Shown: positions 1-64,000 of the stretch, in pieces
Position numbering within the stretch: position 1 is the first letter of the stretch
How the letters are laid out: each line of letters begins with the position of its first letter
NCBI GenBank assembly: GCA_051892935.1
Contig: JBJFGS010000011.1
Span: 1-64,000, forward strand
Source: Candidatus Coprovivens sp.
GTDB taxonomy: Bacteria > Bacillota_I > Bacilli_A > RF39 > UBA660
Direction of reading: 5' to 3'
Length of the DNA stretch: 64,000 bases
Program-made: the position numbers and the translations under genes
Notes under the pieces: model-generated
The model's input: only the letters and a program-made list of their open reading frames with translations
Databases searched by the model: none
Told to the model about the DNA's origin: nothing

Positions 1-526
1 GCATAGCATATTCAATTGGTTTAGTTATGCCTCCTTCTTTCCAAACATCTGTAAGCTTAAATCTGTCCACTATCCCATTAATCCTTGCCTTTATCCACTC
101 ATCTGTATAGCCTTTATTTCTATAATATTCTACGGCTCTATTAACTGCAAGTTCCGGATTAAAAACTTCATCTATTCTTTCGCTTCCTAAATTAGCAAGC
201 CATAATTTGAATGGTTCTGCTTTAGGACTTGGTACTGATTCAATTAGTCTTAATATTCCTTTGGTATCCAATACGTCCGTTTCACGATATTTTCCATCTT
301 TAGATTTCAATTTCAACTGTCGACATTTTGTCGATACTTCACTTTTTTCTTCATCTGACATTCTTGTTTTTAATCTATACCAATAATCATTAGGATTTTT
401 ACTATCAGTTAATGCATTAATTACATCAACAACACTAAAATAATATTCTTCTTCATCACTGTTCCAATGACTTCTTATTTCTTTTCCTTCAAATAAATTT
501 GAAATTGTTTCCAATTTATTGTTCAT
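1..526 (-). CDS. Bro-N domain (phage antirepressor-like) protein, partial; runs off the window start
   Basis: Not in the ORF track. Manual translation from ATG 526 (RBS AAGGAGAG): MNNKLETISNLFEGKEIRSHWNSDEEEYYFSVVDVINALTDSKNPNDYWYRLK...CRQLKLKSKDGKYRETD...LRLIESVPSPKAEPFKLWLA, the typical Bro-N family pattern. Confidence 0.85.
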   Translation of the reverse strand, partial: MNNKLETISNLFEGKEIRSHWNSDEEEYYFSVVDVINALTDSKNPNDYWYRLKTRMSDEEKSEVSTKCRQLKLKSKDGKYRETDVLDTKGILRLIESVPSPKAEPFKLWLANLGSERIDEVFNPELAVNRAVEYYRNKGYTDEWIKARINGIVDRFKLTDVWKEGGITKPIEYAM

Positions 527-970
527 AATTCACTCTCCTTTCTATAAATATTAATAGTGGGTTAACCGTCGTAATCACCTTCAATTTTCCTACCCTAAAA
601 TACCCATATTTTTATCAAAAATGATGATTTTTTAGTGTTTTTTCGTTTTTTGGATTAAAACAGGAAAGATCTATTTTCTCGCAAACCCTTATAAAATAAG
701 GATTTTTCAAAGGGGTTTATTAAATCGTAATCAATCAATTTATATTGTTTTCATTATTATTCATATAATCACTTCCTAATAAAGTATTTCTTCTAGAAAA
801 CATTATACCATAATATATCATCTTTTTTATGTGTTTATAAAGTGAAAAATAAAGTTTTTGACAAAGAAAAAAGTAGATTTTACATCTACGTTAGAAATTA
901 AGAAAATAAACTATATATGTAAAAAATATTACTCCCTTAATAAATATACTTTCAAATAAAACCAACACAA

Positions 971-2158
971 CTATTTTAATTCAATTCTTTTTTTTACTTC
1001 ACTTTTATAAGCCTCAACACCAGGTTGATTAAACGGATCTACTCTAAATAAATAAGCACTAAATGCAGCCGCCAACATAAAAAACGCACTCAATTTACCT
1101 ATATTTTCTAAAGATAATTCATCAATAGATATAACAATACTAGGAGTATTTCCATTAAAATGTGCAGTACAAACAGCATCAATCACTAAATTATTTATTT
1201 TATTCATAGAAATATCATCAACTTCTATATCACAAGTATTTTCTACTTTTAATACAGTTTCAAATAAAATAGGATTACCATCTTGAATAAACTGTCCCAA
1301 AGAATGTAAATCTCTTGTATTAACTGTTGAAACAGGAAAAATACCCTTACCACTTTTACCTTCAGATTCACCGAACAGCTGTTTAATCCATTCAGTATAA
1401 TAGTACAATTTTGGTTCATATATACTAAAGTTTTCTATATACTTTTTATTTTTGAATAATTCCACTCTCAAATTAGCATAATAATACGCATCATCTATTA
1501 ATAACAAGCCTTCTTTATATCCAAGAAGCATATCACTTATATCTAATCCCATAACAGAAATAGGCAAAAGATGAGCAGCAGTCATCAAACTATATCTACC
1601 ACCAATATCATCTGGAATAACAAATGAAGTATAACCTTTACTATTTACTTCTTCTCGTAATTTTCCCTTTAGCGAATCAGTAGTAACAATAATTCTATTT
1701 TTTAATTCTTCATCAGAATATTTTTTTGCTAATATTCCTTTTATTAATTTATAAATTAACTGAATCTCCATAGTATTACCAGATTTACTAATAACATTTA
1801 AAGATACTTCCTTATCTTTAATATAATCTAATACTTCTAATAAATAACTACTAGACAAATCTGTTCCTAAATAAATAACTTCAGTTTTATATTTCGTAAA
1901 AGTTTTTAAAAACATATTCTTAATAGCATAACTCCCCATAAAAGAACCACCTATGCCAATAACAATTAAAACATCACTATTATCCTGTATTCTTTTAGAA
2001 ACTTCTTTAATTCTTTTTATTTCATTATCTTCAATTATATGATTAACAAACCCCGCCATCTTATCCTTATATAATTTTTTTATAATTCTTGTTTTTTTTA
2101 TTTCATCTACATGAATAGTTTTATTCATATAAGTAGAAAAATCAAATTGAATCATCAT
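971..2158 (-). CDS. pgi: glucose-6-phosphate isomerase
   Basis: GIGGS, SKSG, IGGRYS, QLFGESEGK, DLHSLGQ and FNQPGVEAYK motifs; start moved to ATG 2158 after RBS GGAAGG. Confidence 0.95.
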   Translation of the reverse strand: MMIQFDFSTYMNKTIHVDEIKKTRIIKKLYKDKMAGFVNHIIEDNEIKRIKEVSKRIQDNSDVLIVIGIGGSFMGSYAIKNMFLKTFTKYKTEVIYLGTDLSSSYLLEVLDYIKDKEVSLNVISKSGNTMEIQLIYKLIKGILAKKYSDEELKNRIIVTTDSLKGKLREEVNSKGYTSFVIPDDIGGRYSLMTAAHLLPISVMGLDISDMLLGYKEGLLLIDDAYYYANLRVELFKNKKYIENFSIYEPKLYYYTEWIKQLFGESEGKSGKGIFPVSTVNTRDLHSLGQFIQDGNPILFETVLKVENTCDIEVDDISMNKINNLVIDAVCTAHFNGNTPSIVISIDELSLENIGKLSAFFMLAAAFSAYLFRVDPFNQPGVEAYKSEVKKRIELK

Positions 2159-2288
2159 AACACCTTCCATAAAAAAATTATATCATATACTCTTTTATAC
2201 ATAAAGTTTCTAAAACGAAAGAAAACATCCAAACATATATAATCAATCATGTAGCTCTTATAATCATAGAATTTTATTTATTTTCAAC

Positions 2289-2316
2289 AAAAAAGCAAAC
2301 CACCTCAGTGATCCGC
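2289..2316 (-). terminator. rho-independent terminator
   Basis: GCGGATCAC-TGAG-GTGGTTTGC hairpin (G-U pairs) followed by T6 on the minus strand, downstream of 2337..2738. Confidence 0.6.
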
Positions 2317-2336
2317 CATACTAATTATTTTATAAA

Positions 2337-2738
2337 TTACTCGTAAAACGAACAATTATTATCTTTCCATAAATTATAAAATTCTGAAGCTGTTGACCAA
2401 TCTAAACCATATTTTTCGTATAAATTACAATCTGTAATATCTTCTATTGCTAAAGCAGAAAGATAAGCATTTATTCCCAACAACTCACCATTCTTATACA
2501 TACTCTCTAACACAGAAACTGCATCTTTACCCAAAGATACAATATTATTATAATATTCATTATTAGTATAATCAAAAGGATTAGATGATGTTACATCAGA
2601 TACTTCCAATATCATATTCAAATTTTTTGAAATCTCTTTTTCTATTTGTTCATCACCTAAATAATTAGAATCTACTTTTTGATTATTAGAACAACCACAT
2701 AAAACAAAAATAACATATATAAATAATAGTTTCTTCAT
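2337..2738 (-). CDS. hypothetical lipoprotein
   Basis: MKK + hydrophobic stretch + lipobox LCGC. Confidence 0.7.
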   Translation of the reverse strand: MKKLLFIYVIFVLCGCSNNQKVDSNYLGDEQIEKEISKNLNMILEVSDVTSSNPFDYTNNEYYNNIVSLGKDAVSVLESMYKNGELLGINAYLSALAIEDITDCNLYEKYGLDWSTASEFYNLWKDNNCSFYE

Positions 2739-2770
2739 AATGTAACTCCTAAATAATAAACAACAATAAT

Positions 2771-3034
2771 TTAATTTTTAACTATAAAATAACCATTTTT
2801 AAATATACTTTCTATTTGACAATTATTATCTATTAAGTACTGTATTACAGCCCCTGCAACAGCGGATAATAATATTTTGGCATTTATCGATAAACCATTA
2901 ATCATTTCTATTTGATCAGCAGCCATTTTATTAAGTAAAAACTTTTTTCCTTTTAACTCTCCAAAATATTCTGATAAAGACCACTCAATTTGAAAATTCT
3001 TATTATCTACTATTATTTCTATAATTTGTGACAT
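2771..3034 (-). CDS. hypothetical protein
   Basis: 87-aa ORF with RBS, tightly packed with neighbours. Confidence 0.6.
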   Translation of the reverse strand: MSQIIEIIVDNKNFQIEWSLSEYFGELKGKKFLLNKMAADQIEMINGLSINAKILLSAVAGAVIQYLIDNNCQIESIFKNGYFIVKN

Positions 3035-3059
3035 CCTACCATCTCCTACAATCTATTAT

Positions 3060-3314
3060 CTATTTATTTTTTTCGTAAAAATCTTTTAAACTTTTTTTGT
3101 CACTAAAAGACAAATTATGCCATCTAATATTTTGTATAGCACCTTCTAAAGCCATCAATCTATTAATGCAAGCACTACTATCGATTTTTTTGATTTTCAA
3201 CCACGCCTCTTTACTTCCTATACCAACCAAATCATCATAATTTTTTATGCTAACTTCATTTAACTGTTTTTCTAATTTTTCACCTATATTAGGTAATTTA
3301 CATAATTCTCCCAT
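3060..3314 (-). CDS. TfoX/Sxy C-terminal domain protein
   Basis: LPNIGEKLEKQL...GSKEAWLKI...LMALEGAIQNIRWHNL matches the TfoX_C pattern. Confidence 0.85.
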   Translation of the reverse strand: MGELCKLPNIGEKLEKQLNEVSIKNYDDLVGIGSKEAWLKIKKIDSSACINRLMALEGAIQNIRWHNLSFSDKKSLKDFYEKNK

Positions 3315-3358
3315 ATTAATCTCCTTTAATTAATTATAACAAAATAACGAATTACCAT

Positions 3359-6300
3359 CTATTTTATATATCTTATTAATAAGATAACAAATATAACAGA
3401 AAGAATAATAAAAATAATTATGAATACGACAATAAAACAAATTTTTTCAAAATCAAATTTTGCTTTAACATAACTCTTATTATCTTCATTTACTTCAAAA
3501 TCATTTACTAATTCCAAAGGTTTTGAAATTACATTAACAAAAAAACTAGTTGTAATTCCTCCATACGAAACAAAAACTTCATTTTTACCTTCTGTATTAA
3601 AAGTAGTTCCATTAACAATATTAATATCATATCCAGAGGAAATAACTTCTCTAGTACTATCCTGGTAAGTAACAATCAAAACTACAGAATTACTATCTAA
3701 AACATCTCCAACATAATATTGATCTTTTAATAAAGCTTCATTAACTTCAATATCTATTATTTCAGAAACATTTATATTAAAAGACACCTGCTTATTATTA
3801 TAAAAAACTACAACATCTATATTTCCACAATCACTTAAAACATTTCCTTCTTCTATAGATGTTGTATACCCAGAAGTAATATCAATTCTATTATTATATA
3901 AATCTATATACTGTAAACGAAGACCATCTAAAGAAAAAGTTTCACCAACTAAATAATTTACTTTTAAAGGATTTGAAATAATAATAAGACTATCATTTTT
4001 TATATCAACAACTTCTATATTAAACGAAGTTTTTACATTATTATAAGTAACATTAACAGTTTTAATTCCAACTTCATTTAATATTAAACCATCATCTAAA
4101 GAAAGTTCAAATCCATCTGTTACTTTTTCTACAAAACCAGAATTTTTATGATCTAAAATAATTAGTCCTTCACTCGAAAAAGAATCTCCCACATAATATG
4201 TTGTTCTATAAGGTAATTGATTAATTGTAATTGAAGAAGTCTTTACATCCTTAACCTCTACATCAAAAGAAACAGATTTTGAAGCAAAAGAAACAGTAAC
4301 TTTCTGATAACCAGAATTTTCAAATATAGTATTACTAACTATATATCCATCTGTTACATCCTTTATAGAACCATCATCATACATAGCACTTAAAACTAAA
4401 CCAGTCGTATCTAAAAAATCTCCTACATAATATGATGTTTTTTTGGGCAAGTTTTTAATACTTAAAGATTTAATCTCTGCTTTTAAAACATTAACTTCAA
4501 ACGATTTACTTTTTCCGCCATAAGTAACAACTACATTTTGTCTACCAGAAGTAGAAAAACTAGTAGGTGAAACTGAAAAACCAGATGAAACATCTTTAAC
4601 AACACCATTATTATATTCAACAGTTAAAATCATTCCACTTGTATTTATAGTATCTCCAATATAATAGTTTAATTTAGTCGGTTTATTCTTAATAGAAATT
4701 GATGAAACTTCTATCTTTTTAACCATTACAGAAAAAGAAGTTTTCTTATTATTATAAGCAACTGTAATATTTTGAGTACCAGCAGAAGATAAAGTTGTTG
4801 GAGAAATAGTATAACCACTACTTATTTCTTCGAAATTATTATCAGTATAAATAGCATTTAAAACTAAACCGCTTGTATTTACTTTATCTCCAACGAAATA
4901 AGTTAATTTATTAGGTTCTTTCTTTATTTCAATACTAGATAAATTAGCTTTCCAATTAGCAGTATAAACAAGATTACCAACAGTACCAGTCTTTATCTTT
5001 ACAGTTTTAGTAGGTGTTGAACCATTACTTCCAGTCCAACCAACAAATGTATAACCAGTTCTTGTTGGAGTACTCAAAGTTATAGTAGATGATGTAGATT
5101 TATAAGAAGTAACATTTGAAGTTGTTCCACCAAATAAATTATAAGTAATTTTATAAACAGAACTAGAAAGATTATGATAACGATATAGAAAAATAGCCAC
5201 CTCATTTTTCGTAATATCATCATTTGGTGAAAAAGAATTACTTGTACTCCCCTTTACAATTCCAACATTATATCCCCAAAGAACAGCTTTGTAAAAATAA
5301 TCACTTGATGAAACATCATTAAAAGGTAAAGTTCCTGATACAGAAGGCGTATTAGCTAAACGATAAAGCATCACTATAAATTGCCCCCTAGTACAATTAC
5401 TAGCTGGATTAAACTTTGTATCTCCAAAAATAATACCTTTTTTATAAGCCCATATAATACTATCCAAATCTCCACTATATTGTGTTGATCCTAAATCAGT
5501 AAAACCAATTGTATTTTTTATATAACTTTGATTATTAGCAATTTCAGAAGTCGTACTACTAATGGAAACCTTTTCTACATTACTATTCCATAAATTATTA
5601 TAATTCCATAAAGATTTTACTACATCAAATCTTGTAATCGTATTGTTAGGTTTAAAAGACGTTTGTGAAACCAAAGGAAGAACACCATTATTAATAGCCC
5701 ACGCATCTATAGTAGTATTACTGCTAATATCACTAACATAACTAGCAAAAGAAGCATTAGCTATATGATAATCTTTAGCATATTTAGAAAAATAAATAGG
5801 TAAAGTATTAACAGAAGATGTACCTGATGTACTTTTAACGTTTTCATAAGTAACATTATAAGGTTTTAAACCACCAAAATCATAAGTATTTCCACCAGCA
5901 CTAGAATTAGCTACTACAAAACCATTTGATGAAGTAGCTAAATAATAATTGGGACTAAATCTTGCTTGGTGCTCAAAAAAGAAACCAAATTTTTTATTAT
6001 TATTAGCAATCGAATTAGAAATAATAATCGATTCATCATTTGAATATCCCGTTCCTATACCAAAGCCAGATGCTCCCTCTTGACTAGTTGTAGCAGCTTT
6101 TCCACAATTAATAGCTTGACAATTAGTAATAGTAGAATTAATTGGGCAATCAACACCAAATCCAGTAGCATCAACATTTTTAACAATAATATTATTCCAG
6201 TCACAATCCTTAAAAAGATTAATCATAAATCCTTTTCCAGTAGTATTATAAGTTCCACCTTTTACAGACGAACCATCAATAATAAAATCAGAAAAATCAG

Positions 6301-6904
6301 CATTAATAAGATAAACAGTTTGATTCTTTAAAGTTTGTACATTACCATTCATATCAATATAACTAACATTTTTTTTCGTCGAAGTAGTTACACTTCCATC
6401 ATTATTATAATTAGTATCAGCATAGTTATTAAAATAAAACATATCCATACTGCCTTTTCCACTAGAAGAATAAACTGGTTTTAAAATAGTCATCAAACTA
6501 CCACTAGTTCCAACACCTTTTATATGAACATTATTACGACATCTAATAGCATATGCTTCACCAGGATTTCCATGATTTGCAGTACCTCCCTGCGCAAAAT
6601 AAAAAGTACCGGCAGGTAAATAAACAATACCTCCACCGCTTTCTGATACTTTATCAATAGCTTTCTGCAAATTCTTTGTATTAGTCTGAGCACTAGTATT
6701 ATCACTTTTATTTGGAATCAAATCAACACCACTAACCAAAGTTACATCAATTTTACCACTTACAGCAGTTAAAGTAATTACTTCACTATTAGTAGAATTA
6801 CTATAAGTAAATGATTTAAAACTAAATATATTTATTAAAGAAAATAAAACAACAAATAACAAAAAATAATACTTTGTATTTTGACAAAATAATAACTTTC
6901 TCAT
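3359..6904 (-). CDS. multidomain surface protein: pectin-lyase-like beta-helix, SLH repeats, InlB B-repeat, about six Ig-like (Big_3-type) repeats, C-terminal TM
   Basis: LQKAID..GGGIVYLPAGTF (beta-helix cap); FKPNNTITR, FNPASNCTRGQ, FSPNDDITKNE (SLH); PTRTGYTFVGW (B-repeat); repeated PxKxxYxVGD..xxGL; hydrophobic tail. Start moved to ATG 6904. Confidence 0.8.
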   Translation of the reverse strand: MRKLLFCQNTKYYFLLFVVLFSLINIFSFKSFTYSNSTNSEVITLTAVSGKIDVTLVSGVDLIPNKSDNTSAQTNTKNLQKAIDKVSESGGGIVYLPAGTFYFAQGGTANHGNPGEAYAIRCRNNVHIKGVGTSGSLMTILKPVYSSSGKGSMDMFYFNNYADTNYNNDGSVTTSTKKNVSYIDMNGNVQTLKNQTVYLINADFSDFIIDGSSVKGGTYNTTGKGFMINLFKDCDWNNIIVKNVDATGFGVDCPINSTITNCQAINCGKAATTSQEGASGFGIGTGYSNDESIIISNSIANNNKKFGFFFEHQARFSPNYYLATSSNGFVVANSSAGGNTYDFGGLKPYNVTYENVKSTSGTSSVNTLPIYFSKYAKDYHIANASFASYVSDISSNTTIDAWAINNGVLPLVSQTSFKPNNTITRFDVVKSLWNYNNLWNSNVEKVSISSTTSEIANNQSYIKNTIGFTDLGSTQYSGDLDSIIWAYKKGIIFGDTKFNPASNCTRGQFIVMLYRLANTPSVSGTLPFNDVSSSDYFYKAVLWGYNVGIVKGSTSNSFSPNDDITKNEVAIFLYRYHNLSSSVYKITYNLFGGTTSNVTSYKSTSSTITLSTPTRTGYTFVGWTGSNGSTPTKTVKIKTGTVGNLVYTANWKANLSSIEIKKEPNKLTYFVGDKVNTSGLVLNAIYTDNNFEEISSGYTISPTTLSSAGTQNITVAYNNKKTSFSVMVKKIEVSSISIKNKPTKLNYYIGDTINTSGMILTVEYNNGVVKDVSSGFSVSPTSFSTSGRQNVVVTYGGKSKSFEVNVLKAEIKSLSIKNLPKKTSYYVGDFLDTTGLVLSAMYDDGSIKDVTDGYIVSNTIFENSGYQKVTVSFASKSVSFDVEVKDVKTSSITINQLPYRTTYYVGDSFSSEGLIILDHKNSGFVEKVTDGFELSLDDGLILNEVGIKTVNVTYNNVKTSFNIEVVDIKNDSLIIISNPLKVNYLVGETFSLDGLRLQYIDLYNNRIDITSGYTTSIEEGNVLSDCGNIDVVVFYNNKQVSFNINVSEIIDIEVNEALLKDQYYVGDVLDSNSVVLIVTYQDSTREVISSGYDINIVNGTTFNTEGKNEVFVSYGGITTSFFVNVISKPLELVNDFEVNEDNKSYVKAKFDFEKICFIVVFIIIFIILSVIFVILLIRYIK

Positions 6905-6992
6905 ACAAACACCTACTCTATAATAAAATATTATCACTAAATAATAAAAAAGCCAATGAACAAACATCAGCTTTTATCAATTTAACTAAAAA

Positions 6993-7784
6993 CTAACTAT
7001 TAATCAACAATTTATTGTTAACTAATACAATAGTCAAAGTAATATCATCAAGTTTTTCTCCAAACTTTAATACATTATTACTATTTATATATTTTTTAAA
7101 AATAACTTCCTTTTCTTTTCCCGTTAAATAATTAGAAATATCAGTAGTATCAACTTTTTTATCTTCTATTTTTTCTTTTTCTTCTAAAGATTCCACTTCA
7201 TTCTTTTCATTTTCAAGTTGATTATTATTATTTTCAAAATATTCTAACACTTTATAAGGATCAGATATAACATATTTATTATAAGTAAGAATATATACAT
7301 CATCACTATTCTTTTTTATATTAGATAATATATATTTATATATTTTTTTATGTGATATTTCTTCATAAGATAGTTTATTATTTATAATAGTATATTTATT
7401 CTCTTGTGAATCTATAGAAATATTTTTATCAACCATATAAAGAGTAACACCATACTTATTTATTTGCTCTTCCGTAATATTTTCATTAAAAACATTATTT
7501 ATTTTATCAGCTATCTCTTTATAAGATAATGTACACATATTATCCAAATCACATGAAGATTTTAATACATAAACAATATATTTCTCTAACTTATCCCCAT
7601 CATATTCAATATATTCTAAAAAATTTTCAATATTAGAACTAATCTCTTTTATTTTTAATTCTTCTAACTTGGATATCTTTTTAGAATTAAACTGAATTGT
7701 AATAACAACACTAGCAGCAATAATAATTATTACTGCTAGTATCATTAATATTTTATTTTTATTATTTATTAAAAAATCTTTCAT
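6993..7784 (-). CDS. hypothetical membrane-anchored protein
   Basis: N-terminal TM; RBS AGGAGG; 11 bp downstream of the giant adhesin gene. Confidence 0.7.
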   Translation of the reverse strand: MKDFLINNKNKILMILAVIIIIAASVVITIQFNSKKISKLEELKIKEISSNIENFLEYIEYDGDKLEKYIVYVLKSSCDLDNMCTLSYKEIADKINNVFNENITEEQINKYGVTLYMVDKNISIDSQENKYTIINNKLSYEEISHKKIYKYILSNIKKNSDDVYILTYNKYVISDPYKVLEYFENNNNQLENEKNEVESLEEKEKIEDKKVDTTDISNYLTGKEKEVIFKKYINSNNVLKFGEKLDDITLTIVLVNNKLLINS

Positions 7785-7795
7785 AAAACCTCCTG

Positions 7796-10700
7796 TTATT
7801 TCATATATTCAAGAATAGTATATTCATATCCAGTATCAGAATCTTTATAGAATGTAACTTCATAATTATATTCAACTTGTGAAGTAATATCTGGTTTAGC
7901 ATTAGTAGAACCAGTTATAATACCATCATAGTAATTAAAGTAACCCTTTTCTTTTTTAACTCCTATACCTTTAGTAGTACCTACAGCCGTAATACTAGGA
8001 TCGGTAATAGACACATTAGCTCTACTAGTACCATAAGTAGGATCACTTGGTTCTGTTTCAACACCTATAGTAACATTACCATCTTTCATATAAATACCAT
8101 AACTATTAGTAGCATTATTAGCTATTATACTTCCTGATTCCATTACAACCTTAGATGATGCATTATAATTATAAACACCATATGCTGTAGCAACATTATT
8201 AACTTTAATTGCACTATCAGATAAGAACACATTCCCTCCTTCATTAAATACACCAACATCTACGCCACTCGTTGTTAAATTTCCTATAGTTAACATTGTA
8301 TTATTAAGTTCTAAATTAGAATAATTATGAATAGAATGTGTTTCATAACTATAATTACTAGTTCTAGTAGTAATAATAGTACAATCATTAACAATCATAG
8401 TTCCACTATTACTAATCATCACCCATAGACTAGTCTTCGTAGTTGTACCACTAATATCCAATTCCGTAAAATTAATTGTTCCATAATTATAAATATAGCC
8501 TTCCACACTTCCTATACTATGAGATATTTTACCTAGAGAATTATTATTTGATAAAGTTCCTTTAATAATTACATTTTCCAAATTATAAACAGAAAGATTA
8601 GTATTGTATAAAGCAGTACCACTTGATATAACTGAAACATTTTTTACAACAGACTCTCTTACACCATTATCATATATTGCATATGTACTACCATTTATTG
8701 TTCCACTATCAATATTCATATTTCCTTTATTAGTAATAGCAGTATTAGTTGCATTAATATTTACATTATTTAAAAATAAATACCCTTCTAAATTATTTAC
8801 ACCATAAACAGAATCAATATTACTATTTTCAATATTTAAATTAGCATTAGCATTATTTTTAAATATATAATAACTACTAAATTGATCAAAATCTATACTA
8901 TTAATATACAAATTACCATTATTAACAAAAGAAGAATTTTCACCTGTTTTAATAATCTTAGATTGCTTCTCAGAAGTATTATTAATAGTAAGTCTTCCGT
9001 TATTGGTAAATATATGAGCACCAAGATTTAATATATAACCATCTAAATCAATTATTATATCCTTAGATAAATCAACTGAAATATTTTCATATATCTGAAC
9101 ATTATCTAAAAAGACTATTTTTTCACCATTATTTGCTTCAGAAATAGCATCAGTCAATTGTTTATATTTTACACCAGTAGTTTTATTCATAAATAAATCA
9201 GATACAGCACTTATATATGCAATTTCAAAAACATAATCATTAATGATTTCTGTTCCACTTGCTACCTTCATATCAGTTGGAATTGTAGTAATAGCACCTT
9301 TATAAGCATTAGTTTTTCCTTTTAAAATACCATCATAAAAATTTACTACTCCAGCATTAACATTTAATCCATAAGTTTCTCCAATAATAACTGGAACATC
9401 ATTTTTAATTGTTAAGTTATTTTCGCCAAGAGTCAAAGTATTAGTTGTTGAATTTGAATAAATTCCATTTGCTTCGCTAGATATTATTTCAGCATTATTA
9501 ATAGTTATCCTACTATATTCATCTAAATAAATACCAGTTTTTTGAGAATTTATAATAGTCTTGTTATCTGCATCTCCAATCTTAGCATTAACATAATAAA
9601 TAGATGAAGAAGTATAATAATATCCATCCAAATATACACCATAATTACCTGCAGTTAAAGTTCCACCTATAATATTTACTGACCTTGATGAACGATTATT
9701 TAAAGAACAATAAAAAGCATCAGTTTGAGAAATAATATCAGTATTTAATAAATTTACATTACTAAGAGAGGAATAGATTCCAGTTGAATCAGAAATTATA
9801 TTACTATCATCAGAAGCAATTGTACCATAGTAATGATAAATTCCTGTACCAGAAGAATTAATAGTCGTTTTATAAATATCAGATAAAACATTTGCATTAG
9901 TAGTATTTGAATAAATTCCATATGCATATTTCTTATAGCTATTACAATTAGTTGCATCACATGTACGAGTAGCAGTAACACTACTTTCACTCATATTAAG
10001 AGTTAAATTATTAAGAATGCCATATGCATAGTAACTTGAGTTAACAGAAGTATCAACTATTATGTTACTATTATTAACATTGAAAAGTCCAACATTATAT
10101 ATACCATAAGCATCATCACCTGTTGAAGAAACTTCTAAATCAGTATTGTTCATTTCAACAGTACCAGCATTATTATATATTCCATATGAAACTCCAGAAT
10201 ATTTGTTCTTTATAATACTATTATTTATTATTAGATTTGCATCAACACCACTATTACTAATTACATAATAATTAGTACTTGATTCATAGAATCCATTATC
10301 AATTATCATTTCAGAATAATTTTTAAAAATGTTTGATTTCGTATTAAAAATCTTACCAGTCTTTTCAGTACTGCTATCTTTAACAATTAATGTACCATTA
10401 TTAATAATACTCTGAGTAGTATTTAAAGTAAAACCATTCAAATCTAAAGTAATTATTTTATCATTCGGAATAGTTGCAGCTGAACCAACACTAGCAGTTT
10501 TTATAACTTTAATGGTTCCTTCACTTTCAATATTTCTTATGGCAATATCAAAAGAATTATATTCAACACCATCAACTTCCAAGAAAGCATCCTGTTCATC
10601 AATATATTTACATTCGTAGTCATAATCATCAATAGCTTTATAAATAGTTTTAATAACAGTAGCTTCAGGTATAGAAGTAACAGATCCCAAAAAAGCATTT

Positions 10701-13700
10701 ATTTTTCCACCAACAATACCATCATAAAAATTAAAAGTTCCAACATTAACATTGATACCATATGTATTTCCAAAAATTGATGGACTATCTTGTTCAACAC
10801 TTAAATTATTTTCACCAATTGTCAAAGTATTAGTTGTTGAATTTGAATAAATTCCATTTGCTTCGCTAGATATTATTTCAGCATTATTAATAGTTATCCT
10901 ACTATATTCATCTAAATAAATACCAGTTTTTTGAGAATTTATAATAGTCTTGTTATCTGCATCTCCAATCTTAGCATTAACATAATAAATAGATGAAGAA
11001 GTATAATAATATCCATCCAAATATACACCATAATTACCTGCAGTTAAAGTTCCACCTATAATATTTACTGACCTTGATGAACGATTATTTAAAGAACAAT
11101 AAAAAGCATCAGTTTGAGAAATAATATCAGTATTTAATAAATTTACATTACTAAGAGAGGAATAGATTCCAGTTGAATCAGAAATTATATTACTATCATC
11201 AGAAGCAATTGTACCATAGTAATGATAAATTCCTGTACCAGAAGAATTAATAGTCGTTTTATAAATATCAGATAAAACATTTGCATTAGTAGTATTTGAA
11301 TAAATTCCATATGCATATTTCTTATAGCTATTACAATTAGTTGCATCACATGTACGAGTTGATGTAATACTTCCACCATTCATATTAAAAGTCATTAAAT
11401 TAAATATTCCATATGAATAATGATTTGAATTAACAGATGTATCAACTAATATATTACTATTGTTAACATTAAAAAGACCAACATTATATATTCCATAAAC
11501 ATCATCACCTGTTGAGGTAACTTCTAAATCAGTATTATTTATTTCAACAGTACCAGCAGTATTATATATTCCATATGATACAGATGAAAAACTATTTTTC
11601 AATTTACTATTATTAATTGTAAGAATAGCATCAACACCGGTATTATAAAATATATATTTAGAAGATGCAGCTTCATATATACCATTTTCGATTGTCATAT
11701 TAGAATAATTATAAAATAAATTAGTTCTATTATTAAATATTTTTCCAGTCTGTTCTACACTACTATCTTTAACAATTAATGTACCATAATTAATAAATCT
11801 TTGTGAAGTATTTAAAGTATATCCATTTAAATCAACAGTAATATTTTTTTCTTTAGGAATTGTAATTGAAGAACCAACACTAACACTTTTAATAACCTTA
11901 ATTGTTCCCTCTTGTTCTATATCTCTTATTGCTAAATCAAAAGAATTATATTCTACACCATTTACTTCCAAAAAATTTTCTTGAGATTGAATAAATTTAC
12001 TTTCATATTCATAATTATCAATAACTTCATAATTTGTACTAACTATTGAAGCAGATGGTATAGCAGTTACTGAACCTTTTATAGCGTTAGTTTTACCTTT
12101 TATTAAACCATCATAAAAATTTAAAGAACCAGCGTTAACATTAACGCCATAAGTCTCACCCATAACAAGAGGACTTACTTGACTTATATTTAAATCGTTT
12201 TCTCCAATAGTTAAAGTATTAGTTTCAGCATATAAATAAACACCATTACTATTAGATGATTTAATATCAGCATTTAATATATTAGTGTTTGTATAATCAT
12301 TAAGATAAATGCCCGTACTATTTGAATTAATAACTGTCTTATTATCTTTATCTCCAATTTTAGCATTAACATAATAAACAGATGAAGAAGTATAATAATA
12401 TCCATCCAAATATACACCATAATTACCTGCAGTTAAAGTTCCACCTATAATATTTACTGACCTTGATGAACGATTATTTAAAGAACAATAAAAGGCATCA
12501 GTTTGGGAAGTAATATCAGTATTTAATAAATTTACATTGCTAAAAGAAGAATATATTCCAGAAGACCCAGATATTATATTACTTTCCTCAACATTGACTG
12601 TACCATAATAATGATAAATACCAGTACCAGAAGAATTTATTTTTGCTTTATTAAGACCAGTCAAAATGCTAGAATTTGACGAATTTGAATAAATCCCATA
12701 AGCATACTTCTGATAACTTGAACAATCAACATTATTAACACAAGTATGAGTTACTTTTATCTCCCCACCATTCATATTTAATACAGAAATATTTTGGATA
12801 CCATAAACATAAGCATAACCATTTTGTACAATCTCAACATCAATAATTCCACTATTAATAGTTAATGTTCCACTATTATAAACACCAGTAAGGCTTTCAG
12901 TTTTTGACATTTTAACATTAGCACCATCTATAACTAATGTTTTAGTATTATAAATACCTTCATAATTACCACTAGTTAATTTAGCTTCCTTACTAGAATT
13001 ATTATAAAACGCATAACTATTTGCCTTAAAATACGTATTTTCATCTGCATTAATCGTTCCATCATTATTATAAATTGCATAACCAGATTTAGCTTTTACA
13101 ACAGAATTAGTTGCATTAATTATTCCATTATTAGTTATAACATTAATAGTATCATTAGTTTCAATTGTTGCATCATTAAGATTTAATATACCATTATTTA
13201 CTACTGTTATAGCAGGAATTATTCTGCCTTTTTCATCACTAGTATCACGTATTATAAATGTACCATTATTTTTAACATCAGTACCTGTCGTAATATTATA
13301 ACCATTAATATCAAAGACAATAGTAACATTCTTATCAATTGTAAGTTTATAAGCAGCTTCAAAATCTCTTACAGCATAAATATCAAAACCAGAATACTTA
13401 GCAGTATTAATAGAATCTTGTAAATTAAAATAATAAATTTCTCCATTAACAATAGTTTTAGAAACAGCTCTATCAATATTATTTTGACTAATTAAATAAG
13501 CTTTTTGACAATCTTTTTCGCCATTATGATCAACAAACGTTGCATAATCAACAGGAGTAGCATGAACACTACCATTAATAGTTACATCACCTTCAATATA
13601 ACCATCATAAAAATAGAAAGTACCATACTGTTCAATACCAACAGTAGTACCAATTATAGCAACACTATCTTGAGAAACATTTGGCTTAGCATCATCGTTT

Positions 13701-15199
13701 TTATCATTTACACCTAAAGTTAATATACCTGTATTAGAAACAGCTATCCCATTAGTATTTTCAATAATACCATTATCAATTACAATATCACCTTTATTTA
13801 CTAACTTACCAACTACTTTATGTCCATTTAAATCTAATTTAACTTTCTTTTCATTAGTAAAAGACTCATCAACATCCTTTAAAACAACAACAGTTTGTCC
13901 ATCTTTTACTTCAACTAAAGCCCTTTGAATTGTTTGATAGTACCTATTACTCTCAGGAATTTTAGCTACAATATCTTCTTCTCTTATCCATTCTGCTGAA
14001 ACTTCAATATCCTTTTTACCCATAGTTACAACATCATCTTTTAAATAGCCTTCATCTTCATTTTCATTCCAAGCCACAAACAAGTAAGAAGTCCTAACAG
14101 GATCTTTTAATTCATATCTTTCTCCTTCATGTAATCTAACTTCAAAAGTACTTTCATTTTCGTATAATCCACCATTAGGATTAATAGTTAAAGCATAAGT
14201 AGGATGTTCTTTCCACACCGCTTCCAATCTAATATCTTCAACTACAGAAATAGTACTTTCCATATATTGAATTTCATCATTATATGTCCAATATTTAAAA
14301 TCAAAGTATTCCCTATATACATCACTTAAATCAATCTTAGTATTGTATAAAACTAATGCTTTATAAGGCACATCTACACCATTAAATAAACCACCATTAG
14401 GATCTATTTCAATAGTATATGTCTTATTAGGTATTTTACCAAAATTAATTAATCCTGTAATAGTTAGTGAATCTTGTTCCACAACCTCATCAGCAAATAC
14501 GCAATTAAATAAAGTCGTACCTAATATAAATAAAATTATAATAATTGTTTTTTTGTTTTTTTTCTTTACAAAATATAATAATAGTATTCCAGAAATTAAA
14601 AGAGCAAAGAATATAACTACATCTGAATAAGTGTTAGGATTCTTCACATCTTCCTCTCTATCAGTATCATTACCATTTTCATTTGAATTATTGCCATTAT
14701 TACCAGAGTTATTATTACCTGAATTAGGGTTGTTTGGAGAATTTGAACTACTTCCACCACCATTTATTTCTCCACCAGAAATAAGATTAGTTTTACTATA
14801 TTTTAATTCTAATTGAAAATTATTTGTATCATTAAGTTCTCCAATATCATTAGATTTTATAGTAAGTAACATTATTCTACTACTATTAGCTTCTATAATA
14901 TTATCTACTTCTAAACTACTATAAGAGTATTCCAAATATTCAACATCTGGATTACTTAAATTGATTTCATCTATTTTTACATTAGTATCACTAGTATTTT
15001 GGATAGTAACATAATATGAAATCTCTTGTTCTTTATCTGTTAATGTTAAATTAAAATCTTCCACTCCTGAAGGATTATTAACTAATATTTGTTGACTAGT
15101 ATCATAATTAGGAACTACACTTTTTAAAATTAATTCATTTTCTGCACTAACCAAAAATGGTATAAACAATAAAAATAAAAATAATATAAACTTTTTCAT
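7796..15199 (-). CDS. giant (2467 aa) surface adhesin-like protein with InlB B-repeats, beta-helix repeats and an internal sorting signal followed by a second signal peptide
   Basis: Signal peptide ending VSA; NPNTYSD-TM-KKKNKK-hydrophobic-VFA at aa ~187-236; IDPNGG...W repeats; YGIYN/NFYDG beta-helix repeats; no C-terminal anchor. Confidence 0.8.
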   Translation of the reverse strand: MKKFILFLFLLFIPFLVSAENELILKSVVPNYDTSQQILVNNPSGVEDFNLTLTDKEQEISYYVTIQNTSDTNVKIDEINLSNPDVEYLEYSYSSLEVDNIIEANSSRIMLLTIKSNDIGELNDTNNFQLELKYSKTNLISGGEINGGGSSSNSPNNPNSGNNNSGNNGNNSNENGNDTDREEDVKNPNTYSDVVIFFALLISGILLLYFVKKKNKKTIIIILFILGTTLFNCVFADEVVEQDSLTITGLINFGKIPNKTYTIEIDPNGGLFNGVDVPYKALVLYNTKIDLSDVYREYFDFKYWTYNDEIQYMESTISVVEDIRLEAVWKEHPTYALTINPNGGLYENESTFEVRLHEGERYELKDPVRTSYLFVAWNENEDEGYLKDDVVTMGKKDIEVSAEWIREEDIVAKIPESNRYYQTIQRALVEVKDGQTVVVLKDVDESFTNEKKVKLDLNGHKVVGKLVNKGDIVIDNGIIENTNGIAVSNTGILTLGVNDKNDDAKPNVSQDSVAIIGTTVGIEQYGTFYFYDGYIEGDVTINGSVHATPVDYATFVDHNGEKDCQKAYLISQNNIDRAVSKTIVNGEIYYFNLQDSINTAKYSGFDIYAVRDFEAAYKLTIDKNVTIVFDINGYNITTGTDVKNNGTFIIRDTSDEKGRIIPAITVVNNGILNLNDATIETNDTINVITNNGIINATNSVVKAKSGYAIYNNDGTINADENTYFKANSYAFYNNSSKEAKLTSGNYEGIYNTKTLVIDGANVKMSKTESLTGVYNSGTLTINSGIIDVEIVQNGYAYVYGIQNISVLNMNGGEIKVTHTCVNNVDCSSYQKYAYGIYSNSSNSSILTGLNKAKINSSGTGIYHYYGTVNVEESNIISGSSGIYSSFSNVNLLNTDITSQTDAFYCSLNNRSSRSVNIIGGTLTAGNYGVYLDGYYYTSSSVYYVNAKIGDKDNKTVINSNSTGIYLNDYTNTNILNADIKSSNSNGVYLYAETNTLTIGENDLNISQVSPLVMGETYGVNVNAGSLNFYDGLIKGKTNAIKGSVTAIPSASIVSTNYEVIDNYEYESKFIQSQENFLEVNGVEYNSFDLAIRDIEQEGTIKVIKSVSVGSSITIPKEKNITVDLNGYTLNTSQRFINYGTLIVKDSSVEQTGKIFNNRTNLFYNYSNMTIENGIYEAASSKYIFYNTGVDAILTINNSKLKNSFSSVSYGIYNTAGTVEINNTDLEVTSTGDDVYGIYNVGLFNVNNSNILVDTSVNSNHYSYGIFNLMTFNMNGGSITSTRTCDATNCNSYKKYAYGIYSNTTNANVLSDIYKTTINSSGTGIYHYYGTIASDDSNIISDSTGIYSSLSNVNLLNTDIISQTDAFYCSLNNRSSRSVNIIGGTLTAGNYGVYLDGYYYTSSSIYYVNAKIGDADNKTIINSQKTGIYLDEYSRITINNAEIISSEANGIYSNSTTNTLTIGENNLSVEQDSPSIFGNTYGINVNVGTFNFYDGIVGGKINAFLGSVTSIPEATVIKTIYKAIDDYDYECKYIDEQDAFLEVDGVEYNSFDIAIRNIESEGTIKVIKTASVGSAATIPNDKIITLDLNGFTLNTTQSIINNGTLIVKDSSTEKTGKIFNTKSNIFKNYSEMIIDNGFYESSTNYYVISNSGVDANLIINNSIIKNKYSGVSYGIYNNAGTVEMNNTDLEVSSTGDDAYGIYNVGLFNVNNSNIIVDTSVNSSYYAYGILNNLTLNMSESSVTATRTCDATNCNSYKKYAYGIYSNTTNANVLSDIYKTTINSSGTGIYHYYGTIASDDSNIISDSTGIYSSLSNVNLLNTDIISQTDAFYCSLNNRSSRSVNIIGGTLTAGNYGVYLDGYYYTSSSIYYVNAKIGDADNKTIINSQKTGIYLDEYSRITINNAEIISSEANGIYSNSTTNTLTLGENNLTIKNDVPVIIGETYGLNVNAGVVNFYDGILKGKTNAYKGAITTIPTDMKVASGTEIINDYVFEIAYISAVSDLFMNKTTGVKYKQLTDAISEANNGEKIVFLDNVQIYENISVDLSKDIIIDLDGYILNLGAHIFTNNGRLTINNTSEKQSKIIKTGENSSFVNNGNLYINSIDFDQFSSYYIFKNNANANLNIENSNIDSVYGVNNLEGYLFLNNVNINATNTAITNKGNMNIDSGTINGSTYAIYDNGVRESVVKNVSVISSGTALYNTNLSVYNLENVIIKGTLSNNNSLGKISHSIGSVEGYIYNYGTINFTELDISGTTTKTSLWVMISNSGTMIVNDCTIITTRTSNYSYETHSIHNYSNLELNNTMLTIGNLTTSGVDVGVFNEGGNVFLSDSAIKVNNVATAYGVYNYNASSKVVMESGSIIANNATNSYGIYMKDGNVTIGVETEPSDPTYGTSRANVSITDPSITAVGTTKGIGVKKEKGYFNYYDGIITGSTNAKPDITSQVEYNYEVTFYKDSDTGYEYTILEYMK
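9432..12540. repeat. intragenic tandem repeat, period 1389 bp (463 aa), about 3 units
   Basis: 9432-9970 reads identical to 10821-11359; a near-identical block recurs at ~12351-12538 at the same 1389-bp offset (FYCSLNNRSSRSVNIIGGTLTAGNYGVYLDGYYYTSSS occurs three times). Confidence 0.9.
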
Positions 15200-15287
15200 A
15201 ACAACAACTCTCTCTATCTTCTTAAGTATATCATAATATAGTTATACATCAAACAAAAAGAAGATTTCTCTTCTTTTTCAATAATAA

Positions 15288-15806
15288 CTATTCAACATTT
15301 CCTATCTTAGTAAATGGGAATAAAACTAAACTAGTTACACCTTTAATTTGTGTTTCTTTCATAGGGCCTAACTCTTCACTATCTAAAGAATCTTCTCTAT
15401 TGTCTCCTAAAACAAAATATTCATCATCTGCTAATGTTATTTTTTCAATATTTCCAGTAATACCAATACTATAACTTTCATCTTGTCTTTTACCATTAAC
15501 ATAAATAACTCCATTCTCACAAGAAATAGTTTCTCCTGGTAAAGCAATTACTCTTTTTATAATATCTTCTGTTTTTATATCAACTACTACAATATCGAAT
15601 CTATTTATTTTAGATGTCTTATTAAGAATCATTATTTCTCCACCATCTAATGTAGGTTTCATAGATTGTCCACTAACCATAATTGGCGTAAATAAATAAG
15701 TTCTAATCAAAACTACAACAATCAAAATAATTACATATGGTACTAATTCTTTAATTACTTTTAATAAAGTATTCTTATTATTTTTTTCTTCCATTTCATC
15801 CACCAC
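15288..15806 (-). CDS. lepB: signal peptidase I
   Basis: VSGQSMKPTL (Ser), IKRVIALPGE (Lys), GDNREDSLDS; downstream of rplS. True start may be 15794. Confidence 0.93.
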   Translation of the reverse strand: MVDEMEEKNNKNTLLKVIKELVPYVIILIVVVLIRTYLFTPIMVSGQSMKPTLDGGEIMILNKTSKINRFDIVVVDIKTEDIIKRVIALPGETISCENGVIYVNGKRQDESYSIGITGNIEKITLADDEYFVLGDNREDSLDSEELGPMKETQIKGVTSLVLFPFTKIGNVE

Positions 15807-15925
15807 AATAATTCTATCATTTTTTTTACAATGATTAAAGATAATTTTAAGATAATAACTTTGAAAATCGTTTATATATTTTATTTGACATATTATGATA
15901 TAATTTTTATATAAGGAGTATTAGT

Positions 15926-16507
15926 ATGAAAAATAAAAAGATTAAAATAATAGAATCAATAATATTAATAGTCATTCTTATTAGTTTAATAATAATTATT
16001 ATATTTGCTAAAATAACTTTATCAAAAGAACCTAAAAAGAGTAATACAAACGAAATAAAGGATTACTCTGTAACAAAAATAATAAAATATAATTCTAACA
16101 TATCAGAAAGTTTTATCTACCAAATACCATATCAAGATAGAATTATTACAGATCAAAGTGAGTTTACTAATTACATAACCGCTACAGATAATATAATAAA
16201 TATATATACAGAAAAAATACTTATTTATTATCTAGATTTAACAGCTGATGAAAAAACAATAGTAAAAAACTTCTGTAATACATATGACATAATAGAATAT
16301 GAATATAAATTTCAATGTACATTTAACAAAAACATCTTATCTATATCAAACCAATATAATATTAAAGATTTAAATACCAACAAAATTAAAAACAATCACA
16401 ATATAGAGATACCAATTCCAATTGAAAAAAATACTCGTCTAAATGATTATATAGAGTATTTAAATAAAAATATGATATCAACTATTGAAGTAAATGAAAT
16501 AAAATAA
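15926..16507 (+). CDS. hypothetical membrane-anchored protein
   Basis: RBS AAGGAG; N-terminal TM; TGATATAAT extended -10 upstream. Confidence 0.7.
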   Translation: MKNKKIKIIESIILIVILISLIIIIIFAKITLSKEPKKSNTNEIKDYSVTKIIKYNSNISESFIYQIPYQDRIITDQSEFTNYITATDNIINIYTEKILIYYLDLTADEKTIVKNFCNTYDIIEYEYKFQCTFNKNILSISNQYNIKDLNTNKIKNNHNIEIPIPIEKNTRLNDYIEYLNKNMISTIEVNEIK

Positions 16508-16534
16508 AAAGAAAGAAATTAATTTCTTTCTTTT
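16506..16534. terminator. bidirectional terminator between convergent genes
   Basis: Palindrome AAAAGAAAGAAAT-TA-ATTTCTTTCTTTT overlapping the rplS stop. Confidence 0.55.
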
Positions 16535-16860
16535 ACTTTGTATTCTTTTTTCATTCCTTTTAAGAAGTTTAATTTAGCTCTTCTTACAACACCCTTCTTA
16601 ACTACTACTATTTTATCAATAGTTGGTGAGTTAACTGGGAATACTCTTGTTACACCAATACCATAAGATTTTTTACGTACTGAGAAAGTTTCAGAAACAG
16701 AACCACCTTTTTTAGCTACTACAAGTCCTTCAAAAGCTTGGATTCTTTCTTTCTTACCTTCTTTAACCCATACATCTACTCTAACAGTATCTCCAACACG
16801 GAATTCAGGAATGTCTTTTCTTACATGCTTCTCATTAATTTTATCAACTAAATTTGCCAT
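16519..16860 (-). CDS. rplS: 50S ribosomal protein L19
   Basis: PEFRVGDTVRV...EGKKERIQAFEG...GVVRRAKL; start ATG 16860. Confidence 0.97.
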   Translation of the reverse strand: MANLVDKINEKHVRKDIPEFRVGDTVRVDVWVKEGKKERIQAFEGLVVAKKGGSVSETFSVRKKSYGIGVTRVFPVNSPTIDKIVVVKKGVVRRAKLNFLKGMKKEYKVKERN

Positions 16861-16892
16861 ATTATACATCCTTTCATACTATATTTACTTAC

Positions 16893-16934
16893 CGGAAAAT
16901 CATAAATTATAAATATTTCAGCGGATTTTCTTCC
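16893..16934 (-). ncRNA. putative L19 leader (ribosomal-protein autoregulatory RNA)
   Basis: In the rplS 5' UTR after TGTTATAAT: AAAATC-CGCTG...TATGATTTT stem with a CCGCUG/AUGA internal loop, resembling the Firmicutes L19_leader. Confidence 0.6.
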
Positions 16935-17012
16935 TTGAAGCAATTAAGATTATAACAAAAAAAGAATACATTTGCAACAAATATATTCTTTTTTATTATA
17001 AATATATATTAA

Positions 17013-17462
17013 TTATCTTCCTCTACCATGAGTTTTTTCTTCTTGTTGTTCTAAATAAATGGCTTTTTGTTTAATCTTAACTTGTTTTACTCTCATTTCA
17101 TTTTCTATTATTCTTAACTTTTTTAAAAATAATTGTTCTTTTTCGTAATTTAAGAATTTTTGATATCTATTGAGTAAAACTTGTCTAACTAATTCAACTT
17201 CATCTAATACAATTTCAGCATCAGATTCATCTGCATCAGGATCATTAATTACTTTTAAAGCTAAAGCAACTAATTGTTTAAACGATTTATCAAATTTCAT
17301 CGATAATATCTTATCAATCATTACTCTATCAACTATTGTAACCTCGTTTACTTTAATGTAATTTCCATTTCCAGATTTAGGTTTAAATTTATAACCATCT
17401 AATTCATGAATAGAAACTACACTTTCATCACAATGTTTTTTATTAACTAAGTAACTAGCCAT
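17013..17462 (-). CDS. hypothetical protein
   Basis: 149-aa helical ORF with RBS GAAGGTG, between trmD and rplS. Confidence 0.7.
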   Translation of the reverse strand: MASYLVNKKHCDESVVSIHELDGYKFKPKSGNGNYIKVNEVTIVDRVMIDKILSMKFDKSFKQLVALALKVINDPDADESDAEIVLDEVELVRQVLLNRYQKFLNYEKEQLFLKKLRIIENEMRVKQVKIKQKAIYLEQQEEKTHGRGR

Positions 17463-17482
17463 TTAATCACCTTCTTAACCAT

Positions 17483-18151
17483 CTAATCTAATAAATCAGG
17501 TCTTCTCTCTTGCGTTCTTTTTAATCTCATTTCATTTCGCCAAGCTTTTATATTTTCATGGTTACCGCTTATTAATACATCTGGGACTTTCATTCCCATA
17601 AATTCTTGTGGTTTTGTATAAGTAGGATAATCAAGAAGTTTATCATTAAAAGATTCACTATCTAAACTAGTATTAGTAATTACCCCATCTAATAATCTAA
17701 TTATGCTATCACTTATAACCATTGCAGGCAACTCTCCACCCGTTAAAACATAATCACCAATACTTATTTCCATATCACAAAGAGTTCTTATCCTTTCATC
17801 AAACCCCTCATAATGACCACAAACAAATATTAAATGTTTTCCTTTACTAAGCTCAACTGCCATATTTTGTTTATATTGTACACCATCTGGTGTCATAAGA
17901 ATTACTTTTGCATCAGGACTATCCTTCTTAGCATCCATAATAGCATCATACAATGGTTCTATACGTAAAACCATTCCTCCTCCCCCTCCATAAGGAGTAT
18001 CATCAACTTGATTATTATTTAACTTAGAATACTTTCTAAAATCTATAACATTTATTGAAACTAATCCCTTATTAATTGCTCTTTTTATAATAGATTCATT
18101 AATAAAGCCCTCAAACATATTAGGAAATAAAGTTAATATATCTATTTTCAT
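17483..18151 (-). CDS. trmD: tRNA (guanine-N1)-methyltransferase
   Basis: VDDTPYGGGGGM, CGHYEGFDER, SIGDYVLTGGE. Confidence 0.97.
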   Translation of the reverse strand: MKIDILTLFPNMFEGFINESIIKRAINKGLVSINVIDFRKYSKLNNNQVDDTPYGGGGGMVLRIEPLYDAIMDAKKDSPDAKVILMTPDGVQYKQNMAVELSKGKHLIFVCGHYEGFDERIRTLCDMEISIGDYVLTGGELPAMVISDSIIRLLDGVITNTSLDSESFNDKLLDYPTYTKPQEFMGMKVPDVLISGNHENIKAWRNEMRLKRTQERRPDLLD

Positions 18152-18639
18152 AATATCAATCCCTTAGCATTTTCAGTTTCGATAACTTTCTTTTCTAAAT
18201 CAACCATTTTTATGAAATTGCCATTTTTTGGAATATAAAAATTATTTTCACCCGAAATACATAATAATATATTAATTCCATTATACACAATTTTTGAAAC
18301 TTTACCAAGTATTTCACCATTTTCTATAATAGATAATCCAACTAAATCATCAAGTAAATACTCATCTTTTGTTAACATTAAATCTTCTCTTTTTACATAT
18401 ACATTTAATTTAACATAATTTAGAACTTGATTAATATTATCATAGCCTTCAAAAGTAACCATATCAAATTCTTTGTGAACTCTATATGAAGTTATTTTTT
18501 CTGGAACATGTCCTTCTCCAATATATAAAGTAAAACCTGGCTTAAAGACAACATTTTTTTTATCAAAATTACTTTTTATTCTAAGTTCACCTTTAATACC
18601 ATGAGTATTAACAATTTTTCCAATATAAACAAAATCCAT
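18148..18639 (-). CDS. rimM: ribosome maturation factor RimM
   Basis: IGKIVNTHGIKGE; ATGA overlap with trmD. Confidence 0.95.
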   Translation of the reverse strand: MDFVYIGKIVNTHGIKGELRIKSNFDKKNVVFKPGFTLYIGEGHVPEKITSYRVHKEFDMVTFEGYDNINQVLNYVKLNVYVKREDLMLTKDEYLLDDLVGLSIIENGEILGKVSKIVYNGINILLCISGENNFYIPKNGNFIKMVDLEKKVIETENAKGLIL

Positions 18640-18644
18640 TTTTA

Positions 18645-18989
18645 CTATCTCCTCTTTCTTTTTTTCATTCCATCACCATAAGAAACAATACTAGCTTTAA
18701 CAGAATAACATATTTCATCATCTCTTACTCTTATATCAATACCTTCTATATCATAACCATTTACTGACATAGCAAATAAAACTAAATCACAAAAATCTTT
18801 TACTCTAAGTGGTTTATAATGTTTTTCCAAAGTATCATTATTATTCTTTTCATAAAGTGCCCAAAATACCGGTTTATCATCATCTACAATTGTACTATTT
18901 ATAATTACATTATCAGGATAACCAATAAGCATTAAACCTTCTCTAGCAAAACTAAATATTTTTTCTTCATTAAAATTAATTTTTTCCAT
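18645..18989 (-). CDS. hypothetical protein
   Basis: ORF packed between the TrmH-family gene and rimM; start uncertain (18989 or 19007). Confidence 0.6.
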   Translation of the reverse strand: MEKINFNEEKIFSFAREGLMLIGYPDNVIINSTIVDDDKPVFWALYEKNNNDTLEKHYKPLRVKDFCDLVLFAMSVNGYDIEGIDIRVRDDEICYSVKASIVSYGDGMKKRKRR

Positions 18990-19012
18990 AACCAAAACCC
19001 ACTTCAAACAAA

Positions 19013-19738
19013 CTAAAATAACTCAAACAATATAATACTTGTAGCCACTCCAACATTTAAACTTTCACAAAGACTATTCATTGGAATATATAAATATTCA
19101 TCACATTTATTTAATACCGATAAACTCACTCCGGCTCCTTCATTCCCCATTATAACTGCAAATTTACCGCTAAGTTGTACTTCCTTTATATTCTTACCAC
19201 CATCAACTTTAGTTCCTACTAACTTATATCCATTTCCATGTAATTCATCTATTAAAGTATCAACATTTCTTTTTATTATATTAATGTGAAATAACATACC
19301 TTCACTACTTCTTAACACCTTATCATTATATATATCTACAGTATTATTACTAACTATAATAGTATCAACATTAAATGCAACACTACTTCTTATAATAGTA
19401 CCCAAATTACCAGGATCTTGTAAATCTTCAAGAATTAAAACCTTATTTCCTATCTCTTTTTCATCAATCTTCTTACATACTCCAATAATTTTTTGAGGAG
19501 TTTGTGTATAAGATAATTTTTTTATAACATCATATGTAACAATAGTAGTATTAACATCAAAATCTCTTACATAATCATCACACTTTATTACTTCAAGCAA
19601 TACACCTGCTTTATAAGCTTCTTCTACTAGATGTTCACCTTCAACTAAAAATTTACCTTCTTCATCTCTATATTTTTTTATCAGTAGCTTACTTAAATTC
19701 TTAATTCTTTTATTTTCCAAAGAAGTAATAATTTCCAT
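19013..19738 (-). CDS. TrmH/SpoU family RNA 2'-O-methyltransferase
   Basis: LQDPGNLGTIIRS, GNEGAG, IPM...ESLNVGVA. Confidence 0.92.
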   Translation of the reverse strand: MEIITSLENKRIKNLSKLLIKKYRDEEGKFLVEGEHLVEEAYKAGVLLEVIKCDDYVRDFDVNTTIVTYDVIKKLSYTQTPQKIIGVCKKIDEKEIGNKVLILEDLQDPGNLGTIIRSSVAFNVDTIIVSNNTVDIYNDKVLRSSEGMLFHINIIKRNVDTLIDELHGNGYKLVGTKVDGGKNIKEVQLSGKFAVIMGNEGAGVSLSVLNKCDEYLYIPMNSLCESLNVGVATSIILFELF

Positions 19739-20374
19739 TTATTCCACCCTCAATCTTTTTCTTGCTAATTTATAATCTGGATATCTAATATCAACTTGTT
19801 TCCAAAATCTACTACTATGATTTGCTTCATAAAAATGACATATTTCATGGATAATAACATAATCAATTAAAGAAACATCTTTTTTTAATAATTCACTATT
19901 TAAAGTAATAACTCTTTTAGTAACATTATTAACACCCCATCTTGTTTTCATCATGCGAATCTTCAAACTAAATTTTGGGATATCTTTAAACATAGTTAAA
20001 CATTCATCAATTCTTTCACTAAATACTCTAAAGCATTCTTCCTTATACCATTTTTCTAATTGTTTACTATTCTTAGCATAAATCATATCATCTTCAATAT
20101 AAACTTTCTTTACATTTTCATCAAAAACCTTGGTATAAGGTTTACCTAAATAATAAAATGACAAATTCTTCTCTTGTTTTTTCTTTGCTGTCTCATACAT
20201 TTTTAATAAAGACTTTTCATTCTTTTGAATGATTTTTAAAATTTCTTTTTCACTAAAAAATTTATTACAAGTAACAAATAAAGTACCATCATCTTTAAAT
20301 CTAAAATATATATTTTTGTTTTTTTTCTTTTCTATTTCTAATGATACTTTATAATCTCCAAGTTGTACAAACAT
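19739..20374 (-). CDS. YgjP/DUF45 (M48-like) metal-dependent hydrolase
   Basis: MKTRWG...IDYVIIHEICH...NHSSRFW. Confidence 0.9.
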   Translation of the reverse strand: MFVQLGDYKVSLEIEKKKNKNIYFRFKDDGTLFVTCNKFFSEKEILKIIQKNEKSLLKMYETAKKKQEKNLSFYYLGKPYTKVFDENVKKVYIEDDMIYAKNSKQLEKWYKEECFRVFSERIDECLTMFKDIPKFSLKIRMMKTRWGVNNVTKRVITLNSELLKKDVSLIDYVIIHEICHFYEANHSSRFWKQVDIRYPDYKLARKRLRVE

Positions 20375-20454
20375 AAAATCACCTTTACCTATAATATTTT
20401 AACATAAAAAGAATGTATAAAAAAGAAAGATTATTTTTTACAAAAAAAGAAGTA

Positions 20455-22191
20455 TTAGAAATCTAATACTTCTGGACTATATAGACTTTTATATATTACT
20501 GATTTTTTCATTAGTTCATTATGAGTACCTGAAGCACTAACTTTTCCTTTATCAATAACATAAATTTCATCAGCATCCATAATTGTAGAGAGTCTATGAG
20601 CAACAATTATTATTGTATGCGTTTTAACTAAATCATCAATAGTCTTCTTTATATATTCTTGCGATTCATTATCTAAAGCCGAAGTAGCTTCATCAAATAA
20701 AATAACTTTAGTATTTTTAAGTAATGTTCTAGCAATTGCAATTCTTTGCTTTTGACCACCACTTAAATTAACTCCACCTTCACCAATTAAAGTATCATAT
20801 TGGTTAGGCAATGACATAATATAATCATCTATATAAGCTTTCTTGCAAACATCTCTTACTTCATCTAAAGTAACATCTTCTTTTACAACTTTAAAATTTT
20901 CTAAAATAGTAGTATTAAATAAATAAGGTGATTGTCTAATAACAGATATACTATCTCTTAGTGAATCCTCACTCAATTTTTTTATATCAATACCATTTAT
21001 TCTAATACTGCCTTTAGTACAATCAAAATATCTTAATAATAGATTAAATAGTGTACTCTTTCCATTACCAGATTTACCAACAATCGCAATTTTCTTATTT
21101 GGTTCTAATTTCATAGATAAACCATTTAATATATAATCTTTATCTTCTTTTCGATATTTAAATTTAACATTCTTAAACTCTATCTCACATTTTTCATCAT
21201 TAATACTTTCTTTACCATACTTCTCATCTTCATACAATTTATTATTTAATATCTCATCTATTCTTTTTAAAGAAACTGTTACTTTATTAAAATAAACACC
21301 AAATTCAGAAAGAGATTCAACAACATCATCTATTCTCCAAATATACTTTTCTATTAAAACAAAAGAAGCAAAAGTAATAATACCATTAAAAACCTGCATT
21401 CCTAATGTAAATAAAATTAAAAACTGGATAATAAAATAACATAAATTATTTAAACTATAATAATAAGCTTCATTAACACCTATTTTCTTTTGTTTATTAA
21501 ATAAGTTTTCTATATTAATATATATTCTTCTATTTATATTTTCTTTAATTCCTAAAGCTTTTATTTCTCTAATACCAGCAATATTCTGTGTAGCAACTTT
21601 TACATATTCATCAGAATCCTTTTTAATTTCTTCATGAATTTTTTTTAATTTTGGATAATAAATATTAGATAAAATAAACATAACAACACATAATAGTAAC
21701 AATTCTAAACCTACTATCCCAGATATAGTAAATGATATAATAGCAATAACAATAGCAATAATCAATCTACAAGATAACTTGATCAACTTCTGTAATAATT
21801 CTAATATTCTATCTGGATCATTATATAAACGATTAACAAATTCTCCAGAACCAATATCTTCAAAAGCTATAGCAGGTAAATTAGAAATCTTACTATAAAG
21901 ATCTTTATTTACACATTCCATAAATTTTTTTTCTAATTTATTATATATTAAGTCTGTAGGTAATTGTACAAATACCCAAGCTATAATTATTATAGAACTC
22001 CATAAAAGCAAATATTTAATAAAATGATTTTGATTCCCTGTAGCCAAAGCTTCAAAAGCACTAGCCCATATAAAAGCATTAGCCAATGGTTCAAAGTATT
22101 TAAGTATAGTAAATATTATATAAAGAAATAGATTAAGTTTGTCGTTTTTAAAATATCTTAAAAGTATTTTAAAATGTTTCAAACCTTTCAT
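20455..22191 (-). CDS. ABC exporter, fused permease/ATPase (multidrug-type)
   Basis: N-terminal TM domain; GKSGNGKST, LSGGQKQR, DEATSALD, AHRL. Confidence 0.93.
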   Translation of the reverse strand: MKGLKHFKILLRYFKNDKLNLFLYIIFTILKYFEPLANAFIWASAFEALATGNQNHFIKYLLLWSSIIIIAWVFVQLPTDLIYNKLEKKFMECVNKDLYSKISNLPAIAFEDIGSGEFVNRLYNDPDRILELLQKLIKLSCRLIIAIVIAIISFTISGIVGLELLLLCVVMFILSNIYYPKLKKIHEEIKKDSDEYVKVATQNIAGIREIKALGIKENINRRIYINIENLFNKQKKIGVNEAYYYSLNNLCYFIIQFLILFTLGMQVFNGIITFASFVLIEKYIWRIDDVVESLSEFGVYFNKVTVSLKRIDEILNNKLYEDEKYGKESINDEKCEIEFKNVKFKYRKEDKDYILNGLSMKLEPNKKIAIVGKSGNGKSTLFNLLLRYFDCTKGSIRINGIDIKKLSEDSLRDSISVIRQSPYLFNTTILENFKVVKEDVTLDEVRDVCKKAYIDDYIMSLPNQYDTLIGEGGVNLSGGQKQRIAIARTLLKNTKVILFDEATSALDNESQEYIKKTIDDLVKTHTIIIVAHRLSTIMDADEIYVIDKGKVSASGTHNELMKKSVIYKSLYSPEVLDF

Positions 22192-22206
22192 CTTTTCCCC
22201 TCCAAT

Positions 22207-22296
22207 AAAAAATAACTATCATGTAATAGTCATTTGTCTAAAAAGTATTTCTCAAAAATTATAATTCGTGAGAAAATGCTCTAACAAATCTATTAC
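22207..22296 (-). promoter_or_regulatory. putative transcription attenuator (terminator and antiterminator)
   Basis: Terminator-like AATGACTATT-ACAT-GATAGTTATT-TTTT at 22234-22207. Its 5' arm can instead pair with GTAATAGATTTGT inside the leader ORF, in a long helix closed by TTTCTCA/TGAGAAA. Confidence 0.6.
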
Positions 22297-22339
22297 TCAT
22301 CCTCAATATAAAATTTTCTTTTTGAATTTTTTTGCTCAT
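22259..22339 (-). CDS. putative 26-aa leader peptide MSKKIQKENFILRMSNRFVRAFSHEL
   Basis: Strong RBS (GAGAGGAGTG) just upstream of ATG 22339; TGATATATT extended -10-like box upstream; stop 68 bp before the ABC gene start. Confidence 0.65.
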   Translation of the reverse strand: MSKKIQKENFILRMSNRFVRAFSHEL

Positions 22340-22386
22340 TTTCTCACTCCTCTCTCTAAAAAATTCTCCATTAATATATCATCAAT

Positions 22387-22421
22387 AAAAAAAGATGTCA
22401 ACCTTTTTGGGTTAACATCTT
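22387..22421 (-). terminator. rho-independent terminator
   Basis: AAGATGTTAACC-CAAAA-AGGTTGACATCTT followed by a T run, directly after the DUF285 gene stop. Confidence 0.7.
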
Positions 22422-24644
22422 ATTCTTTAATTAATACAACACAATCAGGAGCTTGTTTTTCTATAAATGCTTTAGCCTTTTCATCTTTTACATAGATTGT
22501 AGAACCACTTATGCCCTTAAACATGTCAGTAACATCAGCTTCTTCATTCCAATCGCTTCCACTTAAATCGAATACCGAAGGATAAACTTTACCATCAGTT
22601 GTAGAAAACATTAAAGAATAGTTAATAGAAGTACCAAAATTAACGCCAGATAAATCAAGTTCATTAACATAATTATAGTTAAACATACCTCTAGAATTTT
22701 GCAAACTACTTAAATTCCAATTTTTTAGATTTAGTTTAGCAGAAAATAATGAAAACATACCAGTAGCTTTTTCTAACTTTTCAACATTCCAATTAGATAA
22801 ATCTAATTCTTCAATTGGATTAGTAATATTTTTTGAAGGGACTAACGAACCAAACATATAATTTGCAGACGAAAGATTAGATGTATCCCAATAATATATA
22901 TCACTTAAATCAGAAACACCAACTCCCCGAAACATAGAATCCATGTTTATTGCTGAACTAGTATCAAAATCATCTAAACCAATAATTGTTTTAACCCTAC
23001 TATTTCCAATAAACATATTATCAAAATATTCAACATTCTGAGTATCTAAACCAGTAAGATCAATAGTAGTTATATTAGGATATTCATACAATAAACCAAA
23101 TATACTATGATAAAACATCCCTGTCATTCTTTTTACATTACTAGTATCCCAGTCTTTAAAATAATCAATAGTAACTTCAACTGGTGAAAGATATCTAAAA
23201 AAAGCAAACATACGTGTCATATCTTCTACCTTAGAAGTATCAAAATCATATATATCTAAATTTAATTCTCTAGAATTAGAACCAAAATATAGAAACATCG
23301 AACTCATATTAGTTACATTACTAGTATCAAAATTAGACAAATCCAAATTAATAGTTTCTGAAAAATAACCGGCTTCCCAAAACATAAAAGACATATCTGT
23401 AACATTACTTGTATCAAACATCGATAAATCTAGTTCTAAGTCTTCAGTATATTCAGCAAAACCAGCAAACATGCCACGCATACTTGTAACATTGCTCGTT
23501 TCAAACCCAGATAAATCATATTTAATCATATCTACTTGATTTCCAATACCAGTTAACATATATTCCATGTTTGTTGTTTTATTAGAAAAAAACTTTGACA
23601 TATCTAAATACTTAATGTTAAAAAAATCATTATCACTATTATTATCTTCTGCATTATAAGATGAAAATTGATAAGATGCATCTTTTGGGACAACTACACC
23701 ACCATCTTGACCAATTAAAAATAAATAACTTTCTTCTTCAGTATCTGCTAAATAAACACCTAATATAACATCACCATTTTGTTGTTCAGAAACATCATAA
23801 GTATTCTGTAGAGAAAAAGAAACATCATCAATTAAATAAGTATCACTAAGTTCCTTATAATCTTCCATAACTAAATAATGAACAAAATCCCTATCACCAT
23901 ATAATTTCCAATCGATACAAAAATCACCATCATAATCTAAATTAGCACAACTAGGAGCTAAATTAGATAGAATATAAGAAATATCAGTAGTAATATCAAT
24001 ATGTTGAACATCACTAGCTTTAACATGACTAAAATGAGAATAACCTAAAACTAAAAACAATAAAATAATCAAATATAATATTTTATTTTTTCTATATACA
24101 ATAATAAAAAGAAGAGAACATAAAATAAAAGCAATTACCACTAATACAATAATATCAAATGTATCAGGATTAATATAAGAAACATTTTCAAATAATAACT
24201 CTGCCTTAGCCTTTTCATTAAAATTTTCAATAGATAAAATATAATCAGGTTGATCAGCTTTAATAGAGTATAAAAAAGTAATAGTATCTCCTGGAGCAAT
24301 AATCTTATTCTTATCATAATTAAGTACTTCATACTTTAAATGATAATCATTATCTAACCCCTTAACATCAAAAAGCTTTTTATAATTATCCGAATCATTA
24401 GTAAGTGTAATTTGATACACTAAAGAAGCATCAGCATCATATATTACTCCTTCTGTAGAAATAATATTATCATTAATATCATTTTTTAATATTTTAGAAC
24501 CACCAGTACCACCTACAAATTCAACATCCTTTACAATAATGTCACTTTCTGCTTTTACCAACATAATTGGAATAAACAAAATAAAAGCTAAAAAACTAAA
24601 ACATTACTTTTAATAAGTTTAACACCATTATTCTTAAAATACAT
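22420..24644 (-). CDS. BspA/DUF285-repeat surface protein with an internal sorting signal and second signal peptide; 5' end frameshifted
   Basis: LSxFDTSNVTxMxxMF repeats; NPDTFD-TM-RKNK-hydrophobic-VKA. The RBS-preceded ATG at 24644 is 1 nt out of frame with the 22420..24579 ORF. Confidence 0.8.
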
Positions 24645-24716
24645 AAAAAACACTTCCTATATTATCTTTATTATACAATAGTATTATAACACATTTTAAA
24701 AATCAATCATATCAAT

Positions 24717-26015
24717 TTATAATACTTTTTTATTAGTAACATCAGAAATTAAAAATCCAGTTATCATAAAAAAGATTGGAGCAATAAACAATATTCTAAT
24801 ATTAAAAAAAGATTGAATTAAATAAGCACAAAACACAATAAAGAAAGAAACTAAAACATCATAATCATTATCAATTGATATTACTTTTTTTAAAGAAAGA
24901 ACAAATATCAAAAGCATAAATAACAAATATGTAGCAAAAGTAAATATACCTTCTGTAAACAGTATTTGAAAAAACTCGTTATGTGCTTTATAAACAGGAT
25001 TATCTCTACTAGGAGAATCATATATTAAAGTACCATAATTATAACCTAAATAAGCAAAATTATCTATTCCTATACCAGTATAAATATAATTAGAAAAATA
25101 CTTAAAAGCTTCTTTCCATATATATATTCTACCTGTCCCAAAAGAATTATCAATATTACCACTAAGAGTATTTTTTAATTCATATTTCAAATTTGAAACA
25201 TCATTACTATAATTATCATTAATTACTGATACTATATTAAATAGAATAAAAAATGAGACAAATAAAAATATAAATTTTTTACACACTAATCCCAAATTAA
25301 TTTTTTTTCTTCTAATAAAAAAACAATATAAAATCAACATAATAACTATCAATACTAAAGTCAATAAAGCTCCCATCGTTCCACATATTAGAATACCGAA
25401 CACAAACAAAAGAGTTAACAAAAAAGTTCCTTTATTATTTGTATTATCTAATAAATACTTTGGTAACCATAAACCAACCATAATAATCATATATGTTCCC
25501 ATAAAATCAGGATTAAATAAAAAACCAGAAGCTACACTCCATTTTCTTGTAACAGGAATACCAAAAACAAACTGACAATTAATAACTTGAAGAAAACCAT
25601 ACAAAACATTAAGAATTCCACAAATAGTTAAAATAATAAAAATAATATTTCTTAATTTATCTTTTTTAACCATTGTTGCCAGTAAAAAAAATGAATAATA
25701 AGAAAGTATCACAAACAAACCTTCTCTACTACCATAAAAGCCCTTCAAAGCTACCCTTTGATCAAAAGCATAATGGTACGATAAAAATAACAAAAAACTA
25801 AATAATAAGAAAAAAATGTTCCAAATTTTAAATTTATTGTATTTAATAGACAAAAAAATATAAAAAATTATAGCAATAATTCCAAAGATTTCTATAATAT
25901 AAGATACAAAATCCACACTAATAACAAAATAAGAGTATAGTATCGAACAAACATATAAAAAAATAATCAATAATATAAAAAATAAATTGATAATAAAACT
26001 ACAAATTTTCTCCAT
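24717..26015 (-). CDS. O-antigen ligase-like (Wzy_C) membrane protein
   Basis: Multi-TM; GFLFNPD, GTGRIYIW, TGIGIDNF, KAHNEFFQILFTEG. Confidence 0.85.
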   Translation of the reverse strand: MEKICSFIINLFFILLIIFLYVCSILYSYFVISVDFVSYIIEIFGIIAIIFYIFLSIKYNKFKIWNIFFLLFSFLLFLSYHYAFDQRVALKGFYGSREGLFVILSYYSFFLLATMVKKDKLRNIIFIILTICGILNVLYGFLQVINCQFVFGIPVTRKWSVASGFLFNPDFMGTYMIIMVGLWLPKYLLDNTNNKGTFLLTLLFVFGILICGTMGALLTLVLIVIMLILYCFFIRRKKINLGLVCKKFIFLFVSFFILFNIVSVINDNYSNDVSNLKYELKNTLSGNIDNSFGTGRIYIWKEAFKYFSNYIYTGIGIDNFAYLGYNYGTLIYDSPSRDNPVYKAHNEFFQILFTEGIFTFATYLLFMLLIFVLSLKKVISIDNDYDVLVSFFIVFCAYLIQSFFNIRILFIAPIFFMITGFLISDVTNKKVL

Positions 26016-26046
26016 AAAACCCTCTTAAAAAAAGCTCGTTAGAGCT

Positions 26047-27309
26047 TTAAAATTCAATTTTTTTCTTTTTTACAACAATAACTATTGAACCAATTAATAA
26101 TAATATAAACAGCATAACAGCAATATCTTCAGTTGAAGGATTTACTATGCTATTATCTTTTTCAGAAGGAACATCTTCTATTTCAGAATCCATCATAACA
26201 TCTGAATTACCTAATCCAACTAAATTATAATATAATTTATTTACATCATAAATATCATAACTTAAATAAGTAGGACATGTAAAATCATTAATATAAGAAG
26301 TATCACATATTCCATCAAAGTAACTCTTTAAGATATATAATTCTTTAGCATCCTTATCGAATAAAAAGTCTAAATATCTATAGTTTTGCTTGATTTCTTG
26401 AACTAAATTACCTTCTAAATCAAGTATTTCTATTTTATCATTATACAAACCAAGTTTAGTATCTATTTGCATTTCCTTAATTAAAATTATACAATCTCCA
26501 ACAAAATTTACTTTTTTTATTTTTTCATTTAAAGCATTTTTAATTTCAAATTCTAAGTTACCATCATAATAATATTGCAAAGAATTGTTATTATAAACCA
26601 CAAACTTTTTATCACTAACATCATACACCTTGAAAACTAAATTATTTTCAATTTTATAATCTAATTCAGGAAAATACTTTACAACATTCTCTTTATTACA
26701 ATCCATATATTCAACAGAAGTTTTATCTTCGGAAAGTTTAATCATATCACAAGAAAGATTATCATATGTTACATCAGAAGAAGATGAATTATTTAAAAAC
26801 AAAAAATAAGCATTCCCCTCAAACTCATTGAAATAATAATTATTATTATAATTAAAATAAAAAGAATAAACCTCATCTTTTAATAATTCTTTATCAAGTA
26901 TTATTTCAGAAACAACATCAAAATTATTATCATAAACGTTCAAAGAAAAAGCCTGTTTCTCAAAATAGCGACTACTATAGTGATAATTTGATATACCATA
27001 TATATATTCATCATTAACGAAAAAATAATGATCGTTAATTATAGTATTATCAAATTCACCATCACTTTTTTTATAACCAAGAAAAGAATGAATATCAGTA
27101 CGGTCATCAATATATCTAAAGCCAGTCAAAACACTATCATTAAAGTTAATTATTTTGCCTCCATTAGAAATAAGATAAGAAACAGGCTCATCATTAATAT
27201 CAATAGTTTCTTTTTTTATAAAAACATCCTTTCCATCAGCATACACAAAAGAAGAAAAAATAAAGAATAACGCAAAAAACAAAGACAACTTAAAGTACTT
27301 CACAAACAC
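26047..27309 (-). CDS. secreted protein with C-terminal NPSTED-TM-KKKK sorting signal
   Basis: Signal peptide ending VYA; C-terminus NPSTEDIAVMLFILLLIGSIVIVVKKKKIEF. Confidence 0.75.
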   Translation of the reverse strand: MFVKYFKLSLFFALFFIFSSFVYADGKDVFIKKETIDINDEPVSYLISNGGKIINFNDSVLTGFRYIDDRTDIHSFLGYKKSDGEFDNTIINDHYFFVNDEYIYGISNYHYSSRYFEKQAFSLNVYDNNFDVVSEIILDKELLKDEVYSFYFNYNNNYYFNEFEGNAYFLFLNNSSSSDVTYDNLSCDMIKLSEDKTSVEYMDCNKENVVKYFPELDYKIENNLVFKVYDVSDKKFVVYNNNSLQYYYDGNLEFEIKNALNEKIKKVNFVGDCIILIKEMQIDTKLGLYNDKIEILDLEGNLVQEIKQNYRYLDFLFDKDAKELYILKSYFDGICDTSYINDFTCPTYLSYDIYDVNKLYYNLVGLGNSDVMMDSEIEDVPSEKDNSIVNPSTEDIAVMLFILLLIGSIVIVVKKKKIEF

Positions 27310-27366
27310 ACACCTCTATCTTAAACATATTATAACATAGCACTTCAAAAAGTAAAATAATATTTA

Positions 27367-28071
27367 TTATTTTAGTTTATCAACAAAATTATGCCATTCA
27401 ATATTACTCCCACTTTCTTCATTCCAACCAACAACTCCAGGGCATTCCTTTCCAGAAACATCGTAATGTCTTATAACATGAAATTTATCAATATCATATT
27501 TTCCCATTAAATAATTTACTAAATCAACAGCAGTATTTATTGTCTGCTCTGAAAAATACCATCCTTCTGAATTATATGATAAATCATCACTATCATTACT
27601 AACACATAATTCTATACTAACACTATTTTCATTAGTAACAATGCCATATAATGAACCACCAAAATTGTCCTTTTTATCTCCGCCTACAGCCCAACTATAT
27701 CTAAAATCTATAACAGGATTATATTGATAAATATCACCATTTAAATCAACAAAAAAATCTGCACTTGCACTATCTGCACGAAGCGAATTATAATAATTAA
27801 TTATATCTACAGCACCTTTGGTTGTTCCAGTATAGTGTATTACAATATATTCAATTTCACCATTTCTCAAACTAGTATTATGATTAGAAAAGTTTTGATT
27901 AACATATACTTCTATACTTTTTTCATCATTAAAATAATCTAATTTCTTGCTTTCAAATTTTGTATCAATGATATCTAAGAATTTAGAATAATCAGCATTT
28001 TTATCAATATAAATAAAACATAATATAGTTACTAAAACAATAATAATAAAACAATAAAACCATCTACGCAT
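27367..28071 (-). CDS. N-acetylmuramoyl-L-alanine amidase (Amidase_2)
   Basis: YIVIHYT, SVSIELC, IRHYDVSGKECPG; N-terminal TM. Confidence 0.9.
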   Translation of the reverse strand: MRRWFYCFIIIVLVTILCFIYIDKNADYSKFLDIIDTKFESKKLDYFNDEKSIEVYVNQNFSNHNTSLRNGEIEYIVIHYTGTTKGAVDIINYYNSLRADSASADFFVDLNGDIYQYNPVIDFRYSWAVGGDKKDNFGGSLYGIVTNENSVSIELCVSNDSDDLSYNSEGWYFSEQTINTAVDLVNYLMGKYDIDKFHVIRHYDVSGKECPGVVGWNEESGSNIEWHNFVDKLK

Positions 28072-28166
28072 TATTAATCAAAATCTCCTTAAATTCAATA
28101 CTAAAGTGTTAATATCATACATAAATTATACCATATAAAAAGACATATCTAAATATGTCTTCTTAA

Positions 28167-28730
28167 TTACTTATCAAAACTAACTTTAACGTTTTCTCTT
28201 TCTGTACTATTAGCTTCAAAGAATTTTTCTTCTTTAAATCCAAAAATACCTGCTACTAAACTACTTGGAAACATTTGAATTTTATCATTATATTTTAGTA
28301 CAGTATCACTATAAAATTGTCTTGCAGATGATATTTTATCTTCTGTTTCAGATAACTCAGCTTGTAAACTATTAAAGTTTTCATTTGCTTTTAATTCAGG
28401 ATAAGCTTCTGCTAAAGCAAATAATTTTGAAATAGACTTAGTAAGTTCAGTATCAGCTTTAACTGCATCTTCATGTGTTGTAGCCGAAGTATATGTATTA
28501 CGAGCTTCAACAATTTCTTTTAAAGTATCTTTCTCATGTTTCATATAACCTTTTACTGTTTCTACTAAATTAGGTATTAAATCAAATCTTCTTTTTAATT
28601 GAATATCAATTTGACTCCATTGATCTCTAACCCTATTTCTTAACTGAACTAAACTATTATAAGTTGCAATAACGTAAACTAATAATAACACTAAAACAAC
28701 TAATACAATACCCAATACTATTTTATCCAT
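28167..28730 (-). CDS. lemA: LemA family protein
   Basis: WSQIDIQLKRRFDLIPNLVETVKGY, AEAYPELKAN; start ATG 28730 after GGAGG. Confidence 0.93.
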   Translation of the reverse strand: MDKIVLGIVLVVLVLLLVYVIATYNSLVQLRNRVRDQWSQIDIQLKRRFDLIPNLVETVKGYMKHEKDTLKEIVEARNTYTSATTHEDAVKADTELTKSISKLFALAEAYPELKANENFNSLQAELSETEDKISSARQFYSDTVLKYNDKIQMFPSSLVAGIFGFKEEKFFEANSTERENVKVSFDK

Positions 28731-28795
28731 ATATAATTCCTCCTTATAATAAAATAATAACACAATTCATTATTCAAAAAAAGCTTTAATTTTAA

Positions 28796-30022
28796 CTATT
28801 TTTTTATTGCTCTTTTTACTTTTCTTAAAACATTATACAATTTACCAATTAAATTAATATCTAATGTAAAAGAACCAATCAGCTCTTCAACATATCCCCC
28901 AAAACCTTTTTTAAATTCATATACACCATAATCTTTGCCTTTAGGATTAAATACATCTTGAATACCATAGAAATTATATCTTCTATACCCATTTTCAGCT
29001 GCATACTTAATAATTTCCCATTGTAATCTATATTGTCCACAAAAGGACATATATTCTGCATAAGAACCACTAAATAAATAAACTATTTCATCACCATATA
29101 ACATAAACATTGCAGCTGATAATGGAATAACACTACCTTTTTCTTCTTTAAGTTTCTTAGTTTCTTCAATCTTCTTCTTATTATTTTCTATATTCTTACG
29201 CATCTCTTCTTTTTTCTTTTTATTAGAAGAAGAATCAGATAATTCACTAATTTTAACCTCAAAATTATTATTTTCATCAGTTAAAACTTTTAAATATGTA
29301 TCTAAATCTATTTCACATATTTTAAATGTTACATCATCACCAAATGCATCATACATATCCTCATAATAAGTTAAACTCTTATCTAAAAACTCTCTTCTAT
29401 CACAAGTATCACTTGTAATTTTCTTAAATTCAGATAATTCTTCTCTACTAAGAGTCCTAACATTTAATTTAAACTTACTATTAGTTTTATTTATATTATT
29501 TCTTGTACTACTTCTAAAATCATTAAATAATTCATCACTAGTCTTACCATTTATATCTAAGCAATAACACCATTTAACTTGAGCACCATCTTCATTATAT
29601 CTATATCCCAAACTTTCTAAGTATTTTCTAATATGCCTATTATCTACTCCTTCAACAACATTAGCATCCATATCTCTTGAAACATTTGGTATATAAGGAT
29701 CTATTATTAATCTCATTACTTTTTTAGATTTTAAAAATCTTTTTATTTCTTCTGTCATAAACTTTAGTAATTCTTTATTTTCATAATCAAGAATATAACC
29801 TTTATAAGATTCAAATATTTTGTATCCCATAAATCTATGACCAGTATCCGCAATAAAAGCAGCTCCTAATATAGTTTCTTTTTCTTTAACACCTATTAAA
29901 TATACTTCCTTACCTTCTTTTTTTATTCTATCTTTCATCATAACTGTTTGAAAAAAGTTTTTCTCAGGTCTCGTATCTACAAAACTCATAAATTCTTCAT
30001 CAGTTAATTCAGTAAATTTCAT
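28796..30022 (-). CDS. FemAB/MurMN family peptidoglycan bridge aminoacyltransferase
   Basis: NFFQT, IDPY, coiled-coil insert, YLFSGS, YNFYGI, YGVYEFKKGFGG. Confidence 0.9.
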   Translation of the reverse strand: MKFTELTDEEFMSFVDTRPEKNFFQTVMMKDRIKKEGKEVYLIGVKEKETILGAAFIADTGHRFMGYKIFESYKGYILDYENKELLKFMTEEIKRFLKSKKVMRLIIDPYIPNVSRDMDANVVEGVDNRHIRKYLESLGYRYNEDGAQVKWCYCLDINGKTSDELFNDFRSSTRNNINKTNSKFKLNVRTLSREELSEFKKITSDTCDRREFLDKSLTYYEDMYDAFGDDVTFKICEIDLDTYLKVLTDENNNFEVKISELSDSSSNKKKKEEMRKNIENNKKKIEETKKLKEEKGSVIPLSAAMFMLYGDEIVYLFSGSYAEYMSFCGQYRLQWEIIKYAAENGYRRYNFYGIQDVFNPKGKDYGVYEFKKGFGGYVEELIGSFTLDINLIGKLYNVLRKVKRAIKK

Positions 30023-30068
30023 AATATCACCTATAATTAGTATACAATAAAGACATTTTTTTTAATAG

Positions 30069-30101
30069 AAAAAAAAGACTTATTTAACATAAGTCTTTTT
30101 T
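30069..30101 (-). terminator. rho-independent terminator
   Basis: AAAAAAGACTTAT-TTAAC-ATAAGTCTTTTTT inverted repeat. Confidence 0.7.
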
Positions 30102-31632
30102 AAGTTACACTTCCTTGACTATTTATTTCATTCAAAACTTTATCAGTATAATCACTTACTTTACTAGTATATAAACTCAACAATTCTTGATATCTATCAT
30201 TTAATGTTAAATCAATATTTGAATAAACACTATTATAATCAATTATTATCTGTTCTATATTAGAATATACTTCAAGTTTCCCAGAGTTATCAAGTGTATC
30301 AATATTTTTTTCTAATTTATTAATATCATTTTCAATTGTATCTACAATATTAGATATTATTAAATTACAATAATAAACACTCTTTTCATAATAAGAATTA
30401 TTACTTTCTATTTTACCAAATACATAATAAGCTTTATTATAGTCTTTATTATTATATTGTTCTAATGCATCATAAAATATTGCACTATCACTATAAATAT
30501 CATCAAATTGTATTAATAAATCATTATAGTCTTTTTCCGTTAAAGCTCTAACTAAATTAGTATCATTTTTAACTATTGCATATCTATATAAACCATCAAG
30601 TAATTCTTTATATTTTGCTGTAGATTTTTCAAAAGAATCTTTATCTTCCACTTCTTCATTTAAATATAATAATACCCAACTATCACAAATAATTCTCGCC
30701 TTAGCTTGCAATTTTTTTGTTTCTTCTGAATTATTTTTTACTTCTTCTAAAACAAATAAAATATCATCTATATCATCCGTTTCATAATATTTATTCATTG
30801 CATCACTAAATCTAGTTAAGTAATCAACTTCCATCTTACTATTATTATTATTTTTTCCTGATATAAACCATATTGCAACCATAGTAAAAATAAGAATAAG
30901 CACAGCAATACCGGTAAATAAGAATACTCTTTTCCTAGTACCAATAATACTTTGTTCTTTGTTTTCACTAAGTATTTTATTATTAAAATCTTTTTCTATT
31001 TCAGAATCACTATTATTATCGGATTCTTCATTCATTTCATCAATTTGACGATTTATATCATCTATTAATGAAAATTTATCTAACTCTTTAGTATCACTAA
31101 GATTTTTTATCGCAATAGTTTTACCTAAATCAACTTTAAGTTCTTTTGTTTTACTAAGATCATTTAAAGAATTATTAGTATCATTATTATAAGAATTAAT
31201 TCCTTCTACTATTTCATCAGTAATTGCATCAGCTATTTTTTCAATAGGAGCTGTCATTAATATCTTTTCTTCAATACTAGTTTCGGTATCTTCTTGTTTT
31301 AAAGAAACATTATCTTTATCAGAATCACGTAAAGAATTAATATATTCTTCATTTCCTTTAATCTCTTTTGTAACATGTTCTAATTCTTTTTCTATTTCTT
31401 TTATATCTTTTTTGATTTTTTCTTCTTCACTACTTTTTTCTTTAATTTTAGGTAATTCGATTTTATTTTTTTCTTGTTCTTCTTCATCCAACAAATCTCT
31501 AATAGAATTTAATTGTTCTTTTAAAAGGACGATCGTACGATATTTATCTCTATCTAATTCCGTATTACTATTCTTATTATTACTAGATTTATTATTTTTT
31601 ATATTATCATTATTATCTGCAAGACTCTTCAT
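30100..31632 (-). CDS. hypothetical bitopic membrane protein (acidic coiled-coil N-terminus, helical C-terminus)
   Basis: Single central TM after RKR; 510 aa. Confidence 0.7.
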   Translation of the reverse strand: MKSLADNNDNIKNNKSSNNKNSNTELDRDKYRTIVLLKEQLNSIRDLLDEEEQEKNKIELPKIKEKSSEEEKIKKDIKEIEKELEHVTKEIKGNEEYINSLRDSDKDNVSLKQEDTETSIEEKILMTAPIEKIADAITDEIVEGINSYNNDTNNSLNDLSKTKELKVDLGKTIAIKNLSDTKELDKFSLIDDINRQIDEMNEESDNNSDSEIEKDFNNKILSENKEQSIIGTRKRVFLFTGIAVLILIFTMVAIWFISGKNNNNSKMEVDYLTRFSDAMNKYYETDDIDDILFVLEEVKNNSEETKKLQAKARIICDSWVLLYLNEEVEDKDSFEKSTAKYKELLDGLYRYAIVKNDTNLVRALTEKDYNDLLIQFDDIYSDSAIFYDALEQYNNKDYNKAYYVFGKIESNNSYYEKSVYYCNLIISNIVDTIENDINKLEKNIDTLDNSGKLEVYSNIEQIIIDYNSVYSNIDLTLNDRYQELLSLYTSKVSDYTDKVLNEINSQGSVT

Positions 31633-31743
31633 CTAACCACGCCCTTATTATCTATATAATAACACATTTTATTCTTTTTTTTAACAATTTATTACTAGAA
31701 TATTAATTTTATTAAAAAACATAATAATACTAGAAGGTGACCT

Positions 31744-32328
31744 ATGAAAAAATATACTATTCTACTAATTTCATTATTATTTGCATCATTAAACTTTAAT
31801 CTTTTCTTAAAACCTCTTAACCTAGTAACAGGAGGTACACAAGGCTTAGCCATAGTAATAAATAATTTTATAAATCTTAAACCATCTACAATTATTTTTT
31901 TTATAAATATTATATCTCTTATAATAAGTTTTATATTTCTAAGAAAAGAAACAACAACATCTGCTATAATATCAACATTTTCTTATCCATTATTCATCAG
32001 AATAACTTCTTTAATCCCATCAATTTCATTTATCGAAAACAATGTTCTAATATCATCAATAACAGCAGGAGTAATTTGTGGTTTAACAGGAGGAATAATA
32101 TATAAAATGAATTTTTCATCTGGAGGAATAACTATATTTAATTTATTATTAAAAAAATACTTTAATATCAAAATATCTATATCTAATTTTCTTATAAATG
32201 GAACTATAATAATTATTGGCTACTTTTTCTTCGGTATAAAAAAAATAATCTATTCATTAATCGTTATAATAATAAGTAGTATATTGATTCATATTATTCA
32301 AAAATTTAGATATAAAAAAAAGTTATAA
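31744..32328 (+). CDS. YitT family membrane protein (no C-terminal DUF2179 domain)
   Basis: FLKPLNLVTGGTQGLA, FSSGG; RBS GAAGGTG. Confidence 0.85.
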   Translation: MKKYTILLISLLFASLNFNLFLKPLNLVTGGTQGLAIVINNFINLKPSTIIFFINIISLIISFIFLRKETTTSAIISTFSYPLFIRITSLIPSISFIENNVLISSITAGVICGLTGGIIYKMNFSSGGITIFNLLLKKYFNIKISISNFLINGTIIIIGYFFFGIKKIIYSLIVIIISSILIHIIQKFRYKKKL

Positions 32329-32351
32329 CTATATAACTTTATATTATAAAA

Positions 32352-32425
32352 TGGTGCCGCCTATAAGAATCGAACTTATTACTGAACCTTACCATGGTCC
32401 CGTTATACCATTTAACTAAGGCGGC
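32352..32425 (-). tRNA. tRNA-Thr(GGT)
   Basis: GCCGCCT/AGGCGGC acceptor stem, GGACC-ATGGTAA-GGTTC anticodon arm, ATAAG-TTCGATT-CTTAT T arm, encoded CCA. Confidence 0.95.
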
Positions 32426-32466
32426 CTAAAAAGATTATAACACAATATGTATTATAAAGAAAACAT

Positions 32467-33138
32467 CTATTTATAAACAGCTTCATAATAAGTTGTTTTT
32501 TCACATATATTTTTTTCATCATTTAGTTTATATTCATCATTTTCACAATATAAATCCATATCGATAGAATCATTTATTACACAATTATTTCCAACTTTTT
32601 CTCCTAAATCACAACTATATTTTTTATTCATCCAGTATTTTTTTCTACATACGCCATCATCATTTTTCATTCCAGATGGACAACTTTCCTCAACTTTAGC
32701 TTTAAACTCAGTTTCTTTATATTCTTCACATTTTTCACCATCTTCTGAAATCTTAGTGCATATTTTTTCAATACATTTATTATCTTTTTCATATGTAGTA
32801 CTAAATTTATCATCTTCAGCTATATTACTAGACTCACAATTTAGTTTTATTTCTTTTGGATATTCTTTTTCACTAAAACACCAATTATCACTACCTATAT
32901 AATATCCATCTGGACAAGTAGAAATTTTTTTAGCAGCTATTGTAATAGTATTTTCACATTTATTATTTTCTTCATTAAAACTATATCCTTCTCTACACTT
33001 TTTAGATACATCCATTGTTTCAACAACTTTACATTTGCCATTTTCCAGTTCCCCAATAGTACAACTTAATTTTTTTTCTTCTTTCTTACAGCTTACTAAA
33101 AATAATGTCATTATAAACAGAATAAAAACTTTTTTCAT
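32467..33138 (-). CDS. cysteine-rich lipoprotein
   Basis: Lipobox LVSC plus 16 further Cys in CxxG...C pairs. Confidence 0.75.
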   Translation of the reverse strand: MKKVFILFIMTLFLVSCKKEEKKLSCTIGELENGKCKVVETMDVSKKCREGYSFNEENNKCENTITIAAKKISTCPDGYYIGSDNWCFSEKEYPKEIKLNCESSNIAEDDKFSTTYEKDNKCIEKICTKISEDGEKCEEYKETEFKAKVEESCPSGMKNDDGVCRKKYWMNKKYSCDLGEKVGNNCVINDSIDMDLYCENDEYKLNDEKNICEKTTYYEAVYK

Positions 33139-33213
33139 AGTATCACTACCTTATTATTTATATAATACAATAAATTAGAGCAAAAAAAAACTACTAAAAG
33201 TAGTTCCTTTAAA

Positions 33214-33405
33214 CTATTCTTTAGTAGATTCTGCTACTGCTACTACTTCTTTACCTTTGTAGTAACCACATTTCATACATGCACGATGAGGTTGGATTGT
33301 TGCACCACATTTAGGGCATTTAGTTAAAGTTCCAACTTCTTTTTTTAAGTGAGTACGACGCATTCTTTTTTTAGTTTTACTTGTTCTTCTAAAAGGAACT
33401 GCCAT
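33214..33405 (-). CDS. rpmF: 50S ribosomal protein L32
   Basis: [19 protein letters not shown]...CPKC...[11 protein letters not shown]; start ATG 33405. Confidence 0.97.
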
Positions 33406-33409
33406 GATT

Positions 33410-33889
33410 TCACTCCTTCCCTTCTTTTTCAAGTAGCTCTAACAAAGGAGCTAATCTTGGATCTAACTTTTTTCTTTCTTCATCTACTAGTTCCCATCCA
33501 TCACCACTAAGACTATAAGTCTTATTTGGATCTTTACGATAACTTATTGGGACCTCTAGTACAATATTTTGCCACAAAATATCCATAATATCAAGTGTTT
33601 TTAACTCATTTTGGTCTTTTTCATCATCATTTTCACTTAATATTTCAGAAATTTCAAAACTAAATGGATAATCTACAGGTTCTAAATCTATTGCATCTAA
33701 TAATACCATAGAACCTTCTACCTTACATTCAAAAACTATTTCACTAGTAACACTATAATAAGCTCTACCATTTACTTTAACATTTTCTAAACTTTGGATA
33801 GATGTATTTTTAATATATTCAGGACCAAAAGATACTACATCATCTATTACAATACCTTTTTCATCAACTTTAGCTAAATCTATATACAC
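33410..33889 (-). CDS. YceD/DUF177 family protein
   Basis: C-terminal DPRLAPL; conserved position upstream of rpmF. Confidence 0.88.
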
Positions 33890-33982
33890 AATATCACCCA
33901 CCAGCTAAATAATTATAACAACTTTTCTTGAATATTACAACTCTATATAATAAAATAAATATTATAAAGAAGGCGATTACAT

Positions 33983-35101
33983 ATGAGTATTATTGGTATT
34001 ATAGCAGAATACAATCCATTTCATAACGGACATCTCTATCACCTATCAAAAATAAAAGAAAAATATCCTGATTCACTTATTATTTTAGTACTAAATGGAT
34101 ATTTCACCCAAAGAGGAATAATATCTATAATTAATAAAGAAGATAAAACAAAAATATCTTTAAATAATAACATAGACATAGTCATAGAACTACCTTTTAT
34201 CTATGGAACACAATCATCAGATATCTTTGCTTATAATAGTATAAAACTACTAAATGAACTTAAAGTAGAAAAAATTATTTTTGGAAGTGAATCAAATAAT
34301 ATAGAATTACTAAATAAAATAGTAGATATTCAATTAAATGATCAAACATATGAATTAAAAGTAAAAGAATACTTAGATAATGGTGATAACTATCCAACTG
34401 CCATGAAAAAAGCTCTTAATATCAAAGAAGATATTAATAATCCAAACGATTTATTAGGAATATCATATATAAAAGCTATTAGACAAATTAATTCATCTAT
34501 AATAGCAGAAACCATAAAAAGAACAAACAATTATCATGATATATCATCAACCGAAGATATAATAAGTGCCTCTAATATCAGAACTAAACTAAATAACAAT
34601 GAAGACATCTCATCTTACTTGCCTCCTAATATAATAGGATATATAAATAATATAACAAATGATTCTTTATTTAATTTACTAAAGTTTAAAATTCTAACAG
34701 ATCAAAACTTAAATGTATATTTAGATGTTGACGAAGGAATTGAATATAGAATTTTAAAATATATAAACGAATCAAATAGTTTTGATGAACTTATTAGTAA
34801 CATAAAAACTAAAAGATATACCTACAATAGAATTAATAGAATGCTTATTCATATATTAATTGGATTAACAAAAGAAGATAATAAAAAATGTAAATTAGAT
34901 TATTTAAAAATATTAGGATTCTCAACTAAAGGTCAAGAATATCTAAAAAGTATAAGAAAAGATATTACAATACCTACATCACCTAATAAAGACTCTTTAC
35001 TTTTTAAATACGAACTAAAAGCAGCCTATTTATATGAACAAGCTACCAAAAAATCCCTAAATAATTTTGATATAAAAAATATTCCAATAATAAAGAGATA
35101 A
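33983..35101 (+). CDS. tmcAL: tRNA(Met) cytidine acetate ligase (YlbM-type nucleotidyltransferase)
   Basis: GIIAEYNPFHNGHLYH, FGSE, PNDLLGISY, SASNIR, KTKRYTYNRINR; divergent from yceD as in Bacilli. Confidence 0.9.
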   Translation: MSIIGIIAEYNPFHNGHLYHLSKIKEKYPDSLIILVLNGYFTQRGIISIINKEDKTKISLNNNIDIVIELPFIYGTQSSDIFAYNSIKLLNELKVEKIIFGSESNNIELLNKIVDIQLNDQTYELKVKEYLDNGDNYPTAMKKALNIKEDINNPNDLLGISYIKAIRQINSSIIAETIKRTNNYHDISSTEDIISASNIRTKLNNNEDISSYLPPNIIGYINNITNDSLFNLLKFKILTDQNLNVYLDVDEGIEYRILKYINESNSFDELISNIKTKRYTYNRINRMLIHILIGLTKEDNKKCKLDYLKILGFSTKGQEYLKSIRKDITIPTSPNKDSLLFKYELKAAYLYEQATKKSLNNFDIKNIPIIKR

Positions 35102-35111
35102 CTAATACTTA

Positions 35112-35420
35112 TTAGCTATCTCTTTTGTCATACTTATATCCTTTCTTCTTTAAGAATTTATAAAAGGATTTATTAGATAAATTTAAAAAATATATATTAA
35201 TAATCATAAGAATAAAACTTAATACAAAAATAATACTTCCAATCATCAAATCTATATATAAAGAAATAATTAAACCAATTATACTAAGTATTCCCAATAT
35301 AACATACAATACATATAATCTAATAGAATAATTATAAGAATCTTTACATAATAATTTATATTCTCTTCTTATATCATTTTGTTTACAATTACTTAATTCA
35401 TGAAAAATCTTTTCTTTCAT
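35112..35420 (-). CDS. hypothetical 2-TM protein
   Basis: Two hydrophobic segments; TAATG coupling to the upstream gene. Confidence 0.65.
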   Translation of the reverse strand: MKEKIFHELSNCKQNDIRREYKLLCKDSYNYSIRLYVLYVILGILSIIGLIISLYIDLMIGSIIFVLSFILMIINIYFLNLSNKSFYKFLKKKGYKYDKRDS

Positions 35421-35761
35421 TAAAAATTATGTCCATTCCAACCCCAATTATCAAACTCACCATAACTAACATAAATATTATCAGGTTTAATTCCTAGCTC
35501 TGTATTCAAAATATTAGTAACAGCTTCTGTCATTTGATCATAATCTCCAATATTAGCTCTTCCATATATTTTTATATCCACATAAGCTATTTGCATATCA
35601 TCCTGTCCTTGAAAATACATTTTGCATTCAGGAACAAATTCAACCATTAACCATTCTTCACTTTTATGAAGAATACTAATAGCTTCCCCAAGTCTTTCTT
35701 TAATTTTTAGCTCTTTTTCTTTATCAATTTTACAATTTGTTCTTGTTTGAATATATGGCAT
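35420..35761 (-). CDS. MIF/phenylpyruvate tautomerase-like protein
   Basis: N-terminal Pro (MPYI), KSEEWLMV, WGWNGHNF. Confidence 0.88.
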   Translation of the reverse strand: MPYIQTRTNCKIDKEKELKIKERLGEAISILHKSEEWLMVEFVPECKMYFQGQDDMQIAYVDIKIYGRANIGDYDQMTEAVTNILNTELGIKPDNIYVSYGEFDNWGWNGHNF

Positions 35762-35828
35762 TATTATCAATCCTTTCTATAATTAGTATAACATAAATCT
35801 AATATAAAAAACATTTCATAATAATATA

Positions 35829-36968
35829 TCAATATAATTCTAATCTAGTAATATTACTTCTATCTATTTCATCAATTCTCTTTTTATTTAAAGATAAAAC
35901 TAAATTAGGTGAACTTTCAAACATCGCTTTTTTAGTTTCTCTCTCTACAACTAAAGTTCCCTCATCAATCAAAGGCAATAACATTGTTTCAAAAACCTCC
36001 TTAGCTTTTTTTCTATCATTAAATCTATTATACATTGAAACAAAGTCTAATACTGTTAAATTACCTTTCATAGATAAAAAATACTCAATCGTTTGATAAT
36101 CTAAAGTATCCCATTTTTTAGAAGAAGCTTCTCTCAAATAATGCATCATATATTCTTTTTCTAACTCTTTCTTTACTGTAATTAACATATATTTTATAAA
36201 CTTACTAACTTCATATTTATTTTTACAATCTTTTATAACAGTATCATATTTTGAATCAAAATTAATTCCTCTATTAAAAATAATATATGGATATACTTCG
36301 TTATTAAGTAAATACCACATAGCAATAGTTCTACTAGTTCTACCATTAATATCGAAATAAGGATGAATATATACAAAATAAAAATGCATTATTTGTGATT
36401 TAATAAAATAATCAGTAGATGATTGAAAAGTTTCACCATTATTTACATAATCAAAGAATACTTTCATATAATCAGGTATTAAAGAAAAGTCAATCCCATG
36501 ATCAATAGTATCATCTAGTCTTCCCTTTTGTAATATATAAACAGGAGCCATTCTGTATTTATCTCCCATTCTACTTCTATCTATTTCATCAAGTAAATCC
36601 TTGCTTAATATTTGATATAACTTGGAAACAGTATCTTCTGTTATTGCTTTTCCTTCAAGTATATATCTATAACCTTGATATAAATTAATAATTCTATTTC
36701 TTCTTTCTATATCAGATACTTGATAAGCATCTTGTATAACTTTTTCAATTAATGAGACAGAATCATTTATTCCTTCAACAGTATTATTAGCTTTTATTTC
36801 ATGAGTAAACATCACTTTCTTAGAAAAAGTCTTATTATTCATAAAGTCTTGTCCTTCTAAAAATGTTTCTAATTCTCTTACTATATCACTTAAAAACTCT
36901 CTATTAATAGTAAAAAGTCTTCCTGAAGAAGTTTTAAGTGGTAAAGCCTCTCTTCTATTTAAATTCAT
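35829..36968 (-). CDS. Fic family protein
   Basis: HFYFVYIHPYFDINGRTSR Fic motif; NTVEG inhibitory-like motif. Confidence 0.88.
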   Translation of the reverse strand: MNLNRREALPLKTSSGRLFTINREFLSDIVRELETFLEGQDFMNNKTFSKKVMFTHEIKANNTVEGINDSVSLIEKVIQDAYQVSDIERRNRIINLYQGYRYILEGKAITEDTVSKLYQILSKDLLDEIDRSRMGDKYRMAPVYILQKGRLDDTIDHGIDFSLIPDYMKVFFDYVNNGETFQSSTDYFIKSQIMHFYFVYIHPYFDINGRTSRTIAMWYLLNNEVYPYIIFNRGINFDSKYDTVIKDCKNKYEVSKFIKYMLITVKKELEKEYMMHYLREASSKKWDTLDYQTIEYFLSMKGNLTVLDFVSMYNRFNDRKKAKEVFETMLLPLIDEGTLVVERETKKAMFESSPNLVLSLNKKRIDEIDRSNITRLELY

Positions 36969-37021
36969 AATAATCCCCCTAATTGGCACTTATTATAATA
37001 AACAAAAAAGAAATAAACAAC

Positions 37022-37642
37022 CTATTTCTTTTTTCTAATTAACAAAAAAATCAATATTATAATAATTATTAATAATCCAATAACAAATTTCATTATCAGC
37101 TCATTAACCACATCAGCATGATCAACTTTACTTAAATCAACATATTCAATCTTTTCTACTTCATTAACTTGATAACCATTTACTCTTTCACAAATATCTT
37201 GATCACTTATTATTACTTCAGTACCTAGTATATAATAAGTATCAGGAACATTATCTAAAAATTCTATTTGTATATTAAAACTAAAAACATCATCTAATTT
37301 TTTAGCAGATAAATTTTCTTCTATATAATAACGTATTAAACTTCTTCCATTACTATCTCTATTATTATCTATCTTAACATTACTAACGCCTTCTATATTA
37401 GTTAATCTAATATTTACATCATCTTTCAAATTATCTATATATCCCAAAGTATATTCTTCTATTAAAGTAGTTAAAGTACCATCATTCTTACTTATTACTT
37501 TAACAGGAACTACTATAGCATTATTATCAATAACACTACATTTATTAACAACACTTACTAAATTAAGAGGATCATTCTCTTTAGCATAAGAAATACTAAG
37601 TAAACAAAACAAACTCAATATAAAAAATATAATCTTCTTCAT
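37022..37642 (-). CDS. hypothetical secreted protein with C-terminal TM
   Basis: Signal peptide ending SYA; C-terminal TM followed by RKKK. Confidence 0.7.
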   Translation of the reverse strand: MKKIIFFILSLFCLLSISYAKENDPLNLVSVVNKCSVIDNNAIVVPVKVISKNDGTLTTLIEEYTLGYIDNLKDDVNIRLTNIEGVSNVKIDNNRDSNGRSLIRYYIEENLSAKKLDDVFSFNIQIEFLDNVPDTYYILGTEVIISDQDICERVNGYQVNEVEKIEYVDLSKVDHADVVNELIMKFVIGLLIIIIILIFLLIRKKK

Positions 37643-37698
37643 AGTTATCACCATTTCTTATTATAACAAAAGAAAAAGTCCTATAAAAGGACTTATTA

Positions 37699-38523
37699 TT
37701 AACAAGTATAGCTTAATGATAATCCAGGAGTATTATCATATATTCCGGAAGCATTTCCATAAAAACTTAATACTCCACCCATACCATTAGAACTAAAATT
37801 ATATAATTTAGAAGTCGCTAAAGTAATATTAGCTTGAGCGTGTTGATATGTTCCATAAACTATTCCATCACTACTGCAATTCCCCCAAACAGCTAATTCA
37901 TTTTCAATAGATGTAGCAGAATCAACTAAATTTTGTGATAATCCAATTGCATTAGTAGCAATTTTATAATTTGAATTTCCTACCGGATACGCAATATTTC
38001 CACTATTTCCATTAGTATACTGATTTCCATAATAATCAGTTAGAGCAAAACCATTACTCCATCTAAGAGCAATAACGTCAAAAGACTTATTTTTAGGCAT
38101 CTTTAACCAACTATTATATATATAAAATCTCTTTTGCCCACTTCCACTATTTGTCATTAATTGTATATATTTATAATCTGTAGTATATTCAACTAAATTT
38201 CCAGAAAGTAAAGAAAATTCATTTTCTGTATCCAAATTCAATTTATTTAAATCTGTAATTATTTCTGATTTAACAAGTTTTGGGTAAAACTCTGTTTCTT
38301 GATAATATGTATTAGCAATTACAAATGAATCATAACTTTCTACATTTCCTTTTAAAATGCTCTCAATCACGAACTCACTACTATATTGTATTTCTACATC
38401 TGACATATATTTATTTAGCAATTCATATTCTAATTCCGTATATTTTTTAACACTTAAAGCTTTAACAGAACTTCCAAAAATAAATAACATAAATAAAATA
38501 ATAATTAAAAATACCTTTTTCAC
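37699..38523 (-). CDS. hypothetical secreted protein
   Basis: Signal peptide ending VKA; beta-rich C-terminal domain (WLKMP..SFDVIALRW, YGTYQHA). Confidence 0.7.
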   Translation of the reverse strand: MKKVFLIIILFMLFIFGSSVKALSVKKYTELEYELLNKYMSDVEIQYSSEFVIESILKGNVESYDSFVIANTYYQETEFYPKLVKSEIITDLNKLNLDTENEFSLLSGNLVEYTTDYKYIQLMTNSGSGQKRFYIYNSWLKMPKNKSFDVIALRWSNGFALTDYYGNQYTNGNSGNIAYPVGNSNYKIATNAIGLSQNLVDSATSIENELAVWGNCSSDGIVYGTYQHAQANITLATSKLYNFSSNGMGGVLSFYGNASGIYDNTPGLSLSYTC

Positions 38524-38571
38524 ATCTACACTCCTCTTTTTTCTTATTCACAAAGTTATTTTTCAAGTATT

Positions 38572-39093
38572 TTATTTTCTAACATCAGCAAATGCTTGAA
38601 TAAAATGTCTAGCCAAAGGTACACACATTCCAGGATTTTTACCAGTCAAGCAATCATTCTTTCCTACTTGAAAAAAATCATCTTCCATAACCTTTTGATA
38701 TTCATCATAAGTAAAATAATCAAATTGAATTATTTCATATTTTCCAGGAGCAACCAAAGATGCTGCTAAAAATTTAGTATCTTCATTATAATAATTATAA
38801 AAATTAAATAAAACAGTTGCAAACTCGTTACACTTATTTTTGCTTTCTTCTATTTGATTACATTTTAAAATATAACCATCATTTATTTTTTCATAAATTT
38901 CGTCTAAAGTATAAGGCGATTCCTTTGGTATTACTGTTGCAACTTTTTTATCTTGATTATCTAATTTATTATCTTTTTTATTTAATAATAAAACACTAAC
39001 AATTCCTACAATCAAAACTAAGAATACACTTATAAATCCTATAACTTTCTTTTTTGAATTTATTCTAATAATATCCTTTTTACCTTTCTTCAT
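38572..39093 (-). CDS. hypothetical membrane-anchored protein
   Basis: N-terminal TM; RBS AAGGAGAG. Confidence 0.7.
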   Translation of the reverse strand: MKKGKKDIIRINSKKKVIGFISVFLVLIVGIVSVLLLNKKDNKLDNQDKKVATVIPKESPYTLDEIYEKINDGYILKCNQIEESKNKCNEFATVLFNFYNYYNEDTKFLAASLVAPGKYEIIQFDYFTYDEYQKVMEDDFFQVGKNDCLTGKNPGMCVPLARHFIQAFADVRK

Positions 39094-39198
39094 AAAATCT
39101 CTCCTTTCATACTTTCAATTTAAAGCTAGAGTTAATTTTTAGCAACCTAGAATCACTAGAATTTTATAAAAAAAGAATTCTATAAATTCTAGAACTCC

Positions 39199-40191
39199 TT
39201 ATTTTAACTTTTTATATTCATCTGTTAACAAAGAAATCATTTTTTCACTATCATTACATTTACCCAATGTACAATTCATCTTATCATCTTGATAAATAAA
39301 TTCTTCTATAACATAGTCATCATAGTAAGTATAAAAATATCCAATTTCAGAATCTATATGATATATAGCCATCTTTTCAAAATCATTATCTATAAAATAA
39401 TATGAAAATTCATTTTTAGTAAGATTATATTTATATGTTATAACATTTTCTTCATCTTCTTTTTCATACAAATCATTACTTACTTTTTTATAACCAACAT
39501 TGTGTAATAATACCTTTAATCTTTCACTTACAAGATCTTCTTGTTCAATTTTTTTCTCATAAAAAAGTTTTTCATTACTAACTACTTTTTCTAAATTTAA
39601 ATCTAAGTTCTCACTAACTTTTTCATCATTTAAAATATAAGATATTTCTAAAGACAAGTTATTAATATCAACATCATCAACATAATATATATAATCATAA
39701 TTATATTTAGAAACTATTTCATGACCATTACCATATAATGTAACATCAAATTCATCATTAGGAACATTAATTATTTCACCTAAACTAATAATTGTCTTAT
39801 TTGAACTATCAATAATTAAACCATTTTCTAAAAAATATTCTTTGCTATCTAATTTAACTTCATAAACATTAATTTTTTTATAATTATTGACAAAATATAT
39901 TCCAAAATAAAGAAAGGAAAATACAAAAATAATAATCAAAAAAATAAATATAATTTTCAGTATTTTTTTTAGAGTATTATTTTTTTTATCTGCTAAAATG
40001 CTTATCAAATCAATATCTAAATATTTTGATATATTTTTTATTACGCCTAAATCAGGATAGTTTTTTCCCGTTTCCCAAGCACTAACAGTTTTATCAGAAA
40101 CATTTAATAATCTAGCCAAATCTTGTTGTGTAAATTTTTTATTTTTACGTGCTTGTGCAATGATTTTACCTACATCATATTTTTCTTCCAT
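39199..40191 (-). CDS. XRE-family HTH regulator with TM and extracellular domain
   Basis: ARKNKKFTQQDLARLLNVSDKTVSAWETGKNYPD, then one TM and about 230 aa outside. Confidence 0.88.
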   Translation of the reverse strand: MEEKYDVGKIIAQARKNKKFTQQDLARLLNVSDKTVSAWETGKNYPDLGVIKNISKYLDIDLISILADKKNNTLKKILKIIFIFLIIIFVFSFLYFGIYFVNNYKKINVYEVKLDSKEYFLENGLIIDSSNKTIISLGEIINVPNDEFDVTLYGNGHEIVSKYNYDYIYYVDDVDINNLSLEISYILNDEKVSENLDLNLEKVVSNEKLFYEKKIEQEDLVSERLKVLLHNVGYKKVSNDLYEKEDEENVITYKYNLTKNEFSYYFIDNDFEKMAIYHIDSEIGYFYTYYDDYVIEEFIYQDDKMNCTLGKCNDSEKMISLLTDEYKKLK

Positions 40192-40206
40192 AACAAAACT
40201 CCCATA

Positions 40207-40254
40207 TAAATAATAAATAATAAATAATAAATAATAAATAATAAATAATAAATA
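40207..40254. repeat. heptanucleotide tandem repeat (TAAATAA)6 + TAAATA
   Basis: Read directly; lies between the -10 box and the RBS of the XRE gene. Confidence 0.92.
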
Positions 40255-40255
40255 T

Positions 40256-40264
40256 ATTATAGCA
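40256..40264 (-). promoter_or_regulatory. extended -10 promoter (TGnTATAAT) of the XRE gene
   Basis: TGCTATAAT. The TGnTATAAT form also occurs upstream of other genes here, e.g. rplS, the tRNA, polA and dnaE. Confidence 0.6.
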
Positions 40265-40393
40265 CAAAAACTAATAAAAAAAAGAAGTCCTATAAAAGAA
40301 CATCTTTATAAGAAAAGTAAATACCCCTTTTCATAAAAACCTTGATGTCTAAAAGAATAACATCAAACTCTTAAATTTGCAAATTTATCTAGA

Positions 40394-40684
40394 TTACATT
40401 GCTTTTCTTACAGCTTTTTTATCAATTATTAATGTTGTTGATGGAGTTATTAATTCTTGTAAATTAATATTCAATTCAGATACAGCAGCATGAAAATACT
40501 GATTTAAAAGCCAAGGATTACTTATGTCATCAATAAAAGATAACATATAAGATCTAATTTTTCTTACTTCTTCCATATGATAAGATTTAACATTATTTAA
40601 AGCAATTACATTACCATTAGAAATATGATTAGCAATTCTCATATCTAAATCTTCTGCTAAATTTTTAATTTCCATATTTTGCAT
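40394..40684 (-). CDS. hypothetical protein
   Basis: 96-aa ORF with RBS AAGGGGG. Confidence 0.65.
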   Translation of the reverse strand: MQNMEIKNLAEDLDMRIANHISNGNVIALNNVKSYHMEEVRKIRSYMLSFIDDISNPWLLNQYFHAAVSELNINLQELITPSTTLIIDKKAVRKAM

Positions 40685-40780
40685 ATAATTTCCCCCTTTT
40701 GTGCAAAAACACTAGTGATGATAATAACAATTTATTTAATATTTGTCAACTTAAACAAAAAATAAAGATCCTAAAAATCT

Positions 40781-41599
40781 TTATTTTTGACATTTTTCAC
40801 AATAGTAAGTACTTCTACCACCAACAACAATTCTTTTAATAATTGTATTACAATTTTTACAACATTCATTTTCTCTTTTATGAACCATTAAATTCTGTTG
40901 AAATCTACCAGTAACTCCTAAACTAGAAGTATAACTCCTTATAGTAGTACCACCACACTTTATAGCTTCTTCTATTATTTTTTTAGAAGAAAGAACTATT
41001 CTTTGACAATCTTCTATAGTTATTTCAGTTCCTAACTTTAATGGATTAATCCCAGCAGCAAACAAGACTTCATCAGCATATATATTTCCTAACCCACTTA
41101 TAATAGTTTGATCAAGTAATAAAGTTTTCATTGGAAGTTTTCTCTTCTTAAAATTCTCATATAAATATTCTTTGGAAAGATTATCATCAATTGGTTCAAT
41201 TCCCTGTTTTCTAACTCCTTCAACTTTATCTATTTCCTTTTTCAAAACTAAATTCATTCTTCCAAATTTTCTTGTATCATGGTATCTAAGTTCTGTATCA
41301 TCATCAAATGTAAATATTACATGTTCATGTTTATTTATCTCTTCATCATGATTTTTAATAAAATACTTACCTTCCATTCTTAGATGACTACATAAATAAT
41401 AGTCTCCTATTTCAAATAATAACCATTTACCTTTTCTTAATATATCACTAAATTCCAATCCTATTAAATTGTTTTTAAATTCCTTAAGATCAGATTCAAT
41501 CATTCTTTCATATAAAACATTAACGTTTTTTATTTTTTTTCGAAGTATTCTTTTTCTTAGTGTTTGTCTTACTGTTTCCACTTCTGCTATTTCTGGCAT
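40781..41599 (-). CDS. mutM: formamidopyrimidine-DNA glycosylase
   Basis: MPEIAEVE, RKGK, HLRMEG, GLGNIYADE, C-terminal zinc finger. Confidence 0.96.
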   Translation of the reverse strand: MPEIAEVETVRQTLRKRILRKKIKNVNVLYERMIESDLKEFKNNLIGLEFSDILRKGKWLLFEIGDYYLCSHLRMEGKYFIKNHDEEINKHEHVIFTFDDDTELRYHDTRKFGRMNLVLKKEIDKVEGVRKQGIEPIDDNLSKEYLYENFKKRKLPMKTLLLDQTIISGLGNIYADEVLFAAGINPLKLGTEITIEDCQRIVLSSKKIIEEAIKCGGTTIRSYTSSLGVTGRFQQNLMVHKRENECCKNCNTIIKRIVVGGRSTYYCEKCQK

Positions 41600-42422
41600 C
41601 TTCTTTTAAACTCCTTACTTTTGCTTTTTTAGGTTTTATTTCATCAAGTAAATTAACTTGAACAACATCACTTATTTTTAATAAGTAATCTTCTAATGTC
41701 ACAACAAACGATGTAACATCTATCATTGTCAAAGAATTATTTAAAACAATATTACATTTTAACTTTCTTATACCACCAAAGAAACTAGATTGAATATTAA
41801 CAAACTTTTTAACCTCAGTTCGAGATTTTATTTCTTTTTCATATTCATCAATATCATTCTTTTCTTCTTCTATATATTTAAAACTATTAGTAATAAGTTT
41901 TAAACCTCTATAAATAATATATAAAGATATTAATATTGTACCAACTCTATCAGCATATTTTAATACATCTACCCATTTGCTTATTTTAGAAAGTATTAAT
42001 ACTACAATCATAATTCCACTAATATAAAAGTCTATATTACTATTAATACTACTATAACCAAGTATTCCTTTTTTCTTTCTAAAATTTACACTTGCATAAT
42101 AGCATCCTACAATATATCTAGCTATTATGCAAATAAAGATGAATAATAATATTAATAAAGAAACTTTTTCTATTTTCAATACAAAAGACCAAAATATCAT
42201 TCCCAATCCTAATAAAATTATTATTAATCCTAAAATAGAAGTTATTATCCCCTTATATTTTTTATTGTCTTTTCTTTTCATTACAAATAATGAAGTAATA
42301 AGTAAAATAATTTCTAGTAAGCTACTTGCTATCATAGTATAAGAATGACATATTAAACCACCAATAACTTTTAGTATTATTAAAAAAATATCAATTATAA
42401 TAAACATTTTTACTTCTTTCAC
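41520..42422 (-). CDS. divergent cation diffusion facilitator (CDF)-like membrane protein
   Basis: 6-TM layout and C-terminal dimerisation-like domain; likely GTG start 42422 after an AGGAGG that overlaps the polA stop. Confidence 0.65.
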   Translation of the reverse strand: MKEVKMFIIIDIFLIILKVIGGLICHSYTMIASSLLEIILLITSLFVMKRKDNKKYKGIITSILGLIIILLGLGMIFWSFVLKIEKVSLLILLFIFICIIARYIVGCYYASVNFRKKKGILGYSSINSNIDFYISGIMIVVLILSKISKWVDVLKYADRVGTILISLYIIYRGLKLITNSFKYIEEEKNDIDEYEKEIKSRTEVKKFVNIQSSFFGGIRKLKCNIVLNNSLTMIDVTSFVVTLEDYLLKISDVVQVNLLDEIKPKKAKVRSLKEDARNSRSGNSKTNTKKKNTSKKNKKR

Positions 42423-42435
42423 TACAAAAAGCCTC

Positions 42436-45000
42436 CTATTTACATTCGTACCAATCTTTACCATAATCATGACTAACTTTAAATGGTACACTTAATTTAA
42501 CACAATTTTCCATATTTCGACAAACTAATTCTTCTAAAACATCTTTTTCTTCTTCAACAACGTCAAATATCAATTCATCATGAACTTGTAAAAGCATTTT
42601 ACTTTTTAATTTTTTGCTATTCATCTCATCAAATATTTTAACCATAGCAATTTTCATTATATCAGCAGATGTTCCTTGAATAGGCGTATTAAGTGCAATA
42701 CGTTCCCCACTTTGTCTAACCATAAAGTTTTTATTACTTAATTCTTCAATAACTCTCTTACGATTAAATAATGTTTTAACATAACCATTTTTATATGCTT
42801 CCATGACTATATTATCCATATAGTTTTTTACACCAGGATATAATTCATAATACTTATTTATAAACTCTCTTGCTTCTTTTGCACTTATTTCTAAGTTTTC
42901 TCCTAAACCAAAGCCAGATATTCCATAGACTATTCCAAATATAACCGCTTTGGCAGTTTTTCTTTGTAATTTAGTAACATCTTCCATCTTTACTCCATAT
43001 ATATCAGCAGCCACTCTTGTATGAATATCTTCATCATTAATAAATGCTTGTTGTAACTCTTTAGAACCGGAAACATGAGCAAGTACTCTAAGTTCCATTT
43101 GTGAGTAATCAGCACTCAAAAATAAATCATTACAAGGTAAAAATGCTTTTCTTATCATTCTACCTTCTTCATCTTTTGCAGGTATATTCTGTAAATTAGG
43201 TTCTACAGAACTTAATCTACCTGTTCTAGTAAGATTCTGTTTATATATAGTATGTATCTTACCATCTTCACGTATATAATTAGATAATCCCTCTAAATAA
43301 GTACTCTTAATTTTAGTTAATCTTCTATATTCTAATATCTTTTCTATTACAGGATGAACCCATACTAATTTTTGAAGTACACTAACATCAGTTTTATATC
43401 CTGTTTTAGTTTTCTTAGAACCTGGTAATTCTAATTTTTCAAAAAGAATTATTCCTAATTGCTTTGGACTACTAATATTAAATTCTTCACCTACTAAAGA
43501 ATATATTTCTTTTTCCATATCAGTAATTCTAGAAGTCATTTCCTCTTCCATATCTTTAAGTACTGTAAAATCAACTTTAACGCCATCATATTCCATATTA
43601 GCTAAAACAGTAATTAAAGGCATTTCAATTGTTTCAAATAATTCTAACATTTCCTCTTCTTTTAAGCTCTTCAAATAAGAATCTTTTATATCATATATAA
43701 ACCTAGCTTTAAGAACAATATCTTTTTTATCAAAACCATTTTTCAAACTATTAGAGTAAAAATTAACTTCACACCCATTATTATTCATTAAATAAGCAAT
43801 ATCATCTTTAATATTTATATTAAGTAAATAAGCAGCAATCATTATATCAAAACAAGAAGCAATTTCTAAGCCATCTTTTTTTAATAGAACATAATTCTTC
43901 TTTTGATCAAAAGTATAAATACTCTTATCTTTAAATACATCTATTATTTCAAAAATAATATCAGAAGAAACAAAATAATTATTCTTACTATCAGAAATAG
44001 ACATTCCAATTATATTAGCATCATGATAGTTTTCAGCATCACATTCTATATAAATTGCAATATTATTTTCTAAACTTTTTAAATCATCAATTGATTTGAC
44101 ATTTATATATTTTATATCACTTTCTACAGGTTTAGAAGATTCAACATTCTTTTTCATAAAAGAATAAAACTCCAAATCTTCATATATCTTATTTAAAGCT
44201 ACATAATCAGTACCTTTATAAATAACATCTTCTAAATTAACATTTAGGGGAACATCTCTATAAATAGTGGCAATTTCCTTACTTATAAAAGCACTCTCTC
44301 TATCAGCTTCTAGTTTTTCCTTCATCTTACCTTTTATTTCATCTATATGTTCATATATATCTTCAATGGTATCATATTGCTTTAATAAATTAATAGCAGT
44401 TTTATCACCTATTCCTTTTACACCAGGAATATTATCAGAAGGATCACCAGCTAATGCTTTATAATCAATCATTCTTATTGGTTCAAATCCCCAATCTTCT
44501 TTAAAATTCTTTTTATTATATCTAATATAATCTTTTTGTTTTAAAAGTTTTACTTCCGTTTCATCACTAATAAGTTGTAATAGATCTTTATCTGAAGATA
44601 CAATTAGGGCCTCATAATCAGGATCTTCTTCACACATTTTTGCAAATGTTCCAATTATATCATCTGCTTCATATGGTTCCATTTCAAAATATTGAATTCC
44701 CATCGCATTAAGTATTTCTCTAGCAATTGGCATTTGCATTTTCAACTCATCAGGTGTAGCACTCCTACCATCTTTATAAGTTTCATATTTTTGTTTTCTA
44801 AAGTTTTTTCCCACATCAAAAGCAACAGCTACATACTCAGGTTTTTCTTCATTAATTATTTTATTCATCATTCCAACAAAACCATATAATGCATTAGTAG
44901 GAAATCCTTTACTATTTTTCATAACATTACCAGTATACGCTGTAGCATAATAACTTCTAAACATTAAATTATTACCATCTATTAAAAGAATTTTTTTCAT
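42436..45000 (-). CDS. polA: DNA polymerase I
   Basis: LIDGNNLMFR, EADD, GDPSDNIPGV, TGRLSS..PNLQNIP, ADYSQMELR, QVHDE. Confidence 0.98.
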   Translation of the reverse strand: MKKILLIDGNNLMFRSYYATAYTGNVMKNSKGFPTNALYGFVGMMNKIINEEKPEYVAVAFDVGKNFRKQKYETYKDGRSATPDELKMQMPIAREILNAMGIQYFEMEPYEADDIIGTFAKMCEEDPDYEALIVSSDKDLLQLISDETEVKLLKQKDYIRYNKKNFKEDWGFEPIRMIDYKALAGDPSDNIPGVKGIGDKTAINLLKQYDTIEDIYEHIDEIKGKMKEKLEADRESAFISKEIATIYRDVPLNVNLEDVIYKGTDYVALNKIYEDLEFYSFMKKNVESSKPVESDIKYINVKSIDDLKSLENNIAIYIECDAENYHDANIIGMSISDSKNNYFVSSDIIFEIIDVFKDKSIYTFDQKKNYVLLKKDGLEIASCFDIMIAAYLLNINIKDDIAYLMNNNGCEVNFYSNSLKNGFDKKDIVLKARFIYDIKDSYLKSLKEEEMLELFETIEMPLITVLANMEYDGVKVDFTVLKDMEEEMTSRITDMEKEIYSLVGEEFNISSPKQLGIILFEKLELPGSKKTKTGYKTDVSVLQKLVWVHPVIEKILEYRRLTKIKSTYLEGLSNYIREDGKIHTIYKQNLTRTGRLSSVEPNLQNIPAKDEEGRMIRKAFLPCNDLFLSADYSQMELRVLAHVSGSKELQQAFINDEDIHTRVAADIYGVKMEDVTKLQRKTAKAVIFGIVYGISGFGLGENLEISAKEAREFINKYYELYPGVKNYMDNIVMEAYKNGYVKTLFNRKRVIEELSNKNFMVRQSGERIALNTPIQGTSADIMKIAMVKIFDEMNSKKLKSKMLLQVHDELIFDVVEEEKDVLEELVCRNMENCVKLSVPFKVSHDYGKDWYECK

Positions 45001-45096
45001 ATCCATCACCTATTACGTATTATACCAAAAAATACTTATTTTAACTTTTATTTTTAAACAAAAAAACTTTTTTTATTTAAAAAAATATCTGAAATA

Positions 45097-45780
45097 TCAG
45101 ATATTTATACAAGCCTCTACAAACTTTTCAAAAATAACATTATATTGATCTAATACTTCTGGGTGAAACTGAACACCAATAATAAATTTATCATCTCCGT
45201 TATATTCAATTCCTTCTATTAATCCATCTTCTGATTTAGCACTTATCTTAAATTTCTTACCAATTTCGGTAATAGTACATTTGTGAACACTATTTACTTT
45301 GATAGACTTTTCACCAAAGATATCAAATAATTTTGTATCTTCTTCAATCTTTATATTATGAACAACTTCATCATTATTATCTCTAAATAATTCTACCGGC
45401 CAATGATCAACACCATTATCTATTATTTTTATTATTTTTTTTGGTTCATTATTTTCAATATTTACAGAATACATGCCTATTGTTTGCATTCCCAAACATA
45501 TCCCCAATATAGGTTTACTCTCTTTATAAAAATAATCTAATACTTCTAAGTTAGATTTAGTAACTCTATTGCCACCAGGTAACAATAAACCATCGCACAT
45601 CTTAACAGAATCCCAAATAATTTCATCATTTTTATATGGTAAAAGTAAAGGTATCCCACCATTATCAACTATTTTCTTTATATAATTATTTCCATATCTA
45701 TAAGTATCAGCAAAAGTATCATTACTCATCATATAATTGCTAGTAGGTAAAATACCTATTATAGGTTTTTTATTATTCAT
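45097..45780 (-). CDS. peptidase C26 / gamma-glutamyl-gamma-aminobutyrate hydrolase family
   Basis: KPIIGI, GLLLPGG, LGICLGMQ, GVQFHPE. Confidence 0.9.
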   Translation of the reverse strand: MNNKKPIIGILPTSNYMMSNDTFADTYRYGNNYIKKIVDNGGIPLLLPYKNDEIIWDSVKMCDGLLLPGGNRVTKSNLEVLDYFYKESKPILGICLGMQTIGMYSVNIENNEPKKIIKIIDNGVDHWPVELFRDNNDEVVHNIKIEEDTKLFDIFGEKSIKVNSVHKCTITEIGKKFKISAKSEDGLIEGIEYNGDDKFIIGVQFHPEVLDQYNVIFEKFVEACINI

Positions 45781-46210
45781 AAAAATCCTCCAATACTTGA
45801 TTATTTAATCCATCTTCACCTATAGGAACAACTTTATAATCTTTATTTATATAATCATTATAATTTATACTTACATCTAATTCAATATTATAATTACCGA
45901 CTATTTTATAAAACTTATCTATTAACCATTTATTCATTGCAACAAATCCTTGATTAATAAATATAATGGTTTTATAAGAAGTATCTTTTATTGACATCAA
46001 CAATTCCAAAGTAGTTAATGGATTACCTTCCGTAATAAACAAAGATTCTTTATTAATCATTATTTCTTTATATTTCTTTTTTAATAATAAACTAAAAACA
46101 TCATAATAATCAGAGAATCTTATTTTAGAATTCATTTTATCATTATCAATTTCTATTAACTTTTCAACAATTTCTTTTTCTACTATCAAATAATCCAATA
46201 ATTCATTCAT
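45773..46210 (-). CDS. hypothetical protein, possible truncated ProA/ALDH-like domain
   Basis: FITEGNPLTT...MNKWLID...VVPIGEDGL resembles ProA IIYESRPNVT...SNxALV...IIPRGGxGL. Confidence 0.5.
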   Translation of the reverse strand: MNELLDYLIVEKEIVEKLIEIDNDKMNSKIRFSDYYDVFSLLLKKKYKEIMINKESLFITEGNPLTTLELLMSIKDTSYKTIIFINQGFVAMNKWLIDKFYKIVGNYNIELDVSINYNDYINKDYKVVPIGEDGLNNQVLEDFYE

Positions 46211-46218
46211 CTTATCAC

Positions 46219-47739
46219 CTATTTTAACTTTTTAGTTATTTTACCAGAATCTATAAGTCTATCAATAGCATCTACTACTTTATCATCATAAACATTTCCA
46301 TTAATTACTTGCATCATTCTCTTACACCAAGTACTTGTATGATAAATTCTACTAACTCCATTTCCACCTTGTTTAATATAATCCATTATTTCAGACTTAG
46401 TAAGCATAGACATTTGAACAAAATTATTAAAATTCATAACATAAGTTGCATTAGATTCAACAGGTTCACGAGTTTCATAATTTTTATAATATTTTTCAAA
46501 TACGACTACTCCATTAGAATACAAATATCCAATATACCCAGTAAAATTATTTTTACCAGTCATTTTATATAGATAATTAGTCCCATCTAAAAAATTCATT
46601 CTATCAACAACTAGTTGTTCTTTTTCTTCTTTTGTTTTTTTCTTTTTAGAATGTTTAGTATCTATCTTATCCATTAAATCTTCTTGTTTATCCAAAAAAA
46701 TATCTTTTGTACCTCTACGAATAAATTCCCAGGAAGCTTCTAATTTTTTTGATGATATATATTCTTCTAAAGTTTGCGTTAAATCCATTACATTTTTTAT
46801 ATCTCTATAATCTGTTATTCCATCATCTTCTAAAGAATATAAATTAAAATCAGGATATAGTATTTTTATTTCATTATATTCTCTTATAACATCATCAACA
46901 GATACAGTAATTACTTGTCCATCATTTAAACAAGTTTTAACACTTACATTATAATCTACTTTACTTCTCAATTCTTTAATTGCCATGATATACTTTTCTA
47001 CATGAACAAAAGAACTGTGAACCTTACCATACTCATTTAAAACACTTTTAGATACTTCAATTAATTGTTTAGACATAGCTAAATAGAATTTATCCAAATC
47101 TAAACATTCTTCTAATTCTTTTAAATCAATTTTTTCATCAAACAAAGGAATAAGATATCTAAGTGCTATTAAAAATGACCCAATATTTTCTTTAGTTAAT
47201 TCCAAATATCTCGTATAGCTCATAAATTTATAGTTTTTACCAAATAACTTTTTCTTATATTCTTCACCAATTAAATACTTTTTCTTTAAATTTTCATCAA
47301 TTCTTTTGGTATCTTCATCCATCTCATTATTTAAAAGTCTAGATATATCTTTTCTATATTTCCTGAAAAAATCTTTTAAAATAATATGAACTTCATTAAG
47401 ATCTTCAGGCAACTCTGGACATTCTCCGATAAAACGGCCACAAAATTGTATCAAAAATAATAATCCTGATACTTTTAAAGTCCTTCCATTTTCTTCATCT
47501 AAATCAGAAAGAAGATAAAACTCATATTCCCCAACACGATTTAAATTAGATAAATAATTATTAATAGGACCAACATATTTTTTCTTCATAAACTCATCAA
47601 AAAAATTTTTTCCATCTTTAATTTTAGAAGCATATCGTAAAACATCTGCTTTTATTGGATAATTACCTTCATAAGTAACTCTTGGATTAAAGATTTCTTC
47701 AATACTATTATCAAAATAACTTGCAATACTTACTTCCAT
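46219..47739 (-). CDS. hypothetical protein
   Basis: About 506 aa; RBS AGGGGG before ATG 47739; no TM or signal peptide. Confidence 0.75.
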   Translation of the reverse strand: MEVSIASYFDNSIEEIFNPRVTYEGNYPIKADVLRYASKIKDGKNFFDEFMKKKYVGPINNYLSNLNRVGEYEFYLLSDLDEENGRTLKVSGLLFLIQFCGRFIGECPELPEDLNEVHIILKDFFRKYRKDISRLLNNEMDEDTKRIDENLKKKYLIGEEYKKKLFGKNYKFMSYTRYLELTKENIGSFLIALRYLIPLFDEKIDLKELEECLDLDKFYLAMSKQLIEVSKSVLNEYGKVHSSFVHVEKYIMAIKELRSKVDYNVSVKTCLNDGQVITVSVDDVIREYNEIKILYPDFNLYSLEDDGITDYRDIKNVMDLTQTLEEYISSKKLEASWEFIRRGTKDIFLDKQEDLMDKIDTKHSKKKKTKEEKEQLVVDRMNFLDGTNYLYKMTGKNNFTGYIGYLYSNGVVVFEKYYKNYETREPVESNATYVMNFNNFVQMSMLTKSEIMDYIKQGGNGVSRIYHTSTWCKRMMQVINGNVYDDKVVDAIDRLIDSGKITKKLK

Positions 47740-47863
47740 ATAAATCCCCCTAATAAATGACAATACTTTATCATACTTAAAAATTATTATCAAATTCAAA
47801 CGTAAAATATAGATTATTTTTTTATAATATGCTATCATTTATAATAGGAAAGAGGTTAAGAAA

Positions 47864-48658
47864 ATGAAAAACGTAGATTTCAAAAAACTATTCATATTAA
47901 TAGCTATAATCGTTATAATTGCTGTAGTAATACTTCTTGTTGTTAATTTCAGTAACAAAGATAAACTAACTAAAGAAGAAACACAAAAAATAGAAGATAT
48001 TTCTATCAAATATTATGCTAATTTAACAGAAGGATACACAACAGTATATGGAGGCCTTGATATTCTATATCAAAGAAAAGAAACTACAACAAAAAATTTA
48101 GAAACAGTTGAAATCCTTAATACATCAATTAAATACGCAAGCGATAATAGTTTTGACACATCAGTAAGTGATGCTAAAGTTAAAGCATTAGAAGCAAGCA
48201 AAAAGTATAAAAATATTAGTGAATATGCACTATACAATGGTGAAAGTGTAAGAAAAGCAATAACAGAATTATTTGGAGATATCAAATATGTAGATTCCAG
48301 CGCTAATAATAATCATAATTTTATTTACGACTACATATATGATAGCAATAATGATGTATATTTAGTAAAAAGAAACAACAACGACTCACAAGTTAACACT
48401 AATCAAGGTATCAATTATAAACTATTATCTACAAAAGAAAAAGATGAAAAAGTAATTGTAACTATTGCAATAGCATATACTTGCAAAGTTGATGCAAATA
48501 CTATGTATGCTAAAGATCCCGAAGGAGAAAAGATTATAGCTGAAAATGTTGAAGAATTCCCAGAAGATAAAATTGATGAATTTGATAAATATGAAATAAC
48601 TTTAAAAAAATCATCTGATAACAAATATGTATTTGAAAGCATAAAAAAGGTTAAGTAA
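47864..48658 (+). CDS. hypothetical membrane-anchored protein
   Basis: N-terminal TM; RBS GAGG. Confidence 0.75.
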   Translation: MKNVDFKKLFILIAIIVIIAVVILLVVNFSNKDKLTKEETQKIEDISIKYYANLTEGYTTVYGGLDILYQRKETTTKNLETVEILNTSIKYASDNSFDTSVSDAKVKALEASKKYKNISEYALYNGESVRKAITELFGDIKYVDSSANNNHNFIYDYIYDSNNDVYLVKRNNNDSQVNTNQGINYKLLSTKEKDEKVIVTIAIAYTCKVDANTMYAKDPEGEKIIAENVEEFPEDKIDEFDKYEITLKKSSDNKYVFESIKKVK

Positions 48659-48673
48659 CAACTTAACCTTTTT
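48644..48673. terminator. bidirectional terminator
   Basis: AAAAAGGTTAAGT-AACA-ACTTAACCTTTTT between convergent genes. Confidence 0.75.
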
Positions 48674-50336
48674 AATTTCTTACTAATTTAACCATATCTT
48701 CAGATTTTTCACATTGTAAAACAAAATCTGTAGTTGTCATATTACTATAAGAAGTTTCTTTCATCTCTACTTTTATAGTATTAGCTTCTCTTAATACATC
48801 ACTACAAGTATCACCATATTTTTCTTTTAAAAGTTCAACTGCTTCCAAAGCATTATTTCTAGTCGGATATTGATAATAATAATCAATCCCCAATATTTTA
48901 TCTCCTTCATAGTGTATTACTAATTTATATTTTTCTTCTAAATTTTTATATACTATTATCTTTTGATCTACATCAGTATAAAGTTCATTATAACTCAAAA
49001 ATGGAAACTCCTTATTAGATATTTCTTCCGTAACTTCAATATCAGAACTACTAGCACTACCACTAGTTCCTATTACTCCAACAGTTGAAGCAGTACTAGC
49101 ATAAGAACCATTTGAAGTAGTATTACTATATGTACCAGAATTTCCGTTATAAGTAGAACTTGAAGATACCCAACTATTAGATGAAGAACTAGTATTAGTA
49201 GGAGTATTAGTATAATAATTTATACTATTATTTAATTCTCCTGCATCTGTTTTTAAATTATCATTAATTTCATCAATCGAATTGCCTATTTGTATAATCT
49301 TACTAGTATCTTTTTCCAAACAATTCAAAGTTTTTGCACAAGCACTAAAATAAGCTTGAATAATTTCATTCTCCGCATTTGGAATTTGTGTAGTACTTCC
49401 ATAATAATCCATACTCATTGTACTTAAAAAATTAGAATTCTTAATAGCTGTTCTAATCGTATTAATCTTACTACCTAAATAACTATTATTACACTGTAAT
49501 TCAGTATCCATATTACTTAAACGATTATAATATCTAAAAGGATTATCAGCTACATCAGAATTAACAAACTTTTCAGCTACTTCATCAAGTGAGATTTCAT
49601 ACCATTCTCCACTATTTATATCATAAGTAACAAATTTATAAATATCACTATTAGCAAGTTCATCTGACTCTCCAGTCACAAAATCAATAATACCATTTTG
49701 TAAAGCTTCTCTATTTAAAGGTACATGTCCAGCATGTGAACCTGAAGTCCAAGCAAGAATAACATCAACACCACCCTGTGCTAATTTTCTTTCAAAATCA
49801 GTTGATGTTCCATTTGGTTCCAAAAATAATAACGTAGCTTCATCTTCAACCAACAAATCAATTTGCTCTTGATTAACAGTAAAACCAACAACATCACAAA
49901 AAACAGCATTATGTGGCCCACTATCAGGATAAGTACTAATAGTATTTAAAATTGTATTAAACGTCGTAGGACCACTCGCACTAAATCCCATTGAATCAAT
50001 ATTAGTTATCTCAGCATCATTTGCAGCACCGATATTTTCAATAAGCTGTAAATGTCTTGCTCCTCCACTAGCTCTATCACTATAAGCATCATCAACTATT
50101 ATTATAATCTGATTAGAATTTCCATCATTTATTGAAGACCTAATATATTCAGCATCATTCCTTGAACCACCAGAACCAGGATAATAAATAAATGCCGATG
50201 TTGATGAATCAACATCATCAGGAACAAACAATGTAAAACCTTTAAAATCATAATATACACCATTAGGAACTTGTACGGGATCTTTCTCCAAATCTGATAT
50301 AGAAATTCCGTATATTGAATTTAAACTATTACTCAC
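48672..50336 (-). CDS. alpha/beta-hydrolase-like domain + helical segment + Ser/Thr linker protein
   Basis: YYPGSGG, MGFSASG nucleophile elbow, GHV; no signal peptide; likely GTG start 50336. Confidence 0.6.
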   Translation of the reverse strand: MSNSLNSIYGISISDLEKDPVQVPNGVYYDFKGFTLFVPDDVDSSTSAFIYYPGSGGSRNDAEYIRSSINDGNSNQIIIIVDDAYSDRASGGARHLQLIENIGAANDAEITNIDSMGFSASGPTTFNTILNTISTYPDSGPHNAVFCDVVGFTVNQEQIDLLVEDEATLLFLEPNGTSTDFERKLAQGGVDVILAWTSGSHAGHVPLNREALQNGIIDFVTGESDELANSDIYKFVTYDINSGEWYEISLDEVAEKFVNSDVADNPFRYYNRLSNMDTELQCNNSYLGSKINTIRTAIKNSNFLSTMSMDYYGSTTQIPNAENEIIQAYFSACAKTLNCLEKDTSKIIQIGNSIDEINDNLKTDAGELNNSINYYTNTPTNTSSSSNSWVSSSSTYNGNSGTYSNTTSNGSYASTASTVGVIGTSGSASSSDIEVTEEISNKEFPFLSYNELYTDVDQKIIVYKNLEEKYKLVIHYEGDKILGIDYYYQYPTRNNALEAVELLKEKYGDTCSDVLREANTIKVEMKETSYSNMTTTDFVLQCEKSEDMVKLVRN

Positions 50337-50413
50337 TATAATCACCTATTCTTACAATATTATAACATAACTTTCAAAAGTATAAATACTTTGTCAAATA
50401 AAAAAGTAATCAA

Positions 50414-53400
50414 TTAAAACAAACTTAATTGATTACTTTCTGACATATTATCAAGACAACCAAGCGCTTTAAGCTTTTCCATAGCACTAGTATTTACTTT
50501 TCCTCTATTTCTTAAATCTTCCATTGATATAAAAGGACCACCTTCACGTGCCTTAACAATAGCATCAGCTACGTTATCACCAAGACCATCTAATGCTCTA
50601 AATGGTATAATTAAACCTTTTTGATCTTCAGTAATAACAAATTTCTTACCATCACTCTTATCAACATCAATATTTGAAAAATAGAATCCTCTACAAACCA
50701 TTTCCAAACATATACATAAAGTTTCTCTAGTATCTAACTCTTTATTAGAAGCTTGATTACCTTTAGAGTCTATTTCATCTATTTTAGCACGAATTGCATC
50801 TTCTCCTTTGATCATTGAAGCAATATCAAATTGATCTCTTCTTATAGAAAGATAAGCACAATAATACCAAATTGGATGATGTACTTTAAACCAAGCAATT
50901 CTAAAAGCTGAAGTTACATAAGCTGTAGCATGCGCTTTAGGGAACATATATTTTATTTTACGACAAGATTCAATATACCAATCAGGTATACCAGCTTCTT
51001 TCATAGTTGCAGCATGCTCAGCCCAAGTAGCAGGATCCTTACTAGCTTTTCCTTTACGTACAAATTCCATTATCTTAAATGCCTTAGCAGGTTTCATTCC
51101 CCAAGCAATTAAGTTAACCATAATATCATCACGACATCCAATTACATTTTTAAATGGAACTTGAATAACCCCTTCTTCATTAGGAGTACATAAATCTCTA
51201 GCATTCCCTAACCAAACATCAGTACCATGAGATAAACCAGATATTTTTATTAATTCCGCAAAAGTAGTTGGCTTTGTTTCTTCAAGCATTCCTAATAAGA
51301 AAGATGTACCAAATTCAGGAACACCCAATGTTCCAGTAGGACAATATTTACGACCATCCTTATCGGTAAGCCCCCTTAACTTATATCGATCTACACCTAA
51401 TATTTCAGGACCAGTAAATATTTTCATAGTATCAGGATCACCTAAATCTATCTTCGTAACATCTATACCAGATAAATCTTGTAACATCCTAAGTACAGTT
51501 GGATCATCGTGACCAAGTATATCAAGTTTCAATAAATCAGCATCAATAGCATGATAATCAAAATGAGTTGTTCTCCAAGCACTATTTGGATCATCAGCAG
51601 GATATTGAAATGGCGTAAAATCCCAGATTTCTTTATAACCAGGAACAACTACTATTCCTCCAGGATGTTGTCCAGTTGTTCTTTTAACTCCAGTACAACC
51701 TACACTTATACGTTCTACTTCTGGTGTTCTAATAAATGACTTAATAACACCTTTCTTTTTCAGTTCATCTTTTCCGGTTACTGAAAGACCATAACTTTGA
51801 GCTTCTATTTTCAAAATATCATGCAATCTTTCTTCATAAAATCCTTGTACATAACCAAAAGCTGTCTTATCTGCAACAGTACCAATAGTACCAGCACGAT
51901 AAACATTATCTGTTCCAAACAATACTTTTGTATACTCATGTGCAGAAGATTGATTATCACCTGAAAAATTTAAATCTATATCAGGAACTTTATCAGCATT
52001 AAATCCTAAAAACGTTGCAAATGGCATATCATTACCTTCATGAATCATTATAGTATCACATTTTGGACATTTTTTTTCAGGTAAATCAAAACCAGAAGCA
52101 TATTCTTCAGAATAAGGCTTTCCCTCTTCATTGTTAAATTCTGAATGACAACATTTAGGACAATAATAATGTGCAGGTAAACCATTACATTCTGTAATTC
52201 CCATCATACTTGCAACAAATGAAGAACCAACAGAACCACGTGATCCTACTAAATATCCATCATCATTTGAATGTTTAACTAGTTTTTGAGCAATTAAATA
52301 AATAACGTCAAATCCACCACCAATTATTCCGCCTAACGAAGCTTTCGCTTTTTCAACAGCCTCATCATCTGTAATAGGCTCCTCAGCCTCTCTTTTTATA
52401 CGATCGGCCATTAATCCAACTACTCCATCATAACCACTCATAATAACCTTATGAATATTTTCAGGTAATATTGCATCTATCTCATCATCACTCATATCAG
52501 GATTATCTAATTTAACTTTTTCTGTAACAAGCCCCATAATTTTATCACCATAGAATTCTTGGGCTATACGCTCTTCGATATTTCTAGGTAAAGGATCACC
52601 ATACATACTATGAGCTTTATCAAATACCAAATCTCTACAAGTTTCTTGAGAATGTTCAATAATTGGAGAATAAGGTTTATCTGGATAATCAACAACTTCA
52701 ATTTCTTCAATCAAATCTAATATTTTGCTAGGATTAGTAATTACTATTTCCCTAATTAATTCATCATCTTCTAAAAAACTAAATTCATCTAACATTTCTC
52801 TAGTTGTTCTAAAAAACTGATTAGGAATATGTCCAGCAACAGCTGTCTCGCTATCATTATAATTACCATTTAAAACATATTCACCATCTTTTTCTGAAAC
52901 AACACCTGCAACAGTCAGTTTTCTTAAAACAGAAGATACTATTTTTAATTTTTCTGCTTCTCCATCTTTGCCTTTAAATATTTCTTCAGAAGCATCCTTC
53001 TTATTAGGAGCATAAATATTGGATATATTCAAAGCAGTTATAGGAATTTTTTTAATTTTAGTTAAAACATAAATATATTTAAGGACTTTTTGTGCAACAG
53101 CATCAAGATTAATTCCTTGTGAAGCACATTTTTCAATAACTCTATCAATATTATCTTGATTAGTATTGCGCTTACTACTACCAGATAAATACCTTGCCAA
53201 TTGATGTCTTCCTTTTCCCGGAACATTTTGATTAACAATTATTTCTCTATATAGCCTATCCTCTTTATTTATATTATGAACATCACCAGTTGCAACTATT
53301 AATTTCCCCATTTTTTTAGCGCAATTAATAATTTTCTTCAAACATTTATATAAATGATCTAAATTATTAATATCATGTCCCCTCAACAAATGAGAATAAT

Positions 53401-56203
53401 TCTCTGGTGGTTGTACTTCTATATAATCATAGAATTTCATTGCTTCACACAATTCTTCTTCATTTCTTGTTTCAGCCAAATAAAATATTTCACCATTTAA
53501 ACAAGCACTACCAACTAATATACCTTCTCTATTTTCTTCAATAAGTTTTCGTGGTATTCTAGCATTTCTTTGAATAAAATTTGTATTAGCAAAACTAACA
53601 ATTCTAAATAAGTTTTTAAGACCCTTTTGATTTTTAGCAATAAATGTAACATGTTTCATATTATCATATACATTAGCTATATGTTCACTAAAAGTTTTAC
53701 CAGGTATATTTTCATACATTTGTAAATTATCTTCACAACACCAAGTAAACTTCCATCTATAGTCCATATTACCAAATTTTTCGAATGGATATCCTAATTC
53801 TTCATCTACAACTTCATCTTCATTAGGTTTAAAAACATAATTTTTATAACTAACTAATTCTCCAATATGCTCCATTAATTTTTGATTATTTTGAAAACTT
53901 ATTTCCTCAAGTAATTTTAAATTATTCAAATCACTTATTTTTTCAATTCCTTTAATTTGACTCAACATTTTATTAAAAATATACCCTGTATTTTCTGAGT
54001 CAACATCAGCTCCATGGTGTTGTCCTACATAAACTACAATAGTTAATACCTTTTCTCCAAAATCATCATTAAATTTAATTTCAATATCATTTTCAGCTGG
54101 ATGTAGTATAACTTCATTTTCAAAATCTACAAGATTTACACCATCATTAACTTCTATTGATAATACAACTTTCTCAGTTTTAGAAGCTTTATGCAATGTC
54201 TCCAAATGATAAACATTACGATACTTTTTTATTTTTTCTTCTGTACTTATATCAATATCATAGTATTCTTGTCTTTCAATTTTTAATATTTCCTCATCAT
54301 CGACTTTAATACTTTTAAATGCTTCACCTATTTCAGAATCAATTATTTTTCCACTTATTTCAGACTCATTTACTGTTTCTTCATCTTCATCATCAGCTTC
54401 TCCAGTATCAATTCCATAAAACTTTCCTAAAGCTTTTAAACTATGCTTTTTCAAATCCCTATTAATTACTCTTGATAACATTAATGTATCTATAATAGGA
54501 TTTTCTAATTTACCCAATTCATATTTATAATAAGCCATATCTAACATATTTTTATCGAATCTAGCATTATGAGCAACAAGTGGTAAACCACCTATCCATT
54601 CCTTAAACCTTTTTGTGACATTTTCTTCATTATCAGCATCTTTAACATCATCATCAGAGATATCTGTAACTCTAGTTATGGCTTCATCAATATGATGACC
54701 AGGATTAATTAATTCATCAAAACGATCAACAACTTCTCCATTATGTACCTTAACCGCACCAATTTCTATCATTGAATCTCCTAAACCAGGATTAAAACCA
54801 GTTGTTTCTGTATCGAATATAACAAAAGTATTTCCTTCTATTAATTCATCATTTGGATTAAAACATACATTCAAATAAGACTCACACATTTCAAGCTCAG
54901 TTCCATATCCCGCTTTAAAAAACTTAATATTCTTTTTTTCTTCTTCAGCTTGAGCTATCATTTTTTCCATCTCAGCAATTCCCTCTTCATTACCAGATGT
55001 TTTTATTTCTTCTAAACTTGCCTTTAATTCATCTATTTTAGCCTGTGCTTTCTTTTTTAGTCCTTTATTAAAGGATGTAACTTCTCCAAACACATGTGGA
55101 AAAGACTGACAACAATCATGATCAGTAATTGCTATTCCCGGATGTCCCCAATCCATAGCTTGTTTAACAAGTTTAACCTCATCGCAGACACCATCCATCT
55201 GACTCATCATTGTATGAGCATGAAGCTCTACACGTTTTTCTGTTTCATTATCTAGTCTTTTAAAAGTCGGAATATTTTCTAAAGGCTCATAACTTCTGAA
55301 ATTAAATACCAAGTCATCAGCAAAAGTATCAAATCTAACTTGTCCTTTAAAACTAAACCAACTTCCATCTTTTAACTCTTTACTCTTTGCAACAAAGTCT
55401 TCCTCATCTTTAGCAAAACTTTTAGCTAAAATACTAGAAGTATTATCACTAATCTTAAGAGTTATTAAATATAAATCTCTACCATCTTTTGTTTTTAATT
55501 GATTAAACTCTGAGCCAAAAATATAAGCTTCTAAATGGACATTATTTTCTTCTTGATCAATACTTTCTATAGTAACTAACCCTTCTCTTGAATATTCAAC
55601 TTTCTTTTTAGGTATCCATCCACCTTTACCATAACTATTTGAAGAACTACTAGGTTCATCAATTATTTCAAACTCAATAGGTCTATTTCTTTCTGCTTCA
55701 AGTTCATCCTGAATTTTCTTTTGATTTTCTACATTTATCGCTGTTGTAATCTCCATTTCATAAAAACCTAAATCTATTAACGCTTCACCTAAACCTTTAA
55801 GTTCTTTTTGAATCATATCATATTCTTCACTTTTACTATCCAATTCCACAATAATAAAATCATCATCAATACTAATATTCTTATTTTCTAATGAAACTAA
55901 AGAAGGTCTTTTTGTAATTAAATCTCCAAGTAATACTTTAAAAGCCTCTAAAATATCATCATCATCCATATCATTATAAATGAAATTAATATGACATTTC
56001 CCTTTTCCATTAATACCATTCCTAGCACATTTTACAAGTTCAAAAGTTCTTACAGGATTAATAGGTCTTTCATTTTCAATAAAAACTTCAAATATATTTT
56101 CTTTTTTCTTTAAAACTACTCTAGAAACACTAGCATTTAAAAAATCTCCCTCTTCATCTGAAAAACCAACACTGTTAAAAAAATTTAATAACTTATCTTG
56201 CAT
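50414..56203 (-). CDS. polC: DNA polymerase III PolC-type alpha subunit, enlarged
   Basis: RVELHAHTMMSQMDG, FDTETTG, VAHNARFD, GSRGSVGSS, KVPDIDLNF, KRTTGQHPGG, YMFPKAHA, C-terminal QLSLF clamp motif. Confidence 0.97.
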   Translation of the reverse strand: MQDKLLNFFNSVGFSDEEGDFLNASVSRVVLKKKENIFEVFIENERPINPVRTFELVKCARNGINGKGKCHINFIYNDMDDDDILEAFKVLLGDLITKRPSLVSLENKNISIDDDFIIVELDSKSEEYDMIQKELKGLGEALIDLGFYEMEITTAINVENQKKIQDELEAERNRPIEFEIIDEPSSSSNSYGKGGWIPKKKVEYSREGLVTIESIDQEENNVHLEAYIFGSEFNQLKTKDGRDLYLITLKISDNTSSILAKSFAKDEEDFVAKSKELKDGSWFSFKGQVRFDTFADDLVFNFRSYEPLENIPTFKRLDNETEKRVELHAHTMMSQMDGVCDEVKLVKQAMDWGHPGIAITDHDCCQSFPHVFGEVTSFNKGLKKKAQAKIDELKASLEEIKTSGNEEGIAEMEKMIAQAEEEKKNIKFFKAGYGTELEMCESYLNVCFNPNDELIEGNTFVIFDTETTGFNPGLGDSMIEIGAVKVHNGEVVDRFDELINPGHHIDEAITRVTDISDDDVKDADNEENVTKRFKEWIGGLPLVAHNARFDKNMLDMAYYKYELGKLENPIIDTLMLSRVINRDLKKHSLKALGKFYGIDTGEADDEDEETVNESEISGKIIDSEIGEAFKSIKVDDEEILKIERQEYYDIDISTEEKIKKYRNVYHLETLHKASKTEKVVLSIEVNDGVNLVDFENEVILHPAENDIEIKFNDDFGEKVLTIVVYVGQHHGADVDSENTGYIFNKMLSQIKGIEKISDLNNLKLLEEISFQNNQKLMEHIGELVSYKNYVFKPNEDEVVDEELGYPFEKFGNMDYRWKFTWCCEDNLQMYENIPGKTFSEHIANVYDNMKHVTFIAKNQKGLKNLFRIVSFANTNFIQRNARIPRKLIEENREGILVGSACLNGEIFYLAETRNEEELCEAMKFYDYIEVQPPENYSHLLRGHDINNLDHLYKCLKKIINCAKKMGKLIVATGDVHNINKEDRLYREIIVNQNVPGKGRHQLARYLSGSSKRNTNQDNIDRVIEKCASQGINLDAVAQKVLKYIYVLTKIKKIPITALNISNIYAPNKKDASEEIFKGKDGEAEKLKIVSSVLRKLTVAGVVSEKDGEYVLNGNYNDSETAVAGHIPNQFFRTTREMLDEFSFLEDDELIREIVITNPSKILDLIEEIEVVDYPDKPYSPIIEHSQETCRDLVFDKAHSMYGDPLPRNIEERIAQEFYGDKIMGLVTEKVKLDNPDMSDDEIDAILPENIHKVIMSGYDGVVGLMADRIKREAEEPITDDEAVEKAKASLGGIIGGGFDVIYLIAQKLVKHSNDDGYLVGSRGSVGSSFVASMMGITECNGLPAHYYCPKCCHSEFNNEEGKPYSEEYASGFDLPEKKCPKCDTIMIHEGNDMPFATFLGFNADKVPDIDLNFSGDNQSSAHEYTKVLFGTDNVYRAGTIGTVADKTAFGYVQGFYEERLHDILKIEAQSYGLSVTGKDELKKKGVIKSFIRTPEVERISVGCTGVKRTTGQHPGGIVVVPGYKEIWDFTPFQYPADDPNSAWRTTHFDYHAIDADLLKLDILGHDDPTVLRMLQDLSGIDVTKIDLGDPDTMKIFTGPEILGVDRYKLRGLTDKDGRKYCPTGTLGVPEFGTSFLLGMLEETKPTTFAELIKISGLSHGTDVWLGNARDLCTPNEEGVIQVPFKNVIGCRDDIMVNLIAWGMKPAKAFKIMEFVRKGKASKDPATWAEHAATMKEAGIPDWYIESCRKIKYMFPKAHATAYVTSAFRIAWFKVHHPIWYYCAYLSIRRDQFDIASMIKGEDAIRAKIDEIDSKGNQASNKELDTRETLCICLEMVCRGFYFSNIDVDKSDGKKFVITEDQKGLIIPFRALDGLGDNVADAIVKAREGGPFISMEDLRNRGKVNTSAMEKLKALGCLDNMSESNQLSLF

Positions 56204-56213
56204 ATTAACCCTC

Positions 56214-59117
56214 CTAACTAACTTTTTCTATATTAGAAACAATAATCTGAAATTTATCATTTCTTCTTGTAACTTGTCCCCTTATCTTAACAAAATCATC
56301 TTTCTTAATCATCGTTAAAAATCTATTATTTTTAGGAAAAACTATAAAATCAGCAGTTCCCGTTTCATCACTACCAGAAATAAATCCCATATCTTCAGCT
56401 TTTTTTGTTTTTATTTTCCTAATACTGCCTATTATAACAACAGTATCAACATATTTGTCAAAAAAGTTTCTAATATTTTGAATTTTCATAATACCATCTT
56501 GATATTTACTAGAAGGATGATTAGTAACATAATAACCAAATGTATTAAGTTCTCTACTCATTAATTCTATATCAGTATACTCTTCTTCAATATCATAATT
56601 AGGTTTCATAACCAATGACTCATCCAAATCACTACACAACATTGCATAATCCATAGCACTATCTAAACTATTAAATAAAGTTTTATGATTAATATCAAAA
56701 TCTCTAAAACAATCAGCATCAATTAATGCTTCCAAAGTTTTTTTATTAACACTTTTTCCGTATGTACGTGCAACAAAATTATAAAAATCAGTAAATTTAC
56801 CATTTTTATTTCTTTCATTTATTATTTCCATAACAGCCGAACTACCAACATTATGAATTGCATTCAAAGGAAGTAATAAAGCATTGTTCTTTATTACATA
56901 GTGATCAAGACTAACATTAATACTAGGTTTAAAAATTCTAATATTCTTCAACTTTGCTTCATCAATGTATTCCTTTGTTTTTATATCACTACCGATACTC
57001 ATATTTAATAAATTAGCAATAAAATAGACAGGATAATTTGCTTTTAAATATGCCATTTGATATCCAATTAAAGCATAAGAAACAGAGTGTGCTTTATTAA
57101 ATCCATAATTAGCAAATTTTATAATTAAATCATATACATTATTAGCTTTTTCTTTGGTATAACCATTACTAAATGCTCTTTCAATAAATATTTCTCTTTC
57201 ATGCTCCATTACTTCAACTTTTTTCTTACTCATAGCACGACGTATATTATCTGCCTCAGCAAATGAATAGTTTCCCATTTTTACTAAAACTTGCATTATT
57301 TGCTCTTGATAAATCATAATACCATAAGTATCTTTTAAGATTTTTTCCAATGATTCATCAGGATATACAACTGCTTCTTTACCTTCTTTTCTCCTAATAA
57401 AAGTATCAATATTCTGCATAGGTCCAGGTCTAAATAAAGCAACAGCAGCTACTAAATCGCTAAAATTATCAGGTTTTAACTTACTTAGAAAATTCTTCAT
57501 TCCTGAGCTTTCATATTGAAAAATTCCTTCTGTATCGACCATTTTAAAAATATTAATGGTTTCCTTATCATCAAGTGGAATTTTAGATAAATCAATTTTC
57601 TTTCCAATCTCACTTTCTATTAATTCCAATACATTTTGAATAATCGTCAAATTTCTAAGTGCCAAAAAGTCCATTTTCAGAAGTCCAAGTTCTTCTAAAT
57701 ATTCCATAGTTAAACCAGTAAGCAATTCTCCACCATTTATACAAACTGGAATAATATCATCTAATTCTTTTGAACAAATTACTACTCCTGCCGCATGAGT
57801 ACTAATATGTCTTTTCAAACCCTCTAATTTAAAACTTACTTGATAAACTTTTTTTATATCATTATTAGATAAAACAAATTCTTTAACAAATTTATTTTCA
57901 AAATTATCTTTTAAACTGATTTTAGGATCTAACAAATTACTCAATTTATCTATCATATCAGTATCAATATTTAAACATCTACCTACATCTCTAATAACTT
58001 GTCTAGCTCCTAAAGTACCAAAGGTCATTATATTAGCAACATTCTTTACCCCATATCTACTCTTAACATAATTAATTACTTGATCTCTTTTTGTATATTC
58101 AAAATCTATATCTATATCAGGCATTGTGATTCTTTCAGGATTCAAAAATCTCTCAAATAACAAATCATATTTTATAGGATCAACATTAGTAATTCCTAAA
58201 CAATAACTAACTAATGAACCAGCAGCAGATCCTCTACCAGGACCAACTAATATATTATTTTTTTTAGCAAACTTAACATAATCATACACTATTAAAAAAT
58301 AATCAACAAATCCCATATTTTTAATTACATCAAGTTCCATTTTTAATCTTGTACTATACTCATCAATTACTTGATTATCTAATCTCCTCAACAAACCTTT
58401 TTTACATAAATTACATAAATAAGCATAAGAATCTTCTATATTATTATCATAATGAGGAATATATTTCCCAGAAGTAGGAATTTCAAGATTAATAAGATTA
58501 CTAAATTCAATTGTAGTCTTACAATCTTCCTCGCTAACATATCTATCTAAATAAGCTTCACTATATTCTTGTAAATCAACATTACCACTAGTTTCTATAT
58601 TTCTTAGAATACTCATATATTTAACATCTTGAAAAGAAAAAGTACAAACCTCGTTAATATAAACAATATTATCACACTTTAAAATAGCATTTTTCTTTTC
58701 ATATTCGTTACCATATCCTATATACAAAATACTATAAATATCTTTTATTTCATCAAATATATCAATATTCTTATAAGGCAATATGCACAAAACATCTTTA
58801 CTATAACTTTTTAAATCAATATAATTTATATTTCTACTTTGTATAATTGTATTAATTTTTAATAAATTTTGGTAACCAATATAATTTTTAGCATACAAAT
58901 AAATATTACCTAAACTAAGAGTAACATTTAATCCTATAATCGGTTTAATATTGTTTTTCTTGCATGCGTTATAAAAACACATACATCCAAATAAATTATC
59001 ATCAAGAATACCAGCGGCTGTAATATTATGTTCATTTAAGTAAACAATTAAATCCTGTATTTTTATTAAACTTTTTAATAAAGAATAATCAGTTTTTATA
59101 CCTAAAGGTACATACAT
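56214..59117 (-). CDS. dnaE: DNA polymerase III alpha subunit DnaE
   Basis: GPGRGSAAGSLV, MPDIDIDF, STHAAGVV, GLLKMDFL, YGFNKAHSVSY. Confidence 0.97.
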   Translation of the reverse strand: MYVPLGIKTDYSLLKSLIKIQDLIVYLNEHNITAAGILDDNLFGCMCFYNACKKNNIKPIIGLNVTLSLGNIYLYAKNYIGYQNLLKINTIIQSRNINYIDLKSYSKDVLCILPYKNIDIFDEIKDIYSILYIGYGNEYEKKNAILKCDNIVYINEVCTFSFQDVKYMSILRNIETSGNVDLQEYSEAYLDRYVSEEDCKTTIEFSNLINLEIPTSGKYIPHYDNNIEDSYAYLCNLCKKGLLRRLDNQVIDEYSTRLKMELDVIKNMGFVDYFLIVYDYVKFAKKNNILVGPGRGSAAGSLVSYCLGITNVDPIKYDLLFERFLNPERITMPDIDIDFEYTKRDQVINYVKSRYGVKNVANIMTFGTLGARQVIRDVGRCLNIDTDMIDKLSNLLDPKISLKDNFENKFVKEFVLSNNDIKKVYQVSFKLEGLKRHISTHAAGVVICSKELDDIIPVCINGGELLTGLTMEYLEELGLLKMDFLALRNLTIIQNVLELIESEIGKKIDLSKIPLDDKETINIFKMVDTEGIFQYESSGMKNFLSKLKPDNFSDLVAAVALFRPGPMQNIDTFIRRKEGKEAVVYPDESLEKILKDTYGIMIYQEQIMQVLVKMGNYSFAEADNIRRAMSKKKVEVMEHEREIFIERAFSNGYTKEKANNVYDLIIKFANYGFNKAHSVSYALIGYQMAYLKANYPVYFIANLLNMSIGSDIKTKEYIDEAKLKNIRIFKPSINVSLDHYVIKNNALLLPLNAIHNVGSSAVMEIINERNKNGKFTDFYNFVARTYGKSVNKKTLEALIDADCFRDFDINHKTLFNSLDSAMDYAMLCSDLDESLVMKPNYDIEEEYTDIELMSRELNTFGYYVTNHPSSKYQDGIMKIQNIRNFFDKYVDTVVIIGSIRKIKTKKAEDMGFISGSDETGTADFIVFPKNNRFLTMIKKDDFVKIRGQVTRRNDKFQIIVSNIEKVS

Positions 59118-59224
59118 ATTACCACCACCCTTCACGCATAATATTATAACAAATTAATTTAAAATTCATATATATTTAATAATAGTTTTATAACAATTTT
59201 TATTACTAAAAATACTTGATAACA

Positions 59225-60649
59225 CTATTTGGTAGAATTAACTCGATATAATTCAAATTTATTGCCCATCATATTAAATTTTTTATTCTTTTTATCATAA
59301 TCAAATATATCAAAAAGTATTTTTACTTCACAATTCATCTTTTCTAAATTATTCATATGATTATCAAGGGTCAATACTCTATTTTTATATCCATTTTTGC
59401 ACTCAAGTATTTTCCTTACTTTATTCAAATTTGAAAAGATATTATATTTATCAAGCATTTCATTTTTTATATACTCTTTTTCTTTTTTAGAAGAACATGC
59501 AATAATTATCCAATAATGCAAATTTATTTTATTACTAAATTTAATTTTCTCCTGTCCCAATGACTTTCTACAATAATCAACATTTTTTTTCAATTTATGA
59601 ATAAATGCTGAAAAATTATCTTGTTTTATATCACATAAATTTTCTATATCAATTAAGTTTTGGTGAATTCCATTTAATCCTTTTATTTCATTTCTATCAG
59701 TCTTTAATTCAATTAAATATATATCTTTTCCATCCAAAGAAACAAAAATACAATCAACTTTACCTTTATTAGTAGAATTAAAAACATAATAGTTTTCTTC
59801 AAATCTATAGATTTTATCTACACCAAAATCTTTAAACTTTTTTAAAACTTTTTTATCGGTCATAAACTGATGTTGATAATAATTCCTTATTTCAAAGATA
59901 GTATTAATATAATCATCAATAATTTTTTTCATAGTATTAATGATTACAGAAAGTTTCTCCATATCTAATTTACTTACAGAATAAGAAACAGCTTCATAAA
60001 TCAAAGAAGTAGGTTTCTTCCATCCACTCGTACCATTTATTAAATTTTTAGTTTCGATTTTAGCATTAGAAAAATCATTTAACAAAATATATTCTATATT
60101 AATTATATTAAGAGTTTTATTCAATTTAGTTTTTTCATCATCAAAATCATTCAATCGCATTTCTTCATCAATTGAACAACAACACATTTTATTTCCATTT
60201 TTATTAATACAATTATCATTTAAATTTACATATTTAGAATAATCCTTCATATTATTTCTAACATTTTTTAAAATAAAATCCTTATTTTTTAAAATAATAC
60301 TATCATATTCCTTATAAGATTTAGTAAGAGATTTTTCATATCTAATAAGCATTTTTTTTCTTATCTTTATAAGACCATTATCAAGAAGTTGCATGCGAAA
60401 TTTACTTAGTGCCTTAAATAACTTGTTCCTTGAATAATCATTTGATAAGCTATCAAGATGTTCTTCTAAAAAAGCACTATCTAATTCATAATTATTAGAA
60501 CTAATTTTTAACATTCCATCTTTTATTTCAAAAATTTTAATTCCGTTATAATAGACAAAATCACCATTTTCTCTTATTTTAATAACAAAACTTTTCTTTT
60601 TACCATTCATTTTTTCATAAAATATTTTTCTAACTTCTTTTAATTCCAT
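59225..60649 (-). CDS. putative PD-(D/E)XK nuclease-fold protein
   Basis: E...KVDCIF...IYLIELK motif in the C-terminal half. Confidence 0.55.
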   Translation of the reverse strand: MELKEVRKIFYEKMNGKKKSFVIKIRENGDFVYYNGIKIFEIKDGMLKISSNNYELDSAFLEEHLDSLSNDYSRNKLFKALSKFRMQLLDNGLIKIRKKMLIRYEKSLTKSYKEYDSIILKNKDFILKNVRNNMKDYSKYVNLNDNCINKNGNKMCCCSIDEEMRLNDFDDEKTKLNKTLNIINIEYILLNDFSNAKIETKNLINGTSGWKKPTSLIYEAVSYSVSKLDMEKLSVIINTMKKIIDDYINTIFEIRNYYQHQFMTDKKVLKKFKDFGVDKIYRFEENYYVFNSTNKGKVDCIFVSLDGKDIYLIELKTDRNEIKGLNGIHQNLIDIENLCDIKQDNFSAFIHKLKKNVDYCRKSLGQEKIKFSNKINLHYWIIIACSSKKEKEYIKNEMLDKYNIFSNLNKVRKILECKNGYKNRVLTLDNHMNNLEKMNCEVKILFDIFDYDKKNKKFNMMGNKFELYRVNSTK

Positions 60650-60766
60650 ATTAAATACTCCTATTTTTACAAAAAATTTTGAATCATTTACTATTTTGAT
60701 AATATAATTATATCATAAAAAATATAACTATTAATTACAATCTTAACTAAAAAAATGTCACTATAA

Positions 60767-62272
60767 CTAATGACATCTTTTTTCTAATTTCTTCTCTTGA
60801 TTTTCCTTTTGCTCACTAATTGTTTTCAAAACCCTTAATAATCTTAATCTTTCAATATCTTTATCTAAATCATTCTCATCTATAAATTTTTCAACTTGAA
60901 ATCTATTATTGAAAATACTAATTCCATTACTTATTCCTATATCAGCTAAAAAACGTAGAAGTGAAGAATCATCACTAGATAAGAAATGAGAATTACATAA
61001 AATACATGTCAAAGCATCTATATCAAACAAATACTTAGTAGGTTCTTCATAATATTGTTGTCTTCTAACACGATATAATGCTTTAATAAATTTTTTTGAA
61101 TCTAATTGAATACTACACATATCATATAAATCATACAATACTTCAATAAAAGACTCTCTACTAATAGCTCCATCAGTTGGTTCAATCTTTTCTCTACCAA
61201 TTAATTCTAAAATTTTATTAACTTTAGTATCAGTTAATAATTTTAGTAATAAAAACATATCTAAATTTTCACTTTCAATGCTTTGTTCTAGTTTTTCTAT
61301 GTTATTTACATCAAAATATTTATAGTTTAAAGGAAAATAATTTTTGCTAGAAAGTCTACAAATCTCATCATATGTTTTGGCAAAAAAACGATAACTAAAC
61401 AAAAAACTATTATTATCATCTTTTTTACAATCAAAAGTAGGATCAAAAAAATATAATCCATCAATATCATATTTTTCATCAACCAAGTATACAAGATTTC
61501 TAACATGACCACTCATAGAATTATAAGCTAAACAAAAAATCATACTATTTATTCCAAGTTTATCACAAACAGCTTTAAAAATATTAGCAAATCCTAAACA
61601 AACTATTTTATCCCCTAACAATGAAGAAGTTAAATCTCTAGACAAGGTAGCTTTATCACCAACTTGCTCTTCAACATAAAATCGATCTCTAATTAAATCA
61701 TAAACACATATTAGTTCTTCAAAAGGACTATAACCATACGATTTAACTCTATTAACAATTTGATTAATTCCATAAATAGTACGTTCATATTCATTAATAG
61801 TAACTAATTCCTCATTACCAGATACTTTTAATTTTACATTAGGAAAATACTTAAAATACTCTTTTAACTCATTCAATAATTTTTCATCCAAATCAATATA
61901 ACTACCCAAAATAATATTTTTATCTTTAAATAATTCATAGTTTTTTCTCAAGAACTTTCCAATACTCTTCACATCACCAAAGAAATAAAAATCCGAATTA
62001 TCAGTATAAAAAGATTGATTTTCAATCTGCTCCCTAACAATTTCATAAACTTGATGTTCATCTTCAAAAGCAAAATCTAATTTCAAAATCTCAATTGACT
62101 CTTTAACAACTGCTAAATTAGCTTTATTATTTATCGCATCGATAAATGATTCATTGTCTTTAAAATACATATCAATTGCATAAGAATAATCTTTATATAT
62201 ACTAATACCAACACTTATTTTTTCATTTAATATAGGACTGTCATTAATAAAAATATTTACATAACCACCCAT
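60767..62272 (-). CDS. transglutaminase-like (Cys-His-Asp) domain protein
   Basis: IVCLGFANIF...LGI, GHVRNLVY, FFDPTFD. Confidence 0.8.
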   Translation of the reverse strand: MGGYVNIFINDSPILNEKISVGISIYKDYSYAIDMYFKDNESFIDAINNKANLAVVKESIEILKLDFAFEDEHQVYEIVREQIENQSFYTDNSDFYFFGDVKSIGKFLRKNYELFKDKNIILGSYIDLDEKLLNELKEYFKYFPNVKLKVSGNEELVTINEYERTIYGINQIVNRVKSYGYSPFEELICVYDLIRDRFYVEEQVGDKATLSRDLTSSLLGDKIVCLGFANIFKAVCDKLGINSMIFCLAYNSMSGHVRNLVYLVDEKYDIDGLYFFDPTFDCKKDDNNSFLFSYRFFAKTYDEICRLSSKNYFPLNYKYFDVNNIEKLEQSIESENLDMFLLLKLLTDTKVNKILELIGREKIEPTDGAISRESFIEVLYDLYDMCSIQLDSKKFIKALYRVRRQQYYEEPTKYLFDIDALTCILCNSHFLSSDDSSLLRFLADIGISNGISIFNNRFQVEKFIDENDLDKDIERLRLLRVLKTISEQKENQEKKLEKRCH

Positions 62273-62416
62273 ATAAAACACCCCTTAAAGCAAGAGAATA
62301 ATACCATACTTGCCAAATAAAAACAAATATTTCCCCATTTAAAAGCATTAATTAATTGACTTTATGCTTTACTTGTGTTAAAGTTGGTAATGAAATGAAT
62401 TTAAGGAGGCGTAACT

Positions 62417-62593
62417 ATGGCAAAAAAAGTAAGTACAAAAAAACCTTTAAGTGGTAATAGAAGAAGTCATGCTTTAAATGCAACTAAACATGCTCAAAAG
62501 CCAAACTTCCAAAAAGTAACTATCAATGGTACAAAAGTTGTTTTAACTGCTAGAGAAGCTAGAACAATGAAAAAAGAAGAAGAACAATCATAA
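62417..62593 (+). CDS. rpmB: 50S ribosomal protein L28
   Basis: Below the ORF-track cutoff. RBS AAGGAGG; MAKKVSTKKPLSGNRRSHALNATKHAQKPNFQKV...TAREART. Confidence 0.93.
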   Translation: MAKKVSTKKPLSGNRRSHALNATKHAQKPNFQKVTINGTKVVLTAREARTMKKEEEQS

Positions 62594-62615
62594 TTAATTA
62601 TAATTATACAAATTA

Positions 62616-62641
62616 AAAAGTTCTCTAAAGAACTTTTTTTT
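62616..62641 (+). terminator. terminator after rpmB
   Basis: AAAAGTTCT-CTAA-AGAACTTTT continuing into a T8 run. Confidence 0.7.
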
Positions 62642-62689
62642 GTGTAATAATTTATAATAGCAAAACTATTTAACAAAAAAAATTAACTA

Positions 62690-62893
62690 CTATTTAATAG
62701 TAATTAATCCCTTTTCCACTTCCTCTAAAGCACGCCCTATTTCTTTTTTGTTAACATATTCATTTTGTTTCATTTGAAAATGTTTATTTTCTAACATTTG
62801 TTTACTTCTTCTAGAAGCAATATGAACAAGTTTGTACTTAGAATCGACAATATTTAATAATTTGTCTATAGATGGATACATCACATTAATCAC
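62690..62893 (-). CDS. rpoZ: RNA polymerase omega subunit
   Basis: MYPSIDKLL..VDSKYKLV..ASRR...ALEE. Confidence 0.93.
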   Translation of the reverse strand: MINVMYPSIDKLLNIVDSKYKLVHIASRRSKQMLENKHFQMKQNEYVNKKEIGRALEEVEKGLITIK

Positions 62894-62980
62894 GCCCTTA
62901 CACTAATATCATACATAATTTTTACATATTTATATAGTATTTAAACATTTTTTTACAAATATTTTACAAAAAAAGAAAGG

Positions 62981-63349
62981 TTATTCTTCAATAACCTTTG
63001 CAGAGATAGTACCATCTTCTTTATAAACTAATTTTATTTTTAAACCATTTAAATTATTCTTACTATTTCTAGGATCACTTACATTCCCCTCAGTATCATC
63101 AGCAACATAATAACCATTTTCTACTAAATCACCCAAAGTTATTATTAAACTTCCATCTTCTTTTAATGCACTTAATGTTTGCCCGTATAATTCAGCTTGT
63201 CTTTCTGCAACAGCTACAATTTGATTGAAATAAATTCCTGAACGATCTTTATAAGCATAAGATGTCGAAGATAATATAACAATCGTAAAAAGTCCTAACA
63301 CTCCAATAATAGATAACAATTCAATTGTCGTATAACCATTCTTATTCAT
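62981..63349 (-). CDS. type IV pilin / ComG-like prepilin
   Basis: MNKNG|YTTIELL class III signal; ITLGDLVENGY and DPRN typical of Gram-positive pilins. Confidence 0.8.
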   Translation of the reverse strand: MNKNGYTTIELLSIIGVLGLFTIVILSSTSYAYKDRSGIYFNQIVAVAERQAELYGQTLSALKEDGSLIITLGDLVENGYYVADDTEGNVSDPRNSKNNLNGLKIKLVYKEDGTISAKVIEE

Positions 63350-63426
63350 ATACTTCACCCATAATAATTATATCATATATTATCAAGTATTTATAAAAAA
63401 GTAATTTAATAAATTACTAAATTACT

Positions 63427-64000
63427 TTAATTTTGGAAATTAATCTGTTCATTTTTTATTAATGAATAACAAATAAGTTTATCAGAAGTTAAATCCTCCT
63501 TATGCATATCCACAGCATTAATTTGATGATTATCATAAGTAGTATAATAATATATTCCTTTATCAGTATTACAACAAGATGTATAAATTGTTATTTCATA
63601 TTTATTATCACCTAAATTGCAGCATCCTCTTTGTTGATCAACTGAATTCAAAATATGAAAAAATTGACTAACGCTTTGCTCTTCTGAATCTTGTGAAAGA
63701 GAATTCATTTTTACAAAAGCTACCCTAACAAATCTTGATTGACTTGATAAGTCTCCAGGTAAACCAATAGCTCCCATTCCTCGACTATACTTATCAAGTT
63801 GAAGATCACCACCAAAATTACAATCAGTATCCTTATTAGATAAATGCCTATAATTATTTAAAGCAGCCATTTGTTTATCAAAAGGCGGATTATTTGTTAA
63901 AACACCAACAGGATTATCATAAACTTTAATACCATCACTTACCGACTCAACAGTAATTGATTCATTCTTATCAGATATAATCCAATGCAATTGTGCTAAT
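63427..64000 (-). CDS. bsh: choloylglycine (bile salt) hydrolase family, partial; start lies outside the window
   Basis: HWIISD, DNPVGVLTNNPPF, YSRGMGAIGLPGDLSSQSRFVR, YEITIYTSC. Confidence 0.9.
   Translation of the reverse strand, partial: LAQLHWIISDKNESITVESVSDGIKVYDNPVGVLTNNPPFDKQMAALNNYRHLSNKDTDCNFGGDLQLDKYSRGMGAIGLPGDLSSQSRFVRVAFVKMNSLSQDSEEQSVSQFFHILNSVDQQRGCCNLGDNKYEITIYTSCCNTDKGIYYYTTYDNHQINAVDMHKEDLTSDKLICYSLIKNEQINFQN

What the first reader, a model, noticed from the sequence alone, without database searches (positions are those of the whole stretch)
14438..15199. Anchor-plus-passenger polyprotein: internal NPxT sorting signal followed immediately by a second signal peptide (2467-aa adhesin)
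Seen: signal peptide (VSA), ~120-aa beta domain, Asn/Gly linker, NPNTYSD, TM, KKKNKK, then TIIIILFILGTTLFNCVFA (a second type-I-like signal), then DEVVEQDSLTITGLINFG and a >2200-aa adhesin with no C-terminal anchor. The gene at 26047 uses the same NPxTxD-TM-KKKK module at its normal C-terminal position. Known: sortase signals are C-terminal, and TasA/CalY fibres and chaperone-usher pili join subunits by donor-strand complementation. Inference: one ORF yields two exported proteins, a small wall- or membrane-anchored base and an SPase-released adhesin. The adhesin's N-terminal alternating strand (LTITGLINF) may complete the base's fold and tether it. I know of no description of such a self-assembling display system.
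Basis: partly seen in the sequence, partly recalled or inferred. Interest (0 to 1): 0.85.

Follow-up and report, generated by a model that had tools for sequence, protein, structure and literature searches.

The report
Split-anchor module for surface display
One gene seems to make two exported pieces, a small wall-anchored base and a giant adhesin that plugs a strand into that base, and the same front-end module heads thousands of unannotated gut-bacterial surface proteins.

Summary
ORF 7796-15199(-), 2467 aa, reads: signal peptide, ~120-aa beta domain, Asn/Gly linker, NPNTYSD, TM1, KKKNKK, a second hydrophobic segment ending VFA, an alternating strand, then a >2200-aa passenger with no C-terminal anchor.

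It is not an artefact. The genome holds three such genes. A profile of the module finds 2838 protein clusters, almost always at the N-terminus and with varied passengers. NPxT, Pro-6/Val-3/Ala-1 after TM2, and a 16-residue beta-hairpin after that site are conserved.

The N-domain is homologous to small secreted proteins encoded next to SipW-type peptidase genes, but it lacks their N-terminal strand. AlphaFold places the post-site strand as the last strand of the N-domain sandwich.

Best reading (about 0.5): class B sortase anchors the base, signal peptidase frees the passenger, and strand complementation tethers it. None of these steps is shown experimentally, and the multimer test returned no verdict.

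Streptococcal Zmp/IgA1 proteases have an N-terminal LPXTG, two hydrophobic segments and a second peptidase site. Donor-strand assembly combined with sortase anchoring was reported for the enterococcal Elr pilus in 2026. This is a new variant of a known kind.

The parts
15143..15199 (-). SP1: N-terminal signal peptide, aa 1-19, ending P(-6)..V(-3)-S-A(-1)
   Evidence: Family logo for this site: Pro-6 in 113, Val-3 in 133 and Ala-1 in 145 of 147.
14780..15142 (-). Base (N-) domain, aa 20-140: an Ig-like/PapD-like beta sandwich, proposed strand acceptor
   Evidence: AF2 strands at 23-137, with pLDDT 61-91 by ten-residue block (75-91 from residue 51). hhalign to subunits of SipW-type operons: probability 98.3%, E 1.6e-14. 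VIA Z up to 11.3. No Pfam or NCBIfam family matches.
14642..14779 (-). Asn/Gly/Ser-rich low-complexity linker, aa 141-186, presumed wall-spanning spacer
   Evidence: AF2 pLDDT is below 50 here. The linker is much shorter in other family members.
14621..14641 (-). NPNTYSD: internal sortase-type motif, aa 187-193
   Evidence: N187, P188 and T190 are invariant in 14 of 14 modules. NPxT occurs in 145 of 150 representatives. A class B sortase is present in the genome.
14567..14620 (-). TM1, aa 194-211: hydrophobic segment of the sorting signal
   Evidence: AF2 helix at 193-213.
14549..14566 (-). KKKNKK cytoplasmic loop, aa 212-217. It serves both as the positive tail of the sorting signal and as the n-region of the second signal. 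It is encoded by A8 and A7 runs (+ strand T runs 14556-14563 and 14548-14554).
14492..14548 (-). TM2/SP2, aa 218-236: second signal-peptide-like segment ending V-F-A, with the predicted signal-peptidase cut after A236
   Evidence: Family logo: Pro-6 in 116, Val/Ile-3 in 132 and Ala-1 in 140 of 147. AF2 helix at 216-231. Cleavage is inferred, not shown.
14432..14491 (-). Post-SP2 strand, aa 237-256 (contains SLTITGLINF): proposed donor strand at the passenger's new N-terminus
   Evidence: AF2 strand at 243-253, with block pLDDT 79. The VIA alignments of the top 50 entries shown run from about residue 20 (35-38 in seven integrin rows) to about residue 255 of the model. A conserved hairpin occupies +4..+14 in 147 representatives.
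7796..14431 (-). Passenger, aa 257-2467 plus stop: a giant repeat-rich putative adhesin with no C-terminal anchor, containing three tandem 1389-nt units
   Evidence: No Pfam or NCBIfam family matches.
22420..24579 (-). Second gene with the same module: N-domain, NPDTFD (24154-24171), TM1, YRKNK, SP2 ending HVKA (24016-24081), strand (23962-24015), and a PARCEL/DUF285-repeat passenger. Its signal peptide is out of frame at an A6 run (24590-24595).
26047..26142 (-). Comparison: a canonical C-terminal NPSTED-TM-KKKKIEF sorting signal on a neighbouring 420-aa protein
   Evidence: It is one of 10 C-terminal NPxTx(x)[DE] signals in the genome.
15288..15806 (-). Type I signal peptidase gene directly upstream. 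This is context only and probably housekeeping.
   Evidence: TIGR02227, 126.7 bits. It follows rimM-trmD-rplS. It is one of 3 full copies in the genome. The adjacency is not kept next to the G024 orthologue.

Best explanation
The first ~256 residues are a self-contained N-terminal display module that turns one polypeptide into two exported pieces.

Shown from sequence:
- SP1 takes the N-domain across the membrane.
- NPNT + TM1 + KKKNKK is a complete sortase sorting signal that stops transfer.
- The same lysines act as the positive n-region of TM2, which re-initiates export of the passenger. This topology fits the positive-inside rule.

Inferred:
1. The class B sortase cuts after Thr190 and links the ~170-residue base to peptidoglycan.
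2. A type I signal peptidase (LepB-type or SipW-type) cuts after Ala236. This frees the 2231-residue passenger and leaves a TM1-loop-TM2 remnant in the membrane.
3. The passenger's new N-terminal strand (aa ~243-253) inserts as the last strand of the base's Ig-like sandwich. It takes the place of the N-terminal strand that the base's stand-alone homologues carry. The adhesin is thus held on the wall by strand complementation. In the roughly 55% of family members with paired cysteines, a disulfide may add to the hold.

The module is a portable N-terminal anchor that leaves the passenger's C-terminus free.
For: Architecture and recurrence:
- There are three genes with the module in this genome.
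- The 260-aa query matches 11 of 24 other genomes of the same genus and 0 of 16 from other families.
- The profile finds 2838 clusters at E<=1e-3 and 775 at E<=1e-30. In 146 of the top 150 the match starts within the first 5 residues.
- Passengers differ: DUF285 in 19 of 91, Cna_B in 1, and most have no family.

Sortase step:
- NPxT occurs in 145 of 150 representatives. The next residue is Gly in 69 and Ser in 33 of 147.
- The genome has 10 ordinary C-terminal NPxTx(x)[DE] signals.
- It also has a class B sortase at 170.4 bits against a cut-off of 153.75.

Peptidase step:
- After TM2, Pro-6 occurs in 116, Val/Ile-3 in 132 and Ala-1 in 140 of 147.
- This matches the SP1 logo of the same proteins: Pro-6 in 113, Val-3 in 133, Ala-1 in 145.
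- A crude set of other signal peptides in this genome has Pro-6 in only 15 of 190.
- The distance from NPxT to the site has a median of 51 aa. In IgA1 protease the cut lies 56 residues downstream of LPXTG (PMC9637739 passage).

Tether:
- Positions +4..+14 after the site form a conserved alternating hairpin, while +17 onward is unconserved.
- AF2 makes 243-253 a strand (block pLDDT 79). The only other strands in the model are those of the N-domain.
- The VIA alignments of the top 50 entries shown, to complete MSP/PapD-like domains, run from about residue 20 (35-38 in seven integrin rows) to about residue 255 of the model. For example, 2e6j aligns 109 of its 112 residues, and WxLIP 9i1y scores Z 11.3.
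- hhalign aligns module 22-120 to positions 48-147 of the stand-alone subunits. This starts just after their N-terminal strand (probability 98.3%, E 1.6e-14).
- SP2 plus strand aligns in register with the subunits' signal plus N-terminal strand, but only weakly (probability 46%).
- Cysteines just after the SP1 site and just after the SP2 site co-occur: 81 proteins have both, 60 have neither, and 6 are discordant, of 147.
Against: - Nothing is shown experimentally. There is no evidence of cleavage at either site, of wall linkage, or of binding.
- The only structural support is one single-chain AF2 model built from a 14-sequence alignment (mean pLDDT 64, pTM 0.50). I could not inspect its coordinates or PAE. 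The multimer test with controls and a deeper-alignment model were not obtained.
- The cysteine co-occurrence rests on few events: 6 and 8 state changes on the tree, and 2 supported independent pairs.
- The MI signal is hub-like, which means a subfamily effect.
- P0001 itself has no such cysteines, and its strand is preceded by 6 extra residues relative to the family consensus.
- Ile at -3 (39 of 147) is a weaker signal-peptidase residue.
- Class B sortase is common in the family (27 of 34 genomes), so its presence does not discriminate.
- Classical sorting signals are C-terminal. Sortase action on an internal signal is documented only for Zmp proteins.
Confidence: 0.5

Rival explanations
1. 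TM2 is not cleaved. The protein is either a two-TM hairpin with both ends outside or, after the sortase cut, a passenger held in the membrane by an N-terminal signal-anchor. The base is then a separate wall protein.
For: TM2 is a full-length hydrophobic helix in the AF2 model (216-231). Ile at -3 in 39 of 147 is sub-optimal for cleavage. No cleavage data exist. P0126 is a relative whose protein ends after a second TM, with no VxA site and no hairpin.
Against: Ala-1 occurs in 140 of 147 and Pro-6 in 116 of 147, the same signature as the undoubtedly cleaved SP1. An uncleaved anchor would not be expected to conserve this. A conserved strand begins exactly at +1..+4. Zmp proteins with the same topology are reported to be cut after the second segment.
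Confidence: 0.17
2. Both cuts happen but the two products do not stay together. The passenger is released, or it binds something else such as wall polymers or another protein. The conserved hairpin is then only the start of a common first passenger element.
For: Binding is not demonstrated. The AF2 evidence is a single chain in cis. The MI coupling is hub-like.
Against: The hairpin is conserved in front of unrelated passengers, and sequence diverges from +17. The base domain lacks a strand that its homologues have. The cysteines pair in their occurrence. A giant adhesin with no other anchor motif would be lost to the medium.
Confidence: 0.15
3. Base and passenger are the two end-caps of a TasA-like donor-strand-exchange fibre. 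The wall-anchored acceptor-only base takes the donor strand of the small subunits from the SipW-type operons. These polymerise, and the donor-only passenger caps the far end as the tip adhesin.
For: The genome has three operons encoding SipW-type peptidases. In two of them (contigs C47 and C31) the small homologous subunits carry a signal plus an N-terminal strand, and NPxT-anchored proteins lie nearby. The polarity fits: base is acceptor only, subunit is donor plus acceptor, passenger is donor only. P0001's SLTITG resembles the subunits' xLxIxG motif. There are weak hits to AbpX, TasA and BsaA.
Against: The module genes are not next to these operons. Subunit polymerisation is only an analogy. 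The TasA-family hits are below threshold. The 1:1 cis pairing in the AF2 model needs no subunits.
Confidence: 0.12
4. Artefact: two adjacent genes (a small anchored protein and a secreted adhesin) were fused by an assembly or homopolymer error in the A8/A7 runs.
For: The junction is encoded by A8 and A7 runs, and a -1 slip would place a stop 9 residues after TM1. Homopolymer frameshifts do occur in these genes.
Against: There are 2838 clusters with the same continuous arrangement. The 84%-identical orthologue keeps the frame with different junction residues. An independent X2 contig shows no listed indel there. No start codon is available for a separate passenger gene.
Confidence: 0.01

Closest known systems
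[quoted passage not shown]
   Same: [quoted passage not shown] The cut is reported 56 residues after the motif (PMC9637739 passage), against a median of 51 here. Surface retention depends on sortase (PMC13604702 passages).
   Different: There is no sequence relationship; no M26 or G5 domains are found. The motif here is NPxT, which is class-B-type from recalled knowledge, rather than LPXTG/SrtA. Here a folded ~120-aa domain sits before the motif and a conserved strand follows the second site, which suggests how the passenger is held. For Zmp I could not read the primary paper (Bender and Weiser 2006, not held). This family has many unrelated passengers.
Enterococcus faecalis Elr (WxL) pilus: donor-strand exchange plus sortase anchoring (bioRxiv 10.64898/2026.10.17.759780; abstract and sections 7, 9 and 14 read)
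   Same: An incomplete Ig-like fold is completed by an N-terminal amphipathic strand of another chain. One component is sortase-anchored at the wall. An invariant attachment module carries variable adhesin payloads, mostly unannotated, LRR or beta-helix. The best structural match of my model is a WxL-interacting protein (9i1y_A, Z 11.3).
   Different: Elr parts are separate genes, with a membrane chaperone (DUF916/DUF3324). Its wall-anchored ElrB is donor-only and its tip adhesin is acceptor-only, at the C-terminus. Here the polarity is reversed and both partners come from one ORF. No WxL or DUF916 family hit was found.
TasA/TapA/SipW biofilm fibres of Bacillus subtilis, and the archaeal Abp pili
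   Same: The N-terminal strand exposed by signal-peptidase cleavage completes the sandwich of the next subunit, and TapA's N-terminus can donate the first strand (PMC9674648 and PMC10151520 passages). The base domain's stand-alone homologues lie next to SipW-type peptidase genes.
   Different: Hits to TasA, BsaA and AbpX are below threshold (E 0.008-0.065). TasA is not sortase-anchored and is not made as a polyprotein.
Canonical class B sortase substrates (C-terminal NPxT-type sorting signals)
   Same: The motif, the hydrophobic segment and the basic tail are all present. The same genome has 10 ordinary C-terminal examples and a class B sortase.
   Different: The signal is internal, at about residue 190 of 2467, and is followed by a second export signal.
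Chaperone-usher pili of Gram-negative bacteria (donor-strand complementation)
   Same: A missing last strand of an Ig-like fold is supplied in trans. Pilus chaperones (EcpB, YadV, FaeE, SafB) are among the structural matches, with Z 8.5-9.3.
   Different: This is a different envelope, with no usher or periplasmic chaperone, and no sequence relationship.

Membership tests
Sortase (class B type) sorting signal | NPxT-type motif | tested here: met
   NPNT at aa 187-190. It is invariant in 14 of 14 modules and present in 145 of 150 representatives. The link between this motif and class B sortases is recalled knowledge.
Sortase (class B type) sorting signal | Hydrophobic segment followed by a positively charged tail | tested here: met
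   TM1 at aa 194-211, then KKKNKK.
Sortase (class B type) sorting signal | Located at the C-terminus of the substrate | tested here: not met
   2277 residues follow the motif (NPNT ends at aa 190 of 2467). Ten other proteins of the genome have it 3-10 residues from the end.
Sortase (class B type) sorting signal | Cognate sortase encoded in the genome | tested here: met
   TIGR03064 at 170.4 bits against a cut-off of 153.75, on contig C10. Which sortase acts on the signal is not testable here.
Sortase (class B type) sorting signal | Cleavage after Thr and linkage to peptidoglycan | not testable with these tools
   This needs mass spectrometry of wall fragments.
Type I (Sec) signal peptide, applied to the second segment | Positive n-region, hydrophobic h-region, small residues at -3 and -1 | tested here: met
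   KKKNKK, then TIIIILFILGTTLFN, then C-V-F-A. Family logo: Pro-6 in 116, Val/Ile-3 in 132 and Ala-1 in 140 of 147. No SignalP-type predictor was available.
Type I (Sec) signal peptide, applied to the second segment | N-terminal position in the precursor | tested here: not met
   The segment starts at aa 212.
Type I (Sec) signal peptide, applied to the second segment | Cleaved by signal peptidase | not testable with these tools
   Inferred only. The genome has 3 LepB-type and 3 SipW-type-domain genes.
Zmp / M26 IgA1-protease family | Order of elements: signal peptide, sortase motif, two hydrophobic segments, second peptidase site | tested here: met
   compared with PMC3518915 passages. This is a likeness of architecture only.
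Zmp / M26 IgA1-protease family | M26 metalloprotease domain (HExxH) and G5 domain | tested here: not met
   Pfam and NCBIfam report no such domain on the whole protein.
TasA / camelysin (Peptidase_M73) and SipW-dependent matrix proteins | Sequence match to the family models | tested here: not met
   The module has no hit. The stand-alone homologues score only below threshold: TasA E 0.042, BsaA E 0.008, AbpX E 0.031. The Atlas gives Peptidase_M73 on 33-39% of members of neighbouring clusters at scores 0.86-0.87, which is a lead only.
TasA / camelysin (Peptidase_M73) and SipW-dependent matrix proteins | Encoded next to a SipW-type signal peptidase | tested here: inconclusive
   Met for the stand-alone homologues (L032, and own contigs C47 and C31). 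Not met for the module genes: the neighbouring peptidase of P0001 is LepB-type and in a housekeeping context.
TasA / camelysin (Peptidase_M73) and SipW-dependent matrix proteins | N-terminal donor strand that completes another subunit's sandwich | tested here: inconclusive
   The single-chain AF2 model places 243-253 in the base's sheet. No multimer verdict was obtained.
WxL pilus system (WxL domain, DUF916/DUF3324 chaperone) | WxL or DUF916 domain by sequence | tested here: not met
   No Pfam or NCBIfam hit. There is only a fold likeness to WxLIP 9i1y_A: Z 11.3, rmsd 3.0, 121 residues aligned.

The most novel reading that the evidence does not exclude
The module is one half of a Gram-positive donor-strand fibre system written into a single gene. 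After two cuts, the sortase-anchored acceptor-only base and the donor-only adhesin become the proximal and distal caps of a fibre built from the small subunits of the SipW-type operons. With no subunits, they snap directly together. One ORF would then fix a 1:1 ratio of anchor to tip. The same logic, an internal sorting signal plus a second signal peptide plus strand complementation, could be the unexplained tether of the streptococcal Zmp/IgA1 proteases.
Probability: 0.12. Interest if true: 0.85.

Novelty: new variant of a known kind. Interest (0 to 1): 0.66.

Why it matters
Sortases can fix only a C-terminus to the wall. This module suggests a general way to hang a protein by its N-terminus and leave its C-terminus free: split an Ig-like domain around a sorting signal and a second signal peptide, then let the two halves re-associate outside the cell.

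The family is large and has no Pfam or NCBIfam model. It has at least 2838 clusters at 50% identity, and none of the 5 cluster look-ups carried a source name. It heads many surface proteins of poorly known, reduced-genome gut Bacilli, so it bears on how these uncultured bacteria attach to hosts.

The module offers a testable mechanism for the long-known but poorly explained N-terminal LPXTG anchor of pneumococcal Zmp proteases. It extends the newly reported theme of donor-strand assembly combined with sortase anchoring. It could also serve as a compact surface-display cassette.

Tried and rejected
**Complex and structure jobs**
No verdict was obtained.

**Searches that gave little**
- The search for homologous proteins, near length: 1 weak hit of 1443 candidates.
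- The search for related loci with A1: no conserved stretch to search with.
- The Atlas did not hold the window's sequence. For the homologue P0009 the nearest clusters are 'hypothetical'.
- PDB sequence search with the module profile: only spurious membrane-protein matches at E>1.
- Foldseek against the PDB: generic Ig-like folds with TM-scores normalised to the target of at most 0.6.
- No RNA holder was listed for the stretch.
- Tandem Repeats Finder found nothing because the repeat period exceeds its limit; the repeats were found.

**Analyses that did not hold up**
- MI-APC coupling: the top 2 of 23085 pairs link the N-domain to the post-SP2 region, but one column pairs with many others. 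I read this as subfamily signal, not contact.
- Cysteine co-occurrence: the tree-corrected test has only 2 supported independent pairs, so it is a lead only.
- Class B sortase co-occurrence: 13 of 14 genomes with a module-profile hit have one, but so do 27 of 34 genomes of the family. It does not discriminate.

**Ideas dropped**
- The upstream signal peptidase as a dedicated partner: dropped because it is in the rimM-trmD-rplS-lepB context, is not syntenic in G024, and is one of 3 copies.
- Short 'passenger-less' relatives (P0006, P0047): they come from contigs of 2016 and 1133 nt and are probably truncated.
- An apparently split gene in G021: it is a frameshift inside the N-domain, not a natural split between base and passenger.

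**Literature limits**
- Searches for an internal NPxT or internal sorting signal, or for this family, found only the Zmp literature.
- The search found the Elr, TasA and TapA papers.
- Bender and Weiser 2006 and Takenouchi-Ohkubo 2006 are not held.
- Supplementary files were not consulted.

Full report
**1. The observation**

Window 7796-15199(-) is one 2467-codon ORF. Its first 256 residues read as follows:
- Signal peptide, aa 1-19, ending LVSA.
- Beta-rich domain, aa 20-140.
- Asn/Gly/Ser linker, aa 141-186.
- NPNTYSD, aa 187-193.
- Hydrophobic segment TM1, aa 194-211.
- KKKNKK, aa 212-217.
- Second hydrophobic segment, aa 218-236, ending NCVFA.
- DEVVEQDSLTITGLINFGKI, aa 237-256.

The remaining 2211 residues have no Pfam or NCBIfam family. 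They contain three tandem 1389-nt units and end without any anchor. The DNA shows no in-frame ATG, GTG or TTG between TM1 and the second segment.

**2. Not chance, not an artefact**

A strict pattern finds 12 NPxTx(x)[DE]-TM-basic signals in the 1.81-Mb genome. Ten lie 3-10 residues from a C-terminus, and two are internal: this gene and 22420-24579(-) in the same window. A relaxed pattern finds exactly 3 of 2718 ORFs, the third being contig C29:3933-5303, and all three share the N-domain.

An 84%-identical 2461-aa orthologue from another assembly keeps the junction in frame although its residues differ. A 17.6-kb contig from run X2 covers 14300-24693 and has no listed indel in 14300-15199. Ten of its 11 gaps are listed.

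**3. A large modular family**

The 260-aa query matches 11 of 24 other genomes of the genus and 0 of 16 genomes from other families. A 14-sequence profile (A1) gave these results:
- It matches 12 of 34 genomes of the family, 1 of 10 and 1 of 28 genomes in two other families, and none elsewhere among 300 genomes of the class. Some of the weak matches are stand-alone relatives (see section 6).
- Against 1.84 billion representatives it finds 2838 clusters at E<=1e-3, 1746 at E<=1e-10 and 775 at E<=1e-30.
- In 146 of the best 150 the match starts within the first five residues.
- 149 of those 150 have xPxT followed by a TM: 145 NPxT, 3 VPxT and 1 IPxT, the last probably a mis-pick.

Passengers vary. 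DUF285/PARCEL repeats occur in 19 of 91, Cna_B in 1, and most have no family. Median passenger length is 191 aa, with a range of 8-2225.

No Pfam or NCBIfam model covers the module. None of the members read in the five cluster look-ups carries a source name, and the nearest Atlas clusters are 'hypothetical protein'. By a TrmD search, the lineage consists of uncultured gut 'Bacilli bacterium' MAGs.

**4. The two processing sites**

*Sortase site.*
- N187, P188 and T190 are invariant in A1. The residue after NPxT is Gly in 69 and Ser in 33 of 147.
- The genome encodes a class C sortase next to LPxTG pilins, a small sortase, and a class B sortase (TIGR03064, 170.4 bits against a cut-off of 153.75) with a long N-terminal extension.
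- That NPxT-type motifs go with class B sortases is recalled knowledge.
- Class B sortase is found in 27 of 34 genomes of the family, so its presence is compatible but not discriminating.

*Second site.*
- In 147 parsed representatives, Pro occupies -6 in 116, Val/Ile -3 in 132 and Ala -1 in 140.
- The true N-terminal signal peptide of the same proteins has the same c-region: Pro-6 in 113, Val-3 in 133, Ala-1 in 145.
- A crude set of 190 other signal-peptide-like ORFs of this genome has Pro-6 in only 15 (the site calling there is rough).
- The basic loop between the two hydrophobic segments puts it in the cytoplasm by the positive-inside rule, so both the N-domain and the passenger face outward.

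Cleavage at either site is inferred, not shown.

**5. The strand after the second site**

Positions +4..+8 and +12..+14 after the site alternate Ile/Val with polar residues, around an E/D-S/T-N/K turn. From +17 on nothing is conserved. The hairpin therefore belongs to the module, not to the passenger.

AlphaFold2 on aa 1-291 with A1 gave mean pLDDT 64 and pTM 0.50:
- Sandwich strands at 23-137, with block pLDDT 61-91 (75-91 from residue 51).
- Helices at 193-213 and 216-231.
- One strand at 243-253, with block pLDDT 79.

The only other strands in the model are those of the N-domain. An exhaustive structural comparison found 45 chains with Z>=8. The alignments of the top 50 entries shown run from about residue 20 (35-38 in seven integrin rows) to about residue 255 of the model. 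Examples:
- WxL-interacting protein 9i1y_A: Z 11.3, rmsd 3.0, 121 residues aligned.
- PapD-like 2e6j: 109 of 112 residues aligned.
- MSP domain 6tqr_A: 122 of 126 residues aligned.
- Pilus chaperones EcpB, YadV, FaeE and SafB: Z 8.5-9.3.

So the model uses the post-site strand as the last strand of a complete Ig-like sandwich. I could not inspect coordinates or PAE.

**6. Relatives that keep the strand at the other end**

Weaker profile hits are stand-alone secreted proteins of 165-230 aa. They occur in sister genera (loci L029, L030, L032, L034) and in this genome (C47:14423-14962 and C31:33164-33658). Their signal ends VGYA or VGYS, is followed by an xLxIxGxAxI strand, and then by WDVxFTNI.

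These proteins lie beside genes that fuse a multi-TM domain to a SipW/archaeal-type signal peptidase. The example in L032 scores 87.7 bits on TIGR02228 against a cut-off of 51.85. The own genome has such genes on contigs C47, C31 and C24.

hhalign aligns module residues 22-120 to subunit positions 48-147, at probability 98.3% and E 1.6e-14. The module's domain is therefore homologous to the subunit core but begins just after the subunit's N-terminal strand.

The module's SP2 plus strand aligns in register with the subunit's signal plus N-terminal strand. In that alignment P0001's DSLTITGLINF falls opposite TQLRLSGSAEI. The match is weak (probability 46%, E 2e-4) and is partly driven by hydrophobic composition.

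The subunits give only sub-threshold matches to TasA (E 0.042), BsaA (E 0.008) and AbpX (E 0.031-0.065). In TasA fibres, the N-terminal strand left by SipW cleavage completes the next subunit's sandwich, and TapA's N-terminus can donate the first strand (PMC9674648 and PMC10151520 passages).

**7. A possible covalent lock**

A cysteine within 8 residues after the SP1 site and a cysteine within 6 residues after the SP2 site co-occur. Of 147 proteins, 81 have both, 60 have neither, and 6 are discordant. The N-domain has exactly one cysteine in 86 proteins and none in 60. This would fit an interchain disulfide between the two new N-termini.

On a tree of the N-domain the states change only 6 and 8 times, and only 2 well-supported independent pairs exist. 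Both are concordant, but the result is only a lead. P0001 has neither cysteine.

**8. Mechanism proposed**

Steps:
- SP1 exports the base.
- The sorting signal arrests it in the membrane.
- TM2 re-starts export of the passenger.
- Class B sortase links Thr190 to the wall.
- Signal peptidase cuts after Ala236.
- The freed N-terminal strand of the passenger completes the base's sandwich and holds the adhesin on the wall.

The parts and their conservation are shown. Both cuts, the wall linkage and the binding are inferred. I put this at about 0.5.

Rivals:
- An uncleaved TM2, giving a membrane-anchored passenger: 0.17.
- Both cuts but no tether: 0.15.
- Base and passenger as the end-caps of a fibre built from the SipW-operon subunits: 0.12.
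- Artefact: 0.01.

**9. Comparison with what is known**

[quoted passage not shown] The cut is reported 56 residues after the motif (PMC9637739 passage), and their surface presence depends on sortase A (PMC13604702 passages). The primary paper, Bender and Weiser 2006, is not held.

*Elr/WxL pilus.* A preprint of October 2026 shows that the enterococcal Elr/WxL pilus combines donor-strand exchange with sortase anchoring, and that its tip adhesins are an invariant attachment module with variable payloads (abstract and sections 7, 9 and 14).

*What differs here.*
- A different and much larger family with no sequence relation to either system.
- An NPxT motif.
- A folded acceptor domain placed before the internal sorting signal.
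- A conserved donor-like strand after the second signal.
- Both partners encoded in one ORF.
- Polarity opposite to Elr: here the wall piece is the acceptor and the adhesin is the donor.

My literature searches found no description of this family or of this combination. The library lacks most subscription journals, and supplements were closed.

**10. What could not be done**

- The multimer prediction with controls never returned.
- The deeper-alignment monomer job failed.
- No signal-peptide predictor was available.
- No RNA data were listed.

**Verdict**

The feature is real and conserved. It is a new variant of a known kind, with a well-motivated but unproven mechanism.

Noticed in passing
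window 24579-24640 (A6 run at 24590-24595, + strand): The second module gene (22420-24579, minus strand) has its signal peptide split by a frameshift. An upstream ATG opens an 18-codon frame that is one base out of register at a T6 run on the coding strand. A related strain's contig (run X2) has one extra base in this run, which by my reading would join the two frames into a full signal peptide. This is either phase variation or an assembly error.
   Followed up: partly
window 14548-14563: The KKKNKK loop of the big gene is encoded by A8 and A7 runs. A -1 slip in either run would place a stop 9 residues after TM1. That would leave a normal C-terminally anchored base and no passenger. A +1 slip would stop after 20 residues. 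This could act as an on/off switch for the adhesin, but Lys codons in a 25% GC genome produce such runs anyway.
   Followed up: partly
own genome outside the window: C47:13756-17120, C31:31350-37108, C24:50644-53397: Three operons encode a signal peptidase domain fused to a larger protein (a multi-TM N-terminal part in C47 and C31; the SipW type was shown by model only for the L032 homologue). Each operon also encodes small secreted proteins (on C47 and C31 they share the base domain's core; the two on C24 were not compared). On C47 and C31 there is also an NPxT-anchored protein. This may be a sortase-anchored, TasA-like fibre system in a gut Bacilli lineage.
   Followed up: partly
own genome C10:~55421-56974 (locus L003:454-2007): The class B sortase is 518 aa long. 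It has an N-terminal extension of about 270 residues and a TM segment ahead of the catalytic domain. Similar long open frames (465-559 aa) occur in sister genera.
   Followed up: no
window 9279-12557: The passenger contains three tandem 1389-nt (463-aa) units. Stretches of 300 nt are 100% identical between two of the copies, which points to recent expansion or gene conversion.
   Followed up: partly
L121:988-1801 (G021:C16): A module gene in a sister genome is frameshifted inside its N-domain: the same heptapeptide appears in two overlapping frames. It lies directly upstream of a second, intact module gene, so module genes can occur in tandem.
   Followed up: partly
window 15288-19007: A conserved housekeeping block, rimM-trmD-(149-aa ORF)-rplS, on the minus strand, followed (after a plus-strand 193-aa ORF at 15926-16507) by lepB, sits between surface-protein genes. 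The whole window has a strongly negative GC skew, consistent with one replication arm carrying genes on the minus strand.
   Followed up: no

Follow-up and report, generated by a model that had tools for sequence, protein, structure and literature searches.

The DUF285 (BspA-like) protein encoded on the minus strand of the window (the whole 64,000-nucleotide stretch of Candidatus Coprovivens sp. DNA that was analysed) begins with a module that plausibly fixes a base domain to the cell wall by sortase and tethers the remainder of the protein, the passenger, to this base by strand complementation. We hold this reading with middling confidence. The gene can be read as two secretory units in one reading frame. 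In the first unit, the signal peptide would be followed by an Ig-like base and then by a full sorting signal of class B (NPxT(G/x), transmembrane helix, basic tail). The second unit would start within the basic tail of the first, which would also supply the n-region for a second signal peptide (transmembrane helix 2 with V-x-A), and continue with an amphipathic beta-strand and the passenger. The order of the elements in the open reading frame (22420 to 24579) is signal peptide 1, base, NPDTFD, transmembrane helix, RKNK, a signal peptide-like helix ending in VKA, amphipathic strand and DUF285/PARCEL passenger, as follows.

22420 to 24579, minus strand: full open reading frame, with the stop codon at 22420 to 22422 and the frame start TTG at 24579
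24591 to 24644, minus strand: 5' part of signal peptide 1 from ATG 24644, MYFKNNGVKLIKSNVLVF, read from the sequence; out of frame with the main open reading frame
24550 to 24579, minus strand: in-frame remainder of signal peptide 1, ending FIPIMLVKA, with predicted cleavage between VKA and ESD
24172 to 24549, minus strand: base, a 126-residue Ig-like beta-sandwich (residues 11-136; AF2, hhalign), predicted acceptor for one more strand
24154 to 24171, minus strand: NPDTFD, internal sorting motif of the class B sortase type (residues 137-142; sequence, conservation)
24094 to 24153, minus strand: transmembrane helix 1, IIVLVVIAFILCSLLFIIVY, residues 143-162, the stop-transfer part of the sorting signal (sequence, AF2 helix 138-162)
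24082 to 24093, minus strand: RKNK, cytoplasmic basic loop, which ends the sorting signal as its charged tail and at the same time provides signal peptide 2 with its n-region
24016 to 24081, minus strand: transmembrane helix 2 and signal peptide 2, ILYLIILLFLVLGYSHFSHVKA, with predicted cleavage between VKA and SD
23962 to 24015, minus strand: predicted donor strand, SDVQHIDITTDISYILSN (residues 189-206; AF2 strand 191-202, pLDDT about 80, low-confidence flanks)
starting at 24015, minus strand: SDVQHIDITTDISY, directly after signal peptide 2
22420 to 23961, minus strand: passenger, a Cys-containing N-terminal region followed by DUF285/PARCEL leucine-rich repeats

The passenger was assigned to DUF285 by Pfam (PF03382, E 2.3e-39, 134.3 bits against a cut-off of 25), its repeats scored 69 bits with the PARCEL model TIGR02167 (cut-off 30), and leucine-rich repeat folds were its structural matches in the fold search (Z up to 16.0). 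By PF03382 and TIGR02167 it belongs with the DUF285/PARCEL (BspA-like) surface proteins of Mycoplasma and Listeria; with the model of the lipoprotein Mbov_0838 it scored 79 bits against a cut-off of 500. The difference from those proteins would lie in the anchor, which appears here to be the N-terminal module and not a lipobox. The C-terminus of the protein (ending APDCVVLIKE) has neither a transmembrane segment nor a sorting signal. No names are given in the source records to the proteins carrying the module. The original prediction had listed a signal peptide, the base, NPDTFD, a transmembrane segment, RKNK, the stretches of sequence after it and leucine-rich repeats without a C-terminal anchor, and all of these were found on the minus strand, with the exception of an intact first signal peptide.

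The reading of an intact signal peptide 1 had crossed a single-nucleotide frameshift without saying so. The frame that opens at ATG 24644 has 18 codons and stops at TAG (24590 to 24588), and a TAA at 24606 to 24604 bars any earlier start of the main frame, which begins only at TTG 24579. The frameshift site is a run of six T residues (24590 to 24595), which has seven in relatives. In the 87%-identical ortholog P0003 signal peptide 1 is intact (MYFKNNSIKLIKSNILVFLFFILFAPFVLAKA, followed by DSD), and the ends of this peptide in orthologs include AKA before DSD, VCA before ESD and ANA before ASD. Both related contigs spanning the run (X3 and X4, about 92% identical) have one extra base there; a third piece (X1, 36 bases) overlaps the run without the extra base and, with five mismatches, is too short to weigh. 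The T6/T7 difference may reflect either an assembly error or phase variation: of the words sampled from this stretch, a public run contained 22% at most, and the related sequences compared were all contigs. As its first signal peptide is frameshifted, this copy may, as assembled, not be exported.

The module was kept in all 24 orthologs, in which P138, T140, V186 and A188 were invariant and N137 and D142 were conserved in at least 90%. Three copies with unrelated passengers were present in the genome. The second is on a giant protein of 2,467 residues in the same window (7796 to 15199, minus strand), and the third is on another contig (G000:C29:3930-5276), with a passenger for which no Pfam family was found. 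A Hint-like domain had been suspected in this third passenger and was dropped, as Pfam finds nothing there. The copy on the giant protein is laid out as follows.

14444 to 15199, minus strand: same module on the giant protein, with a signal peptide ending VSA before EN, the base (residues 20-141) and an Asn/Gly/Ser-rich linker
within 14444 to 15199, minus strand: second half of that module, with NPNT (residues 187-190), transmembrane helix, KKKNKK, signal peptide 2 ending CVFA before DE, and strand 243-252

Fifteen more instances, with passengers of about 100 to 2,284 residues, were found in six related genomes, and the 18 modules of the seven genomes could be aligned throughout, with N, P and T invariant. 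A search of public protein clusters with the module profile yielded 2,898 representatives at E<=1e-3 (1,045 at E<=1e-30), and among the 150 best matches 146 had NPxT, a transmembrane helix and a basic loop at the matching place. The passengers were varied: Pfam assigned DUF285 to 19 and DUF6273 to 7 of 108 representatives, and LRR, Cna_B, Flg_new or MucBP to a few, and most had no family. The hinge is no chance fusion. The third genomic copy, the 15 loci in six genomes and the 146 retained hinges strongly support the modular platform that had been proposed in place of chance fusions. It is barely conceivable that the genes of a small sortase-anchored protein and of a secreted DUF285 protein were joined by an assembly or sequencing error; the same assembly does contain a one-nucleotide error or variant in signal peptide 1 of this gene, but such joining is refuted by the unbroken frame in the 24 orthologs, which come from independent assemblies, in the 15 loci and in the 146 best matches.

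The bases of the two window proteins had also been matched from short quoted patterns. Pairwise, the resemblance was weak: BLASTP gave E 0.048 (24% identity over 63 residues), phmmer gave no mutual match at E<=10, and an HMM of 15 external bases found the DUF285 protein only with a domain E-value of 0.025 (full E 1.3) and did not find the giant protein at E<=10. At the profile level the match was significant, with hhalign aligning the two bases at 89.3% (E 2.1e-6, score 39.3; the highest score among 60 column shuffles was 26.9) and the base of the DUF285 protein with the other modules at 94.2% (E 1.1e-7). The strand patterns of both bases also match in the AF2 models. The two base domains are homologous at the profile level, and their kinship is visible only in profile-profile comparison with shuffle controls. 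The original prediction had been staked on structurally related N-terminal domains and on a hinge shared by homologues; the first is borne out at the profile level and in the modelled strand patterns, and the hinge is present in homologues. A signal peptidase is encoded at 15288 to 15806, immediately upstream of the giant gene; it was considered as a dedicated SipW, from a weak TIGR02228 match, but is an ordinary LepB (TIGR02227, E 7.7e-37). Given this, and the presence of rimM and trmD slightly further upstream, its adjacency to the giant gene may be incidental.

Class B sortase substrates of the IsdC type carry NPxTG or NPQTN signals. The module has the same NPxT(G), transmembrane helix and basic tail, and in the DUF285 protein the NPxTG-like motif is followed directly by IIVLVVIAFILCSLLFIIVY and then by RKNK. 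Eleven other proteins of the genome have NPxT, a transmembrane helix and a basic tail at the C-terminus, and from its sequence this combination appears to be the ordinary class B sortase signal of the genome. The cognate sortase gene is present (a 518-residue protein at G000:C10; TIGR03064, E 3.9e-50, 170.4 bits, cut-off 153.75). SrtB was found in all seven module-bearing genomes and in 129 of 151 family genomes, and its co-occurrence with the module is uninformative because it is nearly universal there. The motif was NPKT in 54 and NPNT in 49 of the 146 best matches, with Gly at position 5 in 92, a residue that NPDTFD of the window copy lacks. NPKTG is given as the Bacillus anthracis SrtB motif in the part of the source drawn on here (PMC11987632). 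Unlike in class B sortase substrates, the signal of the module is internal, with a second signal peptide and the passenger in frame after it: it is not at the C-terminus, where sortase substrates have it, since 553 residues follow the basic tail, 531 of them after signal peptide 2. The published literature searched contained no sorting signal placed internally and no second signal peptide combined with sortase, and related searches there gave general sortase work.

The base of the DUF285 protein was modelled by AF2 with eight strands (pLDDT about 70-77), and the AF2 monomers of both window proteins contained a confident isolated strand directly after helix 2. The donor-peptide idea of the original prediction was borne out in silico: in ESMFold2 complexes of base 11-136 with passenger 189-330, the base and its own strand docked with an ipSAE of 0.75 (runs 0.77, 0.75 and 0.71), against 0.12 as the best of 3 for the controls. 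This figure is a model confidence computed from the author's own alignments, and 58 of 80 solved complexes attained its docking mark, compared with 2 of 110 mismatched pairs. Contacts agreed between runs to at least 87%, with a partner pLDDT of at least 76, and the pLDDT of the base was 76-80 with its partner and 59-67 with unrelated partners. Passenger residues 190-206 were predicted to lie between two base strands and, with residues 270, 296 and 299, made up the interface, of which the strand forms nearly all. The predicted pairing was antiparallel with base 122-130 (base-donor registers 128-194, 126-196, 124-198 and 122-200) and parallel with base 39-45 (registers 40-196, 41-197 and 45-201). 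In these models an incomplete sandwich is completed by the inserted strand. For the giant module, fold searches gave generic Ig/MSP/PapD-like matches (Z 7.6-11.1), and the structural alignments to Ig-like and PapD-like domains ran through the post-helix-2 strand. When the whole 719-residue model was used as the fold query, leucine-rich repeat matches filled the list and left the base uninformed. One match, a spurious transmembrane one (E 0.82), was all that a sequence search of the PDB with the module profile yielded.

Equally good docking would be expected in such models, without cleavage, from an Ig fold whose last loop holds a helical hairpin. It is possible, if on balance improbable, that the hairpin stays permanently in the membrane and tethers two extracellular parts. 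The strand would then be the last strand of the Ig domain, the hairpin would sit in a loop, and NPxT and V-x-A would be kept for folding or insertion and not for processing. Such a topology is self-consistent, cis docking in AF2 and ESMFold requires no cleavage, and the position of the sorting signal is internal, where known sortase substrates need a C-terminal one. The conservation of the two sites points the other way. Among 108 aligned representatives N153, P154, T156 and the Ala at -1 (A200) were invariant and a Pro about five residues before the site was conserved in at least 90%; Gly is common at position 5, and the motif is identical to the C-terminal sorting signals of the genome. In the window copy, signal peptide 2 (residues 163-188) reads as basic RKNK, hydrophobic ILYLIILLFLVLGY and then V-K-A. 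A stricter pattern located the cleavage site in 136 of the 150 best matches, with A (119), S (12), C (4) or G (1) at -1 and V (69), I (37), T (12), L (7) or one of S/A/G/M/C at -3. The invariant Ala at -1, the small or aliphatic -3 residue and the upstream Pro are as in cleaved signal peptides. After the site, hydrophobic residues alternate at +6, +8, +12 and +14, with Ser at +10. Low-complexity linkers of 20-45 residues precede NPxT in the giant protein and in modules L035 and L040, and module L039 has a longer, Cys-containing one; they would be pointless in a membrane-pinned complex and would fit a wall-linked base.

We consider it unlikely that only one of the two sites is used, so that either the passenger is freed and the base stays on helix 1, or the base is on the wall and the passenger stays on helix 2, with the strand contact bridging membrane and wall. 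Conservation supports each site separately, and the two events are not linked by the present analyses. Both sites are, however, equally invariant in the 108 representatives, and the 0-3 residues between V-x-A and the strand conflict with a bridge from wall to membrane once the base is on a 45-residue linker.

In the favoured mechanism, of wall fixation with strand complementation, the two helices would enter the membrane as a hairpin, which would leave both the base and the passenger extracellular. The strand after helix 2 would then enter the base, antiparallel to its last strand and parallel to strand 39-46, completing the sandwich in a manner likened to donor-strand complementation of pilins. 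Signal peptidase would cut after VKA and free the N-terminus of the passenger, sortase B would cut NPDT from F and join the base to peptidoglycan, and the membrane hairpin would be discarded. The product would be a DUF285 adhesin whose N-terminus is held non-covalently by the base on the wall, the two chains together forming one Ig fold. It is very unlikely that the hairpin is instead excised by transpeptidation, with a sortase acyl intermediate at Thr140 resolved on the alpha-amine of Ser189, once signal peptidase has uncovered it, to give a single soluble chain. Sortases do accept N-terminal amines in ligation chemistry, and the predicted antiparallel pairing puts the last base strand's end beside the start of the donor strand. 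Against this, no precedent was found in the literature searched, and the new N-termini are S, L, I and D, whereas sortase nucleophiles typically begin with Gly or Ala. The product would also be anchorless, yet none of the 136 located-hinge proteins had a C-terminal transmembrane segment with a basic tail, which leaves the module as their sole visible anchor.

The nearest precedent appears, by analogy, to be the Elr/WxL pilus of Enterococcus faecalis, in which donor-strand complementation of an incomplete Ig-like fold is combined with sortase anchoring (Sleutel et al., 10.64898/2026.10.17.759780). In the part of that report drawn on here, the strand comes from the LPxTG base ElrB, the acceptor is a C-terminal WxL domain of the adhesin ElrA, and the system has five separate genes, a membrane chaperone and an LPxTG/SrtA signal. 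Gram-positive display, a non-covalent donor strand together with sortase, a leucine-rich repeat adhesin payload and modular attachment with variable payloads would be common to both systems. Compared with that account, the polarity here would be reversed, as the base with the sortase signal is the acceptor and the adhesin donates an N-terminal strand; base and adhesin are also one polypeptide through a transmembrane hairpin, and the signal is of the NPxTG/class B type. The best structural match of the giant module was an E. faecium WxL-interacting protein (9i1y_A, Z 11.1, rmsd 2.6, 115 residues). WxL and DUF916/DUF3324 were absent from the Pfam matches to the DUF285 protein (E<=0.01) and to the 108 family members (E<=0.001).

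In the TasA/TapA/SipW fibres of Bacillus subtilis and in SipW-dependent matrix proteins such as BsaA, as described in the parts of the sources drawn on here, a strand exposed by signal peptidase cleavage completes the beta-sandwich of a neighbour (PMC9674648, PMC10151520, PMC11580942). A strand exposed by signal peptidase would likewise complete a sandwich in the module; by comparison with those partial accounts, the base differs in having no donor strand of its own and in carrying a sortase signal. A link to TasA or CalY was not established: no Pfam family, Peptidase_M73 (PF12389) included, matched the base with an E-value of 1 or below, the N-terminal domain of one relative reached E 0.18 for Peptidase_M73, and neither TasA nor CalY was among the best 50 fold matches of either search. 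Leads below 0.9 in the ESM Atlas point to 'cell wall proteins' with Peptidase_M73 and LPXTG. Distant relatives of the base in this genome are proteins of 165-200 residues with an N-terminal transmembrane segment, 'GYAAL', a strand and then the domain, and they adjoin genes for SipW-type peptidases (TIGR02228, E 4e-22 and 5.6e-24) and DUF5305. The base had no Pfam match to CARDB or DUF11 above the gathering score. Standalone relatives were mostly below the cut-offs (CARDB 16.5-22.3 against 22.7, DUF11 18.1-23.6 against 24.6), and three lay narrowly above (CARDB 24.3 in L015 and 26.5 in L018; DUF7507 28.1 against 27 in L033).

In chaperone-usher pilins and engineered self-complemented pilins, an Ig fold lacking its last strand is completed by a strand antiparallel to the preceding one. 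The predicted donor strand here resembles theirs in its alternating hydrophobic residues and small mid-strand residue, and PapD-like chaperones (EcpB 5dfk, Z 8.9; YadV, FaeE, SafB) were among the fold matches of the giant module. The module differs in being Gram-positive and having no usher, and its natural 'linker' would be a removable membrane hairpin.

A wider reading, which we offer as doubtful, is that the module forms the wall end of a full donor-strand pilus system, Gram-positive and working without a chaperone. Its parts would be acceptor-only bases fixed by SrtB, the 165-200-residue proteins as SipW-processed donor and acceptor subunits, and the passengers as donor-only tips. It is no less speculative that base and tip are born as one precursor from which two different enzymes excise the hairpin. 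A shaft could then be built by inserting subunits between tip and base, and the system would be a natural split-protein tether made from a loop cut out of an Ig fold.

Under wall fixation with strand complementation, the N-terminal 200-250 residues of 1,000 or more unannotated protein clusters of animal-gut Bacilli would acquire both a name and a function. Such fixation would explain how the commonest adhesin type there (DUF285/BspA-like), otherwise anchorless, is retained on the cell. For the first time, a sortase sorting signal would act from inside a polypeptide, and a wall anchor would sit on the N-terminus of its cargo through a two-chain Ig fold and not a covalent bond. Since the module mirrors the Elr/WxL pilus, described in late 2026, the analogy suggests that strand complementation with sortase anchoring arose more than once in the Bacillota. 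Such a small, genetically encoded, self-assembling tether might be of use in surface display. The module, widespread and unnamed, is probably a new mode of surface display in gut bacteria.

The DUF285 protein is encoded on the minus strand, and the features within its ORF were read from the DNA of that strand.

22420..24579 (minus strand): ORF of the DUF285 protein, 719 aa from a TTG start
In-frame remainder of signal peptide 1 (minus strand): ..FIPIMLVKA then ESD
Residues 11-136 (minus strand): base, 126 residues
Residues 137-142 (minus strand): NPDTFD
Residues 143-162 (minus strand): IIVLVVIAFILCSLLFIIVY, then RKNK
Residues 167-188 (minus strand): ILYLIILLFLVLGYSHFSHVKA
Directly after residue 188 (minus strand): SDVQHIDITTDISYILSN..
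C-terminal part (minus strand): long, ending ..APDCVVLIKE

NPDTFD, the TM helix, RKNK and the second helix, which together form the hinge, were found in the order originally described. The passenger had been described as DUF285 without a C-terminal anchor, and this was borne out: the C-terminal part was assigned to DUF285 (Pfam, E 2.3e-39) with PARCEL repeats (NCBIfam), and the sequence read to ..APDCVVLIKE had no hydrophobic tail. Leucine-rich-repeat proteins matched the AF2 model of the protein (VIA-align, Z up to 16.0, 4fs7_A).

The predicted signal peptide 1 was retained in part. Its ..VKA end is in frame, but the ATG at 24644 is not; this ATG opens 18 codons closed by a TAG (24590..24588), and the main frame of the gene is stopped upstream by a TAA (24606..24604). 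The two frames are parted by a T6 run (24590..24595, within 24588..24606) that falls in the signal-peptide coding region. The ortholog P0003 (87% identical) has an unbroken MYFKNNSIKLIKSNILVFLFFILFAPFVLAKA then DSD, and both related contigs spanning the run, from public runs X3 and X4, have one extra base there (T7). A 36-base piece from run X1 covers the T6 run without the extra base, but is short and mismatched and carries no weight. Because of the T6 here, against the unbroken P0003 and the extra base in X3 and X4, either the assembly is wrong at this point or slippage in the homopolymer has turned the DUF285 copy off. The T6/T7 difference may accordingly reflect an error of assembly, or a surface protein undergoing slipped-strand phase variation.

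Two other copies of the module are present in the same genome (G000).

7796..15199 (minus strand): giant, 2,467 aa, starting MKKFILFLFLLFIPFLVSA then EN, with the same order as the DUF285 protein
Giant, base: 122-aa region after the signal peptide
Giant, linker: 45 aa, Asn/Gly/Ser-rich, between base and NPNTYSD
Giant, hinge: NPNTYSD, TM helix, KKKNKK, TIIIILFILGTTLFNCVFA then DE, ..SLTITGLINF
G000:C29:3930-5276: third module copy, 448 aa; NPNT, TM helix, SKYKE, second TM helix, ..IIKA then IES

No Pfam family was found in the passenger of the C29 copy. A bacterial-type signal peptidase I gene (TIGR02227, E 7.7e-37; 15288..15806, minus strand) precedes the giant gene by 88 bp, although this closeness may be incidental, as rimM and trmD lie slightly further upstream (17483..18639).

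The homology predicted for the DUF285 and giant bases was recovered by profile alignment. The pairwise comparison gave E 0.048 (BLASTP) and no mutual match (phmmer), and an HMM built on 15 external bases detected C29 at 5e-22 and the DUF285 protein only at domain E 0.025, and did not find the giant. In profile-profile comparisons, the DUF285 base (24 orthologs) matched the external bases (94.2%, E 1.1e-7, score 46.4, 114 columns), as did the giant base (96.2%, 2.6e-9, score 53.4), and the giant base matched the DUF285-family base (89.3%, 2.1e-6, score 39.3), against maxima from 60 column shuffles per query of 17.8, 18.8 and 26.9, respectively. The AF2 models agreed in the order of elements, with eight strands (14-133), helices (138-162 and 168-179) and a strand (191-202) in the DUF285 protein (mean pLDDT 76.9), and seven strands (23-137), helices (191-213 and 216-234) and a strand (243-252) in the giant module (mean pLDDT 67.7).

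As predicted, the hinge was present in homologues. All 24 proteins retrieved with residues 1-190 had DUF285 and the hinge, with P138, T140, V186 and A188 invariant and N137 and D142 in at least 90%. A three-sequence profile matched 37 of 151 family genomes, and the full-length module was found in 15 proteins of six other genomes (ORFs of 333-2,511 aa; an extra domain ahead of the base in two), all with NP.T or SPKT, a TM helix, a basic loop and a second helix ending ..A, then an amphipathic strand. When 1.84 billion representatives were searched with a profile built from 18 modules, there were 2,898 matches at E<=1e-3 (1,843 at <=1e-10 and 1,045 at <=1e-30). The motif, helix and basic loop were present in 146 of the best 150 of these, and a stricter pattern pinpointed the whole hinge in 136 of the same 150. 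In these 136, the predicted second cleavage site had A/S/C/G at -1 throughout and V/I/T/L and similar at -3, followed by a strand alternating I/V/L at +6, +8, +12 and +14; none had a C-terminal TM helix and basic tail. Y69, N75, Y120, N153, P154, T156 and the -1 Ala (A200) were invariant in an alignment of 108 of the best 150. The catalogue of passengers in these 108 representatives was varied, in keeping with the modular platform originally proposed: DUF285 in 19, DUF6273 in seven, a few LRR, Cna_B, Flg_new or MucBP, and most without a Pfam family; no Pfam family covered the base.

Among the representatives (P0030-P0178), the largest subgroup opens L-C-K-C-E-I-K-I-E-S-N after the predicted second cleavage site. 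Of the 136 hinges, 90 have Cys at +2 and 54 have it at +4; this conserved Cys pair on the predicted donor strand is missing from the DUF285 and giant copies of the window. Decayed module or base copies, with 3 to 13 stop codons each, were seen in related genomes at G142:C16:5491-6084, G109:C23:11955-12572 and G092:C6:27555-28211.

With seven candidates scored per genome, module matches at E<=1e-10 were obtained in at least 10 of 399 genomes sampled across the class, all in one family (at least 9 of 49 genomes, plus that of the window), and in none of 349 genomes from 29 further families. The records that carry the module under a name were MAGs, with the titles uncultured Erysipelotrichaceae, Bacillales, Tenericutes, Bacilli or Clostridium.

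A pattern scan of G000 located NPxT, TM helix and basic tail at the C-terminus of 11 further proteins, one of which, with an ordinary C-terminal signal, is encoded by a neighbouring gene.

26047..27309 (minus strand): 420-aa secreted protein without a Pfam family, ending ..NPSTED, TM helix, ..KKKKIEF

A class B sortase is encoded (TIGR03064, E 3.9e-50, above cut-off), and so is one of class C, together with LPxTG pilins. Judged from the 11 C-terminal copies and the class B sortase, NPxT(G/D) with TM helix and basic tail is the ordinary sorting signal of this organism; it is internal in three G000 proteins (DUF285, giant and C29). The class B sortase (L003:454-2010, on G000:C10) has 518 aa, with an N-terminal extension of ~270 aa ahead of its TM helix that seems conserved in the family, since many SrtB matches sit in ORFs 510-595 aa long. 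The two genes immediately upstream of the DUF285 gene (24717..27309, minus strand) encode the 420-aa secreted protein and a Wzy_C/O-antigen-ligase-like polytopic protein of 432 aa (PF04932, E 7e-16). A 1,202-aa protein (3359..6967, minus strand) carries SLH domains (E 2.5e-20), Big_3 and Listeria-Bacteroides repeats; S-layer-homology and sortase anchoring therefore coexist in this small-genome lineage.

The donor-strand idea was supported by modelling for the DUF285 base (11-136) with its own passenger (189-330), using ortholog alignments for both. The ipSAE was 0.75 (runs 0.77, 0.75 and 0.71) against 0.12 for the best control; 58 of 80 solved complexes attain the ipSAE mark, as do 2 of 110 mismatched pairs. 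Contacts agreed by at least 87% between runs, partner pLDDT was at least 76, and base confidence was 76-80 with the passenger against 59-67 with unrelated partners. The partner interface was nearly confined to residues 190-206, with least-error pairs antiparallel to 122-130 (128-194, 126-196, 124-198, 122-200) and parallel to 39-45 (40-196, 41-197, 45-201), so that the modelled strand sits between two base strands. This arrangement is the donor-strand complementation geometry of pilins. Structural neighbours of the giant module were Ig/MSP/PapD-like domains, including chaperone-usher chaperones, and their aligned ranges extended through the post-hinge strand; the middling Z of even the best, the E. 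faecium WxL-interacting protein 9i1y_A (Z 11.1, rmsd 2.6, 115 aligned), indicates fold class, not function.

The basic loop would serve at once as charged tail of the sorting signal and as n-region of a signal peptide, so that the two helices would enter the membrane as a hairpin that leaves base and passenger alike extracellular. On the best reading of sequence and model, sortase B probably joins the base to the wall, signal peptidase releases the N-terminus of the passenger, and the strand holds the two together. The invariance of NPxT and of the predicted second cleavage site, and the wall-spanner-like linkers ahead of NPxT in some members, argue for processing. A serious rival is that the hairpin stays uncleaved as an anchor.

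In related genomes, the base profile also matched many proteins of 165-200 aa and the N-termini of 400-800-aa proteins. Both kinds have the reversed order (basic N-terminus, TM helix, '(V)GYAAL', alternating strand L.I.G.A.V, domain), and the helix-2 part of the profile aligns with their N-terminal helix. G000 has three such genes, each next to one whose product ends in an NPxT signal. Two adjoin archaeal/SipW-type signal peptidases (TIGR02228, E 4e-22 and 5.6e-24) that carry a fused polytopic membrane domain (373 and 386 aa), with DUF5305 genes alongside; the pilin-like proteins of these two clusters have 165-182 aa.

G000:C31:31350-37108: C-terminal-NPxT protein, base-related pilin-like protein, SipW-type peptidase fusion, DUF5305 protein
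G000:C47:13756-17120: same layout as the C31 cluster
G000:C11:64856-69557, just past the window: NPxT-signal protein, 182-aa pilin-like protein, 381-aa TM protein; no peptidase seen in this stretch

The C31/C47 layout looks like a fibre-assembly operon. Most relatives fell a little short of the CARDB, DUF11 and DUF7507 cut-offs, and three narrowly passed one of them; one had a Peptidase_M73 trace (E 0.18) and one matched the SipW-dependent BsaA family below cut-off (E 0.0082). The reversed-order relatives, the adjoining peptidases and these scores suggest that a SipW-type fibre family gave rise to the hinge proteins as a branch with rearranged parts; in this branch the acceptor domain may have moved ahead of the helix and gained a sortase signal.

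The nearest described system is the Elr/WxL pilus of Enterococcus faecalis (bioRxiv 10.64898/2026.10.17.759780), which likewise couples donor-strand exchange to sortase anchoring and has a modular attachment domain and, at its tip, an LRR adhesin. There the polarity is reversed (the base donates and the adhesin accepts), a chaperone is required, unlike in our reading of the module, and the parts are separate genes, whereas base and adhesin share one frame in hinge proteins; its WxL and DUF916 families were not among the Pfam matches listed for hinge proteins. The literature search, with supplements outside its scope, gave no description of a sorting signal that has a second signal peptide behind it in the same frame. 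The module would combine known kinds of attachment, sortase anchoring and strand complementation, with one element without precedent: a hairpin, excisable by the predicted cleavages, between two halves of a fold.
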